Assembly: GCA_963676565.1 (NCBI GenBank)
Contig: OY781089.1
Span: forward strand, 2,976,001-3,040,000
DNA length: 64,000 bases
Origin: Halarcobacter sp.
Lineage (GTDB): Bacteria > Campylobacterota > Campylobacteria > Campylobacterales > Arcobacteraceae
Reading direction: 5' to 3'
In this document: one piece after another, positions 1 to 64,000 of the stretch
How positions within the stretch are numbered: position 1 is the stretch's first letter
Layout of the letters: the number at the start of each line of letters is the position of its first letter
Notes under the pieces: generated by a model
The model's input: the letters and a program-made list of their open reading frames with translations, nothing else
Databases searched by the model: none
What the model was told of the DNA's origin: nothing
Position numbers and translations under genes: made by a program

Positions 1-769
1 CCTCTTTTTTATTTTGAGCTTCTTCAATTGCAAGTTCTAATCTAGGAATAGAAAGCCTTGCAGCATTTAAATCACCTCTTAATTGAGAATACTCTTTTTT
101 AATTTTAAGTAAATCAACATTTGATCTTGCACGTTTGTCAACAAGTTTCGCAATAGTATCTCTTTCTTGTGCTACAAGTTTTAAACTTCTACTTAATTGG
201 TATGTTTTATTTTTAGTTTCTACTAATTCTTGTTTTTTTTGTCTATATTGAAAATCTAAAGTTTCAATAGTACTTAATAATTCATCAATTCGTTTTCTAA
301 AAAGTTGTTGATCGGCTTTTGCAAATGCTGGAGCTTCTTTTATAATTTCTTCTGAGAATTCTAGTGTAGGTAAAGGTTTATCTAAATCAATTTTTGATTC
401 AGCTTCAAGTCTTGTTTTAGTAATTAATAAATGAGTATAAGTTTTTTTGTTCTCTTCAAGAGATGCTTGAAATCTTGTAGTGTCAATTTTCATTAAAGGT
501 TGCCCTTTTTTTACAATTTCACCTTCACCAATTAAAATATCTGAAATAATACCACCATCTAAACTCTGAATTGTTTGTATTTTTTCAGAAGGTATGACCT
601 TACCTTCTCCTCTAGCTAACTCATCAATAGGTGAGACATATGCCCAGTAAATAGCAAATGTAAAAAAAGCCAAAATAAGTAAAAACAAAACTAAGGCCAT
701 CGAACTTATTTTTGAATTTTCTTGTGCATAAAGACTATTTACAAATCTTATATCTTCTTCATTTTTCAT
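1..769 (-). CDS. HlyD-family T1SS periplasmic adaptor (3' end runs off window)
   Basis: Manual translation from ATG at 769: MKNEEDIRFVNSLY, then one TM helix, then DELARGEGKVIPSEKIQTIQSLDGGII..GQPLMKID. ATGA overlap with the ABC gene stop. Confidence 0.93.
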   Translation of the reverse strand, partial: MKNEEDIRFVNSLYAQENSKISSMALVLFLLILAFFTFAIYWAYVSPIDELARGEGKVIPSEKIQTIQSLDGGIISDILIGEGEIVKKGQPLMKIDTTRFQASLEENKKTYTHLLITKTRLEAESKIDLDKPLPTLEFSEEIIKEAPAFAKADQQLFRKRIDELLSTIETLDFQYRQKKQELVETKNKTYQLSRSLKLVAQERDTIAKLVDKRARSNVDLLKIKKEYSQLRGDLNAARLSIPRLELAIEEAQNKKE

Positions 770-2946
770 TTTTTCTGACTCACTATTTTTTTACTTACTT
801 TTTGAGAGTTTGCAAAAGAACTTATAATCTTAGCCTTTGGACCATCAGCTATAATCTTACCATCATCAATTACAATAAGTCTATCAACTATTGAAAGGAT
901 TGATGGCCTATGGGTAATTACAATAACAGTTTTATCTTTTACAATATTTGCAACTTTATTTTTAAATTGTTCTTCACTTAAATCATCCATAGAGTTTGTT
1001 GGTTCATCAAAAATCATAATATTTGGATTAGATACAAGTGCTCTTGCAAGTGTTACAGATTGTCGTTCACCGCCACTTAAACCATCACCTCTTTCACCTA
1101 CTTGTAAATCATATCCAGCTTGATGTTTTCCTAAAAAGTCATGAACACCAGCAATTTTTGAGGCTCTTAATATCTCTTCATCAGTTGCGAACTGATCACC
1201 AATAGTAATATTATCTTTAATAGTTCCCATAAATAAAAATGGCTCTTGAGGAACATAACCTATTGCACGTCTGAGGTCAACTGGGTCAATTTGTCGTAAT
1301 TCTGTATTGTCTATTAAAACTGAGCCATCTGTTGGTTCATGTAGATTCATTAAAAGTTTTGCAATAGTTGATTTTCCAGAACCTATTTTTCCTATAATTC
1401 CAACTTTTTCACCTTTTTTAATGGTAAAATTTACATCTTTTAATACTTTGAAATTTTGGTCATTGTATGAAAAATTTACGTTTTTAAATACAATATCACC
1501 ATCAAGATTTTCTCTACTTAAATAGTGTTGATTTGCATTTCTTTCAACTGGCATATTCATAATTTCATCTATATTATTTAAACTAATCATTGTTCTGTCA
1601 AGTCTAATTATCATACCAACTATCTGTGAAACAGGAGCTATTACACGACCATTTAAAATCATAGCTGCAATAATTGCACCCATTGTAACTTCACCTTCAT
1701 TTGCTAGTAAAACACCTGCTGCAACAATTCCAATAGATGAAAACTGAGAAATAAAACCAACAAAATAAGTAACTATTTGTGAAAGGTAATGGGATTTATT
1801 TCCATAATATGAAGTTTGTGAAATTGATTTTTCCCAATGAGTTCTCATTCTATTTTGAGCTCTTACACTTTTGATTATTTCTAATCCTGTAACAGCTTCA
1901 GTTAAAACTGTTTGTTTTATTTGATCCTCTTTTGCAGATTTTAAAATAGTATCTTTTATTGGTCTTTGCATTATCCATGAAAACATTATAGCAATAAATA
2001 CTGTTGCTAAAGATACATATCCTAAAGGACCTCCAATAAAAAATATTATTGCTATAAAAAGTGCCACGAAAGGTAAATCTACAAAAGCAGTAATTGTAGC
2101 AGTTGTAAAAAATTCTCTTACACTTTCAAAGGATTGTAATCTACTTACAAACATCCCCGTTGAAGAGGGTTTTGCATTTAATTTGATATTTAATAATTGG
2201 TCAAATATCTTACTTGACATTCTAATATCTGCACGTTTTCCAGCTTGTTCTATAAAATGTGCTCTTAAAAGTTTTAAAATAAAATCAAATATTAAAACAA
2301 TTGCAATACCTGATACAAGTACCCACAGTGTATCAACTGCTTTATTTGGTAAAACTCTATCATATACATTCATAGTAAAAAGAGGTACGGCTATAACAAA
2401 AAGATTGATTAAAATGGCAGCTAAAATCACAAGATAGTATATCTTAAGATTTTTTTTCATTGTTCCCCAAAACCATCTTTTAGCTTCATAGACTTTTACA
2501 TCTTTATCAACTCTATTTTCAAAGTTATATGCAGGTTTTATAATTAAAAGGTTTCCACTATATTCTTTTTTGAAATCATCTAATGAAATTGTAATTTCAC
2601 CAAGACTTAAATCAGGAATTATAACTGTAATTTGATTTTTTAGTATATTTACATTTAATACTACACAGGCTTTATTTGTATTAAAAAGTGCCACAGCAGG
2701 AAGTGACATATTTTCTATTTTTTCAACTTTCCTTTTTACAGGTTTTGCAACAAGCCCTACTCTTTTTGCTGATTTTATAAACATTGCAGGGGTCATAATA
2801 GAACCATGTATTGCAAGTCCAGAGATTAAAGATTCAGCTGAAGCTGCTCTTTTATGAAATTTTGAGAGGAAAAGCAGAGACTCTAAAAGAGTATCCACTT
2901 CTCTATTTTCAACGACATTTTCAAAGTCGTTATTTAAATCATCCAA
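766..2946 (-). CDS. T1SS ABC transporter permease/ATPase (LapB/HlyB-like, N-terminal C39-like domain)
   Basis: PLFTMNVYDRV TM-domain motif, Walker A GKIGSGKST, signature LSGGERQ, Walker B IMIFDEPT. Lies between tolC and hlyD. Confidence 0.96.
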   Translation of the reverse strand: MDDLNNDFENVVENREVDTLLESLLFLSKFHKRAASAESLISGLAIHGSIMTPAMFIKSAKRVGLVAKPVKRKVEKIENMSLPAVALFNTNKACVVLNVNILKNQITVIIPDLSLGEITISLDDFKKEYSGNLLIIKPAYNFENRVDKDVKVYEAKRWFWGTMKKNLKIYYLVILAAILINLFVIAVPLFTMNVYDRVLPNKAVDTLWVLVSGIAIVLIFDFILKLLRAHFIEQAGKRADIRMSSKIFDQLLNIKLNAKPSSTGMFVSRLQSFESVREFFTTATITAFVDLPFVALFIAIIFFIGGPLGYVSLATVFIAIMFSWIMQRPIKDTILKSAKEDQIKQTVLTEAVTGLEIIKSVRAQNRMRTHWEKSISQTSYYGNKSHYLSQIVTYFVGFISQFSSIGIVAAGVLLANEGEVTMGAIIAAMILNGRVIAPVSQIVGMIIRLDRTMISLNNIDEIMNMPVERNANQHYLSRENLDGDIVFKNVNFSYNDQNFKVLKDVNFTIKKGEKVGIIGKIGSGKSTIAKLLMNLHEPTDGSVLIDNTELRQIDPVDLRRAIGYVPQEPFLFMGTIKDNITIGDQFATDEEILRASKIAGVHDFLGKHQAGYDLQVGERGDGLSGGERQSVTLARALVSNPNIMIFDEPTNSMDDLSEEQFKNKVANIVKDKTVIVITHRPSILSIVDRLIVIDDGKIIADGPKAKIISSFANSQKVSKKIVSQKK

Positions 2947-2975
2947 TAAGTATTCCTAAGTTAAAGTATTTAAAA

Positions 2976-4622
2976 CTATTTAACTTTTATTATATAAGAA
3001 TCTGCATAAAGTTTCCTTGCCATAGCTCTAACTTCTTTAGCAGTTTTCATATCTTCTAGATTATAAATTACTCCACTTTGTAAACCTCTTGCTGGTTCTA
3101 CTTTGATTTTATAATCAGGACCAATAGCTTCTTGCATTTTATCAATTGCTTTTTGAGTATCTGTAATATCTTTATGAGCAACAAAATAAACTGCGTAAGT
3201 TCCTACAATCATCTCTTCAGTTTGAACAGGTTTAACTGTATCTTCCGCTAATAAAGCTTGAACCTCTTCTGAAGCAACTTCTTCTTTTACTGGTTCAACT
3301 TTTGCTGGTACTTTTGTTTCAGTACAAGTATCATTGTTGCTACTTAATACTGATTCTTTGATTGTTCCTAAATTTTTAAAGATATTAAAATATGCAGCAT
3401 CAAGATCATATTGAATATCAATTAATTCTTCTTTTGCTGATATTAAGTCTCTTTCAATATTTAATACATCAATAAAAGTTCTTGTACCACCTTCAAACTG
3501 ATCTTTGTAATATCCTAAGATTTCTTGATTGTCAGTGATATATTTTGATAATTCTTCTTCTCTTTTTTTAGCATACATATATGCATTATAAGCTGCAGTT
3601 GCTTCATCTATAACTTCAGAAGTTACCGTATCAAGTGTTGTTTGAGCCTCTGCTAAAAATGCTTTTTCTCTAGCACTTTGTGCTTTATCACTTCCACCAT
3701 TTAATAAATTATATGTTAGTTCTATTCTTGCACTATAAACATTTGTTTGTTCATCTGTTGTAATTAAGCTTTTATCATAAATTCCTTGTGCTTTGAATTT
3801 TAAAGTTGGGAAAAATGAAGCATCACTTTGATTTAAGATAGCTCTTTGTTCTTTGATATTTTCAACTTGCTCTAAAATCTTTGGACTAGATAATAAAACT
3901 TGATCTATATAATCTTTTAAAGTAGATGGTATAGCAGATACATCAAGGTTTGGTCTGCATGACTTTCCATCATCTTCCATTCCAACATTCTTTTTAAATG
4001 AACTTGTTGCTCTTAAAAGGTTGTTAGTATCTTGGTAAAGTTTATTATTTGCATAGTGAATTTTTGCATTTACTTGTGATTCATGTAAAGCAATACCACT
4101 AATTTCAGCTGTTTCTTTTGCTGTTTGAAAGTATTCATTATAAACACTTAAACTCTCATTTGCTACTGCTACTCTATTTTTGTATTTTACAAGATTTAAA
4201 TATGAATCTAAAGAGTCATAAATAATATCATCTACAATTGAGTCATTTAAATATTTATTTGAGCTATATCTAAACTGAGCTTCATCAATTTGACCACTTG
4301 TTAGTCCACCATCATAAATAAGTTGTTCAAAATCTAGTTGAGCATTATAACCTCTATCCGTATTACTTGTATTATTTCCAGCATCAGGATTTGTCTTAGT
4401 GTTTTTTACACCAACGTATGCTGTTAAATCAAGCTTTGGTAAGTATCCACCTTCAGCTTCATCAATATAAAGTCTATAAGCTTCATTGTTTTTTGCTGTA
4501 GACATGATTTTTGGATTATTTGAAATTGTATGTTCAACTACCTCTTTGATAGTCTGACCTTGCATTAACGATGCACCTAATAATAGAATAGCTGGAAAGC
4601 TCAGCTTAATGTTTTTCCCCAT
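2976..4622 (-). CDS. TolC-family T1SS outer membrane protein with C-terminal extension
   Basis: Signal peptide and two outer membrane efflux repeats (YLPKLDL, FFPTLKF, GTRTFIDVL). Start moved to ATG 4622, which follows AAGGA. Confidence 0.92.
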   Translation of the reverse strand: MGKNIKLSFPAILLLGASLMQGQTIKEVVEHTISNNPKIMSTAKNNEAYRLYIDEAEGGYLPKLDLTAYVGVKNTKTNPDAGNNTSNTDRGYNAQLDFEQLIYDGGLTSGQIDEAQFRYSSNKYLNDSIVDDIIYDSLDSYLNLVKYKNRVAVANESLSVYNEYFQTAKETAEISGIALHESQVNAKIHYANNKLYQDTNNLLRATSSFKKNVGMEDDGKSCRPNLDVSAIPSTLKDYIDQVLLSSPKILEQVENIKEQRAILNQSDASFFPTLKFKAQGIYDKSLITTDEQTNVYSARIELTYNLLNGGSDKAQSAREKAFLAEAQTTLDTVTSEVIDEATAAYNAYMYAKKREEELSKYITDNQEILGYYKDQFEGGTRTFIDVLNIERDLISAKEELIDIQYDLDAAYFNIFKNLGTIKESVLSSNNDTCTETKVPAKVEPVKEEVASEEVQALLAEDTVKPVQTEEMIVGTYAVYFVAHKDITDTQKAIDKMQEAIGPDYKIKVEPARGLQSGVIYNLEDMKTAKEVRAMARKLYADSYIIKVK

Positions 4623-4778
4623 GATGTGTTCCTTAAGAGTCAAAAAATAATTTTTATTTTAACAAATTGTGTGATTTATTATCTCATAATTTAGCATATG
4701 AAGCTTTAAGAAAACTTTAACTAAAATAATTTAGTTTCTAATTTGTAATAAAAGTAACACTTAAGGTTAAAAAGATTA

Positions 4779-5468
4779 ATGGCATATTCACTCAAAGAGA
4801 TTTTAAAAAGCTTGAAAGTTCTTTTTATCTCAAAAAAAGAATTGATAAGTGAAAAAGAAAATAATATATTGAATATTTTTTTTGACAAAGTAATAATTAC
4901 TCATACAAGTGGTATTGGTATAAGAAAATTTTGTGAAATGCACCCAGATGTGGTTATTACAGACTTTGACTTAGCAAATGGTTGTGGCATTGAATTATGT
5001 AAAAAAATTAGAAAACATAATCCTACTATCCCAATAATAATATTAACAGAAAACAAAAATGAAAAATACCTTCTCGAAGCAATAAGAATTCAAGTTATTG
5101 ATTTTGTAGTAAGACCAACAAAAGCTGAAGATTTAATATATTCTTTAAATTTAACTGCAAAATATTTATTAAATCATGGAAATGTTACAATAAAACTCTC
5201 AAATGGCAACATTTATGACTATCAAGAAAAAACTATTTTAAAAGATAACAAAATTTTGTGTAAACTTACAAAAAATGAATTTAGACTTTTAGAGCTTCTA
5301 ATTTCAAACAAAGGACAAACCATAAATAAAGAAGAAATTGAAAGTTATCTTTGGGCAGATGAACAAATAACGGACTCAGCTTTTAAATCACTTTTTTCAA
5401 GACTTAGACAAAAAATCGGGAAAGAGAATATCAAAAATAGTTTTGGAATTGGGTATCAGTTAGTTTAA
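4779..5468 (+). CDS. OmpR/PhoB-type response regulator with atypical receiver
   Basis: Receiver-like N-terminus (DVVITDFDL..GIEL..PIIILT) and winged helix (LTKNEFRLLELL..SRLRQKI..GIGYQL). Confidence 0.9.
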   Translation: MAYSLKEILKSLKVLFISKKELISEKENNILNIFFDKVIITHTSGIGIRKFCEMHPDVVITDFDLANGCGIELCKKIRKHNPTIPIIILTENKNEKYLLEAIRIQVIDFVVRPTKAEDLIYSLNLTAKYLLNHGNVTIKLSNGNIYDYQEKTILKDNKILCKLTKNEFRLLELLISNKGQTINKEEIESYLWADEQITDSAFKSLFSRLRQKIGKENIKNSFGIGYQLV

Positions 5469-5469
5469 A

Positions 5470-5499
5470 AAAAAGCCGAGAAATCATTCTCGGCTTTTT
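5470..5499. terminator. Bidirectional intrinsic terminator
   Basis: AAAAAGCCGAGAA-ATCA-TTCTCGGCTTTTT between convergent genes. Confidence 0.9.
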
Positions 5500-5505
5500 A
5501 AGAAT

Positions 5506-8500
5506 TTAGATATTTGTATCTTCTACATTAAGTGAATCAATTAAAAGTTTAACACTTGAATCTGTAACACCTTCATAAATATCTAAGCCTGTATCTACAT
5601 CAGTATTACCAGTAGCAGTCCATTCATTAGTTAAATCTAATTTAACTGTATCTCCACTATCTGTTTCTATTTTTAATGTATTATCACTATCAGTCATAGC
5701 TAATACATCACCAACACTAATATTTGATAGAATATGATCGCCACTTGATAAATCTATTTCATCAATAGAATTACCAGAAGATAAAAGTTGACCTTCAGTG
5801 ATTGCATTTTGAAGAAGCGCAGACATATCTGTGATACCATCATCAACATCATCTTGGATAAATAATACTTCATCACCTGATAAGTTAGGAACAATTTCAG
5901 TATCATCTTCCAATGAAGTAATTTTAACATCTTTAAATACTCCATTAAAATCTTCATTTGTTGTGCTTCCTACAGTATAATTACTATCATTTACAGCAAC
6001 CATTGCTGATGGACTATCTCCCATCGAATCATCAAGTCCTACAGATTGACCATCAATAAATATTGTTGCACCATTTATTGGATCATAATTTACTTCAATT
6101 GAATGCCACTCATCTATTGTTAATGAATCAATTGTTACTGCTTTGTATACCCCTCCATTTACAAGTGGAATATAAAGTTGTAAATATGTTCCTGGATTAT
6201 GAGGTGAATTATGATCTGCATCACCAAATTCAATTAAAAATGAATTACTACCATTATCATTTTGTCTGAAGAAAGTTTCTGAATTACTATCTAATTTAAC
6301 ATCTGCCTCAAACTTAAACCCTGAACTAAAATTAAGACCAGTCATGTCGATATTGTCAACATCTGATGAAACAGTTGCAACTTCAAATTCAGGAAGATCA
6401 TCAGTTCCTGTAATATTAATAGTTAATGTAGATACTTGTGTAACTCCATTTTCATCAGTTATAGTATATGAGAAAGTTTCACTAACTTGTTCTCCTTCTG
6501 ATAATTCATTTACTATATCTCTATCATTATAAAGATTATAGATATATTCACCACTTTTTGCATCTACCATGATATTTCCATATACTCCAGAAATATGGAA
6601 TCCCTCATAAAGTTGTCCATTAATTGTATGAGTTGCAACTGTACTTGATATAACTTGTGGAGAAGTCATCTCTAAACCTATAATCTGAATAGCATCATCA
6701 TTGTCTATATCTACATCTTTATCATTTGTAAGAATATTTCCGCTGATTTGTGATTTTGTTGTGATACCAGAGGCTGCTTCATTTACACTATTTGTATCAG
6801 CAACTACAATTGGCTCATCATCATGAATACTTACAATCAATGCTGAACTTGCTGCATCTCCATCTGCATCTGTAATTGTATATCCAAATCCTAGTTTAAT
6901 CAGAGTTTCTGATCTACCATTATGATCTAATGGCTCTTTTTGTGTAAATATGTAATCTCCATTCTCATTATATGTAAATGTGAATACAACTGTTCCATCT
7001 GCTTTAGCTCCTGTAATAACATTTCCTACTTGAGTCGCTGTTACTGCATCTCCTCCTGATGTTAAGTTATTATAGTCTGCAGTATTTGAAATATGCATCT
7101 CTGTTACTATAGCTTCATCTGCACCTTCATTGATTCTTCCTAATGTTCCTGTCACAACTGCTTCATCAAAAATCCCATCATTATTTGCATCGGCTTCTGT
7201 TGTACTTGCACTTGACATTCCATCTATTGTTGGTACATCATCAATGATATTTATACTAAAATAGTCTACATCTGTATCTCCATCACCATCTGTTACTGTA
7301 TAGCTATATCTTAATAACAATTCTTCATCTTGTCCTGTAAGACTTGATTGAGGATGATCTATTGGACCTTCTAATGTGAATTCATAGTTACCATCTGGTT
7401 GCACAACTAATGTATAAACTGGAGTAGTATTTGCTAATGCTGTAATTGTAATTACTCCATTTACATCTACCATTTGTGTTGCAATAACTGGCTCACCATT
7501 TGACGTTAAAGCTATTGGTGGATTTCCTTGTCCATCATAAACCATAACTTGTGAACCTTCTCCCCAGAAGTTTACATCTGTCAAAGTAGCTCCATCTTCT
7601 CCTCCATCAAAGATTAATTGTCCATTTACACTTGCTGGAACTAAAGAGTCTATATCTACTTCTGAAATATCTTTTCTTCCTCCATAATCTGCAACTGGCG
7701 TATCATCTGCAATTTTTACTCCAAAGTTACTTGTTGACGTATCTCCATCTGCATCTGTTACTGTGAATTTTAATTTCAACAACAAGTCATCTTCTTGTGT
7801 ACTTCCTATTGGATGATCTATTGCCTCTTTTTGTACAAAGGTAAAGCTTCCATCTGATTGAGCTTCTAATCTAAATACTTCTGTATCATCTGATAGTTTC
7901 CCTACCATTGTCATTCCATTATCTTCATATGTTACTACTACTGCTTCTCCACCTGAAGTTAATGTAAATGCTGTCCCATTTGGTCCATCATATATTTTTA
8001 CTGTTCCGTCATTAGCATTTTGCCAATGGTGGAATACTGATGTTACTTCTGCTCCATCTGCTCCACCATCAAAGTTTAATTGTCCATTTACTACTGTATT
8101 TAAACTCGTCTCATCTGCTAATACTGGTGCTGTCCATGATGATAATGGTACATCATCTTTAATTAATAAATCAATCTCATTCTCTAGTGTATCTCCATCT
8201 GCATCTATTGCTTTAAATGCTAGGGTAAATGCTGAAGTATTCGCTTGTCCATGTTGTGGATGTAATGCATCTGCATGTAACAAGTTTGCATTTTGAGTAT
8301 ATGTATATGCCCCTGTCTCTGCATTATCCATTGTTACTTGTGCTACTTGTACTTGCACTCCACCTTGATCTTGGAATATTAATAGTGTCCCATTTGCATC
8401 TACATCAAATGTAATTCCATTTACTGTATTTACATCGAAAGTACTATTTACTGCATCCCATTCAAATGTTCCTCCATCTGCTCCTAGGCTTACTGCCATA

Positions 8501-11500
8501 CTCAATGCTTTTCCTGTCATATTCCATTGTTGATCTGTACCTTGTGCTCCGCCTGCTGAGTCATCTGCACTTATGATTCTCATATTATTTGTCATTTGTG
8601 AATCATTATATATCATCTCTGGTACATCATCAATGATTCTTACAGATAATGAACTTTCTAATGTATCTCCATCTTTATCTGTTGCTTCAAATATGAAGTT
8701 TATTGATTGACCTTCGTCTCTTCCTCCAGGATTTCCATCTGGTGCTGTATGATCTAATGAACCAATTAAATTCACATCATACGTTTTTCCATCTGAGTTT
8801 AATATTACTTCAAATACTGTCTCAGTTCCTGCTTTTGCAATAACTTTTCCTGGTATACTAAAGTCATAAGTAATTGGTACTCCACCTGAAGTTAGCTGAT
8901 CATGCATATATCCTTCTACTACTCCTGTAAAGGCTACACTTGCAAATCCATCTGCTCCATAATCTACTCTTAAACTTGCTGTTGTTGTATCTCCTACAGT
9001 TGACTCTTCTACTACTGCATTTTGTGCAATCCCATTTTGTGATAAACTTATTGGAGAATCATCCTCTACTCTTATTGTAGAGTATCCTGTTGCTGTGTCT
9101 CCATCTCCATCTGTAACAGTATATTGTAATACTAAATTTACTATCTCATCTTGATAGCTTCCTGAAGTTGAACCTTCTACATGATCTATTGGTGCATATT
9201 GTGTATAGGTATAATCTCCTGTCACTTCATCTACTACTATTGTAAATACTGTTACACCATTTGCTTTACCTGTGATATCTAGTCCTGCTCTTTCTAGTAC
9301 TATATCTTCACCTTGCGATTGTAAAAAATATCTTTCATTATTACTTACATATTTAGTCTGGATTTTATCCCCTACTTCATTTGCAAATCTTAATTCTGTT
9401 ACTGTTGCTCCATCTGCTCCACCATCGAAGTTTAACGATGTTCCTACTGTACTTAATGTTACAAAGCCATTTGCATCTGTAGTCTCTGTTACTACATATC
9501 CTGTTTGTCCATTATTTTGTGTATATCCACTCCATCCTGCTGTTGGTACATCATCTACAACTTGTAAAGTTACATTTCCACTTCTTACATCTCCATCAGA
9601 ATCTTCCGAATCATAGTCAAAACTTAAATATTTAGTTTCGCCATTATGTTGATTCATTAGATGATCTATTGGTTTAAATAATGTCATTGTGTAACTATTA
9701 GTATTAGTATATGAACCAACCGTTTGAGGTGTAGTATTATCTATTTCTAAAGTAAATACAACTTCATCTGTAGTTTGTGTTTTTGCTGTAATGGTTAAAC
9801 CATCTGCACTAACATCATAAACAACAGCTTCTCCACCAGAAGTTAGTCCATTTGGTACTGTTTGAGTTGTATTAAAAGTTATAGTTCCTGGTGTATCATC
9901 ACCAAACTCTATTCTAAATGCTTTTGTATCAGTTTCACTATCATCATTAGCATCATCAATTCCAACTTCATATACTTTAGCTTTATTATCTTTACTTGTA
10001 TCAACTAAAGGATTTCCTTGAGTATTAGCGATGAAATCTTGTACTGAATCAACTGTTACTGATGAAGTAGCACTATCAACACTTACAGTACCTTTTATTC
10101 CACCATAACTACTTGTGATGTCAACAGCCGTTGAGCCATTAACTAAATTGTATCCATTTTGATCCCATGCATGATATGTAATATCAGCACTTCCATAATA
10201 ATCTTCATTTGGTACAAATCTAACAAGAGATGAATCATAAAGCATCGTAGCATTAGTATCACTTGTACTATTATCAAAGTTAGTCCAAGAAGTTCCACCA
10301 TCAATTGAATACTGCCAAGTTCCATTTGTATTATCGATACCTGTTACTGCAATACCCTCTACTGCATCATCATCAAAATCACTAACAGAATTACCTAATA
10401 ATGCTGAAACTAATGTACCTGTATTATCAACATCTAAAACATCTTCATTGATTTCAGTTAAGTTAGCAACTAAATTACTATCAATAACTGGTTTATCATT
10501 TGTACCTAAAATATTTATAGTTGCAACAGCTTCATTACTTACTGCTCCATTATTGTCAATAATTGTGAATTTAAATGTATCTGTATCAGTATCTCCTGCA
10601 TCTAGGTGATCAAATACTGTTTCACCATTTGTTTTAAACATATTTAAGTTGTATTCAACTTTTCCATCTGCATTGATTCTTACAGCAACTCCACTATTAC
10701 TTTCAATCCAAGCTGTTGCATTTACACCATCATATGTTACTGTATCTCCTGCATCATTTGAGATTGAATTAACTCTTAAAGTATCATTTACATCTACATC
10801 ATATCCTGCAATAGAAGATAAATCATCTACTCCAAAATCACTTGTTGGATCAATAACAATTTGTTGACCTGCATTTTCCCAAACTTGTCCATTGTTTGCT
10901 GGTCCATCATGGATAAAAGATTTTGCAACTGGTTTATCATTTGTACCTGTAATTGTTATTGTTACTGTTTTAACTTCACTATGAGATGGTTCATTATTTG
11001 CATCTCCTGTAGTTCCAAAACCTTCCCAATCAGAAGCTTTATAATTAAATGATAAAGTTACTGTTTCACCATCTGCTAGAGTATTAAATTTTTCACTGAA
11101 TACTTTATATACTCTGCTTGTAGTCCATCCATTTCCATTCTCACCTTTTAAAGATACATCAATATCACTAGCAACTAAACCTATAGGGTTTGATAAAACT
11201 TCAACATCTCCAACTATTTTGTAATGAGGATTAGTATTATTAATATCTTCATCAGCTACTTTTGATAGTTTACCTTTAAATAATACATCTTCATTTCCAT
11301 TTTTATCTTTTAAATTTTCTTCAAAAATAATAGTTGATGGAGTATCCCCTAAAGTGATATTATCAACTACTGGTTGGTCATTTGTTCCTACTACTTCAAC
11401 TGTAACTGTTTTTGGAGATGAAAGATTTGTTTCACCATTTGCATCATTTGTTCCATCATTTGCTACAACATCAAAAGTAACTAACACTTTTTCTCCGGCA

Positions 11501-14500
11501 CTTAGATGATTGAATTCTGAATTATAAATAATGAAATCTCCAACATTAGCATTTACTTGAGGATAATTATCAAGGAAATCCTGTGTAACTTCAAGAATAC
11601 CTGAATTCTCCGGATTTGATATTGGATTATTTGGTCCTGATGCACTATTTTGATCAAATGTGTATTGGAAATTATTTGAATAAATTCCACCATCAAATAA
11701 GATTGAAGCACTAGCTAATTGTAAAGTATGTGTATCATTTACATCATCATCTGATATCACACTATTTGCAAATAAATCTTCTTGTGATAATACATAATAA
11801 TATTCTTCCCAAATAAAGTCAGTAATTAAATCATTTAACTCATAAATTCCATCAATTTTCGAAATAGATTGAATCACTGGTTGGTCATTTGTTCCTTGAA
11901 TATTTAATGTAACTGTATTTGCTTCTGATACATTTGTCTCTCCATTTGCATCATTTGTTCCATCATTTGCTACATAGTCAAAGCTTACACTTACACTATC
12001 ATCTACACTTAAGTGATCAAACAATGGGCTTGTTACTTCATATGATCCATCTTGATTTACTGTTACATTTAACAAACTCTCTGCTTCTAATGCACCTGCA
12101 TCATCTATTGACAATGTTAATCCTGTTACTGGATCTAATTGTGCTGTTACTCCTACTGTACCAAATGTTGAATTCACTATTGCCAATGCTGTTGCGATAT
12201 CTGGTGCTGCCATAAATGCTGCTATTGTACTTTGTACATCTATTGCTGGTATTGCATCTATTCCATTTGTCAATGCCGTTGTTACTTCTGGTATTGCTAC
12301 AATTTCAGCTAATACACTTTTTATATATGCTAAATCTTGATTCGCTATTGCTGTTAGCAATGTTGCATTTGTAGTATTTATACTTAATGATATTGTACTT
12401 CCATCTGCTCTTGCGAATGTATGTGTATCATTTACATCATCATCACTTACATAATTCCCTAATGCATATTGACTATCTGTACCAATTGTCAATGTTTGAT
12501 TATCTGGGTTACTTGCTAATTCTGATTCTAATACATCTATTGTTACTTCATCTACTACTGGCTGGTCATTTGTTCCTTGAATATTTAATGTAACTGTATT
12601 TGCTTCTGATACATTTGTCTCTCCATTTGCATCATTTGTTCCATCATTTGCTACATAGTCAAAGCTTACACTTACACTATCATCTACACTTAAGTGATCA
12701 AACAATGGGCTTGTTACTTCATATGATCCATCTTGATTTACTGTTACATTTAACAAACTCTCTGCTTCTAATGCACCTGCATCATCTATTGACAATGTTA
12801 ATCCTGTTACTGGATCTAATTGTGCTGTTACTCCTACTGTACCAAATGTTGAATTCACTATTGCCAATGCTGTTGCGATATCTGGTGCTGCCATAAATGC
12901 TGCTATTGTACTTTGTACATCTATTGCTGGTATTGCATCTATTCCATTTGTCAATGCCGTTGTTACTTCTGGTATTGCTACAATTTCAGCTAATACACTT
13001 TTTATATATGCTAAATCTTGATTCGCTATTGCTGTTAGCAATGTTGCATTTGTAGTATTTATACTTAATGATATTGTACTTCCATCTGCTCTTGCGAATG
13101 TATGTGTATCATTTACATCATCATCACTTACATAATTCCCTAATGCATATTGACTATCTGTACCAATTGTCAATGTTTGATTATCTGGGTTACTTGCTAA
13201 TTCTGATTCTAATACATCTATTGTTACTTCATCTACTACTGGCTGGTCATTTGTTCCTTGAATATTTAATGTAACTGTATTTGCTTCTGATACATTTGTC
13301 TCTCCATTTGCATCATTTGTTCCATCATTTGCTACATAGTCAAAGCTTACACTTACACTATCATCTACACTTAAGTGATCAAACAATGGGCTTGTTACTT
13401 CATATGATCCATCTTGATTTACTGTTACATTTAACAAACTCTCTGCTTCTAATGCACCTGCATCATCTATTGACAATGTTAATCCTGTTACTGGATCTAA
13501 TTGTGCTGTTACTCCTACTGTACCAAATGTTGAATTCACTATTGCCAATGCTGTTGCGATATCTGGTGCTGCCATAAATGCTGCTATTGTACTTTGTACA
13601 TCTATTGCTGGTATTGCATCTATTCCATTTGTCAATGCCGTTGTTACTTCTGGTATTGCTACAATTTCAGCTAATACACTTTTTATATATGCTAAATCTT
13701 GATTCGCTATTGCTGTTAGCAATGTTGCATTTGTAGTATTTATACTTAATGATATTGTACTTCCATCTGCTCTTGCGAATGTATGTGTATCATTTACATC
13801 ATCATCACTTACATAATTCCCTAATGCATATTGACTATCTGTACCAATTGTCAATGTTTGATTATCTGGGTTACTTGCTAATTCTGATTCTAATACATCT
13901 ATTGTTACTTCATCTACTACTGGTTGATCATTTGTTCCTGTGATTGTAAATGTGATAGTTTTATGTTCAGATTCAGAAGTCTCATTAATCCCATCTGTTC
14001 CATCTTTTCCTTGATTATCTACTGCGTAATATTCTACATTTACTGTTACTGTTTCACCTACTGCTAATTCTGTAAAATCTCCACCTATGCTATATGTTCC
14101 ATCTGGATTTATAGTAATATCTAAATCATCCAATGTGATTATTTCATTGTTATCTGAATCTAATGGACTATCTACAACTGTGATTCCATTTTCTGCAATA
14201 TAAAATTGATGTGTATCATTTACATCATCATCTGTTACTTCTAATGTTCCTGTGAAAATATTATTCCCATCTTCATCTAACAGTACTCCATTTTGGTTTG
14301 TATCTGCTGAGTCTGTATCTAATGTTTCATATAGTACAGAACTGTTATCAATAACATTAATCTGATTTCCATTTGCATTTAGAATTACTAAATTAGAAAC
14401 AGTCATCCCTACATCATTTATAAACATAGTTTCATTATTTGTAGGTACTGAGTCAAAATTCGCATCGCCTGAATCATACGCATGAGAAATTAAATTTCCA

Positions 14501-17500
14501 TCAACATAAAGATTAACAGTCCCATTTTCAAATACCATTTGGATATCATAATCTATCCCTGCAGAAAAGCTAAAGTCCGAATAAAAATGTTCATAACTAT
14601 CTCCCATTTGGAATAGTAAAGACTGATTATAAACAGGATGATTACTAATTGCAATATATGGTGCTGCTATGTACCCTGAATTTGGAGGAAAACCTTCACC
14701 TTGATATATTATTGGTGTATTTTGTGTTACTGCTGAGTCAAGGTTTAAAGTAAATGAAATTGTAAAACCATTTGGTGTTCCTTCAAATGGAATATGACCA
14801 ATATCTGAACCAGCTGATTGTAAATCATCTAAATTATTTAAGTTAATATTCTCTACTACTGGTTGGTCATTTGTTCCTGTGATTGTAAATGTGATAGTTT
14901 TATGTTCAGATTCAGAAGTTTCATTAATCCCATCGGTTCCGTCTTTTCCTTGATTATCTAATGCATAGTATTCTACTTCTACTGTTACAGTTTCACCTAC
15001 TGCTAATTCTGTAAAATCTCCACCTATGCTATATGTTCCATCTGGATTTATAGTAATATCTAAATCATCCAAGGTGATTATTTCATTGTTATCTGAATCT
15101 ACTGGACTATCTATTACTGTTATTCCATTTTCTGCTACATGGAAGGTATGTGTATCATTTACATCATCATCACTTACTGTTAATTTCCCAGTGAAAATAT
15201 TGTTCCCATCTTCATCTAACAGTACTCCGTTTTGGTTTGTATCTGCTGAGTCATCATCGTTTGTTTCGTAAACTATATCATTTGCCAACTCATCTTCTAC
15301 AGTATTATTTATATATATTTTTGCAGCTTCAATAAAATCTTGGAAACTAGAATCATCATATAACCAATTTGGATCAAAATAAGCCATCAATGGCATTGTA
15401 GAATAAATAACTGTTCCTGAACCATATTCATAAGAGAAAGCTACAACTTCATTACCATTTCCAGAAGTTAATAAAATTTTAGCTCCATCAGGTAAAGAAC
15501 TACTTTCAAAAGCCCCATGAATTGATGAACTTCCACCATCTAATGAAGAATCATCTAAATTTCCCAATGTACCATTCGACAATTCAACACCATCAGGACC
15601 AATATTAACATCAGCATTACTGTAAGACGAACTTACTAAAGTCTGTGTCAAACCAGGAAGAATAGAATTTGCTTCATATGGACTTCCGTCATTTATAATT
15701 AAAGTCATCCCATTATAAACTGAACTATGTATTGAAGCCAAATTATTTGTAAACTCAGAATTAGAACTATATTTATCAATATATAAAATATTTAGACTTT
15801 CAATATCTTGCGCTGTTAAATCATCTAAATCTTTTGATGAAAATCCACCTAATGATAATATCTCCTCTTGAATAACAGTTCCTGAACCTTCTGCCATATC
15901 ATAATAACCAACTAATCCCGACGAAACAAATTGATTAGGAATATCTGAAATTCCACTATTACTACCATTTAAATCCAAATTTTCTACTACTGGTTGGTCA
16001 TTTGTTCCTGTGATTGTAAATGTGATAGTTTTATGTTCAGATTCTTCTGGTTCATTGTTTACATCACCTAACCCTGCTCCACTATCATCTACTGCATAGT
16101 ATTCTATAGTTACAGTTGCAGTTTCTCCTACAGCTAATGAAGTAAAATCGCCACCTAAAGAATATGTACCATCAGTATTAATTGTTAAATCTAAATCAAT
16201 ATCATCTATTGATAATGTTGAATCATCAGCTAAATTTCCAAGTTCAAGATTTACTAACATTGGTTCTTGATCTGTTCCAATATTGTAGTTTCCTTCTTCT
16301 AAACTTGCCATAAAGAACTCATGAGTGTCATTATCGTCATCATCAGTTACTGTTAAAGTCCCTTCAAAAAGATTGTTAACTTCATCATCTCTTAATATTT
16401 CATTTCCATTTGTATCCTGAGAATCTACATCGATTGTTTCATAGACAACTTTTTTTCCTGAACCTAATGAATATGTAAAGTCATCCATTGCCCAATGTGA
16501 ACCACTTCCATTATCTTCTTGAACATCTGTTCCTGTTGGAGTATTATAAACTATTAATTGGTCTATATTATCCCAATTTAATTCGATTAATGTTGGTCCA
16601 TTATAATTTATTTCAATAGAATCAGAAGTATAAATAAGTTGACCGTTTAAATAACCTTCAAAAACTACATCTTGAGTTGTATACCAAGAAGATGTCATGT
16701 ATGTAGATTCAAAGGTAACAACTTCAGTAAAAGAAAAAGAAATTGGTGAAACTCCATTAGCATTATAAGCCACATTATCTCCACTAACTATACCGTTAAA
16801 ATATCCACTTGACGTAAGGTTGCTTCCATCTAGAACATATAAATTACTATCGTAAATAATTGAATCATCATCATTTTGATTTAATTCATCTTCAAAATCT
16901 TGAACTACTTGATCTTCACCTGAACCATTCAAATTCACATCAGTTACAACTGGAATATCATTTGTACCTTCAACTGTTAGAGTTACTGTTGCAATATTAC
17001 TTGTTGCACCTTCGATATCAGTAGCAAAATAATCAAAACTTACAGTTGCATATTCTCTTAAACCTAAGTCATTAAAATCACCACTAATTTCAAATGTTCC
17101 ATCTGGATTTAAAACTACTAATATATCATCATCTAGAACTGTAATCACACCATTTTCAGTTCCATCTTCATTGTAACTTGTAACAACAAGAGAACCTTCT
17201 ATTGGAGTAAATGTATGAAGTCCAATATCTTCTTCATCTTCATCAAATACAGTTAAAGTACCAGTTATGATATTTTTATCCCCAGCTCCTTCTTCTCCTA
17301 ATACTTCAATATCTTCTAAAGAAACATCAAATACTACTGGAGCAAAGTTTCCTATAATTGCGGCTGTAGGATCAAAAGTTCCTGCACCAGGAAGTCCATT
17401 TAATCTACCTGCTGTATCATCACTATTTGTACCATCTAAATCACCAGCACCTGCTGGATTGGCTGTTTGGTCTGAACCTGTTGGTGCTCCACCAGCTGCT

Positions 17501-17838
17501 GCTGCTTCAAGGTCATCTATTGTAGTCATTGTTGCTAATTGAGTAGGTCCTTCAAATACTTCAAATACTGGATTATCAGTTTGGTTTGTAAGTAATATTT
17601 GAGCTAGGCCTTTAAGAATAAAAAAGATCTCATTACCATTTGCATCAGTAAATGACACTCTTACATCATCATTATTTTCTAAAATTTCTAGTTTTGTTTG
17701 ATCATAGCTTGCACCATTTTCAACAAAAACTTTTAAAGAACTAATTCCATCTAAAATCAATTCACCATTTTCAGTTTTTTGTAAACTAGCTAAATCAACC
17801 GTAATTCCACCATTTTGGACATTTATACCTTCATACAT
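5506..17838 (-). CDS. Giant T1SS-secreted LapA-like adhesin (about 4,110 aa; Ig/VCBS-like, T1SS-143-like and LamG-like domains)
   Basis: Acidic D/T/G-rich ORF with N-terminal LEAAAAGG, many GTNDxPVV repeat junctions, FDGGADGA..PIDH..DGDGDT repeats and a T1SS-type C-terminus. Start moved to ATG 17838, which follows AAGGGAG. Confidence 0.92.
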   Translation of the reverse strand: MYEGINVQNGGITVDLASLQKTENGELILDGISSLKVFVENGASYDQTKLEILENNDDVRVSFTDANGNEIFFILKGLAQILLTNQTDNPVFEVFEGPTQLATMTTIDDLEAAAAGGAPTGSDQTANPAGAGDLDGTNSDDTAGRLNGLPGAGTFDPTAAIIGNFAPVVFDVSLEDIEVLGEEGAGDKNIITGTLTVFDEDEEDIGLHTFTPIEGSLVVTSYNEDGTENGVITVLDDDILVVLNPDGTFEISGDFNDLGLREYATVSFDYFATDIEGATSNIATVTLTVEGTNDIPVVTDVNLNGSGEDQVVQDFEDELNQNDDDSIIYDSNLYVLDGSNLTSSGYFNGIVSGDNVAYNANGVSPISFSFTEVVTFESTYMTSSWYTTQDVVFEGYLNGQLIYTSDSIEINYNGPTLIELNWDNIDQLIVYNTPTGTDVQEDNGSGSHWAMDDFTYSLGSGKKVVYETIDVDSQDTNGNEILRDDEVNNLFEGTLTVTDDDDNDTHEFFMASLEEGNYNIGTDQEPMLVNLELGNLADDSTLSIDDIDLDLTINTDGTYSLGGDFTSLAVGETATVTIEYYAVDDSGAGLGDVNNEPEESEHKTITFTITGTNDQPVVENLDLNGSNSGISDIPNQFVSSGLVGYYDMAEGSGTVIQEEILSLGGFSSKDLDDLTAQDIESLNILYIDKYSSNSEFTNNLASIHSSVYNGMTLIINDGSPYEANSILPGLTQTLVSSSYSNADVNIGPDGVELSNGTLGNLDDSSLDGGSSSIHGAFESSSLPDGAKILLTSGNGNEVVAFSYEYGSGTVIYSTMPLMAYFDPNWLYDDSSFQDFIEAAKIYINNTVEDELANDIVYETNDDDSADTNQNGVLLDEDGNNIFTGKLTVSDDDVNDTHTFHVAENGITVIDSPVDSDNNEIITLDDLDITINPDGTYSIGGDFTELAVGETVTVEVEYYALDNQGKDGTDGINETSESEHKTITFTITGTNDQPVVENINLNNLDDLQSAGSDIGHIPFEGTPNGFTISFTLNLDSAVTQNTPIIYQGEGFPPNSGYIAAPYIAISNHPVYNQSLLFQMGDSYEHFYSDFSFSAGIDYDIQMVFENGTVNLYVDGNLISHAYDSGDANFDSVPTNNETMFINDVGMTVSNLVILNANGNQINVIDNSSVLYETLDTDSADTNQNGVLLDEDGNNIFTGTLEVTDDDVNDTHQFYIAENGITVVDSPLDSDNNEIITLDDLDITINPDGTYSIGGDFTELAVGETVTVNVEYYAVDNQGKDGTDGINETSESEHKTITFTITGTNDQPVVDEVTIDVLESELASNPDNQTLTIGTDSQYALGNYVSDDDVNDTHTFARADGSTISLSINTTNATLLTAIANQDLAYIKSVLAEIVAIPEVTTALTNGIDAIPAIDVQSTIAAFMAAPDIATALAIVNSTFGTVGVTAQLDPVTGLTLSIDDAGALEAESLLNVTVNQDGSYEVTSPLFDHLSVDDSVSVSFDYVANDGTNDANGETNVSEANTVTLNIQGTNDQPVVDEVTIDVLESELASNPDNQTLTIGTDSQYALGNYVSDDDVNDTHTFARADGSTISLSINTTNATLLTAIANQDLAYIKSVLAEIVAIPEVTTALTNGIDAIPAIDVQSTIAAFMAAPDIATALAIVNSTFGTVGVTAQLDPVTGLTLSIDDAGALEAESLLNVTVNQDGSYEVTSPLFDHLSVDDSVSVSFDYVANDGTNDANGETNVSEANTVTLNIQGTNDQPVVDEVTIDVLESELASNPDNQTLTIGTDSQYALGNYVSDDDVNDTHTFARADGSTISLSINTTNATLLTAIANQDLAYIKSVLAEIVAIPEVTTALTNGIDAIPAIDVQSTIAAFMAAPDIATALAIVNSTFGTVGVTAQLDPVTGLTLSIDDAGALEAESLLNVTVNQDGSYEVTSPLFDHLSVDDSVSVSFDYVANDGTNDANGETNVSEANTVTLNIQGTNDQPVIQSISKIDGIYELNDLITDFIWEEYYYVLSQEDLFANSVISDDDVNDTHTLQLASASILFDGGIYSNNFQYTFDQNSASGPNNPISNPENSGILEVTQDFLDNYPQVNANVGDFIIYNSEFNHLSAGEKVLVTFDVVANDGTNDANGETNLSSPKTVTVEVVGTNDQPVVDNITLGDTPSTIIFEENLKDKNGNEDVLFKGKLSKVADEDINNTNPHYKIVGDVEVLSNPIGLVASDIDVSLKGENGNGWTTSRVYKVFSEKFNTLADGETVTLSFNYKASDWEGFGTTGDANNEPSHSEVKTVTITITGTNDKPVAKSFIHDGPANNGQVWENAGQQIVIDPTSDFGVDDLSSIAGYDVDVNDTLRVNSISNDAGDTVTYDGVNATAWIESNSGVAVRINADGKVEYNLNMFKTNGETVFDHLDAGDTDTDTFKFTIIDNNGAVSNEAVATINILGTNDKPVIDSNLVANLTEINEDVLDVDNTGTLVSALLGNSVSDFDDDAVEGIAVTGIDNTNGTWQYSIDGGTSWTNFDNSTSDTNATMLYDSSLVRFVPNEDYYGSADITYHAWDQNGYNLVNGSTAVDITSSYGGIKGTVSVDSATSSVTVDSVQDFIANTQGNPLVDTSKDNKAKVYEVGIDDANDDSETDTKAFRIEFGDDTPGTITFNTTQTVPNGLTSGGEAVVYDVSADGLTITAKTQTTDEVVFTLEIDNTTPQTVGSYTNTNSYTMTLFKPIDHLMNQHNGETKYLSFDYDSEDSDGDVRSGNVTLQVVDDVPTAGWSGYTQNNGQTGYVVTETTDANGFVTLSTVGTSLNFDGGADGATVTELRFANEVGDKIQTKYVSNNERYFLQSQGEDIVLERAGLDITGKANGVTVFTIVVDEVTGDYTYTQYAPIDHVEGSTSGSYQDEIVNLVLQYTVTDGDGDTATGYSTIRVEDDSPISLSQNGIAQNAVVEESTVGDTTTASLRVDYGADGFASVAFTGVVEGYMHDQLTSGGVPITYDFSIPGKVIAKAGTETVFEVILNSDGKTYDVNLIGSLDHTAPDGNPGGRDEGQSINFIFEATDKDGDTLESSLSVRIIDDVPEMIYNDSQMTNNMRIISADDSAGGAQGTDQQWNMTGKALSMAVSLGADGGTFEWDAVNSTFDVNTVNGITFDVDANGTLLIFQDQGGVQVQVAQVTMDNAETGAYTYTQNANLLHADALHPQHGQANTSAFTLAFKAIDADGDTLENEIDLLIKDDVPLSSWTAPVLADETSLNTVVNGQLNFDGGADGAEVTSVFHHWQNANDGTVKIYDGPNGTAFTLTSGGEAVVVTYEDNGMTMVGKLSDDTEVFRLEAQSDGSFTFVQKEAIDHPIGSTQEDDLLLKLKFTVTDADGDTSTSNFGVKIADDTPVADYGGRKDISEVDIDSLVPASVNGQLIFDGGEDGATLTDVNFWGEGSQVMVYDGQGNPPIALTSNGEPVIATQMVDVNGVITITALANTTPVYTLVVQPDGNYEFTLEGPIDHPQSSLTGQDEELLLRYSYTVTDGDGDTDVDYFSINIIDDVPTIDGMSSASTTEADANNDGIFDEAVVTGTLGRINEGADEAIVTEMHISNTADYNNLTSGGDAVTATQVGNVITGAKADGTVVFTFTYNENGDYIFTQKEPLDHNGRSETLIKLGFGYTITDADGDAASSALIVSIHDDEPIVVADTNSVNEAASGITTKSQISGNILTNDKDVDIDNDDAIQIIGLEMTSPQVISSTVATHTINGQLYEGFHISGVYGNIMVDAKSGEYIYNLYNDRDIVNELSEGEQVSETFSYTITDENGVTQVSTLTINITGTDDLPEFEVATVSSDVDNIDMTGLNFSSGFKFEADVKLDSNSETFFRQNDNGSNSFLIEFGDADHNSPHNPGTYLQLYIPLVNGGVYKAVTIDSLTIDEWHSIEVNYDPINGATIFIDGQSVGLDDSMGDSPSAMVAVNDSNYTVGSTTNEDFNGVFKDVKITSLEDDTEIVPNLSGDEVLFIQDDVDDGITDMSALLQNAITEGQLLSSGNSIDEIDLSSGDHILSNISVGDVLAMTDSDNTLKIETDSGDTVKLDLTNEWTATGNTDVDTGLDIYEGVTDSSVKLLIDSLNVEDTNI
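11884..13925. repeat. Three near-identical 681-bp (227-aa) intragenic tandem repeats
   Basis: Identical antisense ORFs recur at 11919, 12600 and 13281 (period 681), and the protein block occurs three times. Confidence 0.97.
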
Positions 17839-17889
17839 GATAACTCCCTTTGAATTCAGTTTTATATAATACAAGTCTACTAGTAGAAA

Positions 17890-17955
17890 GTCTCAAATAA
17901 GTCTCAAAAGTGACTAAAAGTAACAAAGAGATCAAATGTAACTACTTTGCAACTA
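17890..17955. promoter_or_regulatory. Direct-repeat candidate regulator boxes in the divergent adhesin/galE promoter region
   Basis: GTCTCA at 17890 and 17901; GTGACT/GTAACA at 17910/17920; TGTAACT/TGCAACT at 17937/17948. Confidence 0.5.
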
Positions 17956-18038
17956 AATAGTTTAAAACAAAAAATATCAATAACTTATAAGTTTATTTTC
18001 ACTAAAATATCACTTCTAAAATTATTAAAGGAATCTTC

Positions 18039-19073
18039 TTGCAAGAAAAATCAAAAATCTTAGTAACAGGTGGTGCTGGTTATATTGGTTCGCACACACT
18101 TATCTCACTTAGCAATGCAAATTATGGTTTTGTAGTATATGACAATCTTTCAAACTCATCAAAAGAGAGTTTGAAAAGAGTAGAAAAAATTATAAATAAA
18201 TCAATAGATTTTATTGAAGGTGACATAAGAGACAAAGATAAATTACAAGAGGTTTTTGATAAATATAAAATTGATTCAGTTATCCATTTTGCAGGATTAA
18301 AAGCGGTTGGTGAATCTGTAGAAAAACCTTTAAAATATTATGACAACAATGTTTGTGGAACTCAAAAATTGCTTGAAGTGATGCAAAAAAACAATTGTAA
18401 AAAAATAGTTTTTTCATCATCTGCAACTGTTTATGGAGATCCTGCAACTACACCTATAAAAGAAGATTTTCCAGTTGGAGGAACAACAAATCCATATGGA
18501 ACTTCAAAATATATGATTGAAAAAATATTAGAAGACTTATATATAGGTGACAATGAATTTAAAATAGCAATATTAAGATACTTTAACCCCGTTGGAGCGC
18601 ATGAGAGTGGAACCATAGGGGAAGACCCAAATGGTATTCCAAATAACTTGATGCCTTTTATTTCACAAACGGCTGTAGGCAAAAGAGAATTTTTATCTGT
18701 ATTTGGTGGTGATTATAATACCCCTGATGGAACAGGGGTTAGAGACTATATCCATGTTGTTGATTTAGCTGAAGGTCATGTTAAAGCAATAGATTTTTTA
18801 AACTCACAAGATAAAAATACAAAACCACTAATTGTAAATCTTGGAACAGGAAATGGATATTCTGTTTTAGATGTTGTAAAAGCTTTTGAAAAAGCTTCTA
18901 AAAAAGAGATCCCATATAAAATTGTAGATAGACGAGCAGGAGATATTGCTTCATGTTTTGCAGATCCTAGTTTTGCTAAAGAGATTTTAGGATGGGAAGC
19001 TAAAAAAGATATAGAACAAATGTGTGCTGATTCATGGAATTGGCAAAGCCAAAATCCAAACGGATACAACTAA
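18039..19073 (+). CDS. galE: UDP-glucose 4-epimerase
   Basis: [38 protein letters not shown] start after AAGGA. Confidence 0.97.
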
Positions 19074-19094
19074 AAAAACAAGGAGAATTGATAT

Positions 19095-19982
19095 ATGAGT
19101 ACACCAAACGGAAAGATTACAAAATGCCTGTTTCCAGCAGCAGGATATGGGACAAGATTTTTGCCAGCAACAAAAGCGATGCCAAAAGAGATGTTGCCAA
19201 TATTGACAAAACCATTAATCCAATATGGTGTAGAAGAAGCGATGGAAGCAGGATGTAATATTATGGCAACAATTACTGGACGAGGTAAAAGAGCTATCAC
19301 AGATCACTTTGATATTTCCTATGAACTTGAACATCAAATAAAAGGAAGTTCTAAAGAAGATCTTCTAAAAGATATTAGAAAGATTATGGAAACTTGTACC
19401 TTCACTTATACTAGACAAAATGAAATGAAAGGTTTAGGTGATGCAATATATAAAGGTAATGTTTTAGTAGGATTTCAAAATCCTTTTGCAGTAATCCTTG
19501 CCGATGACCTTTGTGTAAATCCTGATGGTGATGGTATCTTAAAACAAATGGTAGATTTGTATAATAAATATAAATGTTGTATCGTAGCTTGTATGGAAGT
19601 ACCAAAAGATCAAGTACATAAATATGGTGTAATTGAAGGTAAACCAATGGAAGATGGAGTATATATGGTATCTAATATGGTAGAAAAACCAGATAATGAT
19701 AAAGCACCATCTAATTTAGCTGTAATAGGAAGATATATCTTAACTCCAGAAATCTTTGAAATAATAGAGAATACAAAACCAGGAAAAAATGGAGAATTGC
19801 AAATAACAGATTCTTTATGTGAACAAGCAAAAAAAGGTATGGTATTAGCTTATAAATTCAAAGGAAGAAGATTTGATTGTGGTTCTGTAGAAGGTTTTGT
19901 GGAAGCTACTAATTATTTTTATGAACTTGAAAAGAAAAAAGAACAAGAACAAACTAAACCAAAAAAAGAAACTAAAAAATAA
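19095..19982 (+). CDS. galU: UTP-glucose-1-phosphate uridylyltransferase
   Basis: PAAGYGTRFLPATKAMPKEMLP, VEKP, GELQITD. Confidence 0.97.
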   Translation: MSTPNGKITKCLFPAAGYGTRFLPATKAMPKEMLPILTKPLIQYGVEEAMEAGCNIMATITGRGKRAITDHFDISYELEHQIKGSSKEDLLKDIRKIMETCTFTYTRQNEMKGLGDAIYKGNVLVGFQNPFAVILADDLCVNPDGDGILKQMVDLYNKYKCCIVACMEVPKDQVHKYGVIEGKPMEDGVYMVSNMVEKPDNDKAPSNLAVIGRYILTPEIFEIIENTKPGKNGELQITDSLCEQAKKGMVLAYKFKGRRFDCGSVEGFVEATNYFYELEKKKEQEQTKPKKETKK

Positions 19983-19992
19983 CTCATAAGTA

Positions 19993-20039
19993 AGAAGTAT
20001 TTTGATTTTATTAGTTAATCAAAATACTTCTAGTATAAT
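19993..20039 (+). promoter_or_regulatory. 15-bp inverted repeat followed by a TATAAT box upstream of ugd copy 1
   Basis: AGAAGTATTTTGATT-N9-AATCAAAATACTTCT, then TATAAT at 20034-20039. Confidence 0.55.
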
Positions 20040-20072
20040 CCCAAACTCGAATATATAAATTAGGAACAACAG

Positions 20073-21299
20073 ATGAACATAGCAATAGCAGGGACAGGGT
20101 ATGTAGGACTGTCAAATGGACTACTACTTTCTCAACATAATGATGTAATAGCTTTAGATATTATCCCAGAAAAAGTTGAGATGATAAACAATGGAATTAG
20201 TCCTATTGAAGACAAAGAGATTCAAGAATATTTAACTAAAATACATGGAAATCCTGAGTCATTTGAAGGAAGTTTTAAAGCTACTTTAGACAAAGAAGAA
20301 GCTTATAAAAATGCTGACTATGTAATAATCTCTACACCAACAGATTATGACCCTGAAACAAACTATTTTAATACAAAATCTATTGAGTATGTTATTGCTG
20401 ATGTTTTAGAAATAAATCCTAATACTACTATGGTAATAAAATCAACTATTCCTGTTGGATATACCAAAGGTATAAACGAAAGATTTAATACATCTAACAT
20501 AATCTTCTCACCAGAGTTCTTAAGAGAAGGGAAAGCTTTATTTGACAATTTATATCCATCTAGAATAATAGTTGGAGAACAATCTGAGAGAGCTACTATA
20601 TTTGCAAAGCTTTTAGAGCAAGGAGCTTTAAAAGAGAACATTGATATATTATTTACTAATTCAACAGAAGCAGAAGCAGTTAAACTATTTTCAAATACAT
20701 ATTTAGCTATGAGAGTAGCTTACTTTAATGAGTTAGATTCATATGCAGAAGCACACGATTTAGATAGTAAGCAAATAATAGAAGGTGTTGGATTAGATCC
20801 AAGAATTGGAAGTCATTATAATAATCCTAGTTTTGGATATGGTGGATATTGTTTACCAAAGGATACTAAGCAATTACTTGCAAACTACAAAGATGTACCA
20901 TCAAATATAATAGAAGCAATTGTAAATGCTAACTCAACAAGAAAAGACTTTGTAGCAAACTCTATAATAGAAAAGTTAAATCTTACTTCTGAAAATCCAG
21001 ACAATCTACATACACAAAAAACAGTTGGTATATATAGACTTGTTATGAAAACAGGATCAGACAACTTTAGAAGTTCAGCTATACAAGGAATAATGAAAAG
21101 AATAAAAGCAAAAGGTATTCCTGTAGTAATCTATGAGCCAAATTTAGACGAAGATGATTTTTTTAATTCAAAGGTTATAAAAGACTTTGAAGAATTCAAA
21201 AAATTATCAAATGTGATAGTTGCAAACAGGCTTGATGAAAATCTTTCTTGTGTTAAAGACAAAGTCTACACTAGAGATTTATTTAGTAGTGATGATTAG
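20073..21299 (+). CDS. ugd: UDP-glucose 6-dehydrogenase, copy 1
   Basis: [25 protein letters not shown]. Confidence 0.96.
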
Positions 21300-21308
21300 G
21301 AAGACAAA

Positions 21309-21767
21309 ATGCAAGAACTAAAAAAAGAGATACTAAAATCAATAGTACCAAGAGCAGTATTATTTCCTATGAATGAAAAAGCAAAGGCATCTATTGCAAA
21401 TGAAAAGCTTATCTCTATCACAAGATTCCCTTATAAAATAGGAAGAGAATCAAGAATTAGTAAAAACGAAAGAGGTTTCTTTGTAAAGCTTAGACTTTTT
21501 GATGAAAACACTACACCTAACAATGACATATATCTTATAGACAATGACGAACTTCTACAAATATCAAAAGAGCATTTAGAAATATCAATAGAAAACAATA
21601 GTTTCTTTGTGATAGATAGAGGAAGTATGAATGGTACAACTATCAATAATGAAACTATCGGTGGAAACAGAAAAATCACAAAAAAAGAGATCAAAGATGG
21701 AGATAGAATCAAAATTGGTTCAAAAGAATCATCTTATGAGTTTCAATTTTTAATTTTAGAAATCTAA
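21309..21767 (+). CDS. FHA-domain protein
   Basis: FHA signature residues IGR, ISKEH and GSMNGT, plus GDRIKIG. Confidence 0.9.
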   Translation: MQELKKEILKSIVPRAVLFPMNEKAKASIANEKLISITRFPYKIGRESRISKNERGFFVKLRLFDENTTPNNDIYLIDNDELLQISKEHLEISIENNSFFVIDRGSMNGTTINNETIGGNRKITKKEIKDGDRIKIGSKESSYEFQFLILEI

Positions 21768-21979
21768 TAATCCAAATAAATTTGCAAAACTGTATATAAA
21801 TTAATATCAATTGTAACAAAAATGAAACTTTTTTTTGATAAGATATACTCTTATTTTTTATATTAAACTAATGTCTTATTTTATTTATTAATAATTAAAT
21901 TTTAAAATTTATTATTAAATGAGACATTTTTGAGACATTTTTTAGATAAAATATCCTCTTATTTTTTACAAGGAATCAG

Positions 21980-23206
21980 ATGAACATAGCAATAGCAGGG
22001 ACAGGATATGTAGGACTGTCAAATGGACTACTACTTTCTCAACATAATGATGTAATAGCTTTAGATATTATCCCAGAAAAAGTTGAGATGATAAACAATG
22101 GAATTAGTCCTATTGAAGATAAAGAGATTCAAGAGTATTTAACTAAAATACATGAAAACCCTGATTCATTTGAAGGAAGTTTTAAAGCTACTTTAGACAA
22201 AGAAGAAGCTTATAAAAATGCTGACTATGTAATTATCTCTACACCAACAGATTATGACCCTGAAACAAACTATTTTAATACAAAATCTATTGAGTATGTT
22301 ATTGCTGATGTTTTAGAAATAAATCCTAATACTACTATGGTAATAAAATCAACTATTCCTGTTGGATATACAAAAGGCATAAACGAAAGATTTAATACAT
22401 CTAACATAATCTTCTCACCAGAATTTTTAAGAGAAGGAAAAGCTTTATTTGACAATTTATATCCAAGTAGAATAATAGTTGGAGAACAATCTGAGAGAGC
22501 TACTATATTTGCAAAGCTTTTAGAGCAAGGAGCTTTAAAAAAGAACATTGATATATTATTTACTAATTCAACAGAAGCAGAAGCAGTTAAGCTTTTTTCA
22601 AATACATATCTAGCTATGAGAGTAGCTTATTTTAATGAATTAGATTCATATGCAGAAGCACATGATTTAGACAGTAAGCAAATCATTGAAGGGGTTGGAT
22701 TAGATCCAAGAATTGGAAGTCATTATAATAATCCTAGTTTTGGATATGGAGGTTATTGTTTACCTAAAGATACAAAACAATTACTTGCAAACTACAAAGA
22801 TGTACCATCAAATATAATAGAAGCAATTGTAAATGCTAACTCAACTAGAAAAGACTTTGTATCAAACTCTATAATAGAGAAGCTAAATCTTACTTCTGAA
22901 AATCCAGATAATCTACATACACAAAAAACAGTTGGTATATATAGACTTGTAATGAAAACTGGATCAGACAACTTTAGAAGTTCAGCTATACAAGGGATAA
23001 TGAAAAGAATAAAAGCAAAAGGTATTCCTGTAGTAATATATGAACCAAATTTAGACGAAGATGATTTCTTTAATTCAAAGGTTATAAAAGACTTTGAAGA
23101 ATTCAAAAAATTATCAAATGTGATAGTTGCAAACAGGCTTGATGAAAATCTTTCTTGTGTTAAAGACAAGGTTTATACTAGAGATTTATTTAGTAGTGAT
23201 GATTAA
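21980..23206 (+). CDS. ugd: UDP-glucose 6-dehydrogenase, copy 2
   Basis: Same length (408 aa) and motifs as copy 1. Four amino acid differences seen. Confidence 0.96.
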
Positions 23207-24082
23207 ATGAAAATATTAGAAATTAATCTAACAAGGAAAGCTAATATAAGAACAAAATCTTATGCCAAATATTATTGTGAAATTAATTCTATTCAAGATA
23301 TAGAATTTATTTTAGAATTTTCAAAAAAAGAAAACCTAGAAATTCAAATTCTTGGAGATGGAACCAATATTTTGTTTAGTAAAGAATACTATCATAATGT
23401 TATATTTATAAAACTCAAAGATTCATTCAATTATTTTAGAATAACAGATAAAACTGTAGAAATAGGTGCTTCACATTCTCTTATGAAAGCTGGTAAACTT
23501 TTATCTAAAAATGGATATGAAAACTTCATATACATGTCTTTGATCCCTGGTTCATTAGGTGGTGCAGTTAGACAAAATGCAGGTACTACAAAAGAAGGAG
23601 AAATCAAAGATTCTTTTATTTCATGTATTGTTTATGACTTAAAAGAAAAAAAAGAAAAAGAATTATTAATTGAAGATATGAAATTTTCTTATAGAAATTC
23701 AATTATTCAACAAGAAAAGAATAGATATTTAGTTTTATCTGCAAAGTTTAAATTAGAGAATAAAACAACTAATTTAATTGAGCTTAAAGAATTCATCAAA
23801 ACTAAACAAAAAGCCAAAATCAATAAAGAACCTAAAGGATATACTTTTGGTTCAACTTTCAAAAGTCATTTACAAGAAAAACCCGCTTGGTGGTATATAG
23901 ATCAAGTGGGATTGAAAAATAGTATTATTGGTGGAGCAAAAATTTCTGAAATTCATGCAAACTGGATTGTTAACTATAATAATGCATCTGCATCAGATAT
24001 AATTGAACTAATTAAAAAAATTAAATCTAAAGTTAAAAAAAACTTCGATATTGAACTTATTGAAGAAGTCGAAATCATATAA
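23207..24082 (+). CDS. MurB-like UDP-enolpyruvyl-sugar reductase (cluster paralog)
   Basis: GDGTNIL, IPGSLGGAVRQNAG, FSYRNS, GSTFK, HANWIVN. Confidence 0.9.
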   Translation: MKILEINLTRKANIRTKSYAKYYCEINSIQDIEFILEFSKKENLEIQILGDGTNILFSKEYYHNVIFIKLKDSFNYFRITDKTVEIGASHSLMKAGKLLSKNGYENFIYMSLIPGSLGGAVRQNAGTTKEGEIKDSFISCIVYDLKEKKEKELLIEDMKFSYRNSIIQQEKNRYLVLSAKFKLENKTTNLIELKEFIKTKQKAKINKEPKGYTFGSTFKSHLQEKPAWWYIDQVGLKNSIIGGAKISEIHANWIVNYNNASASDIIELIKKIKSKVKKNFDIELIEEVEII

Positions 24083-24093
24083 AAAGGTTAAAA

Positions 24094-25371
24094 ATGAGTT
24101 ATAAAATGTATGTTAATGGTCCTCAAATACCAAATGGAAAAGTAAAAGTAAGTGGAGCTAAAAATTCTGCCACAAGACTTTTGGCAGCTTCAACTTTAAC
24201 TGATGAAATAGTAAGAATTGACAATTTTCCAACACAGCTTGTAGATGCTGAAGCAAAAATTGATTTTTTAAGAAGTATGAACGTGAAAATAAAAAAAGAT
24301 GATGATAATGCTTCATTAGAAATTCTATCAAAAAAATTATCTTTAAATGATTCGGTAAATTATAATTTACCTATTAGAACAACTTATTTATTGGCTGCAG
24401 GGCAAATTGTTAGACATAAATTAGCTCATATTCCTTATCCAGGGGGTTGTAAAATTGGTTCAAGAGGATATGATCTTCATATTATGGTTTGGAAAGATTT
24501 GGGATGTTTAGTAGAAGAGAAAGAAGACTACATAGAAATTAAAGGTTCATTTAAAGGTGGTACAATTAATTTTCCTATTTCTACTGTTGGTGGTACAGAA
24601 ACAGCTATTATGTGTGCTAGTGTTGCAGAAGGAATTACAGAAATAAATAATGCGTATATAACTCCTGAAATAGATGATTTAATCAATTTTATGACAAAAA
24701 TGGGAGCTAAAATACAAAAATTTGGAACTGGAAAATTAAAGATTGAAGGAGTTAGTGGACTACTAAAAGGAACATCTTATAGCGTAATGGCAGATAGAAT
24801 TGAAGCAATAACTTGGGTAATTTTTGCTGCAATTACAAAAGGAAGTATAGTTGTAGAAAATGTACCATTTGATACAATGGAAATTCCATTACTTCATTTA
24901 AAAGATTGTGGTATTGATTTTTATCAAAATGAAAATTCTATTTTTATGACGCCTGAATGCGTGAAAGGTGGCTTTATTCAACCATTTGAAGTTGCTTGTG
25001 GAACTCATCCAGGTGTAATTTCAGACATGCAAGCCTTTTATGTTTTACTTGGAATGATTGCGGAAGGTAAATCTGTGATATTTGACTATAGATATCCTGA
25101 AAGAATAGCTTATGGAAATGAGCTTAACAAGTTTACAGATGATAAGATACAAGTAGAACATGGAAAAATAATTACAAATGGTACCTTTAAAATTAATTCA
25201 GCAAATGTTTTATCAACTGACTTAAGAGGCAGTATGGGTTTAATAATGGCCGCATTTTTAGCAAATGGAACTTCTGAAATAAAAGATATACAAATGGCAA
25301 TGAGAGGTTATAATAAGCTTGAAGAAAAACTTAGAGATCTTGGGTTAAATTTTGTTATAAAAAAAGATTAG
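24094..25371 (+). CDS. MurA-like enolpyruvyl transferase (cluster paralog)
   Basis: SGAKNS, PGGCKIGSR (active-site Cys retained), DRIEA, SDMQA, TDLRG, RGY. Confidence 0.92.
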   Translation: MSYKMYVNGPQIPNGKVKVSGAKNSATRLLAASTLTDEIVRIDNFPTQLVDAEAKIDFLRSMNVKIKKDDDNASLEILSKKLSLNDSVNYNLPIRTTYLLAAGQIVRHKLAHIPYPGGCKIGSRGYDLHIMVWKDLGCLVEEKEDYIEIKGSFKGGTINFPISTVGGTETAIMCASVAEGITEINNAYITPEIDDLINFMTKMGAKIQKFGTGKLKIEGVSGLLKGTSYSVMADRIEAITWVIFAAITKGSIVVENVPFDTMEIPLLHLKDCGIDFYQNENSIFMTPECVKGGFIQPFEVACGTHPGVISDMQAFYVLLGMIAEGKSVIFDYRYPERIAYGNELNKFTDDKIQVEHGKIITNGTFKINSANVLSTDLRGSMGLIMAAFLANGTSEIKDIQMAMRGYNKLEEKLRDLGLNFVIKKD

Positions 25372-25382
25372 TTAACTAACTC

Positions 25383-26624
25383 ATGCTTAAATTATTTCAA
25401 AATCAATTTATAAAACATTTTTTTAGTACAAGCGTATTAAAACTTTTTTCTATATTTTTATCTTTTCTTCAAGGGATAATAATAGCTAGGTATCTACTTC
25501 CAGAAGGAAGAGGTATTATAGCTATTTATCTAGCAGTAGTAAACATGCTATTACCCCTAAGTGAACTTGGAATAAAACAAGCATCAGCATATTATTTATC
25601 AAAAGTTAAGATTGATATAACAAAAATTGTTAATACACAAACAATTACACTTTTAATATCTAGTGTTCTAACTATAATACTTCTATTTATAATATACTCA
25701 ATTCAACAGTTAGATAACTTTTTTATCTTACTTATGATTTTCATATCTATTCCTCTAAGAATTTATGTATCTTTCACAACTGCGTATGGTTTATCATTTA
25801 GAGAAATAAATAAAATTAATATTATACAATTCTTACTAATATTTATTGACTTCATTTTTGTTGTTATATTTTTTGTTGTTTTAAAAATAGATCTTAAATA
25901 CTATTTTGTATCATATTTTTTAGCCTCTTTAGTAGCTTCGATTTATACATTTGTTTGGTTAAAAGTATCTTATAATATCACTTTTATAATAAATATAAAT
26001 GAATACAAAAAAGAGTCATTTAAAATTTTAAAAAAAGGTATAAGTTATGCTTTACCTCTTTTTGTTATTGGACTTAATTATTCACTTGACCTTCTAATTT
26101 TAGATTACTTTGTAAATAAAGACTTAATTGGAATATATGCAGTTGGAGTCACATTAGCAGTTTTAATTTGGCAACTACCTACTATATTAAGTTTTTTAAT
26201 ATTTTCTTATAGTGTTTCTACAAAAGATGAAAAACAATTTTCTTTAAACCTATGGAATAAAACAAAACAACTAATGATTATATTAATTCCTATCTCATTT
26301 CTATTAACACTTTCATTTAAATATTTAATACCATTTATTTATGGAGAAGCATATAGTGAGAGTTTTAATGTTATTTTATACTTAATGCCAGGTGTTTATT
26401 TTATGATAGGATTTAAATTATTAAATGGTGATTTAGCAGCAAGAGGATATCCCCAAATAGCTTTATATATATTTTCAACAGGAATAATAATCAATATACT
26501 ATTAAATATTTTACTAATACCAATTTATGGTATTAATGGTGCTGCTATAGCAAGTTCAATAAGCTATTTATTTTGTAGCATTTATTTTGTTTATGAGTAT
26601 TATAAAATAACAATAAGGAAATAG
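25383..26624 (+). CDS. wzx: Wzx-type flippase
   Basis: Multi-pass hydrophobic protein with IIARYLLPEGRG and NILLIPIYGINGAAIA. Confidence 0.88.
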   Translation: MLKLFQNQFIKHFFSTSVLKLFSIFLSFLQGIIIARYLLPEGRGIIAIYLAVVNMLLPLSELGIKQASAYYLSKVKIDITKIVNTQTITLLISSVLTIILLFIIYSIQQLDNFFILLMIFISIPLRIYVSFTTAYGLSFREINKINIIQFLLIFIDFIFVVIFFVVLKIDLKYYFVSYFLASLVASIYTFVWLKVSYNITFIININEYKKESFKILKKGISYALPLFVIGLNYSLDLLILDYFVNKDLIGIYAVGVTLAVLIWQLPTILSFLIFSYSVSTKDEKQFSLNLWNKTKQLMIILIPISFLLTLSFKYLIPFIYGEAYSESFNVILYLMPGVYFMIGFKLLNGDLAARGYPQIALYIFSTGIIINILLNILLIPIYGINGAAIASSISYLFCSIYFVYEYYKITIRK

Positions 26625-26631
26625 GATAATA

Positions 26632-27789
26632 ATGATACAAAGTATTAAAACAGTATATATAATAAATGATTATTTTCAACATGGTGGACATGTAAAGAGT
26701 TTTGTTACACAATTTAAAGAAATTAATCCTAAAAATTTTATAATTATATGTTCAACAAATGGTTATATTTTAGAAAATCGAAATAATCTAGAGATACCAA
26801 AAGATAAAATTATAACAATTAATATGTCTAAATTAAGAAGAATACAATTTAATTACAAATTATATACTATCATTAAAAATAATTTAGAAGAAGGAGATAG
26901 ATTAAATATATATTCAATAGAATGTTATTTCTCTTCATTACTTGCAAAATCTTTTTTTGACAATGTTAGTATTTTAAACTTTGTAATGGCTGGGCCAGAA
27001 CCATTTCCAATGTTAAAATCAACAGACATATATATAGCTGTATCAAAAGAACAAAAAGATTATGTTTTAAAAAATACATATAATAAAAATATTGATGAAA
27101 ATAAAGTTAAGATTATAAAAAATAGAATTAAACCATCAATAACTAACATAAATAGAGAATCAAAAGAAAGATATGTATTAGTTGTATCAAGATTTGATAA
27201 AGGCTTAAAAGCATCATTAGATAGAATTCTTTTTATTATTCAAGGATTAGATAAAAAAATACCTATTAAGATTGCAGGTACAGGAGAAATACTAGAGACC
27301 TATAAAAAGTATTTAAAAGATTTCAAAAATATAGAATTTCTAGGATATCGTGATGATATTAATGATTTAAGAATTAATGCATGTGTTGTTTTAGGTATGG
27401 GAAGATCCATTTTAGAATCACTACTAATTGGTAAACCATCAATATTAATTGGTCACAATGGAGTAGAACTACTCGAAGATATAAATTACGTATCTTTTGC
27501 ATCAGATTATAATTTTTCTGGAAGAAAAATAAAAAATGATTTAGATCTTAATATTACTGTATCTAAAATTGAAGATTACTATGAAACTAATTATACATTA
27601 AAACAAGAAATTATAGACTTTATAACTTCTGAGTATTCTATCGATTATTTTGCAGAAAAATATACTATTTTATGTAAAGAAGTCAAATCTACTAATGTTA
27701 CAGTTTATCAAATACTTGAAGAATATATTTATATTTTTTTAACAAGAGTCAAACGTAAAATAAATAGTTTATTATGGAGAAATAAATGA
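26632..27789 (+). CDS. Divergent GT-B glycosyltransferase
   Basis: HGGHV, VVSRFD, IAGTG, FLGYRDDI, GMGRSILESLLIGKP. Confidence 0.75.
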   Translation: MIQSIKTVYIINDYFQHGGHVKSFVTQFKEINPKNFIIICSTNGYILENRNNLEIPKDKIITINMSKLRRIQFNYKLYTIIKNNLEEGDRLNIYSIECYFSSLLAKSFFDNVSILNFVMAGPEPFPMLKSTDIYIAVSKEQKDYVLKNTYNKNIDENKVKIIKNRIKPSITNINRESKERYVLVVSRFDKGLKASLDRILFIIQGLDKKIPIKIAGTGEILETYKKYLKDFKNIEFLGYRDDINDLRINACVVLGMGRSILESLLIGKPSILIGHNGVELLEDINYVSFASDYNFSGRKIKNDLDLNITVSKIEDYYETNYTLKQEIIDFITSEYSIDYFAEKYTILCKEVKSTNVTVYQILEEYIYIFLTRVKRKINSLLWRNK

Positions 27790-28862
27790 ACATACTAATC
27801 ACTGCACCTTCATTAGATACTAAAAAAAATGTAAGTGGTATAGCTTCTGTAGTAAATAATATATTTGAAACTAGTGACTTAAACTATATTCATTTTGAAG
27901 TAGGGAAACAAGATAAAGAGAAACGAAGTATGAAATGGATACTTAAACAATTCATATTACCATTGAACCTTTTTAAAGTCTTCTTATTAAATAAAATTGA
28001 TATTTTTCATCTAAATGCTCCATTAAATGAAATGGGAGTTTTTAGAGACTTTGTATTGCTATTAGTCGCAAAACTTTTCAGAAAAAAAATATTGCTTCAT
28101 TTTCATGGAGGTAAATTTTTAATAACTCCACCTAAAAATAAATTATTTTATAACTTTTTAAAGTTTTATTTTAAAAGAGCTGATATCATAATTACATTAA
28201 GTAAATATGAACAGGATTTAACTATACAACAATATGGAATAAATTCAAATAAGGTAACTTTTTTAGAAAACTGCGTGGTTCCTTTGGACAATAATAATAA
28301 CAAAACTCAAAAAGATAAAGTAAGAGTAATTTTTTTAGGACGAATCGTTGATTCAAAAGGTATACTGCAAATAATAGACGCAATGAAAATACTTTTTTCA
28401 AAAAGAGAAGATTTTGATTTTTATCTTTACGGTACTGGACCTTTAGAAGATACAATAATTAAAGAACTTTCAAGTTTTAAGCATAATTTTAAATATTGTG
28501 GAATTGTATCTGGAGAAGAAAAAGATAAAGCTCTTCAAGATGCAGATATATTTTTGTTGCCATCACTTTATGGAGAAGGGCTCCCTATAGCATTACTTGA
28601 AGCTATGAATTTCAATACTATACCAATTGTAACGGATGATGGTTCTATGTCTGAAGTTATAGAAAATAATATTTCTGGATTTATAGTGGAAAAGGGTAAT
28701 GTAAATAATCTTTTAAAAAGTATAGAGTTATCTATTGAATTAATTAAAAATAATGATTTTAAAGTAAGGCAAAATGCTAAAATTAAAATAAATAAGAGAT
28801 TTAATTGTTTTAATTATTCGAAGAATCTTAAAAAAATTTATTTGGATTTAATTAATGTTTAA
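27786..28862 (+). CDS. GT4 glycosyltransferase
   Basis: FLGRIVDSKG, ADIFLLPSLYGEGLPIALLEAM. Confidence 0.92.
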   Translation: MNILITAPSLDTKKNVSGIASVVNNIFETSDLNYIHFEVGKQDKEKRSMKWILKQFILPLNLFKVFLLNKIDIFHLNAPLNEMGVFRDFVLLLVAKLFRKKILLHFHGGKFLITPPKNKLFYNFLKFYFKRADIIITLSKYEQDLTIQQYGINSNKVTFLENCVVPLDNNNNKTQKDKVRVIFLGRIVDSKGILQIIDAMKILFSKREDFDFYLYGTGPLEDTIIKELSSFKHNFKYCGIVSGEEKDKALQDADIFLLPSLYGEGLPIALLEAMNFNTIPIVTDDGSMSEVIENNISGFIVEKGNVNNLLKSIELSIELIKNNDFKVRQNAKIKINKRFNCFNYSKNLKKIYLDLINV

Positions 28863-30048
28863 TATTTTAAAACATTTTATCTTTTTTACACTTTTTTTTA
28901 TACTTTTTTTTATTGAGACAAAGTACATAGGTGGAGTTAGAATTGCTATTTTATGGAAAGTAGTCTTACTAGGTATAATAATAGTTTATATCGTACTTAA
29001 CAGTAAAGAAAAAATTAAATCCTTTATAGTATTTGGCTATTTATATAGTTTTAAAAATATTATTAGCTACTCTTCTCTTGACTATATTATTTCTACTGTA
29101 GCGGAAGTCTTAAAAAGTTTATATATTCCATTATTTGCACATTTTTTTATACTTTTAAATAAATTAAAGAATTTTGATGTTTATAAATTTTTGCTAGTTT
29201 TAAGTATATATATTATTATTAGTTGTGTTCCATTTTTAGTTGGCATTATAGAATCACCGAACGAAGGTTATGATATGTCTAGATTTGGTCTAAAAGGGTT
29301 TGGTTTTGTTGGAATCTTTGAAAATGCCCATTATGCATCAAATACATTAGCTTTTTGTATTACAATTTTAATTTATCAAATTCAAACTGTTAAACTAAGT
29401 TCAATATTAAAAGTATTTTATATATTGCTTATAATCGTAGCATTAATAGCACTAGTAAAAACATATGCACGTCTTGGATACGCTATGTTATTTGTTTCAG
29501 CATGTTATTTATTATTAGCTAACAAAAGTTTTAAGTTTTATTTAAAGTTAATCATACCAGTTTCAATATTAATTGTAAGTTTCATAGTAGTGTATAATCA
29601 ATCAAAACTATTACAAATGAGAATTAGTGGTGAAAACAAATATTCTAAAGCAAGTTTAGGATCAGGTAGAGGTGACTTTGCGATTCATGCATTGGATAAT
29701 TGGTATAGTGAAGACTTAGATACTTTTTTTGTAGGAATGGGGAAAGAATATGCTATGGATCAGATGGAAAAAGATGTAGGTCTTAGAATATATGCACATA
29801 ATGGATTTATAGATGTACTTCAAATTAATGGCGTTATTGGCGCAGCAATTTTTTTACTTTTTTTTATATATTTAATTAAGTATATAAAGATAAATAAGCA
29901 TCATCCATATTATCAACTATCTTTTTCTATATTTCTTGGTTATGTTATTTCAATGCTTGTTCAAGGAGAAAGATTTTTTTTATCAGATTTAATACTAGCA
30001 GCAAGTATTGCTTTACTAAGTATTGAAACAAAAAAGAAAGTGAAGTAA
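28855..30048 (+). CDS. Wzy polymerase / O-antigen ligase-family membrane protein
   Basis: Many TM segments with GIFENAH, SGR and AHNGFIDVLQINGVIG. Confidence 0.82.
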   Translation: MFNILKHFIFFTLFFILFFIETKYIGGVRIAILWKVVLLGIIIVYIVLNSKEKIKSFIVFGYLYSFKNIISYSSLDYIISTVAEVLKSLYIPLFAHFFILLNKLKNFDVYKFLLVLSIYIIISCVPFLVGIIESPNEGYDMSRFGLKGFGFVGIFENAHYASNTLAFCITILIYQIQTVKLSSILKVFYILLIIVALIALVKTYARLGYAMLFVSACYLLLANKSFKFYLKLIIPVSILIVSFIVVYNQSKLLQMRISGENKYSKASLGSGRGDFAIHALDNWYSEDLDTFFVGMGKEYAMDQMEKDVGLRIYAHNGFIDVLQINGVIGAAIFLLFFIYLIKYIKINKHHPYYQLSFSIFLGYVISMLVQGERFFLSDLILAASIALLSIETKKKVK

Positions 30049-30049
30049 A

Positions 30050-30811
30050 ATGAAAAAATTAAAAGTAATAAAGTCACAAATCTCTATTGGTTCTTACGAT
30101 AACTTTATAAGCAACATAAATACATTATCAAAAGATAAAACCTCATCATATATTTGTATATCAAATGTACATATGACTATAGAAGCTTATCTTGATAAAA
30201 ATTTTGAAGATATCGTAAACAATGCAGATATAGCTACTCCAGATGGTATGCCTTTAGCAAAGGCTATCAAGTTTATTTATGGAATAAATCAAGATAGAGT
30301 TGCAGGTATGGACTTAATAGAAGATTTATTTAAAGAGTGTGAAAAGAAAGATAAAAAAATCTTTGTTTATGGTGGTGCACAACCTACTTTAGAGAAGATG
30401 GAAGAAAAAGTAAATAAAGAATATCCAAACCTTAAGATAAAATCTTATTCTCCACCTTTTAGAGCATTAAGTCAAGATGAAAAAGAAGCAGATATTTCTA
30501 TGATAAATGACTTCAATCCAGACTTTGTATTTGTAGCTTTAGGATGCCCTAAACAAGAGAAATGGATGAGTGAACATAAAAATAAAATCAACTCATGTAT
30601 GATAGGACTTGGTGGAGCTATTGAAGTTTATGCAGGGGTTAAAGATAGAGCACCAAAGTGGATGCAAGACTATTCATTAGAGTGGCTATATAGATTGATT
30701 CAAGATCCAAAAAGACTCTGGAAAAGATACTTTTTGACGAATAGCTTATTTATATTTTTGTTTATTAAACAATACTTAACATACAAGTTTTCAAGAAAGG
30801 ATATAAAATGA
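30050..30811 (+). CDS. WecG/TagA/CpsF-family (GT26) glycosyltransferase
   Basis: PDGMP, RVAGMDL, VALGCPKQE, RAPKWMQ..LEWLYRL..PKRLWKRY. Confidence 0.93.
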   Translation: MKKLKVIKSQISIGSYDNFISNINTLSKDKTSSYICISNVHMTIEAYLDKNFEDIVNNADIATPDGMPLAKAIKFIYGINQDRVAGMDLIEDLFKECEKKDKKIFVYGGAQPTLEKMEEKVNKEYPNLKIKSYSPPFRALSQDEKEADISMINDFNPDFVFVALGCPKQEKWMSEHKNKINSCMIGLGGAIEVYAGVKDRAPKWMQDYSLEWLYRLIQDPKRLWKRYFLTNSLFIFLFIKQYLTYKFSRKDIK

Positions 30812-32178
30812 TAGAAAATAATACATCTGAATATCACAAAAAAAGACATCCAAAACTTAGAGAATTTATATCAGAAGTTATAATCTTCATAACTGATATA
30901 TTTGTAATATTTTTTACTCTTTTTTTCAGTTTTATAGTATGTAGATATTTTCAAGGAGAAGATATAGTTTTAAATGATATATTTATATCATGTCTAAAAA
31001 TGTATCCAACATATATCATCATAACATTTTTGTTTTTTTATGAAAGAATATATCTAAATAGATTTGACTTTTGGCACGAGACAAGGAAGATTATCAAGTC
31101 GTTGTTATTGTCCTTTTTTGCAGTTATCACACTAGGAGTAATAATAAATCAGTCACAAAACTATCCAGTAGAGATAATAGCATGTTCTTTTGTTTTTATG
31201 ATGGTTTTTATGCCACTTTCTAAGTTTTTTTTAAAACCATTTTTGTTTAATATAGGTTTTTGGAAAAAAGGGGTTAAGCTTTTAAGTAGTGATGCTCTTT
31301 TCAAAGATGAAATTTTTGGAAACAGATACTTAGGATATATCAAATCAAAAAGAAAAGAAGCTGATATTGTATTTATTGATTCGCATAAAAAAGATCCTGA
31401 AAGACTAAAAATAATATTAGAACAAGAGATTCAATCAAAAGAAAAAGTTATGTTTGTACCAATATTCAATAACTATCAATTTACTAACTCTGATATATAT
31501 GAGCTTACAAATACAAGAACAAATTTAGTAGTTTTAGAAAACAAACTAAAAAGTAAATACAGAATGTTTATAAATAGATCATACAATCTAGTTCTTGCAA
31601 TACTTTTAGCACCATTTCTTATGCCTATAGTTGGAATCATAGCCTTAGCCATAAACCAAGACTCAAAGGGACCAATACTATTCAAACAAAAAAGGCTAGG
31701 AAGAAATGGTAGTATTTTTATGTGCTATAAATTTAGAACCATGTATGAGCAAGAGGAGCAAGAAAGACTTCTAAAAGACTATCTAGAAGAAAACCCACAT
31801 GAGATTGAAAACTATGAGATATATTGTAAATATGAAAATGACCCAAGAGTTACAAAGGTTGGGAACTTTTTAAGAAAAACATCTTTAGATGAACTTGCGC
31901 AGATTTTTAATGTCTTTAAAGGAGAGATGAGCTTTGTAGGACCAAGGCCATATTTAGTTACAGAAAAAGAAAAGATGGGTGAAGCAAATGTTAATACAAT
32001 ACTAAAAACAAATCCAGGTATAACTGGACTTTGGCAAGTTAGTGGAAGAAATGAACTTACATTTGATGAGAGAGTTCAACTAGAAAAATGGTATGTTCAA
32101 AACTGGTCTCTATGGAAAGATTTTGTTATACTTCTAAAAACTGCAGGTGTAGTTTTAAATAAAGTTGGGGCAAGATAG
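30808..32178 (+). CDS. Undecaprenyl-phosphate priming sugar transferase (WbaP/WcaJ family)
   Basis: N-terminal TMs; KFRTM, DPRVTKVG, SLDELAQ, MSFVGPRP, PGITGLWQVSGR. Confidence 0.94.
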   Translation: MIENNTSEYHKKRHPKLREFISEVIIFITDIFVIFFTLFFSFIVCRYFQGEDIVLNDIFISCLKMYPTYIIITFLFFYERIYLNRFDFWHETRKIIKSLLLSFFAVITLGVIINQSQNYPVEIIACSFVFMMVFMPLSKFFLKPFLFNIGFWKKGVKLLSSDALFKDEIFGNRYLGYIKSKRKEADIVFIDSHKKDPERLKIILEQEIQSKEKVMFVPIFNNYQFTNSDIYELTNTRTNLVVLENKLKSKYRMFINRSYNLVLAILLAPFLMPIVGIIALAINQDSKGPILFKQKRLGRNGSIFMCYKFRTMYEQEEQERLLKDYLEENPHEIENYEIYCKYENDPRVTKVGNFLRKTSLDELAQIFNVFKGEMSFVGPRPYLVTEKEKMGEANVNTILKTNPGITGLWQVSGRNELTFDERVQLEKWYVQNWSLWKDFVILLKTAGVVLNKVGAR

Positions 32179-32181
32179 TAT

Positions 32182-32547
32182 TTGAAAAGTTTATTTAGTA
32201 ACCTAAAAGAAAAAAATACTTTTATTTTCTTTTTGGTGATATTTGGAATCTTTGCAATTGCATTTGATCCAACTCATAGTGTAGACAAAGTTTTTCTTAC
32301 TAACTTTGACAAGATAAAACATATACTTGCATTTGTAGTGATTAGTTACTTTTTTGTAGAAAGTTCTATAAAACTAAAAGTGATATTAAAAATACTGATT
32401 TTAGTTTTGATAGCTTTTTTTATAGAGTATGTTCAATTTATGATTGGAAGAGAGGCTTCAGTTTTAGACTTCTTTGCTAGTATTAGTGGAGTTGGAATAT
32501 TTTTCCTAGTTAGATTTTTTGTTTTAAAAAATAAATTTACTTTTTAA
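32182..32547 (+). CDS. VanZ-like membrane protein
   Basis: DKIKHILAF..IEYVQ..GREASVLD. TTG start. Confidence 0.8.
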   Translation: MKSLFSNLKEKNTFIFFLVIFGIFAIAFDPTHSVDKVFLTNFDKIKHILAFVVISYFFVESSIKLKVILKILILVLIAFFIEYVQFMIGREASVLDFFASISGVGIFFLVRFFVLKNKFTF

Positions 32548-33679
32548 ATTTATTTTTTAAAACGATATTAAAAGGTCTTATAAGATAATACAAAAAATTT
32601 AAACTTTTTGGAAGTTTTATTACTTTGTAATCATACTCTGTAGGATGAAGCATTGATTTTAGATATTTCAATCTATATGAAGTGTTTTTCAACATAAACC
32701 ATTGAACAGATGAAATCTCTTTTGTATGGATTTTATCTGTATTTTCAAACTCTTTTATAAATCGATAATATATCTTATCTGTATTTTCAATTATTTTTTT
32801 ATCACGAGTGTTTAAATTGATATTTAAATTTATAGAAAATACTTTTTCACAGAGTAATATACTAGATAATACAACTCTATCTGCATCTATTTTTTTTGCA
32901 AGAGACAATACTTTTTCAAAATCTAAAATCTTTTTTACTATTATCAAGTTTATATCTACTAACCATTCTAGTCTTTCCCACATATGTTTATATCCATGAA
33001 TACAAAGATAGATAAAGTGAATTTCATTTGATAAGATATTTACTTCAGAATTTTTTAGTTTATATTTTTGACTAACAAAATAGTTTAATTTTTCTAAGTC
33101 CATAAAAAACTCAGCACTAGACAATGTCCAGTGTGCTTCTATGAGTATATTATTTATTTTATTCAAAAAACTTCTGTCATGTACTATATCAACTAATTTT
33201 TCTTTTTGATACTCTTCTAAATCAAAAACTTCTTCGTAATTTTCTTCAGCTAAAAGTTTTCCTAATCTATTGATATCCTTTAAGCTTACCAAAATATCTA
33301 AATCAACATATTGCCTTAGTGTTATATCATCATATGCCATTTGTGATAGAACAGGCCCTTTGAAAGCTATAGCATTTATACCATTTTCTTCCAAAAGTTT
33401 TGTAACTTTTATAAGTTCAGATGTCATAAGCATGTTTTGCTTAGCTATGTCCATATTGATTAATTTTAATCTTCTAAAAATATCTTCAGGTATAAACTCT
33501 TTAAAATTTTTGATGCTATTGTAGACTAATGGAAAAACTCCATGTTTATAAGAAAGTTCTATAAAAATATCCCAATCCTTTATTAAAAGAATCTTTTCTT
33601 TTAGTAAGTTCTGCTTTGGAATTATTTTACATGATTCTATTATTAATTCTACGTCATTTGATAATTTTTTTAGTTTTAT
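32537..33679 (-). CDS. Nucleotidyltransferase (NTP_transf_5-like); probable non-canonical ATA start
   Basis: FKGPVL..RQYVDLDILV..IEAHW..HGYKHMWERLEWLVD. The frame stays open upstream of ATG 33454 and encodes DW..HGVFPLVY. Confidence 0.82.
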   Translation of the reverse strand: MKLKKLSNDVELIIESCKIIPKQNLLKEKILLIKDWDIFIELSYKHGVFPLVYNSIKNFKEFIPEDIFRRLKLINMDIAKQNMLMTSELIKVTKLLEENGINAIAFKGPVLSQMAYDDITLRQYVDLDILVSLKDINRLGKLLAEENYEEVFDLEEYQKEKLVDIVHDRSFLNKINNILIEAHWTLSSAEFFMDLEKLNYFVSQKYKLKNSEVNILSNEIHFIYLCIHGYKHMWERLEWLVDINLIIVKKILDFEKVLSLAKKIDADRVVLSSILLCEKVFSINLNINLNTRDKKIIENTDKIYYRFIKEFENTDKIHTKEISSVQWFMLKNTSYRLKYLKSMLHPTEYDYKVIKLPKSLNFLYYLIRPFNIVLKNKFKK

Positions 33680-33856
33680 TTTTTTGCCTTTGAAAAATCT
33701 AATTAGATACTATCAAATTATATTAAAAAATAAAATAAAAACTCAAAAACTTACTAATAAAAAATATACAGATTTATTACCTTATTGTAATACTTTTAAG
33801 ATATACTTCCATCTTATTTAAGTATAATACGCAAAATTATTAAAAAGGTAAACTAA

Positions 33857-35002
33857 ATGGCAGAACAGAAAGTAGCACTAATAACAGGAATCACAGGACA
33901 AGATGGTTCATATTTAGCTGAATTTCTTCTAAAAAAAGGTTATATAGTACATGGTATCAAAAGAAGATCTTCTATGTTCAACACAGATAGAATTGATCAC
34001 TTATATGAAGATCCACATGTAGAAAATAGAAACTTAGTATTACACTATGGTGATATGACTGACTCTATGAATATAACAAGAATCATCCAAGAGACTCAAC
34101 CTGATGAAATCTATAACTTAGCTGCGATGTCTCATGTTGCTGTATCTTTTGAAACTCCAGAATATGTAGCAAATGCAGATGGTACAGGAACACTAAGAAT
34201 CTTAGAAGCAGTTAGATTCTTAGGACTTGAAAAGAAAACAAAAATCTATCAAGCAAGTACATCTGAACTATATGGTAAAGTTCAAGAAACACCTCAAAGT
34301 GAAACAACTCCTTTTTATCCAAGATCACCTTATGCAGTTGCAAAGATGTATGCATATTGGATTACTGTAAACTATAGAGAAGCATATGATATGTTTGCTT
34401 GTAATGGTATTTTATTTAACCATGAGTCTCCTGTTAGAGGTGAAACATTTGTAACTAGAAAGATTACAAGAGCAGCTTCAAAGATTGCTTTAGGATTACA
34501 AGAAAAACTATATCTTGGAAACCTTGATGCAAAAAGAGACTGGGGACATGCAAAAGACTATGTTAGAATGATGTGGATGATTTTACAAGCAGAACAACCA
34601 GAAGATTGGGTTATAGCAACTGGACAAACAACTACTGTAAGAGACTTTGTGAAATTTGCCTTTGAATATGCAGGTATAAACCTAAGATTTGAAAATGAAG
34701 GTGTAGATGAAGTTGGTATAATAGATAACTTTGATGAAGCAAAAGCAAAAGAATCAGGAATCGATTTATCTCACTTAAGTATCAATCAAACAGTTGTAGG
34801 TGTAGATCCAAGATACTTTAGACCAACAGAAGTTGACTTACTTCTTGGAGATCCAAGTAAAGCAGAAAAGAAACTTGGATGGAATAGAGAATATAACTTA
34901 CAAGAGTTAGTTGATGATATGATGAAATCAGACCTTAAACTTATGACAAAAGACACTTATCTAAAAGATGGTGGTTATAAGATTATGAATTATTTTGAAT
35001 AG
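33857..35002 (+). CDS. gmd: GDP-mannose 4,6-dehydratase
   Basis: [41 protein letters not shown]. Confidence 0.98.
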
Positions 35003-35014
35003 TAGTAATTAGTT

Positions 35015-35023
35015 TGCTATAAT
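35015..35023 (+). promoter_or_regulatory. Extended -10 promoter for the toxin-antitoxin pair
   Basis: TGCTATAAT, followed by AGGAG and ATG 35042. Confidence 0.65.
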
Positions 35024-35041
35024 TGTTATCAGGAGTTAAAA

Positions 35042-35236
35042 ATGAGTTTAGATGAAATAAAAAAATTAGATGTAAAAGATAGAATCATTTTAATGAATGA
35101 AATCTGGGCTACTTTAGAAGAAGAAGATAGTAATATTGAATCTCCATCTTGGCACAAAGAAGTTTTAGAAGAAAGACTTCAAAAACTTGATAACAATAAA
35201 GCAGAATTTATCTCACTTGAAGACTTAAAAGCTTAA
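35042..35236 (+). CDS. Addiction-module antitoxin component
   Basis: 64 aa; L..DRI.LM..IW..L...SPSWHKEVLEERL. Overlaps the toxin start. Confidence 0.82.
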   Translation: MSLDEIKKLDVKDRIILMNEIWATLEEEDSNIESPSWHKEVLEERLQKLDNNKAEFISLEDLKA

Positions 35237-35559
35237 TGAATATAAAAAACATAATAGCTTTAAAAGAAGTTTCAAATGATTTGAAATTAGGCGAAGAATT
35301 TTATGAAAAACAAAATCATGGATTGGGTTCATACTTTAAAGATAGCATAATATCTGACATAGAGTCTTTATGGCTTTATGGAGGAATTCATCAAAAAGTA
35401 TTTGGTTTGTATCGATTGCTTTCTAAAAGATTTCCGTATGGAATTTATTATGTCATCAAAGATGAAACAGTTATAGTAGTAGCTATTCTTGATTTAAGAC
35501 AAAACCCTAAAAAAATTTCTTCATATTTAAATAATAGAAATACTAAAAAAGAATATTGA
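35236..35559 (+). CDS. RelE/ParE-family toxin
   Basis: [30 protein letters not shown]. Confidence 0.82.
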
Positions 35560-35560
35560 A

Positions 35561-36610
35561 ATGAACAAAGATAGTAAAATATATATAGCAGGACACAGAG
35601 GATTAGTTGGTTCTGCTATTGTTAAAAACTTAGAATCAAAGGGTTATACAAATCTTGTATATAAAACTCATAAAGAACTAGACCTAACTTCACAAGTAGA
35701 AGTAGCTAAGTTTTTTGAAGATGAAAAACCAGAATATGTAATACTAGCAGCTGCTAAAGTTGGTGGTATAGTTGCAAACAATACATATAGAGGTGAATTT
35801 ATATATGAGAATCTTGCTATTCAAAACAATGTAATCCACCAATCATATGTAAATGGTGTAAAAAAATTATTGTTTTTAGGTAGTACTTGTATCTATCCAA
35901 AAGAAGCACCACAACCTATGCCAGAAAATTGCCTTTTAACTTCACCCTTAGAATATACAAATGAGCCATATGCAATAGCTAAAATTGCAGGTATAAAAAT
36001 GTGTGAATCATATAACTTACAATATGCTACAAACTTTATATCTGTAATGCCAACAAATCTATATGGACCAAATGACAACTTTGATTTAGAAAAATCTCAT
36101 GTGTTGCCAGCACTTATTAGAAAAATTCATTGTGCTAAGCTTTTATATGAAGGGAGAGAAGACGAAGTTGCAAAAGAGTTAGGTATTGAAAATATTGATG
36201 ATGCAAAAGAGTATTTAGAAGGTTTTGGAGTAGATGCCTCTTCAGTTGAAATTTGGGGAACAGGAAAACCAAGACGAGAGTTTTTATATAGTGAAGATAT
36301 GGCTGATGCTTGTGTATTTTTATTAGAAAATAGAGACTTTAGTGATACCTATGAAAAAGACTCAAAAGAAGTAAGAAATACCCATATCAATATTGGAACT
36401 GGTGTAGATATATCAATCAAAGAACTGGCAGAGCTTATACAAAAAATTATTGGTTTTGAAGGTGAATTAAAATTTAATATCAATAAACCAGATGGTACAA
36501 TGGTTAAATTAACTGATCCGTCTAAATTACACAGTTTAGGATGGAAACACAAAGTTGAACTTGAAGATGGTATTAAAACTATGTATGAGTGGTATTTAAA
36601 TAATAAATAA
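35561..36610 (+). CDS. fcl: GDP-L-fucose synthase
   Basis: [40 protein letters not shown]. Confidence 0.96.
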
Positions 36611-36611
36611 A

Positions 36612-37073
36612 ATGTTTTTAGATAAAGAAACTTTTAGTACAATTATTGCAAATGCACCACTTATCTCTATTGATTTAATAATCAAAAATAGCGAAGATAA
36701 AGTTCTACTAGGTAAAAGAATAAACAAACCAGCAAAAAACAGTTGGTTTGTTCCTGGTGGAAGAGTTTTCAAAGATGAAAAAATAGATGATGCTTTTAAA
36801 AGAATCACACAAAATGAGATTGGTGTTGAATACAATATCAAAAGTGCTTCTTTTAAAGGTATATATCAACACTTTTATGATGACAATGTTTTTGGTGATG
36901 ATTTTTCTACCCATTATATTGTGTTAAGTTTTGAACTTAGAATTACAAATACACCTATGACAAATAATCAACATGAAAATTATAGATGGTTTGAAGAAGA
37001 TGAACTAATGAAAAGTGATGATGTATACTTTTTTGTAAAAGACTATTTTGATAAAGATAAGGGGATTAGATGA
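36612..37073 (+). CDS. gmm: GDP-mannose mannosyl hydrolase (Nudix)
   Basis: PLISIDLI, WFVPGGRV.KDE, FSTHYIVL, QH..YRW. Confidence 0.92.
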   Translation: MFLDKETFSTIIANAPLISIDLIIKNSEDKVLLGKRINKPAKNSWFVPGGRVFKDEKIDDAFKRITQNEIGVEYNIKSASFKGIYQHFYDDNVFGDDFSTHYIVLSFELRITNTPMTNNQHENYRWFEEDELMKSDDVYFFVKDYFDKDKGIR

Positions 37074-38440
37074 CTAATATAATACTATGTGGAGGTAGTG
37101 GAACAAGATTATGGCCAATAAGTAGAACACTTATGCCAAAACAATTTGTAAAATTGTTTGATGAAAAATCTTTATTTCAATTAACTGTTCAAAGAAATTC
37201 AAAAGTTTGTAATAGTCAATTTATAGTTTCAAATGCTGAACAATATTTTCTTTCTGTTGATCAATTAGAAGAATTAAAAAAAGAGAATAATAAATACCTT
37301 CTTGAACCTGTTGGAAGAAATACTGCCCCTGCTATTGCTTTGGCTTGTATGGAGTTAGATTCTGAGGAGATAGTATTAGTAACACCAAGTGATCATCTAA
37401 TTAAAGATGAAGAAGAGTATTCAAAAGTTTTAGAAAAAGCAAAAGAATTAGCACTTGAAGATAATCTAGTAACTTTTGGTATTACTCCAACATTTGCTGA
37501 AACTGGATTTGGATACATAGAAAGTGAAAATGAATATGATGTAAAAGCTTTCCATGAAAAACCTGACTTTGAAACAGCAACTTCGTATTTAAAAGCTGGA
37601 AACTATTATTGGAATAGTGGTATGTTTATGTTTAAAGCTGGAGTATTTTTAGAGGAATTAAAAAAATATTCTCCTGAGATATTTGATACTAGTAAAGATG
37701 CTTTAACAAACTCTTCTAAAGATGATATTACAAGAATAAAATATGATGATATGATGAAAATCCCTGAAGATAGTATCGATTATGCAGTTATGGAAAAATC
37801 TTCAAAAGTAAAAGTTGTTCCATCTAATATTAATTGGTCAGATGTAGGAAGTTTTGATTCTTTATATGAAGAACTTCCAAAAGATGAAAATGGAAATACC
37901 TTAAATAAAAATCATGTGTCAATAGATAGTAAAAACAATCTAATCTATGGAAAACAAAGAAAAATTGCAACTGTTGATATTGAAGATTGTATTATAGTTG
38001 ATACTGGAGATGCTTTACTTATATCTAAAAAGGGAAGCTCACAAAAGGTTAAAAAAGTAGTTGCAGAAGTTAGAAAAACAACAGAACTACACAATATTCA
38101 CTTAACTGGCTATAGACCATGGGGTTCATATACAGTTTTAGAAGATACTCCTGGATATAAAATCAAAAGAATTGATGTAAAACCAGGGAAAAGACTAAGC
38201 TTACAAAAACATTTCCATAGAAATGAACACTGGATTGTCGTAAGTGGAACTGCTACAGTTACAGTTGGTGAAGAAACAAAACTAGTAAGACCAAATGAAT
38301 CTATTTATATAAAAATGGGTGAATTACATAGACTAGCAAATGAAGGGAAAATTCCTGTAGTACTTATAGAAGCACAAGTTGGCGAGTATACAGGTGAAGA
38401 TGATATCGTAAGAATTGATGATGATTTTAAAAGGGATTAA
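37070..38440 (+). CDS. manC: Mannose-1-phosphate guanylyltransferase/isomerase
   Basis: GGSGTRLWPISR..PKQF, EPVGRNTAPA, WNSGMF, and a C-terminal cupin (RPWG..HRNEHW). Confidence 0.97.
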   Translation: MTNIILCGGSGTRLWPISRTLMPKQFVKLFDEKSLFQLTVQRNSKVCNSQFIVSNAEQYFLSVDQLEELKKENNKYLLEPVGRNTAPAIALACMELDSEEIVLVTPSDHLIKDEEEYSKVLEKAKELALEDNLVTFGITPTFAETGFGYIESENEYDVKAFHEKPDFETATSYLKAGNYYWNSGMFMFKAGVFLEELKKYSPEIFDTSKDALTNSSKDDITRIKYDDMMKIPEDSIDYAVMEKSSKVKVVPSNINWSDVGSFDSLYEELPKDENGNTLNKNHVSIDSKNNLIYGKQRKIATVDIEDCIIVDTGDALLISKKGSSQKVKKVVAEVRKTTELHNIHLTGYRPWGSYTVLEDTPGYKIKRIDVKPGKRLSLQKHFHRNEHWIVVSGTATVTVGEETKLVRPNESIYIKMGELHRLANEGKIPVVLIEAQVGEYTGEDDIVRIDDDFKRD

Positions 38441-39856
38441 ATGAAAACTATAAAAGAAGTTATTACTCAAAGTGATGTTAAATTTGGGACTAGTGGAGCA
38501 AGAGGTTTAGTTACTGAATTCACAACTGAAGTATGTACAGCTTTTACTATCTCTTTTTTAGATGCCATGAAAAAAAGCTTTGAGTTTAAAAAAATTGCAG
38601 TTGCAATGGATAATCGTCCAAGCAGTCCTGAAATAAGTTCTATAATTTGTGGGGCTATAAAAGCCTATGGTTATGAAGTAGATTTTTATGGAGTGATTCC
38701 TACTCCAGCATTAGCCCTACAAGCTATGGCAGATAAAATACCATCTATTATGATAACAGGAAGTCATATCCCCTTTGATAGAAATGGTATCAAGTTTTAT
38801 AGACCAGATGGTGAGATATCAAAAGATGATGAAATAGCTATTTTAAATAATACCAACCAAATAGTTGATGTCAATAGTTATTTACCAAAAGTAGAAGACA
38901 CTGCAGCAACAAATTATATTAACAGATACGCAAACTATTTTGGGGAAAACTGCTTAGATGGTCTTAAAATTGGTATTTATGAACACTCAAGTGCAGGTAG
39001 AAATTTGTATTCAAAACTTTTTACAAATTTAGGTGCAGAGGTCATTTCTCTTGGAAGATCTGATGAGTTTATACCAATAGACACAGAAGCAGTTTCAGAT
39101 GAAGATAAACAAAGAGGAAAAGACTGGTCAAAAGAATATAACTTTGATACTATTTTTTCTACAGATGGAGATGGAGATAGACCATTAATTGCTGATGAAA
39201 ATGGTGACTGGTTAAGAGGTGATATTGTTGGTTTAATGACTTCCAATATCCTTGGGGTTAAAGCTTTAGCTGTGCCTGTTAGTTGTAATACAGCTATTGA
39301 AAAAAGTGGCTTTTTTGAAAAAGTAAAAAGAACAAAAATTGGATCACCTTATGTTATAGAAGCCTTTGAAGAGTTAAATACTTACAAATCAATTGCAGGG
39401 TTTGAAGCAAATGGTGGTTTTCTATTAGGTTCAGCACTTGAACAAAATGGAACTATTTTAGATGCATTACCAACTAGGGATGCCCTGCTTCCATTTATAG
39501 TATTAGCTAGTTTTACAGTAAAAGAAAAGACAAGACTTTCTAAACTTATTGAAAATTTACCAAAACGTTTTACATCAAGTGATAGAATTCAAAATTTTCC
39601 AAGAGAAAAGAGTATTAAACTTATAAATAAAGGTGTAGAAAATCCAAATAACCTATTAGAAATGTTAGGTTTTGAAAATCTAAAAATAGTAGACATAAAT
39701 CAAATTGATGGATTGAGACTGACATTTGATAATGATGTAATCATACATCTAAGACCTTCTGGTAATGCACCAGAGTTACGTTGTTATGTAGAAACTAATA
39801 ATCAAGATACTTCAGATAAGCTAGTAAAACAAACCTTAACTTCAATTTCACAATAA
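38441..39856 (+). CDS. manB: Phosphomannomutase
   Basis: FGTSGARG, TGSHIP, DGDGDR, GFEANGG, LRPSGNAPELR. Confidence 0.95.
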   Translation: MKTIKEVITQSDVKFGTSGARGLVTEFTTEVCTAFTISFLDAMKKSFEFKKIAVAMDNRPSSPEISSIICGAIKAYGYEVDFYGVIPTPALALQAMADKIPSIMITGSHIPFDRNGIKFYRPDGEISKDDEIAILNNTNQIVDVNSYLPKVEDTAATNYINRYANYFGENCLDGLKIGIYEHSSAGRNLYSKLFTNLGAEVISLGRSDEFIPIDTEAVSDEDKQRGKDWSKEYNFDTIFSTDGDGDRPLIADENGDWLRGDIVGLMTSNILGVKALAVPVSCNTAIEKSGFFEKVKRTKIGSPYVIEAFEELNTYKSIAGFEANGGFLLGSALEQNGTILDALPTRDALLPFIVLASFTVKEKTRLSKLIENLPKRFTSSDRIQNFPREKSIKLINKGVENPNNLLEMLGFENLKIVDINQIDGLRLTFDNDVIIHLRPSGNAPELRCYVETNNQDTSDKLVKQTLTSISQ

Positions 39857-39859
39857 AAA

Positions 39860-39880
39860 AGAACCCATATTTTGGGTTCT
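39860..39880. terminator. Hairpin terminator between manB and the PqqD gene
   Basis: AGAACCCA-TATTT-TGGGTTCT, with an A-run on the left that serves as the U-tract on the minus strand. Confidence 0.7.
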
Positions 39881-39886
39881 AAAGTG

Positions 39887-40159
39887 TTATGAGATAGTAA
39901 TCAAACCTTTGTTTGCTACTTCTTGAATAAAATTTAAAATATCATTTTCAACTTGTTTTTCATCCACCTCATAATTTGAGATTATCTCTTCTTTTACTTT
40001 ATTTAAATCTTTTTTTTCTTCTAAAGTTTCCCAAATAAAAGTTCCAATCTCATTTATAGAAAAATACTCATTGGTATTACTATCAAGTAAAATTGTTTCA
40101 TCATCTACTTTTTGTAAAAAAAGTGTATCTGGTATATTTATTTTTGTATCTAGTGTCAT
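39887..40159 (-). CDS. Stand-alone PqqD-family RiPP recognition element
   Basis: 90 aa; VDDETILLD..YFSINEIGTFIW..YEVDEKQVENDILNFI..KGLI is the typical lasso B1/PqqD pattern. Confidence 0.92.
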   Translation of the reverse strand: MTLDTKINIPDTLFLQKVDDETILLDSNTNEYFSINEIGTFIWETLEEKKDLNKVKEEIISNYEVDEKQVENDILNFIQEVANKGLITIS

Positions 40160-40162
40160 ATT

Positions 40163-41020
40163 TTATATTACCTTTTTATTTTTTATAAATTTTACAATAG
40201 CTTGATAAACCTCTTCAAGTCTATTTAAATCCCAAGGAATAGTTATATCATATATATCTACTTTATTTGCTATATTTGTCAAAGCTTTAAATCTTTGTTT
40301 TTTATGAATAGGCAAATCTATTTCTGTGGAATATCTTATAATCTTAAATTTATCAATTCCTAAAGTTTGTGAAACTTTTATTTCACATAGCGGATCAGAT
40401 TTTATTAAATTTAATATACAATTAATTGGTTTAGATTCTTCTGCAAAATTCTCTACAAATAATCCTAAATCTTCCATTTTACGATAAGGTCTATGATATG
40501 GATATGAAGGTACAGAAAAAATCATATTATCTTTTTCAAAAGTTGCTACTTTATCATCAGATATCATAGTATGACCTTTTTTTATAAAGAAATCTGTTAA
40601 GGTAGATTTTCCACCAAATGAATTTGCTACAAACAAAACTGAGGTATCTTCAATCTCCACAGCCCCGGCATGTAAGAAATAATACTTGTTTTCAAAGGTA
40701 AGTAGTATGGGGAAATAGGTATGTTTCAACCAATAGTCTACTAATTTATCTGTAGTTCCATCCGCTTTTGAGTATGTTATTAGATTAGAGTTGATTTTAC
40801 TTGAAAAAGTAACAACATCTCTAACTGTGAAACTTATTATTTGATTAGATTCTATTCTAGAGAAAGGTTTTTCACTTTGAATAAAAACTTCTCTAAGCTG
40901 ATTATTGTGAAGTTCTATCTTATAATTGAGTTTATTAGTAGAAGTTTGTTCTTCTACTAATGTGTATCTATTAGGACTCTGTTTTTTATTTATTTCTAAA
41001 TGGTATCCAAATAAATACAT
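40163..41020 (-). CDS. HPr-kinase-related P-loop kinase
   Basis: LHAGAVEI..ANSFGGKST..ISDD. Confidence 0.85.
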   Translation of the reverse strand: MYLFGYHLEINKKQSPNRYTLVEEQTSTNKLNYKIELHNNQLREVFIQSEKPFSRIESNQIISFTVRDVVTFSSKINSNLITYSKADGTTDKLVDYWLKHTYFPILLTFENKYYFLHAGAVEIEDTSVLFVANSFGGKSTLTDFFIKKGHTMISDDKVATFEKDNMIFSVPSYPYHRPYRKMEDLGLFVENFAEESKPINCILNLIKSDPLCEIKVSQTLGIDKFKIIRYSTEIDLPIHKKQRFKALTNIANKVDIYDITIPWDLNRLEEVYQAIVKFIKNKKVI

Positions 41021-41042
41021 TAATACTTTTTACTATATGTTA

Positions 41043-41264
41043 CTAGTTAAATGAACTTCTTCTTATTCCACCTCTATCATCATTTGATGGATCAGTACCA
41101 GGTCCAGTTACTGAAGTAGAAGTATCTCTATTTACAGTATTACTTGCTGCTGCTGATGTAGGGATTGTCATTGAACCTAAAGCAACTATTGCAGGTGCTG
41201 CATATGCTGCTTTTTTTAGGAAACTTCTTCTGCTGTTTTTATTTTCTTCTACAATTTTATCCAT
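41043..41264 (-). CDS. Small peptide with twin-arginine and YxxP motifs; candidate RiPP precursor
   Basis: 73 aa with GGAG RBS; SRRSFLKK-AAYAAPAI, AAA site and Ser/Thr/Asp/Gly-rich tail. First gene ahead of the kinase and RRE. Confidence 0.8.
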   Translation of the reverse strand: MDKIVEENKNSRRSFLKKAAYAAPAIVALGSMTIPTSAAASNTVNRDTSTSVTGPGTDPSNDDRGGIRRSSFN

Positions 41265-41294
41265 TTTATATTCTCCAAAATTTTTTATAATGGC

Positions 41295-41303
41295 ATTATA
41301 ACA
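41295..41303 (-). promoter_or_regulatory. Extended -10 promoter for the peptide-kinase-RRE operon
   Basis: Minus-strand TGTTATAAT about 30 nt upstream of ATG 41264. Confidence 0.6.
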
Positions 41304-41476
41304 TAAAAACTTTCTAATAATATTAGAAGTTACTTAAAAAATATACAGCTACGTTATAATGTTATTTTTGTAACTATTTTGTAACTTTAAAATTTTAGCT
41401 ATTTTTTAGACAGTTTTATTTGATATTTAATAACTCATTGTGTTATGATAACAAAAAAATTTATAAAAGGATGTTT

Positions 41477-42277
41477 ATGGGGTTAAAGATAAAATCTATT
41501 TTTACTTTCTCTATTCTAATTGCTTTATTCAGTGGTTGTAGTCTAAAAGATTATAAACTTTTCCAAGAAGGTAATCTAGATATTGAAGAAACTACTGTTG
41601 TTGAAAAAGAAGAATATTATCAAGAAATGGCATTTGAGAATATAATCGCTCCAAATGATAGAGTTGATGTTACAGTTTATATTCAAGCTGGTCAAGGTAG
41701 TCAACAAATGACTTCGATTCTTACTAGTAGAGATGTAAACAATAGTAATACAATTCAAGAAAACATTGGATTACTTGTTACTAGAAAAGGAAGTGTTAGA
41801 CTTCCATTACTTGGAAGTGTAAATATTGCAGGGCTAACGCAAGATGAAGCTTCTAATTATCTAATTAAAGAATACAAAAAATTTATCAGAAACCCATATG
41901 TAATCGTTGAAATCAAAAACCAAAGAGTTATCGTAATAGGTGAAGTAAAATCGCCAGGTATCGTTCCAGTTACAAATGGTACAATGAATGTAATTGAAGC
42001 TATTGCAAGGACTGGTGACTTAACAGATATGGCATCTAGAAACAATATCAAAGTTATTAGAGGTGATTTAAGAAATCCTAAAGTTAGAACTATTAACCTT
42101 ACAAGAATGGATGAATTATCTGTTTCAAGTTTATACTTAAAACCAAACGATATATTATATGTACAACCTAGAAATCTTAAAGGTTATAATAGAGCATTTA
42201 ATGATATCAACCCATTTTGGAATATGTTATCTAGTATCCTAGATCCACTAAACCAAAGAAAAACTCTTATAGAATAG
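41477..42277 (+). CDS. wza: Wza-like polysaccharide export lipoprotein
   Basis: Lipobox LFSGC, Poly_export motif GSVRLPLLG..AGLT, SLBB motif VIGEVKSPG. Start placed at ATG 41477, after AAGGA and TGTTATGAT. Confidence 0.9.
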   Translation: MGLKIKSIFTFSILIALFSGCSLKDYKLFQEGNLDIEETTVVEKEEYYQEMAFENIIAPNDRVDVTVYIQAGQGSQQMTSILTSRDVNNSNTIQENIGLLVTRKGSVRLPLLGSVNIAGLTQDEASNYLIKEYKKFIRNPYVIVEIKNQRVIVIGEVKSPGIVPVTNGTMNVIEAIARTGDLTDMASRNNIKVIRGDLRNPKVRTINLTRMDELSVSSLYLKPNDILYVQPRNLKGYNRAFNDINPFWNMLSSILDPLNQRKTLIE

Positions 42278-42294
42278 TATAAGGGTTATCATTA

Positions 42295-44652
42295 ATGGAA
42301 CAAAATAAATATATACAACATACAAATGATGAAATAGATTTAAAACAAGTATTTAAAACCATTCTTAAATACAAGTTTTTTATCTTTTTTACGATTTTAA
42401 TATTTACTATAGGTTCAGCTGTATTTGCTTATGTTAAGCCAAATATCTATTCTTCTTCTGCAACTATTGAAGTAAAAGAGGAAGAAAGAGGTTGGAACAC
42501 AAGTTCAGCACTAAAAGAAGCATTTAGTGGAACTGGAGTTAATATAGAAAATCAAATTGAAGTTTTTAAATCAAAGTTTTTAGCTGATAGAGCAGCTAGT
42601 TACTTAAATCTTGGGACAAGATATTTTACAAAAAATAACTATAGAACATATGAGTTCTATCAAAATTCTCCTTTTGTTGCTACAAAAGAGTTTATAGATG
42701 ATGAATTCTACAATAAAACTTTTTATATACAACCTTTATCAAAAGATACTTTTAAACTAATTATTAAACCTAGTAACAAATGGTCAAAGTCTGGGATTTT
42801 AGATCTATTAGGTGTTAGAAAATTTGAGGACATAGATCTTTTTAAGTATGAAAAAATCCATAAATATAATGAAGAGATAAAAACACAATGGTTTAATATA
42901 AAAATTCAAAAGATTAGTGAACTAGAAGAAAGTGAATATTCTTTTTATTTTGTTCATGAGTCTTCATTTGTAGACTACTACTATAATTTATCAATTGAGC
43001 AAGTTTCTGAATTTGCGAGTGTATTAAGACTTTCTATTTTAGATACTGTTTCAACTAGAGCAAAAGATCTTTTAAATGCTATGTTAAAGGCATATAGAGA
43101 TCAAGAAAGAGAAAGAAAAAATGAAACAGCAAACTTATCTTTAGACTTTATTGATTCTCAACTTGAAGAGATAAATAAAAGACTTAAGGCTTCAGAGGGA
43201 AAACTTGAAGAGTATAAAGAGACTAACGAAGTAATTGATTTATCACAAAAAGCAAAAATGACTTCAGAAAAATTAACTGATTATGAAAGTAAACTTCAAG
43301 AGATATCAATAGAACAAAATATCTTAAAAAATTTACAACAATATATCAATAAAAATCACAATTTATCTGGTCTAGCAGTTGGATCAATAAGCTTTGCTGA
43401 TCCTTCATTATCAAATATGGTTAAAAACTTAACCGAGTTATCAAATCAAAGAGATAACTTACTTATTGATTATACAGAGTTACACCCTGATATTGTAAAA
43501 CTTAGTCAATCAATTGCAACACTAAGAAGAAATATTAAAACTGTTTTAAGTAATAACTTAAATCAAATAGCACAAAGAAAAGCTTCTTTAGAATCTTTGA
43601 TTAGACAATATACAAAATCTTTAGAAACACTTCCTCAACAAGAAAAAGAGCTAACAAGACTTACAAGATATTTTTCTGTAAATGAAAAAGTATATTCATA
43701 TTTACTTGAAAAAAGAGCTGAAACAGCTATCTTAAAATCATCTACAATCTCTAATTCAAGAGTATTGGATGAAGCATTAAATTACCCTATTCCTGTTAAA
43801 CCAAAAAGAATGTTAATAGTTTTAGTTGGTATGATATTAGGTGGAATTGTTGGTATTGCTTACGCATTTTTAAGAGAGTTTTTAAATGATACAGTTAAAA
43901 ATACAGAGGAAATTGAAAGATATAGTTCAATTCCAATTTATGGTGTTGTTCCTCTTAATAAAAACAAAAAAACAAAAAATATCTTCCTTGAATCATTTAG
44001 GTCAATTAGAACAAACTTACAGTTCTTGCCACAAACAGAATCAAGTAGAGTTATTACAGTAACTTCTTCTGTATCAGGAGAAGGGAAAACAACTGTTGTT
44101 GCAAAAATTGCTGAAATAATAGGTCAAACAAATAAAAAGGTTGTTGTTTTAGATATAGATATGAGAAAAGCTAGTGTTCATAAAGAGTTTGATGTAGATA
44201 ATGTTATAGGATTAAGTAATTATCTAACTGGACAAAATACACTAAAAGATGTAATCTCTAAAACAGAGTCTGAAAATGTTGATTTAATTACTACAGGGCC
44301 TCTTCCTCCAAATCCTTCAGAATTGATTTTATTAGATAACATGAAAACCTTAATTGAAGATTTAAAAGAGGAATATGATTATATTATTATAGATACGCCA
44401 CCTGTTGGTCTTGTAACAGATGCACTTATTCTTATGAACTATGCAGATATTTCATTTGTATTAGTTAGAGCTGATTACACGAGAAAAGAGTTTATCAAAA
44501 ACCTTGATAGACTAGCGCGTGAACACTCACACAATCATATTGGTATGATTTTAAATGGTGTTGAAATTGGTGAAAAATATGGATACGGTTATGGTGTAAG
44601 TTATGGATATGGTTACGGAAATGACAAATATTATAAAGATAGACCTAGTTAA
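42295..44652 (+). CDS. wzc: Wzc polysaccharide copolymerase / tyrosine autokinase
   Basis: DEIDL, two TMs, GEGKTT, DIDMRK, IIDTPP, C-terminal Tyr cluster YGYGYGVSYGYGYG. Confidence 0.96.
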   Translation: MEQNKYIQHTNDEIDLKQVFKTILKYKFFIFFTILIFTIGSAVFAYVKPNIYSSSATIEVKEEERGWNTSSALKEAFSGTGVNIENQIEVFKSKFLADRAASYLNLGTRYFTKNNYRTYEFYQNSPFVATKEFIDDEFYNKTFYIQPLSKDTFKLIIKPSNKWSKSGILDLLGVRKFEDIDLFKYEKIHKYNEEIKTQWFNIKIQKISELEESEYSFYFVHESSFVDYYYNLSIEQVSEFASVLRLSILDTVSTRAKDLLNAMLKAYRDQERERKNETANLSLDFIDSQLEEINKRLKASEGKLEEYKETNEVIDLSQKAKMTSEKLTDYESKLQEISIEQNILKNLQQYINKNHNLSGLAVGSISFADPSLSNMVKNLTELSNQRDNLLIDYTELHPDIVKLSQSIATLRRNIKTVLSNNLNQIAQRKASLESLIRQYTKSLETLPQQEKELTRLTRYFSVNEKVYSYLLEKRAETAILKSSTISNSRVLDEALNYPIPVKPKRMLIVLVGMILGGIVGIAYAFLREFLNDTVKNTEEIERYSSIPIYGVVPLNKNKKTKNIFLESFRSIRTNLQFLPQTESSRVITVTSSVSGEGKTTVVAKIAEIIGQTNKKVVVLDIDMRKASVHKEFDVDNVIGLSNYLTGQNTLKDVISKTESENVDLITTGPLPPNPSELILLDNMKTLIEDLKEEYDYIIIDTPPVGLVTDALILMNYADISFVLVRADYTRKEFIKNLDRLAREHSHNHIGMILNGVEIGEKYGYGYGVSYGYGYGNDKYYKDRPS

Positions 44653-44662
44653 TAGGTCTTCT

Positions 44663-45415
44663 TTATACTAACTTATAATTTTTAATTCTATTATTTTCAA
44701 ATAATTTGTGAGTTTCTTTTGCAAAAACTGCTTTGCTAAATGAATCTAAATACTTCTCTCCATGTATATCACTACCAACAAAATCAATAAGTCCATTGTC
44801 AGATAAATATTTTGCAGCAGCTTTTGGTTTTTTACCATAAAAACCAATTAAAGAATTGAGATTTATTTGAAACCTAACACCACTTTGTTTTAATTTATCA
44901 TATTTTGAGAAGTTTGATGAAAAATATGAATATCTCTCAGGATGAGCTAAAATAGGTCTATACCCTTTTGAAAGTAAATTAAAGATAGTTTGCTCTAAGC
45001 CAAAGGGTTTATTTGTATAAGAAAGTTCAAATAAAACGTATTTGTCTTTTCCAAAATATAATAAGTCATCATTTTCAATAAGTTCTAAAAAATTTTCATC
45101 AAAATAGTACTCTGCAGAAGCAATAAGTTCTATATCTATATTTCTATTTTTTAGTTCTTGTTTAAGTTTTTCACAACCATCTAGAATAATCTCTTTTGTA
45201 TTTGGAAATCTATGGGCCATAATATGTGGAGTTGTGATAATCTTATTAAATCCAAGTTTTTTTATACCTTGGATAATTTGTATTGATTCATCTAAAGTTT
45301 TTACACCATCATCAATCCCAGGGATTAGATGAGAGTGTAAATCTGTGGTATAGAATTCAGGTTTATAGTCTTTTGATTTTTTTTCAAAAATTGAACTAAA
45401 AAGTTTTTTAACCAA
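44663..45415 (-). CDS. CpsB/CapC-type PHP tyrosine phosphatase
   Basis: DLHSHLIPGIDDG, TPH, AHPERY, GSDIH. Confidence 0.93.
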   Translation of the reverse strand: MVKKLFSSIFEKKSKDYKPEFYTTDLHSHLIPGIDDGVKTLDESIQIIQGIKKLGFNKIITTPHIMAHRFPNTKEIILDGCEKLKQELKNRNIDIELIASAEYYFDENFLELIENDDLLYFGKDKYVLFELSYTNKPFGLEQTIFNLLSKGYRPILAHPERYSYFSSNFSKYDKLKQSGVRFQINLNSLIGFYGKKPKAAAKYLSDNGLIDFVGSDIHGEKYLDSFSKAVFAKETHKLFENNRIKNYKLV

Positions 45416-45459
45416 AATTAAACCTTTATTTTAGAGTAATGAATTATATCATTACTCTA

Positions 45460-48400
45460 TTAAATTACTGTAATATCCTGATCAATAAGAAGTTTTAAAG
45501 TTTGATTACTACTATCAGTATAAGTATATTCTTCATAACCGTCTGCTGTTGGTGTTGAATTACCCCAAATAGTTGAATCTAATGCAATTTTATCTGAACT
45601 ATCTCCATCTATTTTTAATTCATTATCATCTGAGATTGCTAAGAAGTTATCAATTGAAAGATTTGATAATATATGCATTCCATCTTCAGTTAAATCAATT
45701 GATTCTACTTTTGCACCACTAGCAGATTCTAAAATTTCTAACATATTATATAATCCTGCATCACTTGAAGAAATATCTCCTAAAGTTACTGAATTATTAG
45801 AAATTGAAACTCCTGGATTCTCTCCATTAATATCTAATGTTACTTCTTCTACATTACTTTGGTTCCCATCTGGGTCTGTTACTAGTACATTAAATTTTGC
45901 TGTTATACTTTCACCTAAATCTAATCCATCTACTTCTTCTGAGTATACATACAAGTCACCCTTTTGCGCTCCAAATTTTGTTACTAAATCTGCAAAGTCA
46001 CCATCTAAATCTGCTTGTGTTAATTGAATTACACCATTTGTTGTTGAACTTGTTATATCTCCTGTTTCATCTGCAAAGCTTGAACTATCTCTTACTAATG
46101 ACAATCCAAATTCACTATCCTCTGCATCTTCTACTCCTAACATTGCTAGTAATGCTGATGCTGATATTACTGTCTCATAGTTTGACACTGGTCCATAATC
46201 TGCAAATGATGTCTCATTTATTGTGATTGTTGGTGCTACTGTGATTACTGGTGCTTCATCTACTCCATTAATATCTAATGTTACTTCTTCTACATTACTT
46301 TGGTTTCCATCTGGGTCTGTTACTAGTACATTAAATTTTGCTGTTATACTTTCACCTAAATTTAATCCATCTACTTCTTCTGAGTATACATACAAGTCAC
46401 CCTTTTGCGCTCCAAATTTTGTTACTAAATCTGCAAAGTCACCATCTAAATCTGCTTGTGTTAATTGAATTACACCATTTGTTGTTGAACTTGTTATATC
46501 TCCTGTTTCATCTGCAAAGCTTGAACTATCTCTTACTAATGACAATCCAAATTCACTATCCTCTGCATCTTCTACTCCTAACATTGCTAGTAATGCTGAT
46601 GCTGATATTACTGTCTCATAGTTTGACACTGGTCCATAATCTGCAAATGATGTCTCATTTATTGTGATTGTTGGTGCTACTGTGATTACTGGTGCTTCAT
46701 CTACTCCATTAATATCTAATGTTACTTCTTCTACATTACTTTGGTTTCCATCTGGGTCTGTTACTAGTACATTAAATTTTGCTGTTATACTTTCACCTAA
46801 ATTTAATCCATCTACTTCTTCTGAGTATACATACAAGTCACCCTTTTGCGCTCCAAATTTTGTTACTAAATCTGCAAAGTCACCATCTAAATCTGCTTGT
46901 GTTAATTGAATTACACCATTTGTTGTTGAACTTGTTATATCTCCTGTTTCATCTGCAAAGCTTGAACTATCTCTTACTAATGACAATCCAAATTCACTAT
47001 CCTCTGCATCTTCTACTCCTAACATTGCTAGTAATGCTGATGCTGATATTACTGTCTCATAGTTTGACACTGGTCCATAATCTGCAAATGATGTCTCATT
47101 TATTGTGATTGTTGGTGCTACTGTGATTACTGGTGCTTCATCTACTCCATTAATATCTAATGTTACTTCTTCTACATTACTTTGGTTTCCATCTGGGTCT
47201 GTTACTAGTACATTAAATTTTGCTGTTATACTTTCACCTAAATTTAATCCATCTACTTCTTCTGAGTATACATACAAGTCACCCTTTTGCGCTCCAAATT
47301 TTGTTACTAAATCTGCAAAGTCACCATCTAAATCTGCTTGTGTTAATTGAATTACACCATTTGTTGTTGAACTTGTTATATCTCCTGTTTCATCTGCAAA
47401 GCTTGAACTATCTCTTACTAATGACAATCCAAATTCACTATCCTCTGCATCTTCTACTCCTAACATTGCTAGTAATGCTGATGCTGATATTACTGTCTCA
47501 TAGTTTGACACTGGTCCATAATCTGCAAATGATGTCTCATTTATTGTGATTGTTGGTGCTACTGTGATTACTGGTGCTTCATCTACTCCATTAATATCTA
47601 ATGTTACTTCTTCTACATTACTTTGGTTTCCATCTGGGTCTGTTACTAGTACATTAAATTTTGCTGTTATACTTTCACCTAAATTTAATCCATCTACTTC
47701 TTCTGAGTATACATACAAGTCACCCTTTTGCGCTCCAAATTTTGTTACTAAATCTGCAAAGTCACCATCTAAATCTGCTTGTGTTAATTGAATTACACCA
47801 TTTGTTGTTGAACTTGTTATATCTCCTGTTTCATCTGCAAAGCTTGAACTATCTCTTACTAATGACAATCCAAATTCACTATCCTCTGCATCTTCTACTC
47901 CTAACATTGCTAGTAATGCTGATGCTGATATTACTGTCTCATAGTTTGACACTGGTCCATAATCTGCAAATGATGTCTCATTTATTGTGATTGTTGGTGC
48001 TACTGTGATTACTGGTGCTTCATTACCACCATTTACTGTTAATGATATAGTTGATGAATCTACTAATATACCATCTGATACTTGATAATCAAAATTTATT
48101 TCTAGTTTTTCATTTGGTGTTAATAAATTAAAATATGGACTATTTAAAGTATATGTACCATCACTTTGCACATCTATACTTAAAACATTATTTGTCTGTA
48201 AAAGATCAACATATTTTTCACTTATAACACCCTCAATAGTAAGCTTTCCTGTTGTCAAATCAATATTAACTGGAGCTAAATTATTTAAATAAGTTATTGC
48301 ATCATTTATTGTTGTTGTAGGATCTAAAAGATAGGCTTCAATCTCTTGTAACTTTTGACTATCATCAATTACTGCTGATACTAAAGGATTACTTACAAGT

Positions 48401-49932
48401 TCTAAAAAATAAGTTTTTAAAACTTGTGTAAATTCAGGGCTAGGATTGTTTAATGCAGATACAATTGACATATTTGTTGTACTTAATGAAATATTTAAAT
48501 TTCCTGCATATGAATATTCGATATCATCACCATTTACATCAGTTGCATTCCCTGCCACACTTCCTGTAAAATTGTAATCTACAATCTCTGTTCCACCAAT
48601 TGTCACATCATTTAAATCATTCTCTTCTACTATATTTGATTCTTCTGTTGAAACGGGTGCATCGTTTGAAGTAAACTTATTTTCTAAATTTTCTACTTGA
48701 ACTCTTTGAATCTCAGCCATTGTTGCAAATGGGTCTAGAGCATTAATAGATTCTTCAACTTGTACATTAATATTAGCAATACTTGATGAAATCCCTTCAA
48801 AATCTAAAGTTGGATTATCATTTGTAATTTCTCTCATAAATATTTCAATATCAGCAGAATTAGATAAATCAAATTGAGGATTATTTTGAAGAATTTGTGC
48901 TAAATAATCAAAAGCCAATAATGATGCATCTGCTTCACTTCCCCCTTCTAAATTACTAAATAAAGCTGCACTTAAATTAACTAAGTTTGCAATTTGTACA
49001 GCAACAATTTGAACTTGTGGATTTTGTTCTTGGATAGGATCATAATTTAACAAATCAATATTTGTATCCAATCCAAAAGTAGTTGCAATTAAATCTTCTG
49101 CTTCACTTTCAGTTAAACCATCTTTTACAAGCTCATGCAATAGTGTACTTAAAGGTGAAACTGTTGTTGAGCCAGTAGGAGCAGTATAGAAGCCTTCAAA
49201 TGGTAATCCAGTAGAGATATCTGTTCCACCAAAAGCTACAATTGGTCCTGCATCTAATTCAGTTTGTGTTAATCCAGTAAAACTAAAATCCCCATTTGCA
49301 TCTGTTGTAGTAGAGTTCTCACCAATGTCTAAAGAACCATTATTGTTTGCATCAATAAAAACTGTTGAACCTGCAATATATCCATCAATTAGTTTTCCTG
49401 AATATAATATAGAAGAAATACCTGTTTCGTCATTGTTTTGATTTAAATTAACAAATAAAGGAAGAAATCCATTTTGTGTAAGTTCATTGTCAATATCTAA
49501 TCTTCCTGCAAGTGTAGGAGTATTATCAAATGTTAGTTCATTATTTTGAGTTGGATTTTGAGTTCCATCACCTTGAGTAATAACTTCGCCCCCAGCAGCT
49601 GAAGCTTCAAGTGCACTTGCTAAATCAGAAATACTATAAGTATTTTCTGTATCAGTTTGAATTAATTTAATTAGATCAGAACCATCATTTGAATTAAGAA
49701 TTTCTACCATCCCTTTTAAAACTATTTTAAAAGTTTGTGCATTATCATTAAATGTTAAAGTTAAGTCTTCTCCATTATTTGTAAGTTCTGACTTATAAGA
49801 TATATCAGAAGACAATTCGATATTTATTGTCTTGCCTTTTTGGAAATCTCTTAAAATCAATTCATTAATGTCATTCTTTGACATAAGATTTTCTAAATTT
49901 ATACTTTTTTCATATTTTTCTATTGATAACAT
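45460..49932 (-). CDS. Second T1SS-type repeat adhesin (1,490 aa)
   Basis: N-terminal LEASAAGG, a DGYIAGSTVFIDANNNG domain, five 147-aa repeats, and a C-terminus similar to that of the giant adhesin. Confidence 0.88.
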   Translation of the reverse strand: MLSIEKYEKSINLENLMSKNDINELILRDFQKGKTINIELSSDISYKSELTNNGEDLTLTFNDNAQTFKIVLKGMVEILNSNDGSDLIKLIQTDTENTYSISDLASALEASAAGGEVITQGDGTQNPTQNNELTFDNTPTLAGRLDIDNELTQNGFLPLFVNLNQNNDETGISSILYSGKLIDGYIAGSTVFIDANNNGSLDIGENSTTTDANGDFSFTGLTQTELDAGPIVAFGGTDISTGLPFEGFYTAPTGSTTVSPLSTLLHELVKDGLTESEAEDLIATTFGLDTNIDLLNYDPIQEQNPQVQIVAVQIANLVNLSAALFSNLEGGSEADASLLAFDYLAQILQNNPQFDLSNSADIEIFMREITNDNPTLDFEGISSSIANINVQVEESINALDPFATMAEIQRVQVENLENKFTSNDAPVSTEESNIVEENDLNDVTIGGTEIVDYNFTGSVAGNATDVNGDDIEYSYAGNLNISLSTTNMSIVSALNNPSPEFTQVLKTYFLELVSNPLVSAVIDDSQKLQEIEAYLLDPTTTINDAITYLNNLAPVNIDLTTGKLTIEGVISEKYVDLLQTNNVLSIDVQSDGTYTLNSPYFNLLTPNEKLEINFDYQVSDGILVDSSTISLTVNGGNEAPVITVAPTITINETSFADYGPVSNYETVISASALLAMLGVEDAEDSEFGLSLVRDSSSFADETGDITSSTTNGVIQLTQADLDGDFADLVTKFGAQKGDLYVYSEEVDGLNLGESITAKFNVLVTDPDGNQSNVEEVTLDINGVDEAPVITVAPTITINETSFADYGPVSNYETVISASALLAMLGVEDAEDSEFGLSLVRDSSSFADETGDITSSTTNGVIQLTQADLDGDFADLVTKFGAQKGDLYVYSEEVDGLNLGESITAKFNVLVTDPDGNQSNVEEVTLDINGVDEAPVITVAPTITINETSFADYGPVSNYETVISASALLAMLGVEDAEDSEFGLSLVRDSSSFADETGDITSSTTNGVIQLTQADLDGDFADLVTKFGAQKGDLYVYSEEVDGLNLGESITAKFNVLVTDPDGNQSNVEEVTLDINGVDEAPVITVAPTITINETSFADYGPVSNYETVISASALLAMLGVEDAEDSEFGLSLVRDSSSFADETGDITSSTTNGVIQLTQADLDGDFADLVTKFGAQKGDLYVYSEEVDGLNLGESITAKFNVLVTDPDGNQSNVEEVTLDINGVDEAPVITVAPTITINETSFADYGPVSNYETVISASALLAMLGVEDAEDSEFGLSLVRDSSSFADETGDITSSTTNGVIQLTQADLDGDFADLVTKFGAQKGDLYVYSEEVDGLDLGESITAKFNVLVTDPDGNQSNVEEVTLDINGENPGVSISNNSVTLGDISSSDAGLYNMLEILESASGAKVESIDLTEDGMHILSNLSIDNFLAISDDNELKIDGDSSDKIALDSTIWGNSTPTADGYEEYTYTDSSNQTLKLLIDQDITVI
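45823..48023. repeat. Five near-identical 441-bp (147-aa) intragenic tandem repeats
   Basis: Antisense ORFs recur at 45897, 46338, 46779, 47220 and 47661 (period 441). Confidence 0.97.
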
Positions 49933-50045
49933 TGAGTATCCTTCATAATTTTATAAATAATATAATAACAAAAAAGTAGTCACTTTATAGTTACATAAAG
50001 AAAATTCTAAAGATTATTTGTAACTAATTATGTTATGATAAACTT

Positions 50046-50738
50046 ATGAATGTATCATTAAATAAAATCCTTAAACAAAGCAATGTCTTATATCTTTCTA
50101 GTAATGATAAATTATGTAAGCAAACAATAAATATCTTAAAACTTTTTTTTAAAAAAATAATTTTTAGAGATAATGTAGAAAAGGCTATTTTAGCATTTGA
50201 TAATATATTTATACATTTAATAATAACAGAAATAGATTTATATGAATCAAATGGAATTGAATTTATTAAAAAAATTAGAAGTATAAATAATAAGATTCCT
50301 ATTATTGTAATTACTGAAAACAAAAGTATAGATGTCTTATTAGAAGTTGTCAAGTTAAACTTAACTGATTATATTATTAAGCCAACAGATGTAAATAAAT
50401 TAATCACTAGTTTAAATATTAGTGCAAAAAAAATATACAATAGTGGTGAAATTGTAAATATAATAAATGACCATCTTACATATAATTATTTAGATAAATC
50501 TCTTCTTTACGATAATTCTGTAATAAACTTAACAAAAAAAGAGTCAAAATTATTTGAACTTCTATTATTACATAAAAATAAAATTGTAAAAATAGAAGAT
50601 ATAAAAAAACATATATGGATAGATAAAGAAGTTTCTGATTCTGCTTTAAAAACTATGTTTAGTAGATTGACAAAAAAAATAGGAAAAGATGTTATAACCA
50701 ACTCATTTGGAGTTGGTTATGGAATTTATGAAAAGTAA
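50046..50738 (+). CDS. OmpR/PhoB-type response regulator with atypical receiver (paralog of 4779..5468)
   Basis: LIITEIDL..GIEF..YIIKP, plus winged helix LTKKESKLFELL..SRL..GVGYG. Confidence 0.88.
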   Translation: MNVSLNKILKQSNVLYLSSNDKLCKQTINILKLFFKKIIFRDNVEKAILAFDNIFIHLIITEIDLYESNGIEFIKKIRSINNKIPIIVITENKSIDVLLEVVKLNLTDYIIKPTDVNKLITSLNISAKKIYNSGEIVNIINDHLTYNYLDKSLLYDNSVINLTKKESKLFELLLLHKNKIVKIEDIKKHIWIDKEVSDSALKTMFSRLTKKIGKDVITNSFGVGYGIYEK

Positions 50739-50743
50739 TTTAC

Positions 50744-51439
50744 TTATTTTTGTAACTTCTCTACAATTTTTATCATATATTCAGCTGAGTTTTTTGCAGA
50801 TGATTTTAAGAATTCATCAAAATCAAATCCTGCATCCATATCAGCTGTATCAGAAATAGCTCTTAAAACTAAGAATGGAACATCTAAAGCATCACAAATC
50901 ACTGCAACACTAGCTCCTTCCATTTCAAGGGCATCTGCATTGAAAGTGCTTTCTATAAACTCTTTTCGTTCAGTTGAATGTACAAATTGATCTCCTGTAG
51001 CAATAGTTCCTTCCAAAACTGAAATTTTATTTTCATGTGCAACATCAAAAGCAACTTGTCTCAGCTCTTTTGAAGTCTCAACAAAAACCTTTCCACCAGG
51101 AACAAAACCATTTGGATGTCCAAATGCAGTAATATCTAAATCGTGTTGACAAAGTTTATCAGCAATAATTAAATCACCAATTTTTAGTTTTGGGTTTATT
51201 CCCCCTGCAACACCAGAAAAAAGTAAAGTATCACATCCAAACTTCTCAATCATTGTACTTGCTGTTAAACTTGCGAAAACTTTTCCAATTTTTGAATAAG
51301 CAATTACAATATCAAGACCGTTTAAATTTACTTCATAGTATTTATTATTTGCAAATTCAGTTACTTTAACATCATCAAAGTATTCTAGAAGAGGCTCAAT
51401 CTCCTCTTCCATTGCACCCATTATTGCTAATTTAGTCAT
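50744..51439 (-). CDS. mtnN: MTA/SAH nucleosidase
   Basis: MGAMEEE, SKIGKV, TGDQF, EMEGAS, RAISD. Confidence 0.96.
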   Translation of the reverse strand: MTKLAIMGAMEEEIEPLLEYFDDVKVTEFANNKYYEVNLNGLDIVIAYSKIGKVFASLTASTMIEKFGCDTLLFSGVAGGINPKLKIGDLIIADKLCQHDLDITAFGHPNGFVPGGKVFVETSKELRQVAFDVAHENKISVLEGTIATGDQFVHSTERKEFIESTFNADALEMEGASVAVICDALDVPFLVLRAISDTADMDAGFDFDEFLKSSAKNSAEYMIKIVEKLQK

Positions 51440-52364
51440 TTAATTCACCTAATACTTTCTCTAAACTTGCCATATCAGAAACATTTACAGTTGGTGTTCC
51501 TTTACAAATTTTTCTATTTAGACCTTTTAAAACAATACCATTTCCAAACTCAATCATCATATCTACACTAGAAGCATTAGCACTTACTGATTGCTTATAT
51601 TTAACGGAAGACACCAATTGTTCTGAAAGTAGTTCAATTGCCTCATCCTTTGTAGAATAAGCCTCTGCAGTTACATTTGAAATAACTGGAGAAAATTCAT
51701 CTTTTAAATACTCTTCTAAATATGGCTTTAAATTTTCAACTGCTGATGTTAAAAGTTCACAGTGTGAAGCAACACTCATATCAAGTACAATTGCTCTTTT
51801 TGCTCCAGCTTCTTTAAATGTATCAACTAAGCTTTCAAGGTCAGCTTTAATACCAGCTAAAACTAATTGTCCATCCATATTATAATTTGCTGGCCAAACT
51901 TGTTTTCCAAGTTCTTGTTGCTCTTTACAAATATCCTCAACAACTTTATCTCCCAGTCCAACTAATGCCATCATACCAGCTCCACCACCTGAACAAGCTT
52001 CATTCATAAAAAGCCCTCTTCTATGAACTAGTTCAACTGCATCTAAATAATCTAATGCTCCAGCTGCAACTAATGCTGAAAATTCACCTAATGAATGTCC
52101 TAATACAAATTCTGGTACAACATCACACTTTTCTTTAAAAATTGCATTTGCAATTGAACTTACAAGTAAAATTGCAGGCTGTGTATATTCTGTTTGTCCT
52201 AATTTATCATTTTCTGCAAAAAGAAGTTCTTCAAAATTTATATTTAATCTTTGGCTAGCTTTACTAATCATCTCTTTAGCGATGTCGCTATTTTCAAAAA
52301 AATCTTTTCCCATTCCTACAGATTGACTTCCCTGTCCAGGGAAAATAAAAGCTACTTTTTTCAT
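51432..52364 (-). CDS. fabD: Malonyl-CoA:ACP transacylase
   Basis: FPGQGSQ, TQPAI, GHSLGE. Confidence 0.97.
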   Translation of the reverse strand: MKKVAFIFPGQGSQSVGMGKDFFENSDIAKEMISKASQRLNINFEELLFAENDKLGQTEYTQPAILLVSSIANAIFKEKCDVVPEFVLGHSLGEFSALVAAGALDYLDAVELVHRRGLFMNEACSGGGAGMMALVGLGDKVVEDICKEQQELGKQVWPANYNMDGQLVLAGIKADLESLVDTFKEAGAKRAIVLDMSVASHCELLTSAVENLKPYLEEYLKDEFSPVISNVTAEAYSTKDEAIELLSEQLVSSVKYKQSVSANASSVDMMIEFGNGIVLKGLNRKICKGTPTVNVSDMASLEKVLGELND

Positions 52365-52428
52365 CTCTTTTACCTTTTAAATTTAAAATTGAGCAGTATT
52401 ATACTGAAAGTTTTTATTCATATAAATA

Positions 52429-52463
52429 AAAAAGCCCAAGAGTAGCAAACTCTTGGGCTTTTT
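52429..52463. terminator. Intrinsic terminator downstream of slyD
   Basis: AAAAAGCCCAAGAGT-AGCAA-ACTCTTGGGCTTTTT. Confidence 0.9.
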
Positions 52464-52512
52464 GTTTAGTTTTAAAACTAAGTTAAAACTACATATTTTC
52501 GCAAACTGCGAA

Positions 52513-53088
52513 CTAATGGCTACAACCACATCCACCATGTGATTGTTGTGGTTGAGGCTCAGATGAACAACATCCACCTTCACTACCATGATCGTGTCCG
52601 CCACCACCGCAGCATCCACCACCCATAGCAGCCATTCCGCCAACTACACCAGTTTGGATCTCTTCTTCAGTTGCATCTCTTAAAGATAATACAGTTACTG
52701 AGAACATTAAAGTTTTACCAGCCATTGGGTGATTATAATCAATTGTTACATCAGAATCAGAAAAAGATTTAACAGTTACTTGAACTGTTTCACCTTGCTC
52801 ACCAGTTCCATATAAAGTCATTCCTTCAGTTAATTCGATTCCTGCAAATTGCTCTTTTGGAAGAGTTTGCATTGCTTCTTCATTATACTCACCATAAGCT
52901 TCTGCTGGTTGAACCATAACATCTGCTTGCTCATTTTCAGCCATTTCAACAAGTTTAGACTCTAAACCTGGAATAATTTGACCTCTACCAGAAATAAATT
53001 CTAAAGGAGCTCCACCAACATTTGAGTCTAGTTGCTCACCAGAATTTGCATCTTTTAAACTATATTCAATACCAATTACTTTTGACAT
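52513..53088 (-). CDS. slyD: FKBP-type PPIase with His/Cys-rich metal-binding tail
   Basis: IIPGLE, DYNHPMAGK, GGCCGGGGHDHG..GCGCSH. Confidence 0.95.
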   Translation of the reverse strand: MSKVIGIEYSLKDANSGEQLDSNVGGAPLEFISGRGQIIPGLESKLVEMAENEQADVMVQPAEAYGEYNEEAMQTLPKEQFAGIELTEGMTLYGTGEQGETVQVTVKSFSDSDVTIDYNHPMAGKTLMFSVTVLSLRDATEEEIQTGVVGGMAAMGGGCCGGGGHDHGSEGGCCSSEPQPQQSHGGCGCSH

Positions 53089-53106
53089 TATTTTCCTTTA
53101 TAAATT

Positions 53107-54054
53107 TTATTTTAATTTTCTTAATCGTTTTTCAGCTTCTTTTGCCTCTTTTGAATTTGGATACATATCAATTACAGAGGTATAAAAGTTAACTGCGTTT
53201 CCTAAATCATTTGTTTCTTCAAAGGCAATTGCACTATGAAGAAGCAATTCAGGCATATAATCAGCCTTGTCATATAACATTGCTGATGTTTTAAAATACC
53301 TAATGGCATCATCATATTTTTCACGGTAATACCACATATTACCTAAATAAAAATTACTTGCCGCAGGTTTATAGTTTCTCTCAAGTAACTCTTCAAACAT
53401 AGGAATTGCTTTTGTAAACCAATCTTTTTTAAATAGTCTATATGCTTCATTATACATATCTTCACTACTTAAATCGGATGATACCTTTTTTGTTTTAGGT
53501 TTTGCTGTAGATTTATTACTAGTTTTTACGCCTAAAGATTTTTTTAAAGCTTCAAACTCTTCTCTAGTAATAAACTGATTCATATTTGATTTAAACTCTT
53601 TCTCTGAAATATAACTTTTATTAATCTTGTTTATTGTATTGCTTAATTTTTCTACGGCAAGTTTAAGGTTTGCAATATTTTTTGCAAACTCTTCTTGCAT
53701 TAATAAAATCTGTTCTATATCTGTACTGTGTTTTTCAGTAAGTGTTGAATTCTCTTCAACTTTTTTTATAATCTCATTTATCTTTAAAACTGAAGTATTT
53801 AATTTTTGAGAATCACCTTCATAGATAGATTCTAATCCATCAATTCTTTCATTAATTGATTCCAAAGATAATTTTACATCTTTAACTTTTGAATCAACAT
53901 TTTCTAAAGTTTTTCTTGTTTTTAGTAAATTTTTTTCAGTAGAATTTAATCCATAAGGATTTTTTGAATTTAAATCACCCGCACCAAATGCTGAGACCTC
54001 TTCAGCCCCAGCAATGGCACCAAGTAAAAAGAAAGTTAGTGCAAGTTTTTTCAT
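53107..54054 (-). CDS. Coiled-coil/TPR protein of the tol-pal locus (CpoB/YbgF-like)
   Basis: Signal peptide, coiled coil, TPRs ending YPNSKEA. Directly downstream of pal. Confidence 0.82.
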   Translation of the reverse strand: MKKLALTFFLLGAIAGAEEVSAFGAGDLNSKNPYGLNSTEKNLLKTRKTLENVDSKVKDVKLSLESINERIDGLESIYEGDSQKLNTSVLKINEIIKKVEENSTLTEKHSTDIEQILLMQEEFAKNIANLKLAVEKLSNTINKINKSYISEKEFKSNMNQFITREEFEALKKSLGVKTSNKSTAKPKTKKVSSDLSSEDMYNEAYRLFKKDWFTKAIPMFEELLERNYKPAASNFYLGNMWYYREKYDDAIRYFKTSAMLYDKADYMPELLLHSAIAFEETNDLGNAVNFYTSVIDMYPNSKEAKEAEKRLRKLK

Positions 54055-54057
54055 AAA

Positions 54058-54606
54058 TTACTTAACTAATTTGTGCTCTGATCTTCTGTTTTTTGACCAA
54101 CAATCTTTATTTTTGTCAGTACATACAGGATTGCTCTCACCAAAACTAACTACAGAAACAGCATCTGAAGCAATTCCGTCCATAACTAAAGCATCTTTTA
54201 CAACTTTTGCTCTTTTTAAACCTAAAGCATAGTTGTACTCATCAGTTCCCCACTCATCACAGTTACCTTCAACTTTGATTGTAGTTCCAGATTGGATACC
54301 TGCTAATTTCGAAGCATTTGATTTTGCAACTTCTTTCATATCAGAAGTTAAGTTATATTTATCAAATCCAAAATAGATATTTTCAATAAATACTTTTTCT
54401 CCATTGATCATATAGTAATAACCTTTATCTGCTCTTTCTAACATTGCATCATTGATAACTTCATCTTGAATATTTGAGTTATCGATATTATTTAATGCTG
54501 ATTCAGAGTTTTTTGGAGCTTCATTTCCAACTTCTACCTCTTTTTGACTACATCCAGTAAATAATACTGCTGCAACTAAGAAAGTATAAATGCTTAATTT
54601 CTTCAT
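54058..54606 (-). CDS. pal: Peptidoglycan-associated lipoprotein
   Basis: Lipobox FTGC, IYFGFD, EGNCDEWGTDEYNYALG, SFGE, NRR. Confidence 0.95.
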   Translation of the reverse strand: MKKLSIYTFLVAAVLFTGCSQKEVEVGNEAPKNSESALNNIDNSNIQDEVINDAMLERADKGYYYMINGEKVFIENIYFGFDKYNLTSDMKEVAKSNASKLAGIQSGTTIKVEGNCDEWGTDEYNYALGLKRAKVVKDALVMDGIASDAVSVVSFGESNPVCTDKNKDCWSKNRRSEHKLVK

Positions 54607-54736
54607 GGCGTTGTTTCCTTATTTAAAATTTCAATTGATTTTACTAAATCTAAACTTAAGCTCGGTTTACAAGGGTTTTTGAGATTTTGTATATCTTGTA
54701 AAATTATTATACATTATCTTAAAATACCCTTTAATT

Positions 54737-56011
54737 TTACCAATCTATTGATTGGATTTTCCCATTTTTAAGTGGGAACAAATATGATTTATCATGATTA
54801 AGTCTGATAATTCCAATAGAACTTCTATCTCTAACTGTTTTTAGAAAAATAACTGATTCACCATCTGGTGAAAATTTAGGAAATTGATTACTTCCATTTG
54901 CAGTTAGTCTTTTAAGATAATCAGATTTTGTAGACATCAAATATAGATTAAAGGCAAAATCACCAAATTCATTCCCTTTATCCCTACTTGTGTAAACTAT
55001 ATAATCTTTAAAAGTAGTTGCAGATGAGTTATTTTTTCCATGGTAAACTAATCTTTCAACTCCCCTACTTCCAAGTTTTTTTGCAAAAATATTTGGATAA
55101 CTCAATCTATCAGAAACAAAAACGATTTTTGAATCATTTTCTACAAATCTAGCTCCAACATCAATCCCTTTATAAGTAGTAAGTCTAATTTTAGATTTAT
55201 TTCTTGTATCATAAAGATAAATATCTGGTTGATATTCTGGGCTGGCAGTAATTAAAACCTTTTTTCCATCTTCACTTATATCAGACGCTACAATCATACC
55301 TTCACTTTTCATGATAGTTTCTCTTTTTCTAGTGTAAAGATTTGTTTTTACAAGTGTTGGGATACCTTTATCATAAGTTGTGTAGTAAAACTCTTCTTGC
55401 TTAGTTTTACTTGCCCATTTAGGGAAAATATTTAGTCCACCTCTAATAACTGGTTTTTGGAAAGTTAAAGTATAATCAGCAATTATAATATCAGCTTTTC
55501 TTGCTTCTTTATATTGTGAAAATAAAACAAACTTATCCATCCACTCTATTGATGGTGCTTTTAGATGTTTGTTAACTGCAATTGAGATTCTGTGTGCTAA
55601 AAATGGATATCTATCTTCTAAAGAAGTTGTAAAACTTCTATTAAATACTAACTGTCTTGTATTTATATCAAATAACTTAACCATAACAGAGATTCCACCA
55701 AATCCACTAACTTGTGTATTTATATTTAAAAACAAGTCAGTTCCTCTATTTGAAAGAGTAAGAACATTTGGCATTGAATTATAATCAACACTTTCGTTTG
55801 ATTTTAATACGTCAAAGTGACCACTTACTTCCAAATCTTTTTCGATCATTTTTTTAATTTTAGTTGTTAATGTTTTTTTCATTGTATTAGGTGAAACACC
55901 AATCTCTACTTTTGGAAGATTTGTAGAGTTTTTTACAATATCAAGTTCTGCATCAGCTGCAAAAACAGAAATAGAAAATATTAAAACTGAAACAATTAAT
56001 TTTTTTATCAT
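54737..56011 (-). CDS. tolB: TolB
   Basis: Signal peptide and PD40-like propeller (FVSDR, PKFSPDG); operon position. Confidence 0.92.
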   Translation of the reverse strand: MIKKLIVSVLIFSISVFAADAELDIVKNSTNLPKVEIGVSPNTMKKTLTTKIKKMIEKDLEVSGHFDVLKSNESVDYNSMPNVLTLSNRGTDLFLNINTQVSGFGGISVMVKLFDINTRQLVFNRSFTTSLEDRYPFLAHRISIAVNKHLKAPSIEWMDKFVLFSQYKEARKADIIIADYTLTFQKPVIRGGLNIFPKWASKTKQEEFYYTTYDKGIPTLVKTNLYTRKRETIMKSEGMIVASDISEDGKKVLITASPEYQPDIYLYDTRNKSKIRLTTYKGIDVGARFVENDSKIVFVSDRLSYPNIFAKKLGSRGVERLVYHGKNNSSATTFKDYIVYTSRDKGNEFGDFAFNLYLMSTKSDYLKRLTANGSNQFPKFSPDGESVIFLKTVRDRSSIGIIRLNHDKSYLFPLKNGKIQSIDW

Positions 56012-56015
56012 TTAT

Positions 56016-56750
56016 TTATCCTTCTGATTTAAAGTTTATAATAATATCAACTTTAGAGTTAATTTTGTGTGTAGGAAAGCTTTCATTTATTTGACTTTCT
56101 AAAAACTCTTTTAATGATTGATCAAATCTGTCATTTCCAGAATATTTCATTACTCTATAATCAAATACTCCACTATTTGTAATCATTACAAGAACTTTCA
56201 CGGTAAGACCTGGCTCTAAAAGTGAGGGATTCCATCTTTGCCATAAAATCTCTTTAATTTTTGAAAAATATTCATGCTCTTCACCATTTGATGTTGCAGA
56301 TGTTTTTGGCATATTTGTTGTAGTTTTTGTATCATTTAAAAGTTTATTTACATTTAGATTATCAGTTTTCTTTTGTTTTTGAAATTTTGATTTAAATCTA
56401 CTTGGATCTAAAGATTCTTTTACGGTACTAGTATTTTCTTTAACAACTTTTTTTGCAGTAGTTTTTACTTTTGCAAAAAGTGACTTTGCATCTACACCTT
56501 TTTGTTCACTTGACCTTGATGTTGATTTTTTTACTACTTCTTTAGGTTTAGGTTTTTGAACACTTTTTTTAGCAACTTTTTTTTCTGTTGCTTTTGTTGA
56601 AATCAATTCTAATTCTAAAACAGTCGTTTTTGAAGAATCATATTTTTTTGGTTTTGGTGCATAAATATAAAGTAAAAAAGTGAAACATATTGCTAAATAA
56701 ACTGTAATTGATAAGAATCCAGATAGATAAAAAATACCTTTTTTTTCCAT
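56016..56750 (-). CDS. TolA/TonB-like protein
   Basis: N-terminal TM, Lys-rich linker, TonB_C-like SG..FD motif. Lies between tolR and tolB. Confidence 0.82.
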   Translation of the reverse strand: MEKKGIFYLSGFLSITVYLAICFTFLLYIYAPKPKKYDSSKTTVLELELISTKATEKKVAKKSVQKPKPKEVVKKSTSRSSEQKGVDAKSLFAKVKTTAKKVVKENTSTVKESLDPSRFKSKFQKQKKTDNLNVNKLLNDTKTTTNMPKTSATSNGEEHEYFSKIKEILWQRWNPSLLEPGLTVKVLVMITNSGVFDYRVMKYSGNDRFDQSLKEFLESQINESFPTHKINSKVDIIINFKSEG

Positions 56751-56752
56751 AA

Positions 56753-57145
56753 TTACCCATCAGTTATTAATGCAACTTTGTAAAAACCAGCTTCTTTTAC
56801 TGATTTTAATACAAACATAATATCATTATAAATTAAAGTTTTTTCTGCTCTTATATGAATTGGAATATTTCTATCTTGTTCCTTTGCAAATAAAACAAAG
56901 TTATCAGGGAAACTATCAAGTTCATATTTCTTTTTATTTACAATTACCATTCTATCTTTTGTAATTAATATATTGATTTTTTTAACTGCTTGAATAGATT
57001 TTGAAGCACTTCCTTGAGGAAGATTAATAGGTTCTTCAAATTCTATTACTGGTGCTGTAACCATTAAGATTGCAAGAAGTACTAGCATAATATCAACTAA
57101 AGGGGTAATATTTAAATCAGGTTTTTGGTTATAATCAAACACCAT
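56753..57145 (-). CDS. TolR/ExbD
   Basis: NITPLVDIMLVLL. Confidence 0.92.
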   Translation of the reverse strand: MVFDYNQKPDLNITPLVDIMLVLLAILMVTAPVIEFEEPINLPQGSASKSIQAVKKINILITKDRMVIVNKKKYELDSFPDNFVLFAKEQDRNIPIHIRAEKTLIYNDIMFVLKSVKEAGFYKVALITDG

Positions 57146-57706
57146 TTACCCTTTAGCTATCAAAATTTCTGATTGTGCCTTTATATAAGTATTTAACTCA
57201 TAAACTTTTCTTGTCAAAATTTGATGAAAAGTATAAGCAAATATAGCTACAAAAATACCAGCTGCGGTTGCAACTAAAGCTTCACTAATTGCTGGAGCAA
57301 TAACAGAAAAACCAACTTTACTTTCATTTGAAAATTTTGCAAATGACTCTAATATTCCAACTACTGTACCAAATAAACCAACAAAAGGTGCAGTTGAAGC
57401 AATAATTGATAACCATGTTATACCAACACTTGCATCTTTAATAATATTAATCTCACAAGCATTTAATATCTCTTTTGTATGAACACTATTAGAACATTTA
57501 TGTAATGCAGACATAGGAGATAAAGTAGAACTTCTAGAAGTTAAGTCATCAAGTGATTTTTTTTCATTGAAAATAGAAGATTTAATAGATAAAAATCTAT
57601 AAATAAAAATCCAAAAACATAATACGAAGTAGAATGAGAGTGTCAATAACACTAAAAGTGTTATTGCACTACCATTACCTAAGTAGTCTAAAGCTGTATC
57701 AATCAT
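57146..57706 (-). CDS. TolQ/ExbB proton channel
   Basis: APFVGLFGTVVGI, ISEALVATAAG. Confidence 0.92.
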   Translation of the reverse strand: MIDTALDYLGNGSAITLLVLLTLSFYFVLCFWIFIYRFLSIKSSIFNEKKSLDDLTSRSSTLSPMSALHKCSNSVHTKEILNACEINIIKDASVGITWLSIIASTAPFVGLFGTVVGILESFAKFSNESKVGFSVIAPAISEALVATAAGIFVAIFAYTFHQILTRKVYELNTYIKAQSEILIAKG

Positions 57707-57713
57707 TCTTTTC

Positions 57714-58091
57714 TTACGCGAAAGAGTTGATTTTTGCTTCTACTGCTGCTAATGATACATTTGCATCTTTAACAGAGTTAACTAAGTCTTTTGCAGCCTC
57801 AATATTTTTAGCGATTTCTGAATCTTTTCCAGCTGTTAGAGCAACTGCTCCATCAACTAAACAATCAACAGAACTTTCACTAACTTTTACATGTCCCCAA
57901 TTAATAGCGACAGCTTCAGTTGAGTCTGCTTTTTCTATAATAATTACGCCAACTGTTAGTGAAGAAACTAAAGATGCGTGTCCAGGTAGAACACCGAACT
58001 CTCCCTCTTTTCCAGGAAGAGTTACACTCTTTACTTCATCACTAAAAATTTGACCATTTGGTGCAACTATCGATAATTTTAATGTATCCAT
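57714..58091 (-). CDS. atpC: ATP synthase epsilon subunit
   Basis: LPGKEGEFGVLPGH. Confidence 0.96.
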   Translation of the reverse strand: MDTLKLSIVAPNGQIFSDEVKSVTLPGKEGEFGVLPGHASLVSSLTVGVIIIEKADSTEAVAINWGHVKVSESSVDCLVDGAVALTAGKDSEIAKNIEAAKDLVNSVKDANVSLAAVEAKINSFA

Positions 58092-58105
58092 AAAGCCGCC
58101 TTTAA

Positions 58106-59518
<1,413 letters not shown>

Positions 59519-60406
59519 TTATTTTAATGATTCAACACCACTGATAATTTCAATCAGCTCGGTTGTAATTGCAGCTTGTCTAGCTTTATTATATTCAACT
59601 GTTAACGAATCAACTCTCTCTTTTGCATTTGTTGTTGCAGCGTCCATTGCTTGCATTCTAGCACTATGCTCAGCAGCCAATGAATCAATTAAAGAGTAAT
59701 ACATATTAAAATCAATGTATTTAGCAGTTAATTCTTCTAACACTTCTTCATCATCATCTGGTTCAATTTCTAACATTGAAGATTCATTTTCAGAAATTTC
59801 AACATTTTCTAAACTAATTGGTAATAAATCTCTTACTCTAATCTCTTGAGTAAGCATATTTAAGAAACCATTATAAACCAAAACAACTTTATCTGTTTCA
59901 CCTTTTTGGAAGTCTTTAACAACCTCACCAATAAACTCTGCAGCTCTATCATAATCAGGAGCAGAAGATAAGTCAGATACTTTTTGTGTTAATTCAACAC
60001 CTTGGAATGAAAAGTAGTCAACACCTTTTCTTCCTGCTACTCTATATCTAACTTTTGCACCTTTTGCTTCATATTCAGCTGCTAATTTACTAACTGTTTT
60101 GATTGTTGCCATGTTAAAACCACCACAAAGACCTTTGTCAGCAGTTACAAAAACTAAATCAACAGTTTTTGGGTTTTCAACTGGTACAAATGCTTTACTA
60201 TCATTTCCACCATCTTGAACTTTGCTAACTCTGTTTGCAATCTCAGAAAGAACTTGATTAATCTTCTTTGCATAACTTCTAGCTTGGTCAGACAATTGTC
60301 TAGTTCTAGTAAGTTTTGCAGAAGATACAAGCTTCATAGCTTTTGTAGTCTTCTGAGTGTTTTTAACACTTCCAATTTTTAATTTAATCTCTTTTAAGTT
60401 AGCCAT
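59519..60406 (-). CDS. atpG: ATP synthase gamma subunit
   Basis: TKAMKLVS, DKGLCG, RQAAITTE. Confidence 0.98.
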   Translation of the reverse strand: MANLKEIKLKIGSVKNTQKTTKAMKLVSSAKLTRTRQLSDQARSYAKKINQVLSEIANRVSKVQDGGNDSKAFVPVENPKTVDLVFVTADKGLCGGFNMATIKTVSKLAAEYEAKGAKVRYRVAGRKGVDYFSFQGVELTQKVSDLSSAPDYDRAAEFIGEVVKDFQKGETDKVVLVYNGFLNMLTQEIRVRDLLPISLENVEISENESSMLEIEPDDDEEVLEELTAKYIDFNMYYSLIDSLAAEHSARMQAMDAATTNAKERVDSLTVEYNKARQAAITTELIEIISGVESLK

Positions 60407-60415
60407 AGACTATCC

Positions 60416-61933
60416 TTATTTTGCGCTGAAAACAGTTTTGAACTCTTCTAATGCAGCTTTTAATGCTGTTTCAGTATCTTCTTCAAGTTTTTTTGCTGTT
60501 TTAATTGAATCTAAAATATTTGCATATTTTTGCTCAATAAATGCATGTAATTCTTCTTCAAATCTTACAACATCTTCTACAGCTACATCTTCTAAGTAAC
60601 CTTTTGTACCAGCATAGATGATAACAATTTGTTTTTCAATTACTAATGGTTTATTAACACCTTGTTTTAATACTTCAACCATTCTTTGACCAAGTTCTAA
60701 CTCTTTTCTTGTACTTTCGTCAAGGTCAGATGCAAACTGTGCGAATGCTTCAAGCTCTCTAAATTGTGCAAGAGATAATTTTAATGTACCAGCAACTTGT
60801 TTAGTAGCTTTAATTTGTGCAGCACCACCAACTCTTGATACTGATAAACCTACGTTAATAGCTGGTCTGATACCAGAGTTAAATAGGTTAGTTTCAAGGA
60901 AAATTTGTCCATCTGTAATTGAAATTACGTTAGTTGGAATATATGCAGCAACGTCACCAGCTTGTGTTTCAATAATTGGTAATGCAGTCATAGAACCAGC
61001 ACCTCTTTCATCTGAAAGTTTAGCAGCTCTTTCTAATAATCTTGAGTGTAGATAGAATACATCCCCTGGGAACGCCTCTCTACCTGGAGGTCTTCTTAAT
61101 AATAAAGACATTTCTCTATATGCAACTGCGTGTTTTGATAAATCATCATAAACGATAAGTGCGTGTTTACCATTATCTCTAAAGTACTCACCAATTGTAA
61201 CACCAGTATATGGAGCTAAGAATTGTAAAGCTGAAGATTCAGAAGCACCAGCATTAACAACAATTGTATAATCCATAGCACCTGATTCTTCTAATGTTCT
61301 AACAACAGAAGCAACAGAAGAAGCTTTTTGTCCAATTGCAACATAAATACAAATTACATCTTCACCTTTTTGGTTAAGAATTGTATCAATAGCAACTGTA
61401 GTTTTACCAGTTTGTCTATCTCCAATGATAAGCTCTCTTTGTCCACGTCCTATTGGAACAAGTGCATCAATTGCTTTAATACCAGTTTGTAATGGTTCAT
61501 GAACAGATTTTCTAGCCATGATACCTGGTGCTTTTTCTTCAACAAATCTTGATTCAGATGATTCAATTGCACCTTTACCATCAATAGGATCACCAAGAGC
61601 ATTAACAACTCTTCCAACCATACCTTCACCAACTGGAGTTTCTAATAATTTACCTAATCTCTTACAAGAAGAACCTTCTCTTAATCCTTCTCCTGATCCA
61701 AGTACAACAACACCAACTGAAGACTCTTCTAAGTTTGAAGCAAGACCTCTCTCACCATTTTCAAACTCTACAATTTCTCCAGCCATAACGTTCTTAAGAC
61801 CGTATACTTGTGCAATACCATCTGCAAAAGAGATGATTTTTCCCGTTTCGTTAACATCTACATTTAATTCAAAGTTATCAATTCTTTCTTTGATGATTGA
61901 ACTGATTTCATCTGCTTGAATTTTTGCACCCAT
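60416..61933 (-). CDS. atpA: ATP synthase alpha subunit
   Basis: [31 protein letters not shown]. Confidence 0.99.
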
Positions 61934-61954
61934 TCAATTTCTCCTTTATAAGTT

Positions 61955-62485
61955 CTAAACTGCTTTTAAAATATGATCAATCATTTGTGATTTTAATCTC
62001 TCTTTTGAGAATGAAATCTCAACACCAAGAGAATCAATATCTACCTTGATACCATCATAATCACAAACGTTTTGTGATAGTGATAAATTAACATTAAATT
62101 TTTTACTAAATTGTTCTTCTATTGAAGACATATATTTTTCATCTAATTTATTGTTAGTGTACACTACACCTGTATATGAGTTATTCATTATTGCTATTTT
62201 AGATTCTAAATCTTTAACAATATCTGGAATAAGTTCAAGTCTTTTGTTAGCCCCTAGTAACTTAACAAAATTCTTTAATTCATCTCCACTATTTTCAATA
62301 AATGAAATAACTAATTCAACTTTTTCACTATTTTTAACTTCTGATGAAGCTATAATAGATACAAACTTCTCATCAGCAAAAGCTGAAGAAATAGCTTTTA
62401 AATCATTACAAATAGCAGTTGCAGACTCAACATCTCTACCATCCAATAATGCCTTAACATATCTTTTTGCTATTAAATCATTCAT
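61955..62485 (-). CDS. atpH: ATP synthase delta subunit
   Basis: IAKRYVKAL, KRL; position upstream of atpA. Confidence 0.92.
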   Translation of the reverse strand: MNDLIAKRYVKALLDGRDVESATAICNDLKAISSAFADEKFVSIIASSEVKNSEKVELVISFIENSGDELKNFVKLLGANKRLELIPDIVKDLESKIAIMNNSYTGVVYTNNKLDEKYMSSIEEQFSKKFNVNLSLSQNVCDYDGIKVDIDSLGVEISFSKERLKSQMIDHILKAV

Positions 62486-63003
62486 TACGCTACCTTCTTA
62501 AGAACAATATTTGCTAACTCATCTTGTGATAATGAAACATTGTCTGAACTTAATAGCTCTTCAAGAATTTCTGAAACAATTTGTTTCTTAGCTTTAGAAG
62601 TTTCAACTTTGATTCTTTCATCAAAGCTTTTGTTTAAGTTTGCGATTTCAGCATCAACTGCTTCAGCAACTTTTTTCTTAACAGAATCAATATCTGCTTT
62701 TGCAGTTTCAACAATTTCCGCTGCTAAAGCTTTTGATTCTTCAAGTTTTTTATTTGCATCTTCTACTTTATCTTTTGAAGCTTTTAAAGTATCTTGTACT
62801 TTATCAAGCTCTGCTTGAATTGAAGCAGTTCTATCTGCAAAGAATGCTTTGATTTTATCAGCAAGCAAGTACCATAAAATTCCAGCAAAAATTATAAAGT
62901 TAACGGTTCTTTGAACTATATCATAGTTTGTTTCCGCACCTTCACTATTAGCGAGCAATGCCACAGGAGCCAGCGCTAATCCAAGTAATAATAATTTTTT
63001 CAA
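62485..63003 (-). CDS. atpF: ATP synthase subunit b
   Basis: RTVNFIIF TM helix plus coiled coil. Confidence 0.9.
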   Translation of the reverse strand: MKKLLLLGLALAPVALLANSEGAETNYDIVQRTVNFIIFAGILWYLLADKIKAFFADRTASIQAELDKVQDTLKASKDKVEDANKKLEESKALAAEIVETAKADIDSVKKKVAEAVDAEIANLNKSFDERIKVETSKAKKQIVSEILEELLSSDNVSLSQDELANIVLKKVA

Positions 63004-63017
63004 CCCTAACCTCCTAA

Positions 63018-63440
63018 TTAAATTGAGCTAATCTTAGCTTTCAAGCTCTCATTAAATTGAGGCATTGCAGCTACTAATGATTCTTTTAAAGCTTTCGTTT
63101 CTGCTTCTAAATCTTTTGTAAAGTTTGCAGATTTAGCTTCTAGATCCTCTTTAGCACTTGCAAGCTTTGCATCAGCAACTTCTTTCGCTTCGTTATATGC
63201 TTGTTCTCTAATTGCAGCTGCTTCTTTTTTAGCTTCAGCAATAACATGATTTGCTTCTTCTAACATCCCATCTACATCAGCAGAGTTTGATTGAGCATTT
63301 GCCAAGTCTTTTTTGATTGACGCTGCTCTATCATCCATATGCTTTAATAGAGGTGTAAATAGACAGCTGTTTAGTCTAGCAACAACTAAAAGAAAGATTA
63401 CTGCTGTACCTAGCAATAATACAGGACTTATGTCTAACAT
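63018..63440 (-). CDS. ATP synthase subunit b'
   Basis: TM helix, PLLKHMDDR and coiled coil. The tandem b'/b arrangement is typical of Campylobacterota. Confidence 0.9.
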   Translation of the reverse strand: MLDISPVLLLGTAVIFLLVVARLNSCLFTPLLKHMDDRAASIKKDLANAQSNSADVDGMLEEANHVIAEAKKEAAAIREQAYNEAKEVADAKLASAKEDLEAKSANFTKDLEAETKALKESLVAAMPQFNESLKAKISSI

Positions 63441-63544
63441 TCATTCCTCCATATTTTTTACAGTTTAGTTTGACTAAAACTGCCTAAATTTTATCCAAAA
63501 GTATTATAAACTTATATTAAAATGAGTAAAATAAGAAAAGAATT

Positions 63545-64000
63545 TTAAAAAGTGTTACCAAAGTAATTAGAAATCTTCTCAATATCTTCTTGAGACTTAA
63601 TTTCTATCTTAAAATAGTTTTTTTCAGCCTTAACTTTTAAGTTAGATTTTTTAAGATTTTCAATGGCTGATTCAAGAGGTTTAAAATCAAAATTTTTATT
63701 TTTTGTTTTTGTCTTTTTTTCAGAAGAATCATCTTTTGATGATTTTAATTTTTTCACTAGAGATTCTGTTTCTCTCACTGACAATTTTTGTCCAATAATA
63801 GAATCAGCAACTATTCTTTGTTGTTCATCTTCTAGGCCTAGCATAACCTTTCCATGACCTGCACTAATTTTGTTATTTGCTAACAATTGTTGTACATATG
63901 AACTTAATTGTAAAAGTCTAAGTGTGTTTGTAATTGATGTTCTAGATTTGAAAACTTTTTTAGAAAGCTCTTCATGAGTTATTGAATGTTCGTTAATTAA
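63545..64000 (-). CDS. parB: ParB/Spo0J partition protein (5' end outside window)
   Basis: Manual translation KSRTSITNTLRLL..ISAGHGK..LSVRETE; typical position upstream of the atp genes. Confidence 0.9.
   Translation of the reverse strand, partial: LINEHSITHEELSKKVFKSRTSITNTLRLLQLSSYVQQLLANNKISAGHGKVMLGLEDEQQRIVADSIIGQKLSVRETESLVKKLKSSKDDSSEKKTKTKNKNFDFKPLESAIENLKKSNLKVKAEKNYFKIEIKSQEDIEKISNYFGNTF

Follow-up and report, generated by a model that had tools for sequence, protein, structure and literature searches.

A cyclase-less peptide cassette with a twin-arginine-type leader in a Halarcobacter polysaccharide locus, most likely a Gram-negative variant of the linear polyphosphorylated peptides

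The closest described system is that of the linear polyphosphorylated peptides (LPPs), encoded by lppA-K-B-S-D-N in Paenibacillus alginolyticus (Popov et al. 2026, PMC13381572). In brief, that study described and tested, for capsule loci of Bacillota, a cassette of an RRE, a kinase and a nucleotidyltransferase (NTase) that has no cyclase. Related enzymes act on phosphorylated lasso peptides, namely Bsf of Bradymonas, PadeK of paeninodin and PsmK/PsmN of pseudomycoidin (PMC10368454; PMC6993621; PMC8498205); BsfK is RRE-stimulated and phosphorylates Ser3, near the leader (PMC10368454). In the bufferins a general export signal doubles as the RiPP leader; the proposal is that this Sec signal stays masked, by a partner carrying an RRE-type domain, until modification is complete (PMC12452194). 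In the HPr-rel-A system (TIGR04352, TIGR04353) an HprK-related kinase, itself uncharacterised, has a neighbour from the PqqD family. A Tat-exported, RRE-dependent RiPP was not found in the literature searched, in which coverage of subscription papers was limited.

The window, that is the whole stretch of DNA analysed, comprises 64,000 nt of Halarcobacter sp. (Arcobacteraceae, Campylobacterota; GCA_963676565.1, contig OY781089.1, positions 2,976,001-3,040,000). The family of this organism is called the host family below. Within a slime or capsule gene cluster, the window carries a cassette of four intact genes encoding a peptide, an HprK-fold kinase, an RRE and an NTP_transf_5 enzyme (Table 1). 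The original prediction described the first three as a minus-strand operon of a 73-aa peptide, a P-loop kinase and a PqqD/RRE protein divergent from wza-wzc, and every coordinate was confirmed. It also gave the operon its own promoter and terminator. A hairpin with T-run and a conserved -10 were indeed found, with four columns of TGnTATAAT (G, T, A and the A/T end) invariant in the aligned loci and 2 terminator-like hairpins against 0.4 in shuffles, but the promoter was not listed by an E. coli-type promoter scan. The wza start given in Table 1 is a TTG; the ATG at 41477 is more likely. In one sub-lineage the gmd-manB block, on the opposite strand, splits the RRE gene from the NTase gene. Elsewhere in the window, an ABC gene at 766-2946 was read as part of a type I secretion set.

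Table 1. Position of the cassette, its sequence signals and neighbouring genes in the window.
Feature	Position	Strand	Remarks
FHA protein, stand-alone	21309..21767	+	candidate phospho-reader
Wzx/Wzy-dependent polysaccharide genes (wzx, 2 GT4, wzy, WecG, WbaP-like)	25383..32178	+	host locus
NTP_transf_5 (PsmN/LppN/BsfN-like), ~380 aa	32537..33679	-	E 4e-53; nucleotidyltransferase fold; D126-x-D128 intact
gmd-(TA pair)-fcl-gmm-manC-manB	33857..39856	+	names read from translations; gmm and TA pair Pfam-scanned
Intrinsic terminator-like hairpin and T-run	39860..39880	-	3' of RRE gene
Discrete lasso-type RRE (PqqD), 90 aa	39887..40159	-	E 7e-18; Tyr-pocket Asp73
HprK-fold kinase, 285 aa	40163..41020	-	H117, variant Walker A A-x-S-F-G-G-K138-S139-T, D155-D156
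Precursor peptide, 73 aa	41043..41264	-	~40-aa leader and ~33-aa hypervariable Ser/Thr-rich core
Predicted signal peptidase I site A38-A39-A40 and Ser41	41142..41153	-	cleavage site and phospho-acceptor both predicted
RRE-binding motif Y-x-x-P-x-I, residues 21-26	41187..41204	-	inside h-region of signal
Twin-arginine motif S-R-R-S-F-L-K, residues 11-17	41214..41234	-	TIGR01409 above cut-off
Extended -10 promoter TGnTATAAT	41295..41303	-	conserved in 12 loci
wza-wzc	41420..44652	+	divergent from peptide promoter
CpsB/CapC-type tyrosine phosphatase	44663..45415	-	

The peptide reading frame is coding, since differences between homologues concentrate at the third codon position (939, 544 and 1833 pairwise differences at positions 1, 2 and 3 of 20 leader codons, 22 homologues). 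It is preceded by a GGAG Shine-Dalgarno sequence at 41273-41276. The earlier call of a peptide here stands, but the Tat-signal nature of its leader had been overlooked: the leader matches TIGR01409 (Tat signal) at 18.2 bits, the cut-off being 16.7. Its consensus is SRRxFLKKAAYxAPxVxALG...P..AxA. R12 and R13 are invariant in all 59 peptides, and at least 13 uncharged residues lie downstream of the RR in 56 of the 59. The hydropathy of the h-region is 1.74, compared to 1.15-2.18 in 17 other Tat-type leaders of the host genome. Small residues occupy P+14 and P+16 in 25 of 25 peptides of the window's clade, and the 149 representatives mostly carry Pro at -6 (124), Ala at -3 (105) and Ala at -1 (127). 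Two findings count against the Tat reading: only 24 of the 59 peptides match TIGR01409 at E up to 0.05, and some cores, of just about 9-15 residues, are very short for Tat cargo. No long cargo bearing the same leader was found, which is weak evidence.

In the Y-x-x-P-x-I motif, P24 is invariant and Y21 is present in at least 90% of the aligned peptides; the Tyr is kept in 148 of 149 anchored representatives. The motif occurs in only one of the 18 Tat-type leaders of the host genome. Past the leader, a Ser at P+17 to P+19 is found in 21 of the 25 peptides of the window's clade and absent from four; it is also missing in 41 of the 149 representatives, which were chosen by a profile covering these columns and include kin that are not independent. 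The leader profile matched 637 clusters (50% identity), whose cores vary freely.

The HprK fold of the kinase was recognised by Foldseek; its Hpr_kinase_C match (E 5e-6) is below the Pfam cut-off. The His/Lys-Ser/Asp-Asp motif is invariant in 49 sequences, and the H/K/S/DD spacing (21 and 17 residues) equals that of BsfK H148/K169/D186 (PMC10368454). The Walker A is a variant (A-x-S-F-G-G-K-S), which counts against the best explanation given below. The window kinase belongs to a clade with a support of 98, where a peptide adjoins 23 of 24 kinases. A true HPr kinase/phosphorylase was rejected (TIGR00679, 21.3 bits, cut-off 240), although the fold is common to both, and an HPr motif matched no ORF. 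Membership in HPr-rel-A was likewise rejected, with 24.4 bits for the kinase against a cut-off of 200 and no TIGR04353 match of the RRE at E up to 0.05; judged by these profiles, the cassette is a separate subfamily. The nearest solved structures to the RRE are lasso and LPP RREs. Its D73 is invariant in 46 sequences and corresponds, in the alignment, to the Asp with which LppB binds the Tyr (PMC13381572).

The open frame of the NTase has 390 codons, ends at 32537 and has its first ATG at 33454. The start at 33679 proposed earlier is nevertheless supported, because homology extends to an ATA at this position and the same ATA, with an AAGG 7 nt upstream (33687-33690), recurs in G010, G014 and G030; this conserved ATA is the probable start. 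The DxD motif is invariant in 18 sequences.

Peptide, kinase, RRE and NTase form one module. The place of the NTase in it, suggested in the original prediction, is upheld by its position directly 3' of the RRE in G013, G030, G452, G406 and several metagenome loci. NTP_transf_5 is present in 17 of 17 peptide-bearing genomes, the copy of G331 having an internal stop, and among 50 host-family genomes the seven with the NTase are the same seven that were seen to be kinase-positive. Counting against the best explanation given below, peptide, kinase and NTase lie on separate contigs in G041 and G218.

That the cassette is a non-lasso system, as predicted, was corroborated by a search of the whole host genome (99.97% complete). 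No B2 peptidase was found there (PF13471, 0 matches; best E 0.1 with our own 10-sequence B2 profile); the positive controls G339, G017 and G383 were all detected. The four PF00733 matches all start with MCG, that is, they are of the Cys-type with glutamine amidotransferase, and none is near the cassette. One of these Asn synthetases is also the best lasso-type-cyclase match (E 6.5e-33), and no Cys-less cyclase was found in the host genome. The window holds no CxxxCxxC ORF above 150 aa. A B2 is present in only one of 17 peptide-bearing genomes checked. Among 76 metagenome loci with the kinase, a peptide lies next to it in 39, in every case without a B2 or cyclase; none of 20 metagenome loci with B2 or cyclase has such a Tat-leader peptide, and they carry their own classical precursors without RRxFLK. 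Counting the other way, the G452 polysaccharide locus contains a Cys-less Asn-synthetase-like gene, with a lasso-cyclase score of 47 (cut-off 525), though G452 has no B2. The cassette does share the discrete RRE and the [Y/W]xxPx[LVI] leader motif with lassos. Thr(-2) together with Asp/Glu at core position 7-9 occurs in none of the 25 peptides of the window's clade and in one of 59; the first Asp of the window peptide would fall at core position 10. A C-terminal Ser is present in 0 of 25, 1 of 59 and 11 of 149 peptides. The paeninodin/pseudomycoidin model put forward earlier is unsupported, because the peptides of the window's clade lack this terminal Ser.

Novelty is not supported for a capsule-locus peptide system that combines RRE, HprK and NTase and has no cyclase, because the LPP system was described and tested in 2026 (PMC13381572). 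We consider the cassette most likely to be a Gram-negative variant of this family of peptides, whose first description came from relatives of Bacillus. Both have no cyclase, a discrete RRE reading YxxP, an HprK-like kinase, an uncharacterised NTP transferase, a conserved leader with variable core, a Ser right past the leader and a capsular polysaccharide locus; both can adjoin a true lasso cluster (here in G339), and the leader removal predicted here resembles that of LPPs in relying on an enzyme of the signal-peptidase type. The cassette differs in lacking a dedicated SipW-like (archaeal-type) LppS and an MsbA-like LppD. TIGR02228 gave no match for a SipW-type signal peptidase in the host genome, no LppS-like peptidase was recognised among the annotated ORFs of the fetched loci, and neither the cassette nor the stretch from wzx to cpsB includes an MsbA-like exporter. 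The leader here is a Tat signal with AxA, that of LPPs is YxxPxVLxHQxIxFETxxS, and the predicted acceptor Ser lies at P+17 to P+19, its counterparts being at P+15 (LppA) and P+16 (BsfA). LPPs are stated to be restricted to Bacillota, whereas the cassette is found in Gram-negative Campylobacterota; Tat, twin-arginine and the host genera are unmentioned in the term-searched main text and six supplements of PMC13381572. With the phosphorylated lassos the cassette shares the RRE, the motif and spacing of the HprK-like kinase and a PsmN-like DxD enzyme, but it has no B2, cyclase, ABC exporter or ring-forming core, and the window peptide lacks the C-terminal Ser of the PadeK/PsmK type. The bufferins resemble it in their dual-purpose leader and differ by Sec instead of Tat, MNIO chemistry on Cys, absence of YxxP and a metal-binding function (PMC12452194).

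The best explanation of the locus is a lasso-derived tailoring module for a linear phospho(glyco)peptide, with export and leader removal left to the host, whose genome contains TatC and a LepB motif. The most likely product is a short, linear phosphopeptide, probably bearing a sugar, that leaves the cytoplasm via the twin-arginine pathway. The sequences themselves establish gene content, intact catalytic motifs, conservation, co-occurrence and the lack of lasso machinery; the biochemical steps we infer as follows. The RRE would very probably bind Y21-x-x-P24-x-I26 in the h-region of the Tat signal; whether it thereby retains the precursor in the cytoplasm as a gatekeeper is an evenly balanced matter. 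The HprK-fold kinase, assisted by the RRE, would quite probably phosphorylate the peptide with one or more phosphates, and its target is somewhat more probably than otherwise the first Ser past the leader, Ser41 in the window peptide. We slightly favour a step in which the NTP_transf_5 enzyme, probably made at a low level from its ATA start, would transfer a sugar or sugar-phosphate onto the phospho-Ser, with an NDP-sugar of the locus as donor; PsmN is required for a step of this kind. Counting against this step, product dependence on PsmN was reported in vivo and never in vitro (PMC6993621; PMC8498205), and LppN yielded no product in B. subtilis (PMC13381572). TatABC is then likely to export the modified peptide and LepB to cut at AxA, standing in for a peptidase of the B2 or LppS type and for an ABC exporter, neither of which the cassette has. 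The result would be a peptide of the periplasm or cell surface, produced alongside the Wzx/Wzy polysaccharide and accessory to it. On balance we lean towards this scheme as a whole, in which the RRE holds the Tat signal during Ser modification by kinase and NTase, with export by Tat and release by signal peptidase I afterwards.

Alternatively, the RR...AxA leader may serve enzyme docking only, the modified peptide staying in the cytoplasm or at the inner membrane as a phospho-signal, possibly FHA-read, that controls polysaccharide synthesis. Seven of the 9 genomes with the cassette encode an orthologue of the FHA protein, compared with none of the 31 others in the host family; its GR/SxxH motifs are intact, and in 4 of the 7 it lies away from the locus. 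The cores are Thr-rich and sometimes very short as Tat cargo, and Wzc and CpsB adjoin. We nevertheless regard this as unlikely. It leaves the conserved h-region, the -6 Pro and the AxA site unexplained, cytoplasmic lasso precursors of the same order with related RREs and kinases lack RRxFLK, and the FHA orthologue was not found in eight peptide-bearing genomes outside the host family. FHA domains prefer pThr. Thr was not accepted by LppK (PMC13381572), which also speaks against this reading, though it was accepted by BsfK (PMC10368454).

A rather improbable possibility is that the peptide is a Tat-exported glycan carrier that replaces undecaprenyl phosphate. The leader would then hold two codes, RRE docking under a gatekeeper and Tat export; the NTase would prime Ser-P with sugar-1-phosphate, locus glycosyltransferases would extend this Ser-(P)P-sugar, similar to undecaprenyl pyrophosphate, and the peptide would prime or anchor the Wzx/Wzy polysaccharide, with phospho-reading by FHA. 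If true, this would give a function to lasso-type tailoring genes sitting in capsule loci. The predicted linkage to wza-wzc is kept, with the peptide divergent from wza, in 9 of 9 peptide-bearing host-family genomes. Among the 8 genomes outside the family, 7 have the NTase beside polysaccharide genes (for two, by translation reading), and it stays there even where peptide and kinase are elsewhere. Cores differ between serotype-like loci, PsmN-dependent products include a diphospho form with hexose (m/z 2940) and a dihexose form (PMC6993621), and in Bacilli the LPP and lasso clusters are likewise found within capsule loci and show co-expression with an EPS gene (PMC13381572). However, the main PsmN products are monophospho-hexosides, linkage inside one mobile island is non-independent evidence, and of the 20 peptide loci whose upstream sequence reaches at least 1.2 kb, 6 show no wza, wzc or cpsB, three of them with about 10 kb on both sides. 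The original suggestion that the peptide carries or anchors the polysaccharide is unsupported; two facts speak against it, namely that G004 and G026 have wza-wzc loci of the same type without the cassette and that one kinase clade has the cassette with no wza close by.

Equally improbable, in our view, is that the peptide is phosphorylated and Tat-exported while the NTase serves polysaccharide or nucleotide sugars and merely travels with the cassette. Sulfurovum-like genomes have the NTase in a wza/wzc locus far from peptide and kinase, and deletion of LppN was without effect in B. subtilis (PMC13381572). Still, the NTase lies directly 3' of the RRE in a clade without nearby polysaccharide genes (L107, L114, L118, L129, L141), was not detected in G004 and G026, which have wza but no kinase, and has a counterpart, PsmN, that acts in vivo on a phosphopeptide product (PMC6993621). 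Finally, a decaying lasso remnant or satellite, completed by enzymes from elsewhere, is very unlikely and largely refuted: the window peptide alone matches the lasso spacing Y-x-x-P-x-I...G...T, and in G339 the Tat peptide and its kinase precede a full lasso operon with one RRE, but that operon has its own 43-aa precursor, Thr stands at the lasso position in only 5 of 25 peptides and never with the ring Asp/Glu, the host genome lacks B2 and Cys-less cyclase, the catalytic residues are invariant, and the leader keeps its third-position codon bias.

The phospho(glyco)peptide reading makes the cassette a minimal form of four genes and bears on the role of RRE/HprK/NTP_transf_5 genes in capsule loci and of PF14907 enzymes. 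A named substrate and residue open the PF14907 and capsule-locus question to direct tests in a Gram-negative host. If export is true, the variable cores would point to a natural route to modify and then secrete arbitrary peptides. The co-occurring FHA protein and the conserved ATA start of the NTase are new leads.

The cassette is real and conserved. It consists of four genes on the minus strand, encoding a peptide, an HprK-fold kinase, an RRE protein of the PqqD type and a nucleotidyltransferase (NTase), and lies within a Wzx/Wzy polysaccharide cluster that includes wza-wzc and CpsB. The source genome is complete (3.34 Mb, 99.97% completeness). A terminator-like hairpin was found on the minus strand 3' of the RRE gene, and the open reading frames, Pfam domains, hairpin and host locus all agree with the original prediction.

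Features of the cassette and the surrounding locus, in window positions
Feature	Position	Strand	Evidence or remark
Peptide, 73 aa	41043-41264	-	ORF reading
Kinase, 285 aa	40163-41020	-	weak Hpr_kinase_C match (Pfam)
RRE, 90 aa	39887-40159	-	PqqD, E 7e-18 (Pfam)
NTase	frame ending at 32537, probable ATA start 33679	-	NTP_transf_5, E 4e-53 (Pfam)
FHA protein, possible fifth part	21309-21767	+	between two ugd copies
UDP-glucose dehydrogenase (ugd)	20073-21299		one side of the FHA gene
UDP-glucose dehydrogenase (ugd)	21980-23206		other side of the FHA gene
Second MurB-MurA pair	23207-25371		within the polysaccharide operon
Addiction-module antitoxin and ParE-like pair	35042-35559		between gmd and fcl
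Repeat protein, 1490 aa	45460-49932		flanks the locus
Repeat protein, 4122 aa	5506-17874	-	flanks the locus

The structure model of the kinase (pLDDT 92) has HprK/P structures as its top Foldseek matches. A PDB sequence search with the NTase gave 0 matches; its fold is assigned from Pfam and PMC6993621. The first 85 codons of the NTase frame contain no ATG, GTG or TTG, and the ATA is preceded by AAGG 7 nt upstream. Both are kept in G010, G014 and G030, making four genomes including the window. The NTase of the fetched loci L070 and L075 likewise lacks a canonical start, and many others start with TTG. Judged from these codons, the ATA and TTG starts suggest deliberately low expression of the NTase.

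Peptide, kinase, RRE and NTase are one module. Close kinase orthologues are found in 5 of 36 other Arcobacteraceae genomes, and the peptide profile matches 9 of 151 genomes of the family and 12 of the 401 genomes sampled across the phylum. Three weak matches among these 12 (G123, G259 and G303) were rejected as Tat targets from formate dehydrogenase regions. All 17 peptide-bearing genomes encode an NTP_transf_5 protein, and one of them (G339) encodes the lasso transglutaminase-like leader peptidase, B2. The NTase lies directly 3' of the peptide-kinase-RRE genes in G013, G030, G452, G406, L070, L071 and L074, and is separated from the RRE by an opposite-strand manC-gmm-fcl-gmd block in G000, G003, G010, G014, L075 and L076.

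After removal of four duplicates from 80, 76 metagenome kinase loci remained, many on short contigs. A peptide is encoded less than 900 nt away in 39, none of which has B2 or cyclase; B2 or cyclase is found in 20, none of which has a Tat-leader peptide, and these loci have short classical precursors of their own. A scan of genome contigs yielded a single locus. A quick tree was built from 99 kinases, excluding duplicates and kinases shorter than 265 aa. It places the window kinase in a clade (SH-aLRT 98) with the peptide alongside 23 of 24 members. A separate group (support 87) holds 24 of the 27 kinases adjacent to B2 or cyclase. The loci of one kinase clade (L107, L114, L129 and L141) encode one to three divergent Tat-leader peptides 5' of kinase-RRE-NTase and no wza. 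Their cores are rich in Cys, His and Gly with an SSSL motif, and the cassettes adjoin beta-oxidation genes; L107, L114 and L129 also carry a gene for a TgpA-type transglutaminase.

The original prediction of a non-lasso system holds for the whole genome. A PF13471 search gave no match to B2, and a profile built from ten relatives' B2 proteins gave a best E of 0.1; the same PF13471 search detects B2 in G339, G017 and G383. Lasso cyclases are not known to carry the N-terminal Cys, and all four Asn synthetases of the genome start with MCG, the glutamine-using type. The genome's second PqqD sits in a pqq operon by our reading of its neighbourhood, and was discarded as a candidate partner.

Lasso-type genes do occur in relatives. 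G452, a cassette genome without B2, encodes an Asn-synthetase-like protein without the N-terminal Cys inside a polysaccharide locus (L032:15118-16869). G017, of the same genus, has three distant kinase/RRE/Asn-synthetase loci (L029, L030 and L031), one with B2, ABC and NTase; two have lasso-type precursors, and we did not find a Tat peptide. In G339 (L052:4577-14565), genes for a LamG protein, a putative lipoprotein, the Tat peptide and its kinase form a continuous stretch with a complete lasso operon (ABC, B2, a second kinase, cyclase and a 43-aa precursor). The stretch as a whole has a single RRE, which makes G339 a natural test of one RRE shared between two YxxP leaders.

The leader of the peptide is a twin-arginine (Tat) signal, scoring above the TIGR01409 cut-off, which the original prediction had not noticed. 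All 59 homologues compared share R12, R13, K17 and P24, and at least 13 uncharged residues follow the RR in 56 of these. A library-wide search with the leader profile gave 637 matches at E up to 0.001, the best 150 of which yielded 149 anchored representatives. In these 149, a predicted signal peptidase I site is conserved as Pro at -6 (124), Ala at -3 (105) and Ala at -1 (127), and the lasso Thr is not conserved (35). The hydropathy of the leader is that of the other Tat-type leaders of the genome, which has TatC and a LepB motif. The Tat signal of the peptide encloses Y-x-x-P-x-[IVL], a motif seen in 1 of the 18 Tat-type leaders of the genome. Among 8000 candidates scored, none proved to be a longer protein with the same leader, a weak negative result.

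The nearest solved relatives of the RRE are TbiB1, PbaB1, TfuB1 and LppB. Its invariant D73 aligns with the LppB Asp that binds the leader Tyr (PMC13381572); the Trp-preferring PbaB1 has Gln there. The cores after the predicted AxA vary freely. Counting from P24, 21 of 25 window-clade peptides have a Ser at P+17 to P+19, where core composition would give 27%; none of the 25 has a C-terminal Ser. The phosphorylated Ser is at P+15 in LppA (PMC13381572) and P+16 in BsfA (PMC10368454). Many longer cores (P0135, P0150, P0156, P0174, P0182 and others) end in an aromatic, amphipathic-looking segment, which could bind membranes. The ESM Atlas gave 30 unnamed clusters for the peptide, at up to 0.95; with a recognition of 2043, below the 2300 mark, this is a lead only.

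We lean slightly towards the following mechanism as a whole. The RRE would bind the leader motif and cover the h-region of the Tat signal, and the kinase would phosphorylate Ser41; its H117, K138-S139 and D155-D156 do not vary and have the spacing of BsfK. The NTase would then add a sugar or sugar-phosphate; its D126-x-D128 corresponds to the DxD that PsmN requires (PMC6993621). Finally, Tat would export the product and LepB cut off the leader. This mechanism would explain in one stroke why peptidase, cyclase and exporter are all missing.

Popov et al. 2026 (PMC13381572) describe linear polyphosphorylated peptides (LPPs), the products of clusters that sit in capsule loci of Bacillota and hold RRE, HprK and NTP-transferase genes but no cyclase. 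There, polyphosphorylation of Ser3 was shown, a dedicated SipW-like peptidase and an MsbA-like exporter belong to the clusters, and the NTase gave no detectable product. The cyclase-less phosphopeptide at the centre of the original prediction is thus a known kind. By analogy the cassette would work like the LPPs, but without their peptidase, exporter and leader consensus; it also scores far below the HPr-rel-A models. Term searches of PMC13381572 and its six supplements gave no mention of Tat or these genera, and those of RRE-Finder (PMC7470986) and PMC12710340 no discussion of the cassette. A literature search found no Tat-exported RRE-dependent RiPP, 'twin-arginine' being absent among the matches listed. 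In bufferins (PMC12452194), a general export signal serves as leader; there it is a Sec signal, whereas here it is Tat.

The predicted linkage to polysaccharide loci holds in the family, where the peptide gene is divergent from wza in all nine peptide-bearing genomes. Orthologues of wza are found in 8 of 50 family genomes, and the cassette is present in six of these and absent from G004 and G026. Outside the family, the NTase adjoins polysaccharide genes in 7 of 8 peptide-bearing genomes, and peptide and kinase are often 3' of a LamG-type surface protein and a putative lipoprotein. Among the 20 peptide loci long enough upstream to judge, 6 have no wza, wzc or cpsB, which counts against a strict link. 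Given the conserved neighbourhood and these exceptions, we regard the cassette as an accessory of polysaccharide loci. That the peptide anchors the polysaccharide, as was also proposed, seems to us quite improbable.

An orthologue of the FHA protein is found in 7 of 9 cassette genomes, but in none of the 31 further family genomes examined, G004 and G026 among them. It co-occurs even when unlinked, the gene being away from the locus in G003, G013, G030 and G452; it is directly 3' of wzc in L127, L128 and L235, and the G014 copy is broken. This association is a lead only, because the genomes are few and kin and the 8 peptide-bearing genomes from beyond the family yielded no orthologue. A strict Hanks-kinase motif search gave no match, from which we do not claim absence of such kinases. 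Together, the two codes in the leader, the minimal set of genes, the candidate Ser and the FHA lead bring the question of why capsule loci carry such genes within reach of a test.

The two UDP-glucose dehydrogenase copies share 99% protein identity, and the gene is doubled in G014 too, which also has the antitoxin/ParE-like pair. The 1490-aa repeat protein contains five 441-bp repeats at 99%. A similar repeat protein is encoded 3' of cpsB in most relatives, with the cassette present or absent.

What the first reader, a model, noticed from the sequence alone, without database searches (positions are those of the whole stretch)
41043..41264. Precursor leader that merges a Tat signal with an RRE-binding YxxP motif
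Seen: SRRSFLK is a full Tat consensus. It is followed directly by YAAPAI, a hydrophobic stretch and SAAA|S. The remaining 33 aa (SNTVNRDTSTSVTGPGTDPSNDDRGGIRRSSFN) are polar and Ser/Thr-rich. Known: lasso RREs bind YxxPxL, and Tat exports substrates after cytoplasmic maturation. Inference: the RRE may hold the signal until modification is complete, and Tat plus signal peptidase may replace the missing transporter and protease.
Basis: partly seen in the sequence, partly recalled or inferred. Interest (0 to 1): 0.85.

Follow-up and report, generated by a model that had tools for sequence, protein, structure and literature searches.

The report
Tat-signal leader on phosphopeptide precursor
A small gene in a slime-capsule locus encodes a peptide whose export signal also looks like the docking site for a peptide-modifying chaperone and kinase, which suggests a large, undescribed group of modified peptides that leave the cell by the general Tat export route.

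Summary
ORF 41043..41264(-) encodes 73 aa with SRRSFLK, then KAA, then YAAPAI, a hydrophobic stretch, AAA|S and a 33-aa polar tail. An HPr-kinase-like gene and a lasso-B1-type PqqD (RRE) follow on the same strand.

The combined motif recurs. All 68 unique homologous precursors I collected carry YxxP, with RR (or KR in four of the 65 standard-register ones) 8-9 residues upstream. 65 of 68 have an [ASVT]xA site, and the cores are hypervariable and hydrophilic. A profile search found 1433 cluster representatives. Of 18 well-flanked loci, 17 have the kinase and 15 have kinase plus PqqD.

The closest published system is the Linear Polyphosphorylated Peptides of Bacillota (Popov 2026), also in polysaccharide loci. 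That system uses a dedicated SipW-like peptidase and an MsbA-like pump. Neither is at this cassette, and the genome search found no SipW-type peptidase. The genome does have TatA, TatB-like, TatC and LepB.

Best reading (about 0.55): an LPP-like phosphopeptide whose leader is a working Tat signal.

Export, cleavage, phosphorylation and the proposed RRE hold on the signal are inferred, not shown. The complex prediction gave only weak support (0.50; best control 0.02). I found no publication describing this.

The parts
41043..41264 (-). Precursor peptide gene (73 aa): Tat-type leader plus a hypervariable polar core
   Evidence: ORF and translation. TIGR01409 scores 18.2 bits against a cut-off of 16.7. 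27 homologues. 1433 representatives at E<=0.001.
41273..41276 (-). Shine-Dalgarno GGAG, 8 nt upstream of the ATG
   Evidence: Read from the sequence.
41214..41234 (-). Twin-arginine motif SRRSFLK (residues 11-17)
   Evidence: Position counts over 65 precursors in the standard register: first position R61/K4, second R 65/65, F 65/65, L 61/65, K 65/65.
41187..41204 (-). YAAPAI (residues 21-26): a lasso/LPP-type RRE recognition motif Y-x-x-P-x-[VIL] inside the signal's h-region
   Evidence: Y and P are present in 68 of 68 unique precursors, and [VIL] follows at +2 after P in 65 of 65. Motif definition from PMC13381572.
41145..41153 (-). A38-A39-A40: predicted signal peptidase I site (AxA|S41)
   Evidence: [ASVT]xA lies 19-38 residues after the first R in 65 of 68 precursors (a crude rule and not SignalP). 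Cleavage itself is inferred.
41046..41144 (-). Predicted core, 33 aa, starting at S41. It is polar, Ser/Thr-rich, and hypervariable among homologues
   Evidence: Across the family, core median mean hydropathy is -1.06, and 0 of 68 cores contain a hydrophobic 9-mer.
40163..41020 (-). HPr-kinase-like kinase (285 aa), 22 nt downstream of the precursor gene
   Evidence: PF07475 scores 26.6 bits (below gathering score 33.3) and TIGR04352 scores 24.4 bits (cut-off 200). The P-loop GGKS and the GH..ISDD motif align to HprK/P structures 2qmh and 1jb1.
39887..40159 (-). Discrete PqqD-family RRE (90 aa), lasso-B1 type
   Evidence: PF05402 scores 65.1 bits. Profile against PDB: TbiB1 5v1u at 3.6e-18, PbaB1 9x90, TfuB1 6jx3, LppB 9x8z at 1.9e-10. 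N36, D73 and F77 align with LppB N33, D70 and F74.
39860..39880 (-). Terminator-like hairpin plus T-run that ends the three-gene unit
   Evidence: 2 terminator-like sites found in the region against 0.3 expected.
32537..33691 (-). PF14907 nucleotidyltransferase (the LppN/PsmN type), 6.2 kb from the cassette in the same polysaccharide locus. It has no ATG/GTG/TTG at the expected start; ATA stands there instead
   Evidence: 180.9 bits. The same family sits directly after PqqD in L010, L011 and L017, and next to the cassette in L021.
41420..45415 (.). Context: divergent wza-like exporter (41420..42277 +), Wzc-like tyrosine autokinase (42295..44652 +) and CpsB-like phosphatase (44663..45415 -)
   Evidence: wza lies beside the cassette in four congeners and in 9 of 18 well-flanked loci.

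Best explanation
The ORF is the precursor of an LPP-like (linear, phosphorylated) ribosomal peptide, and its leader peptide is itself a twin-arginine signal peptide. The proposed sequence of events has four steps.

1. In the cytoplasm the PqqD-type RRE binds the Y21-x-x-P24-x-I26 segment. This segment lies inside the hydrophobic region of the signal.
2. The RRE presents the peptide to the HprK-like kinase. The kinase phosphorylates, possibly polyphosphorylates, a serine at or just after the signal-peptidase site; S41 is the candidate. The PF14907 nucleotidyltransferase elsewhere in the locus may decorate the product further.
3. Once the RRE releases the signal, the TatABC system exports the small, unstructured, hydrophilic peptide.
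4. The housekeeping signal peptidase LepB cuts after A38-A39-A40 and frees a roughly 33-aa modified peptide into the periplasm. There it acts in or on the Wza/Wzc polysaccharide machinery next to which it is encoded.

What is shown: the gene anatomy, conservation of the merged motif, co-occurrence with the kinase and RRE, retention of the RRE residues that hold Tyr and Pro in LppB, the presence of TatA, TatB-like, TatC and LepB, and no genome hit for B2-type or SipW-type peptidase models.

What is inferred: binding, the phosphorylation site, Tat dependence, cleavage, the order of events, and the function.
For: Anatomy: the precursor, kinase and PqqD lie on one strand with gaps of 22 and 3 nt. 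There is a GGAG site before the first gene and a terminator-like hairpin after the last.

Tat features:
- TIGR01409 scores above its cut-off.
- The motif resembles about 20 other Tat-type N-termini of this genome, such as those of molybdoenzymes and hydrogenase.
- TatC (241 bits), TatA (73.5 bits), a TatB-like gene and LepB (136.7 bits) are present.
- An [ASVT]xA site occurs in 65 of 68 precursors.
- Cores are 10-122 aa (median 30) with a median hydropathy of -1.06. None of 68 has a hydrophobic 9-mer.
- That core profile is within what the review PMC6708511 reports Tat to tolerate: unstructured hydrophilic segments of 100-120 aa, with export blocked by a short hydrophobic stretch (passages).

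RRE features:
- YxxP occurs in 68 of 68 precursors.
- The PqqD is closest to lasso B1 proteins with solved leader complexes.
- It keeps N36, D73 and F77 at the positions of LppB N33 (fixes the Pro kink), D70 (hydrogen-bonds Tyr) and F74.
- Complex prediction, PqqD against precursor residues 1-50: score 0.50 (three runs, 0.49-0.50), best of three controls 0.02, verdict 'weak support'.
- Its calibration: the mark was reached by 116 of 157 solved complexes and 2 of 215 mismatches. At 0.60 or under it was reached by only 18 of those 157 and by both mismatches.
- The runs agree in at least 95% of contacts and partner pLDDT is at least 54. Like complexes are solved, so the pass may reflect likeness.

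Linkage:
- Of 18 unique loci with at least 1.5 kb on both sides of the precursor, 17 have a kinase homologue within 4 kb and 15 have kinase plus PqqD.
- Four congeners have the identical layout beside wza.

Precursor behaviour: the leader is invariant and the core hypervariable. One to three precursors occur per locus.

Kinase: the P-loop and catalytic GH..ISDD motif are conserved.

Candidate phosphosite: a Ser lies within the first four residues after the crude cleavage site in 48 of 68 precursors. In LPP the phosphosite is core Ser3 (PMC13381572).

No dedicated protease or pump: the genome gave 0 hits for PF13471 (B2) and 0 for TIGR02228 (SipW type). BLAST with L019's ABC transporter and B2 proteins found them in none of the 18 well-flanked loci.
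Against: - Nothing here shows export, cleavage or phosphorylation.
- The generic Tat model is borderline. Only 8 of 68 family members reach the TIGR01409 cut-off, and 26 of 68 are listed at E<=0.05.
- The first arginine is K in 4 of the 65 standard-register unique precursors (six loci) and in 6 of 140 representatives.
- The kinase is below the Pfam gathering score (26.6 against 33.3).
- The complex prediction is only 'weak support' and gave no contacts, so it does not show that YxxP is the contact.
- Three of the 18 well-flanked loci lack a recognisable PqqD: L015, L040 and L047. L047 also lacks the kinase.
- In the Sulfurovum-type loci the 87-aa ORF before the kinase is not PqqD-like by hhalign.
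- One Sulfurovum contig, L019, carries an ABC exporter and a B2-type peptidase right after the kinase. That would be redundant with Tat and LepB if they serve the same peptide.
- In G029 the best precursor-like match and the kinase homologue are on different contigs.
- The nucleotidyltransferase here has no canonical start codon.
- A phosphorylated Ser at +1 of a LepB site might hinder cleavage; this is unknown.
Confidence: 0.55

Rival explanations
1. The peptide is a kinase/RRE-modified precursor, but the N-terminus acts as a Sec signal or as an uncleaved membrane anchor rather than a Tat signal. The peptide is then threaded or anchored by Sec/YidC, and the RR merely sits in a positively charged n-region.
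For: Most family members score below the TIGR01409 cut-off (60 of 68). KR variants exist. The h-region of about 17 residues has a mean hydropathy of 1.43, which I cannot assign to Tat or Sec without a trained predictor. RiPP precursors with Sec or lipoprotein signals are already known: bufferins and oxazolins (PMC12452194, passages) and DybA (PMC13056109, passages).
Against: The whole Tat consensus, not only RR, is close to invariant: [S/x]-R-R-x-F-L-K with F 65/65, L 61/65 and K 65/65. This matches the genome's own Tat substrates. A Sec n-region has no need for F-L-K. Cytoplasmic modification before export fits Tat better than the rapid Sec route; this last point is inference.
Confidence: 0.15
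2. The leader is only an enzyme-recognition sequence. RRxFLKK-AAYxxP as a whole is the docking site for the RRE and kinase. The product stays cytoplasmic or leaves by some other exporter, and the resemblance to a Tat signal is a relic or a coincidence.
For: In LppA, leader residues beyond YxxP are conserved although they do not touch the RRE, and the authors suggest they serve the modifying enzymes (PMC13381572). One related contig, L019, has its own ABC exporter and a B2-type peptidase next to the kinase.
Against: A conserved AxA-type site in 65 of 68 precursors has no role in a purely cytoplasmic leader. Neither does an uncharged h-region, nor cores free of hydrophobic stretches in 68 of 68. 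No exporter or protease was found in the 18 well-flanked loci with the queries used. The genome also has no B2-type or SipW-type peptidase.
Confidence: 0.12
3. The ORF is an ordinary small Tat-exported periplasmic protein of the polysaccharide locus. The kinase and PqqD act on something else, and YxxP is a chance feature of the h-region.
For: The product has no detectable family beyond the Tat model. The locus is full of envelope genes.
Against: YxxP is invariant in 68 of 68 precursors while the mature part is hypervariable, which is the reverse of an ordinary protein. 17 of 18 well-flanked loci have the kinase. Only 1 of 33 Tat-like N-termini in this genome has YxxP. The RRE keeps its Tyr- and Pro-holding residues.
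Confidence: 0.06
4. The cassette is a decayed lasso-peptide cluster that has lost its cyclase and B2 protease and no longer works.
For: The RRE is lasso-B1-like. A congener, G017, has three HprK-like kinases in different contexts, one with an adjacent PqqD ORF. The nearby nucleotidyltransferase lacks a canonical start.
Against: All three genes have intact frames, and the layout is conserved across families and at least two proteobacterial-type lineages. The family is large, with 1433 representatives, and its leader is under strong purifying selection.
Confidence: 0.04

Closest known systems
Linear Polyphosphorylated Peptides (LPP) of Bacillota: LppA/K/B/S/D/N (Popov et al., Nat Commun 2026, PMC13381572; introduction, three results sections and discussion read)
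   Same: It is cyclase-less. It has a discrete lasso-type RRE, an HprK-like kinase and a PF14907 nucleotidyltransferase. The precursor has a conserved YxxPx[V/I] leader and a highly variable core of 35-200 aa, and there are one to three precursors per cluster. It is embedded in polysaccharide loci. The leader is removed by a signal-peptidase-type cut. A Ser close to the start of the core is the phosphosite (Ser3 in LppA).
   Different: The window's genome has no SipW-like LppS and its cassette has no MsbA-like LppD. The rest of the LPP leader motif (VLxHQxIxFETxxS) is missing, and a full twin-arginine motif precedes YxxP instead. The hosts are Gram-negative (Campylobacterales; Gammaproteobacteria MAGs for a second gene order), whereas the paper calls LPP 'restricted to the Bacillota'. 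The RRE profile scores higher against TbiB1 (69 bits) than against LppB (44 bits), so an independent origin from lasso B1 is likely.
Phosphorylated lasso peptides (paeninodin type; pseudomycoidin/Bsf type). These are named in PMC13381572; the details of PadeK and PsmK/PsmN are recalled, not checked here
   Same: A B1-type RRE plus an HprK-like kinase (plus nucleotidyltransferase) acting on a [Y/W]xxP leader.
   Different: There is no B2 peptidase in the genome and no cyclase in the cassette. The product would be linear. The leader carries an export signal.
Redox-enzyme maturation proteins (TorD, DmsD, NapD) of the Tat pathway
   Same: If the reading is right, the function is the same: a cytoplasmic protein binds the h/c-region of a Tat signal peptide and delays export until maturation is done. 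[quoted passage not shown]
   Different: There is no homology. Here the binder is a PqqD/RRE winged-helix protein. The cargo is a small unstructured peptide, not a cofactor enzyme. The 'maturation' is phosphorylation.
RiPP precursors with general-secretion signals: bufferins/oxazolins (Sec, SPase I) and DybA (lipoprotein pathway)
   Same: A general export signal takes the place of a classical leader, and housekeeping peptidases release the product (PMC12452194; PMC13056109).
   Different: Those use Sec or lipoprotein signals with MNIO enzymes. According to PMC12710340, the DUF2063-associated RREs paired with DUF2282 precursors have no specific recognition motif in the signal. Here the signal is Tat-type and contains the RRE motif. 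None of the three papers contains the words Tat or twin-arginine.
NCBIfam 'HPr-rel-A system' (TIGR04352 HprK-related kinase A, TIGR04353 PqqD family chaperone)
   Same: The same pairing of an HprK-like kinase with a PqqD chaperone. The second (PqqD-precursor-kinase) gene order found in Gammaproteobacteria MAGs and metagenomes scores 48-85 bits on TIGR04352 and 27-29 bits on TIGR04353.
   Different: All scores are below the curated cut-offs of 200 and 35. The window's kinase scores 24.4 bits, and its PqqD does not hit TIGR04353 at E<=0.1. No NCBIfam model exists for the precursor.

Membership tests
Twin-arginine (Tat) signal peptide | Consensus S/T-R-R-x-F-L-K in the n-region | tested here: met
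   S11-R-R-S-F-L-K17. TIGR01409 scores 18.2 bits, at or above the 16.7 cut-off. Across the family, 8 of 68 reach the cut-off.
Twin-arginine (Tat) signal peptide | Uncharged h-region followed by a c-region with a small-x-small peptidase site | tested here: met
   A19..P35 is uncharged, followed by A38-A39-A40|S41. [ASVT]xA occurs in 65 of 68 precursors. This is a crude rule, and no SignalP/TatP was available.
Twin-arginine (Tat) signal peptide | Tat translocase and signal peptidase I present in the host | tested here: met
   TatC 241 bits. TatA 73.5 bits, and a TatB-like gene upstream of tatC. LepB 136.7 bits.
Twin-arginine (Tat) signal peptide | Export depends on RR and on TatC | not testable with these tools
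   Needs RR-to-KK and tatC mutants with cell fractionation.
LPP (linear polyphosphorylated peptide) clusters | Discrete RRE that binds a YxxP leader through a Tyr-holding Asp and a Pro-kink Asn | tested here: met
   D73 is invariant and N36 is present in at least 90% of 12 RREs. They align without gaps to LppB D70 and N33, and F77 aligns to F74. Binding itself: weak support, 0.50 against 0.02.
LPP (linear polyphosphorylated peptide) clusters | HprK-like kinase adjacent to the precursor | tested here: met
   40163..41020, with the P-loop and GH..ISDD motif conserved. The Pfam score is below the gathering threshold.
LPP (linear polyphosphorylated peptide) clusters | SipW-like SpI leader peptidase (LppS) | tested here: not met
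   TIGR02228 gave 0 hits in the 99.97%-complete genome, while the control found it in B. subtilis.
LPP (linear polyphosphorylated peptide) clusters | MsbA-like exporter (LppD) in the cluster | tested here: not met
   The 29 ORFs I scanned between window positions 766 and 52364 include no ABC transporter near the cassette. The only one is a C39-ABC at 766..2946, beside an outer-membrane factor and a 4122-aa ORF.
LPP (linear polyphosphorylated peptide) clusters | PF14907 nucleotidyltransferase (LppN) | tested here: inconclusive
   Present at 32537..33691 (180.9 bits), but 6.2 kb away and without a canonical start codon.
LPP (linear polyphosphorylated peptide) clusters | Leader consensus YxxPxVLxHQxIxFETxxS | tested here: not met
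   Only Y-x-x-P-x-[VIL] is shared. The remainder is replaced by a signal h/c-region.
LPP (linear polyphosphorylated peptide) clusters | Polyphosphorylation of a core serine | not testable with these tools
   Needs mass spectrometry. A Ser lies within the first four core residues in 48 of 68 precursors.
Lasso peptide clusters | B2 cysteine peptidase (PF13471) and a macrolactam cyclase | tested here: not met
   PF13471 gave 0 hits in the genome. The three-gene unit has no cyclase gene. I did not run a genome-wide search for the cyclase.
NCBIfam HPr-rel-A system | Kinase at or above 200 bits on TIGR04352 and PqqD at or above 35 bits on TIGR04353 | tested here: not met
   The kinase scores 24.4 bits, and TIGR04353 gives no hit at E<=0.1.
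Tat REMP chaperones (TorD/DmsD/NapD) | Homology to the TorD or NapD families | tested here: not met
   The only Pfam hit above its curated cut-off for the 90-aa protein is PqqD. The likeness is functional only, and it is inferred.

The most novel reading that the evidence does not exclude
The twin-arginine signal peptide is itself the RiPP leader. A PqqD-type RRE works as a signal-peptide-binding proofreading chaperone, a non-homologous analogue of TorD or NapD. It masks the h-region until the HprK-like kinase has (poly)phosphorylated the serine at the signal-peptidase site. TatABC then exports an unstructured phosphopeptide, and LepB releases it into the periplasm, where it takes part in Wza/Wzc capsule or slime assembly. 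This would be the first Tat-dependent class of ribosomal natural products and the first Tat 'maturation chaperone' outside cofactor enzymes. It would define a family of more than a thousand sequence clusters in Campylobacterales, Gammaproteobacteria and, by earlier unchecked notes of this scan, several other phyla.
Probability: 0.35. Interest if true: 0.85.

Novelty: new variant of a known kind. Interest (0 to 1): 0.72.

Why it matters
RiPP pathways normally carry their own leader protease and exporter. Sec-signal precursors were only recently recognised and are called highly unusual (PMC12452194).

A leader that is both a Tat signal and an RRE docking site would show a new way of coupling cytoplasmic peptide modification to general export. 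It would give Tat a class of small, unfolded, modified cargo. It would also give RRE domains a second role as export gatekeepers.

The finding extends the phosphopeptide class described in 2026 for Bacillota to Gram-negative bacteria, again inside polysaccharide loci. That strengthens the untested idea that these peptides act in capsule or biofilm biology.

The family is large, with 1433 representatives, and neither Pfam nor NCBIfam has a model for it. A simple precursor model could therefore annotate many orphan small ORFs.

The proposal is directly testable with three genes in E. coli.

Tried and rejected
- RNA evidence: no RNA holder was listed for the stretch. Four RNA runs sharing a species label with the DNA holders X3-X6 (organism B) laid 0 reads. 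This is no test of expression.
The result is 'weak support' with no contacts, so it cannot say which leader residues touch the RRE.
- A hidden PqqD in the Sulfurovum-type loci: the 87-aa ORF before the kinase in L046 shows no likeness to the RRE profile (hhalign probability 0.5%).
- Pfam gave nothing for the 532-aa and 260-aa proteins that follow the precursor in L015, nor for the 250-aa homologue in L019.
- Membership in the NCBIfam HPr-rel-A families: rejected on score.
- A lasso peptide reading: rejected, because the genome has no B2 peptidase and the cassette has no cyclase.
- Lasso-leader model NF033521: one weak hit only, 13.9 bits against a cut-off of 19, on one of 68 precursors.
- Literature: I ran six searches.
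  - HPr kinase / PqqD / twin-arginine.
  - RiPP / Tat signal / leader peptide / precursor peptide.
  - twin-arginine + RiPP (67 papers, of which the 25 listed describe no such system by title and abstract start).
  - linear polyphosphorylated / HprK / RRE.
  - bufferin / signal peptide / RiPP.
  - a Tat search.
  None turned up a description of a Tat-signal RiPP leader or of this cassette. Supplementary data of PMC13381572 (its lists of clusters) were not opened and could contain non-Bacillota members.
- Earlier notes of this scan: nothing for this genome or this sequence.
Full report
**1. Observation**

The minus-strand ORF 41043..41264 encodes a 73-aa peptide. It contains:
- S11-R-R-S-F-L-K17
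- K18-A-A20
- Y21-A-A-P-A-I26
- V-A-L-G-S-M-T-I-P35
- T-S-A-A-A40
- a 33-aa polar tail from S41

The one correction is that three residues separate the Tat motif from YAAPAI.

A GGAG lies 8 nt upstream of the ATG. The generic Tat model TIGR01409 scores 18.2 bits against a cut-off of 16.7. Pfam has no family for the peptide.

**2. The gene unit**

Two genes follow on the same strand.
- 40163..41020 starts 22 nt downstream of the precursor and encodes a 285-aa HPr-kinase-like protein. PF07475 scores 26.6 bits, below the gathering score of 33.3. TIGR04352 scores 24.4 bits against a cut-off of 200.
- 39887..40159 starts 3 nt after the kinase gene and encodes a 90-aa PqqD-family protein. PF05402 scores 65.1 bits, and NCBIfam lasso_PqqD_Bac scores 56 bits against a cut-off of 80.

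A terminator-like hairpin with a T-run follows at 39880..39860.

The kinase aligns to solved HprK/P structures across the P-loop and the catalytic GH..I(A/S)DD segment.

The unit sits in a roughly 27-kb polysaccharide locus. That locus contains nucleotide-sugar genes, a flippase, a polymerase, glycosyltransferases, and gmd/fcl/manC/manB. The cassette is transcribed divergently from wza- and wzc-like genes.

A PF14907 nucleotidyltransferase (180.9 bits) lies 6.2 kb away on the same strand at 32537..33691. It has no ATG, GTG or TTG at the position where its homologues start; ATA stands there.

**3. The merged motif is a family trait, not chance**

- A word-based search gave 27 small proteins, and 12 leader positions are invariant among them: R12 R13 F15 L16 K17 K18 A19 A20 Y21 P24 L29 G30. 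The C-terminal halves do not align.
- Scans of genome and metagenome collections with the leader pattern gave 12 and 55 loci.
- After removing duplicates I had 68 unique precursors including the window's. All 68 have YxxP. In 65 of them Y is the 10th and P the 13th residue counted from the first arginine. The other three are one residue shorter.
- Within those 65, the first position is R in 61 and K in 4. The second R, F, the first K, Y and P are 65 of 65. The residue two after P is V, I or L in 65 of 65.
- A profile of the 68 found 1433 cluster representatives at E<=0.001 and 103 at E<=1e-10 in a library of 1.84 billion. All 150 listed are 48-141 aa long.
- Of the 145 that were new to the session, 140 carry the full combined motif (134 RR, 6 KR). 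The other five differ only at the second lysine.
- In this genome only 1 of 33 Tat-like N-termini has YxxP.

**4. Linkage to the enzymes**

Four congeneric genomes carry the same precursor-kinase-PqqD unit beside wza. Their kinases are 53-70% identical to the window's.

Among 18 unique loci with at least 1.5 kb on both sides of the precursor:
- 17 have a kinase homologue within 4 kb.
- 15 have kinase plus PqqD.
- 7 have PF14907 by BLAST. L021 makes an eighth by Pfam.
- 9 have wza.

The exceptions are L015 and L040 (Sulfurovum type, kinase only) and L047 (nucleotidyltransferase only).

Three gene orders occur:
- precursor-kinase-PqqD(-PF14907) in Campylobacterales
- PqqD-precursor-kinase in Gammaproteobacteria MAGs and many metagenome contigs
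- a Sulfurovum type, with unknown 250-530-aa proteins next to the precursor

Several loci carry two or three precursors with the same leader and unrelated cores (L011, L012, L016, L017, L050).

In an even sample of 401 genomes of the phylum, the precursor profile hit 16. Hits were concentrated in three families (7/20, 5/19, 2/34) and absent from the two largest (0/118, 0/158). The weakest hits may be ordinary Tat signals.

**5. The RRE**

The profile of 12 PqqD proteins from these loci matches:
- TbiB1 (5v1u) at 3.6e-18
- PbaB1 (9x90) at 1.6e-12
- TfuB1 (6jx3) at 1.7e-11
- LppB (9x8z) at 1.9e-10

The alignment to LppB has no gaps.

Popov et al. report three key contacts in LppB. D70 hydrogen-bonds the leader Tyr. 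N33 fixes the kink at Pro. F74 separates the two pockets. With a constant offset these fall on D73 (invariant), N36 (present in at least 90%) and F77 of the window protein.

A two-chain prediction of PqqD against precursor residues 1-50, both as alignments, gave these results:
- The score was 0.50 in three runs (0.49-0.50).
- The best of three controls was 0.02.
- The tool's verdict was 'weak support'.
- In its calibration the mark was reached by 116 of 157 solved complexes and 2 of 215 mismatches.
- Scores of 0.60 or less were reached by only 18 of those 157 and by both mismatches.
- The runs agree in at least 95% of contacts, and partner pLDDT is at least 54.
- No contacts were given.
- Like complexes are solved, so the pass may only reflect likeness.

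**6. The signal**

The genome has TatC, TatA, a TatB-like gene and LepB. It has about 20 other Tat-type N-termini with the same RRxF[LI]K flavour.

A small-x-A site lies 19-38 residues after the first arginine in 65 of 68 precursors. This comes from a crude rule of my own, not a trained predictor.

The cores are G/N/P/S/T/D-rich and 10-122 aa long, with a median of 30. None of 68 contains a 9-residue window with mean Kyte-Doolittle hydropathy above 1.6.

The review PMC6708511 (passages read) makes two relevant points. Tat tolerates unstructured hydrophilic segments of 100-120 aa, and a short hydrophobic stretch blocks export. [quoted passage not shown]

Against this, only 8 of 68 precursors pass the TIGR01409 cut-off. 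KR variants exist as well. From memory, KR occurs in some natural Tat signals; I did not check this.

**7. What is missing**

The genome (99.97% complete, one contig) gave no hit for the lasso B2 peptidase family PF13471. It also gave none for archaeal/SipW-type signal peptidase TIGR02228. Both searches worked on control genomes.

There is no ABC exporter at the cassette. BLAST with the ABC and B2 proteins of L019 found them in none of the 18 well-flanked loci.

L019, a Sulfurovum contig, does carry both right after its kinase. This remains an unexplained counter-example.

**8. Comparison with what is known**

Popov et al. 2026 (PMC13381572) describe Linear Polyphosphorylated Peptides in Bacillota. 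I read the introduction, three results sections and the discussion. Their system has these features:
- Precursors of 35-200 aa with a conserved leader YxxPxVLxHQxIxFETxxS and variable cores.
- The HprK-like LppK, which puts several phosphates on core Ser3.
- The discrete RRE LppB.
- A SipW-like peptidase, LppS, that needs the RRE and prefers the phosphorylated precursor.
- An MsbA-like pump and a PF14907 transferase.
- Frequent location inside capsular polysaccharide loci.

The paper calls the class restricted to Bacillota. It contains no occurrence of 'Tat', 'Gram-negative', 'Proteobacteria' or 'signal peptide'.

The window's cassette shares the RRE, the kinase, the transferase, the YxxP leader, the variable core and the polysaccharide context. 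It fails the tests for LppS, LppD and the rest of the leader motif.

I therefore file it as working like LPP but not as a member of that family. The RRE is closer to TbiB1 than to LppB, which suggests a separate origin.

A Ser lies within four residues of the predicted cut in 48 of 68 precursors:
- (G)S in the Campylobacterales group
- x-x-G-S in the PqqD-first group
- F-G-x-P-P-S-x-P in the Sulfurovum group

The distance from Tyr to that Ser is 16-21 residues, against 18 in LppA. This is my count and is suggestive only.

RiPP precursors with Sec or lipoprotein signals are known and are described as highly unusual. I found none with a Tat signal in six literature searches.

**9. Earlier notes of this scan**

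A word search returned eight listed of nine AI notes from other genomes. They describe Tat-like small precursors beside PqqD, HprK-like and PF14907 genes in Gemmatimonadota, Verrucomicrobia-type bacteria, an actinobacterium and others. One of them also names LPP as the closest known system and points to a serine just after the cleavage site.

These notes are unchecked leads, not independent evidence. They agree with what I found and suggest the design reaches beyond the two lineages I sampled.

**10. Verdict**

The most likely mechanism is an LPP-like phosphopeptide pathway that has handed export and leader removal to TatABC and LepB, with the RRE binding inside the signal peptide.

My confidence in each element is:
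- about 0.85 that the ORF is the substrate of the kinase/RRE pair
- about 0.65 that the leader is a working Tat signal
- about 0.55 for the whole chain
- about 0.35 for the gatekeeping idea, that the RRE holds the signal until modification is done; it is attractive, resembles TorD, and is untested

**11. Limits**

- There is no expression data.
- No trained signal predictor was available.
- The cleavage and phosphosite rules are my own crude ones.
- Co-occurrence was scored by BLAST with a handful of queries, so absences are 'not found with these queries'.
- The supplementary tables of the LPP paper were not opened.

Noticed in passing
window 32537..33691 (-): The PF14907 nucleotidyltransferase has an open frame of 390 aa but no ATG, GTG or TTG until residue 86. 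ATA stands where homologues (L010, L011, L017) have their Met, preceded by AAAGG. It is either a rare ATA start or a start-codon loss.
   Followed up: partly
window 35042..35559 (+): A two-gene toxin-antitoxin-like pair is inserted between gmd and fcl in the GDP-fucose operon. It consists of a PF09720 'addiction module component' of 64 aa plus an overlapping 107-aa ORF with no Pfam hit.
   Followed up: no
window 20073..23206 (+): Two 408-aa UDP-glucose/GDP-mannose dehydrogenase genes with almost identical Pfam scores flank a 152-aa FHA-domain protein (21309..21767). FHA domains bind phosphothreonine (recalled, not checked here), which is curious in a locus that encodes a peptide kinase. No link was tested.
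   Followed up: no
window 45460..49932 (-): A 1490-aa ORF with five near-identical tandem repeats of about 147 aa (441-nt period, visible in the translation and in the repeated antisense ORFs). It has no Pfam hit at 1e-5 and lies next to the Wzc/CpsB genes.
   Followed up: no
window 766..17874 (-): A 4122-aa ORF with a C39-domain ABC transporter and an outer-membrane efflux protein beside it. This looks like a type I secretion set for a giant adhesin and is unrelated to the cassette.
   Followed up: no
L007, L008, L009 (congener G017): One congener has three other HprK-like kinases (26-29% identical) in different contexts. One has a 90-aa ORF that reads like PqqD upstream (not scanned against Pfam). 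Two are followed by 275-279-aa proteins with a YPKSGNTW-type N-terminus, which I recall as sulfotransferase-like. These may be true lasso-type clusters. I did not scan them against Pfam.
   Followed up: no
L015, L019, L032, L038, L040, L046: This is a Sulfurovum-type variant. The precursor core is very short and ends in a conserved F-G-x-P-P-S-x-P-x-W segment. Neighbours are unknown 250-530-aa proteins (one a Kelch/beta-propeller protein of 930 aa) and, in L038, L040 and L046, atpB. No PqqD was recognisable. L019 adds an ABC exporter and a B2-type peptidase.
   Followed up: partly
L021, L068/L069, L079, L070: In the PqqD-first loci, some cores are pure short repeats, such as (D/N/G)NRPP repeated four to six times or Q/N/G runs. 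They resemble proline-rich periplasmic or surface peptides.
   Followed up: no
L013 (record titled Paenisporosarcina MAG): This 2.9-kb contig carries a precursor and neighbours almost the same as the Sulfurovum contig L015. The contig is probably mis-binned rather than a Bacillota example.
   Followed up: no
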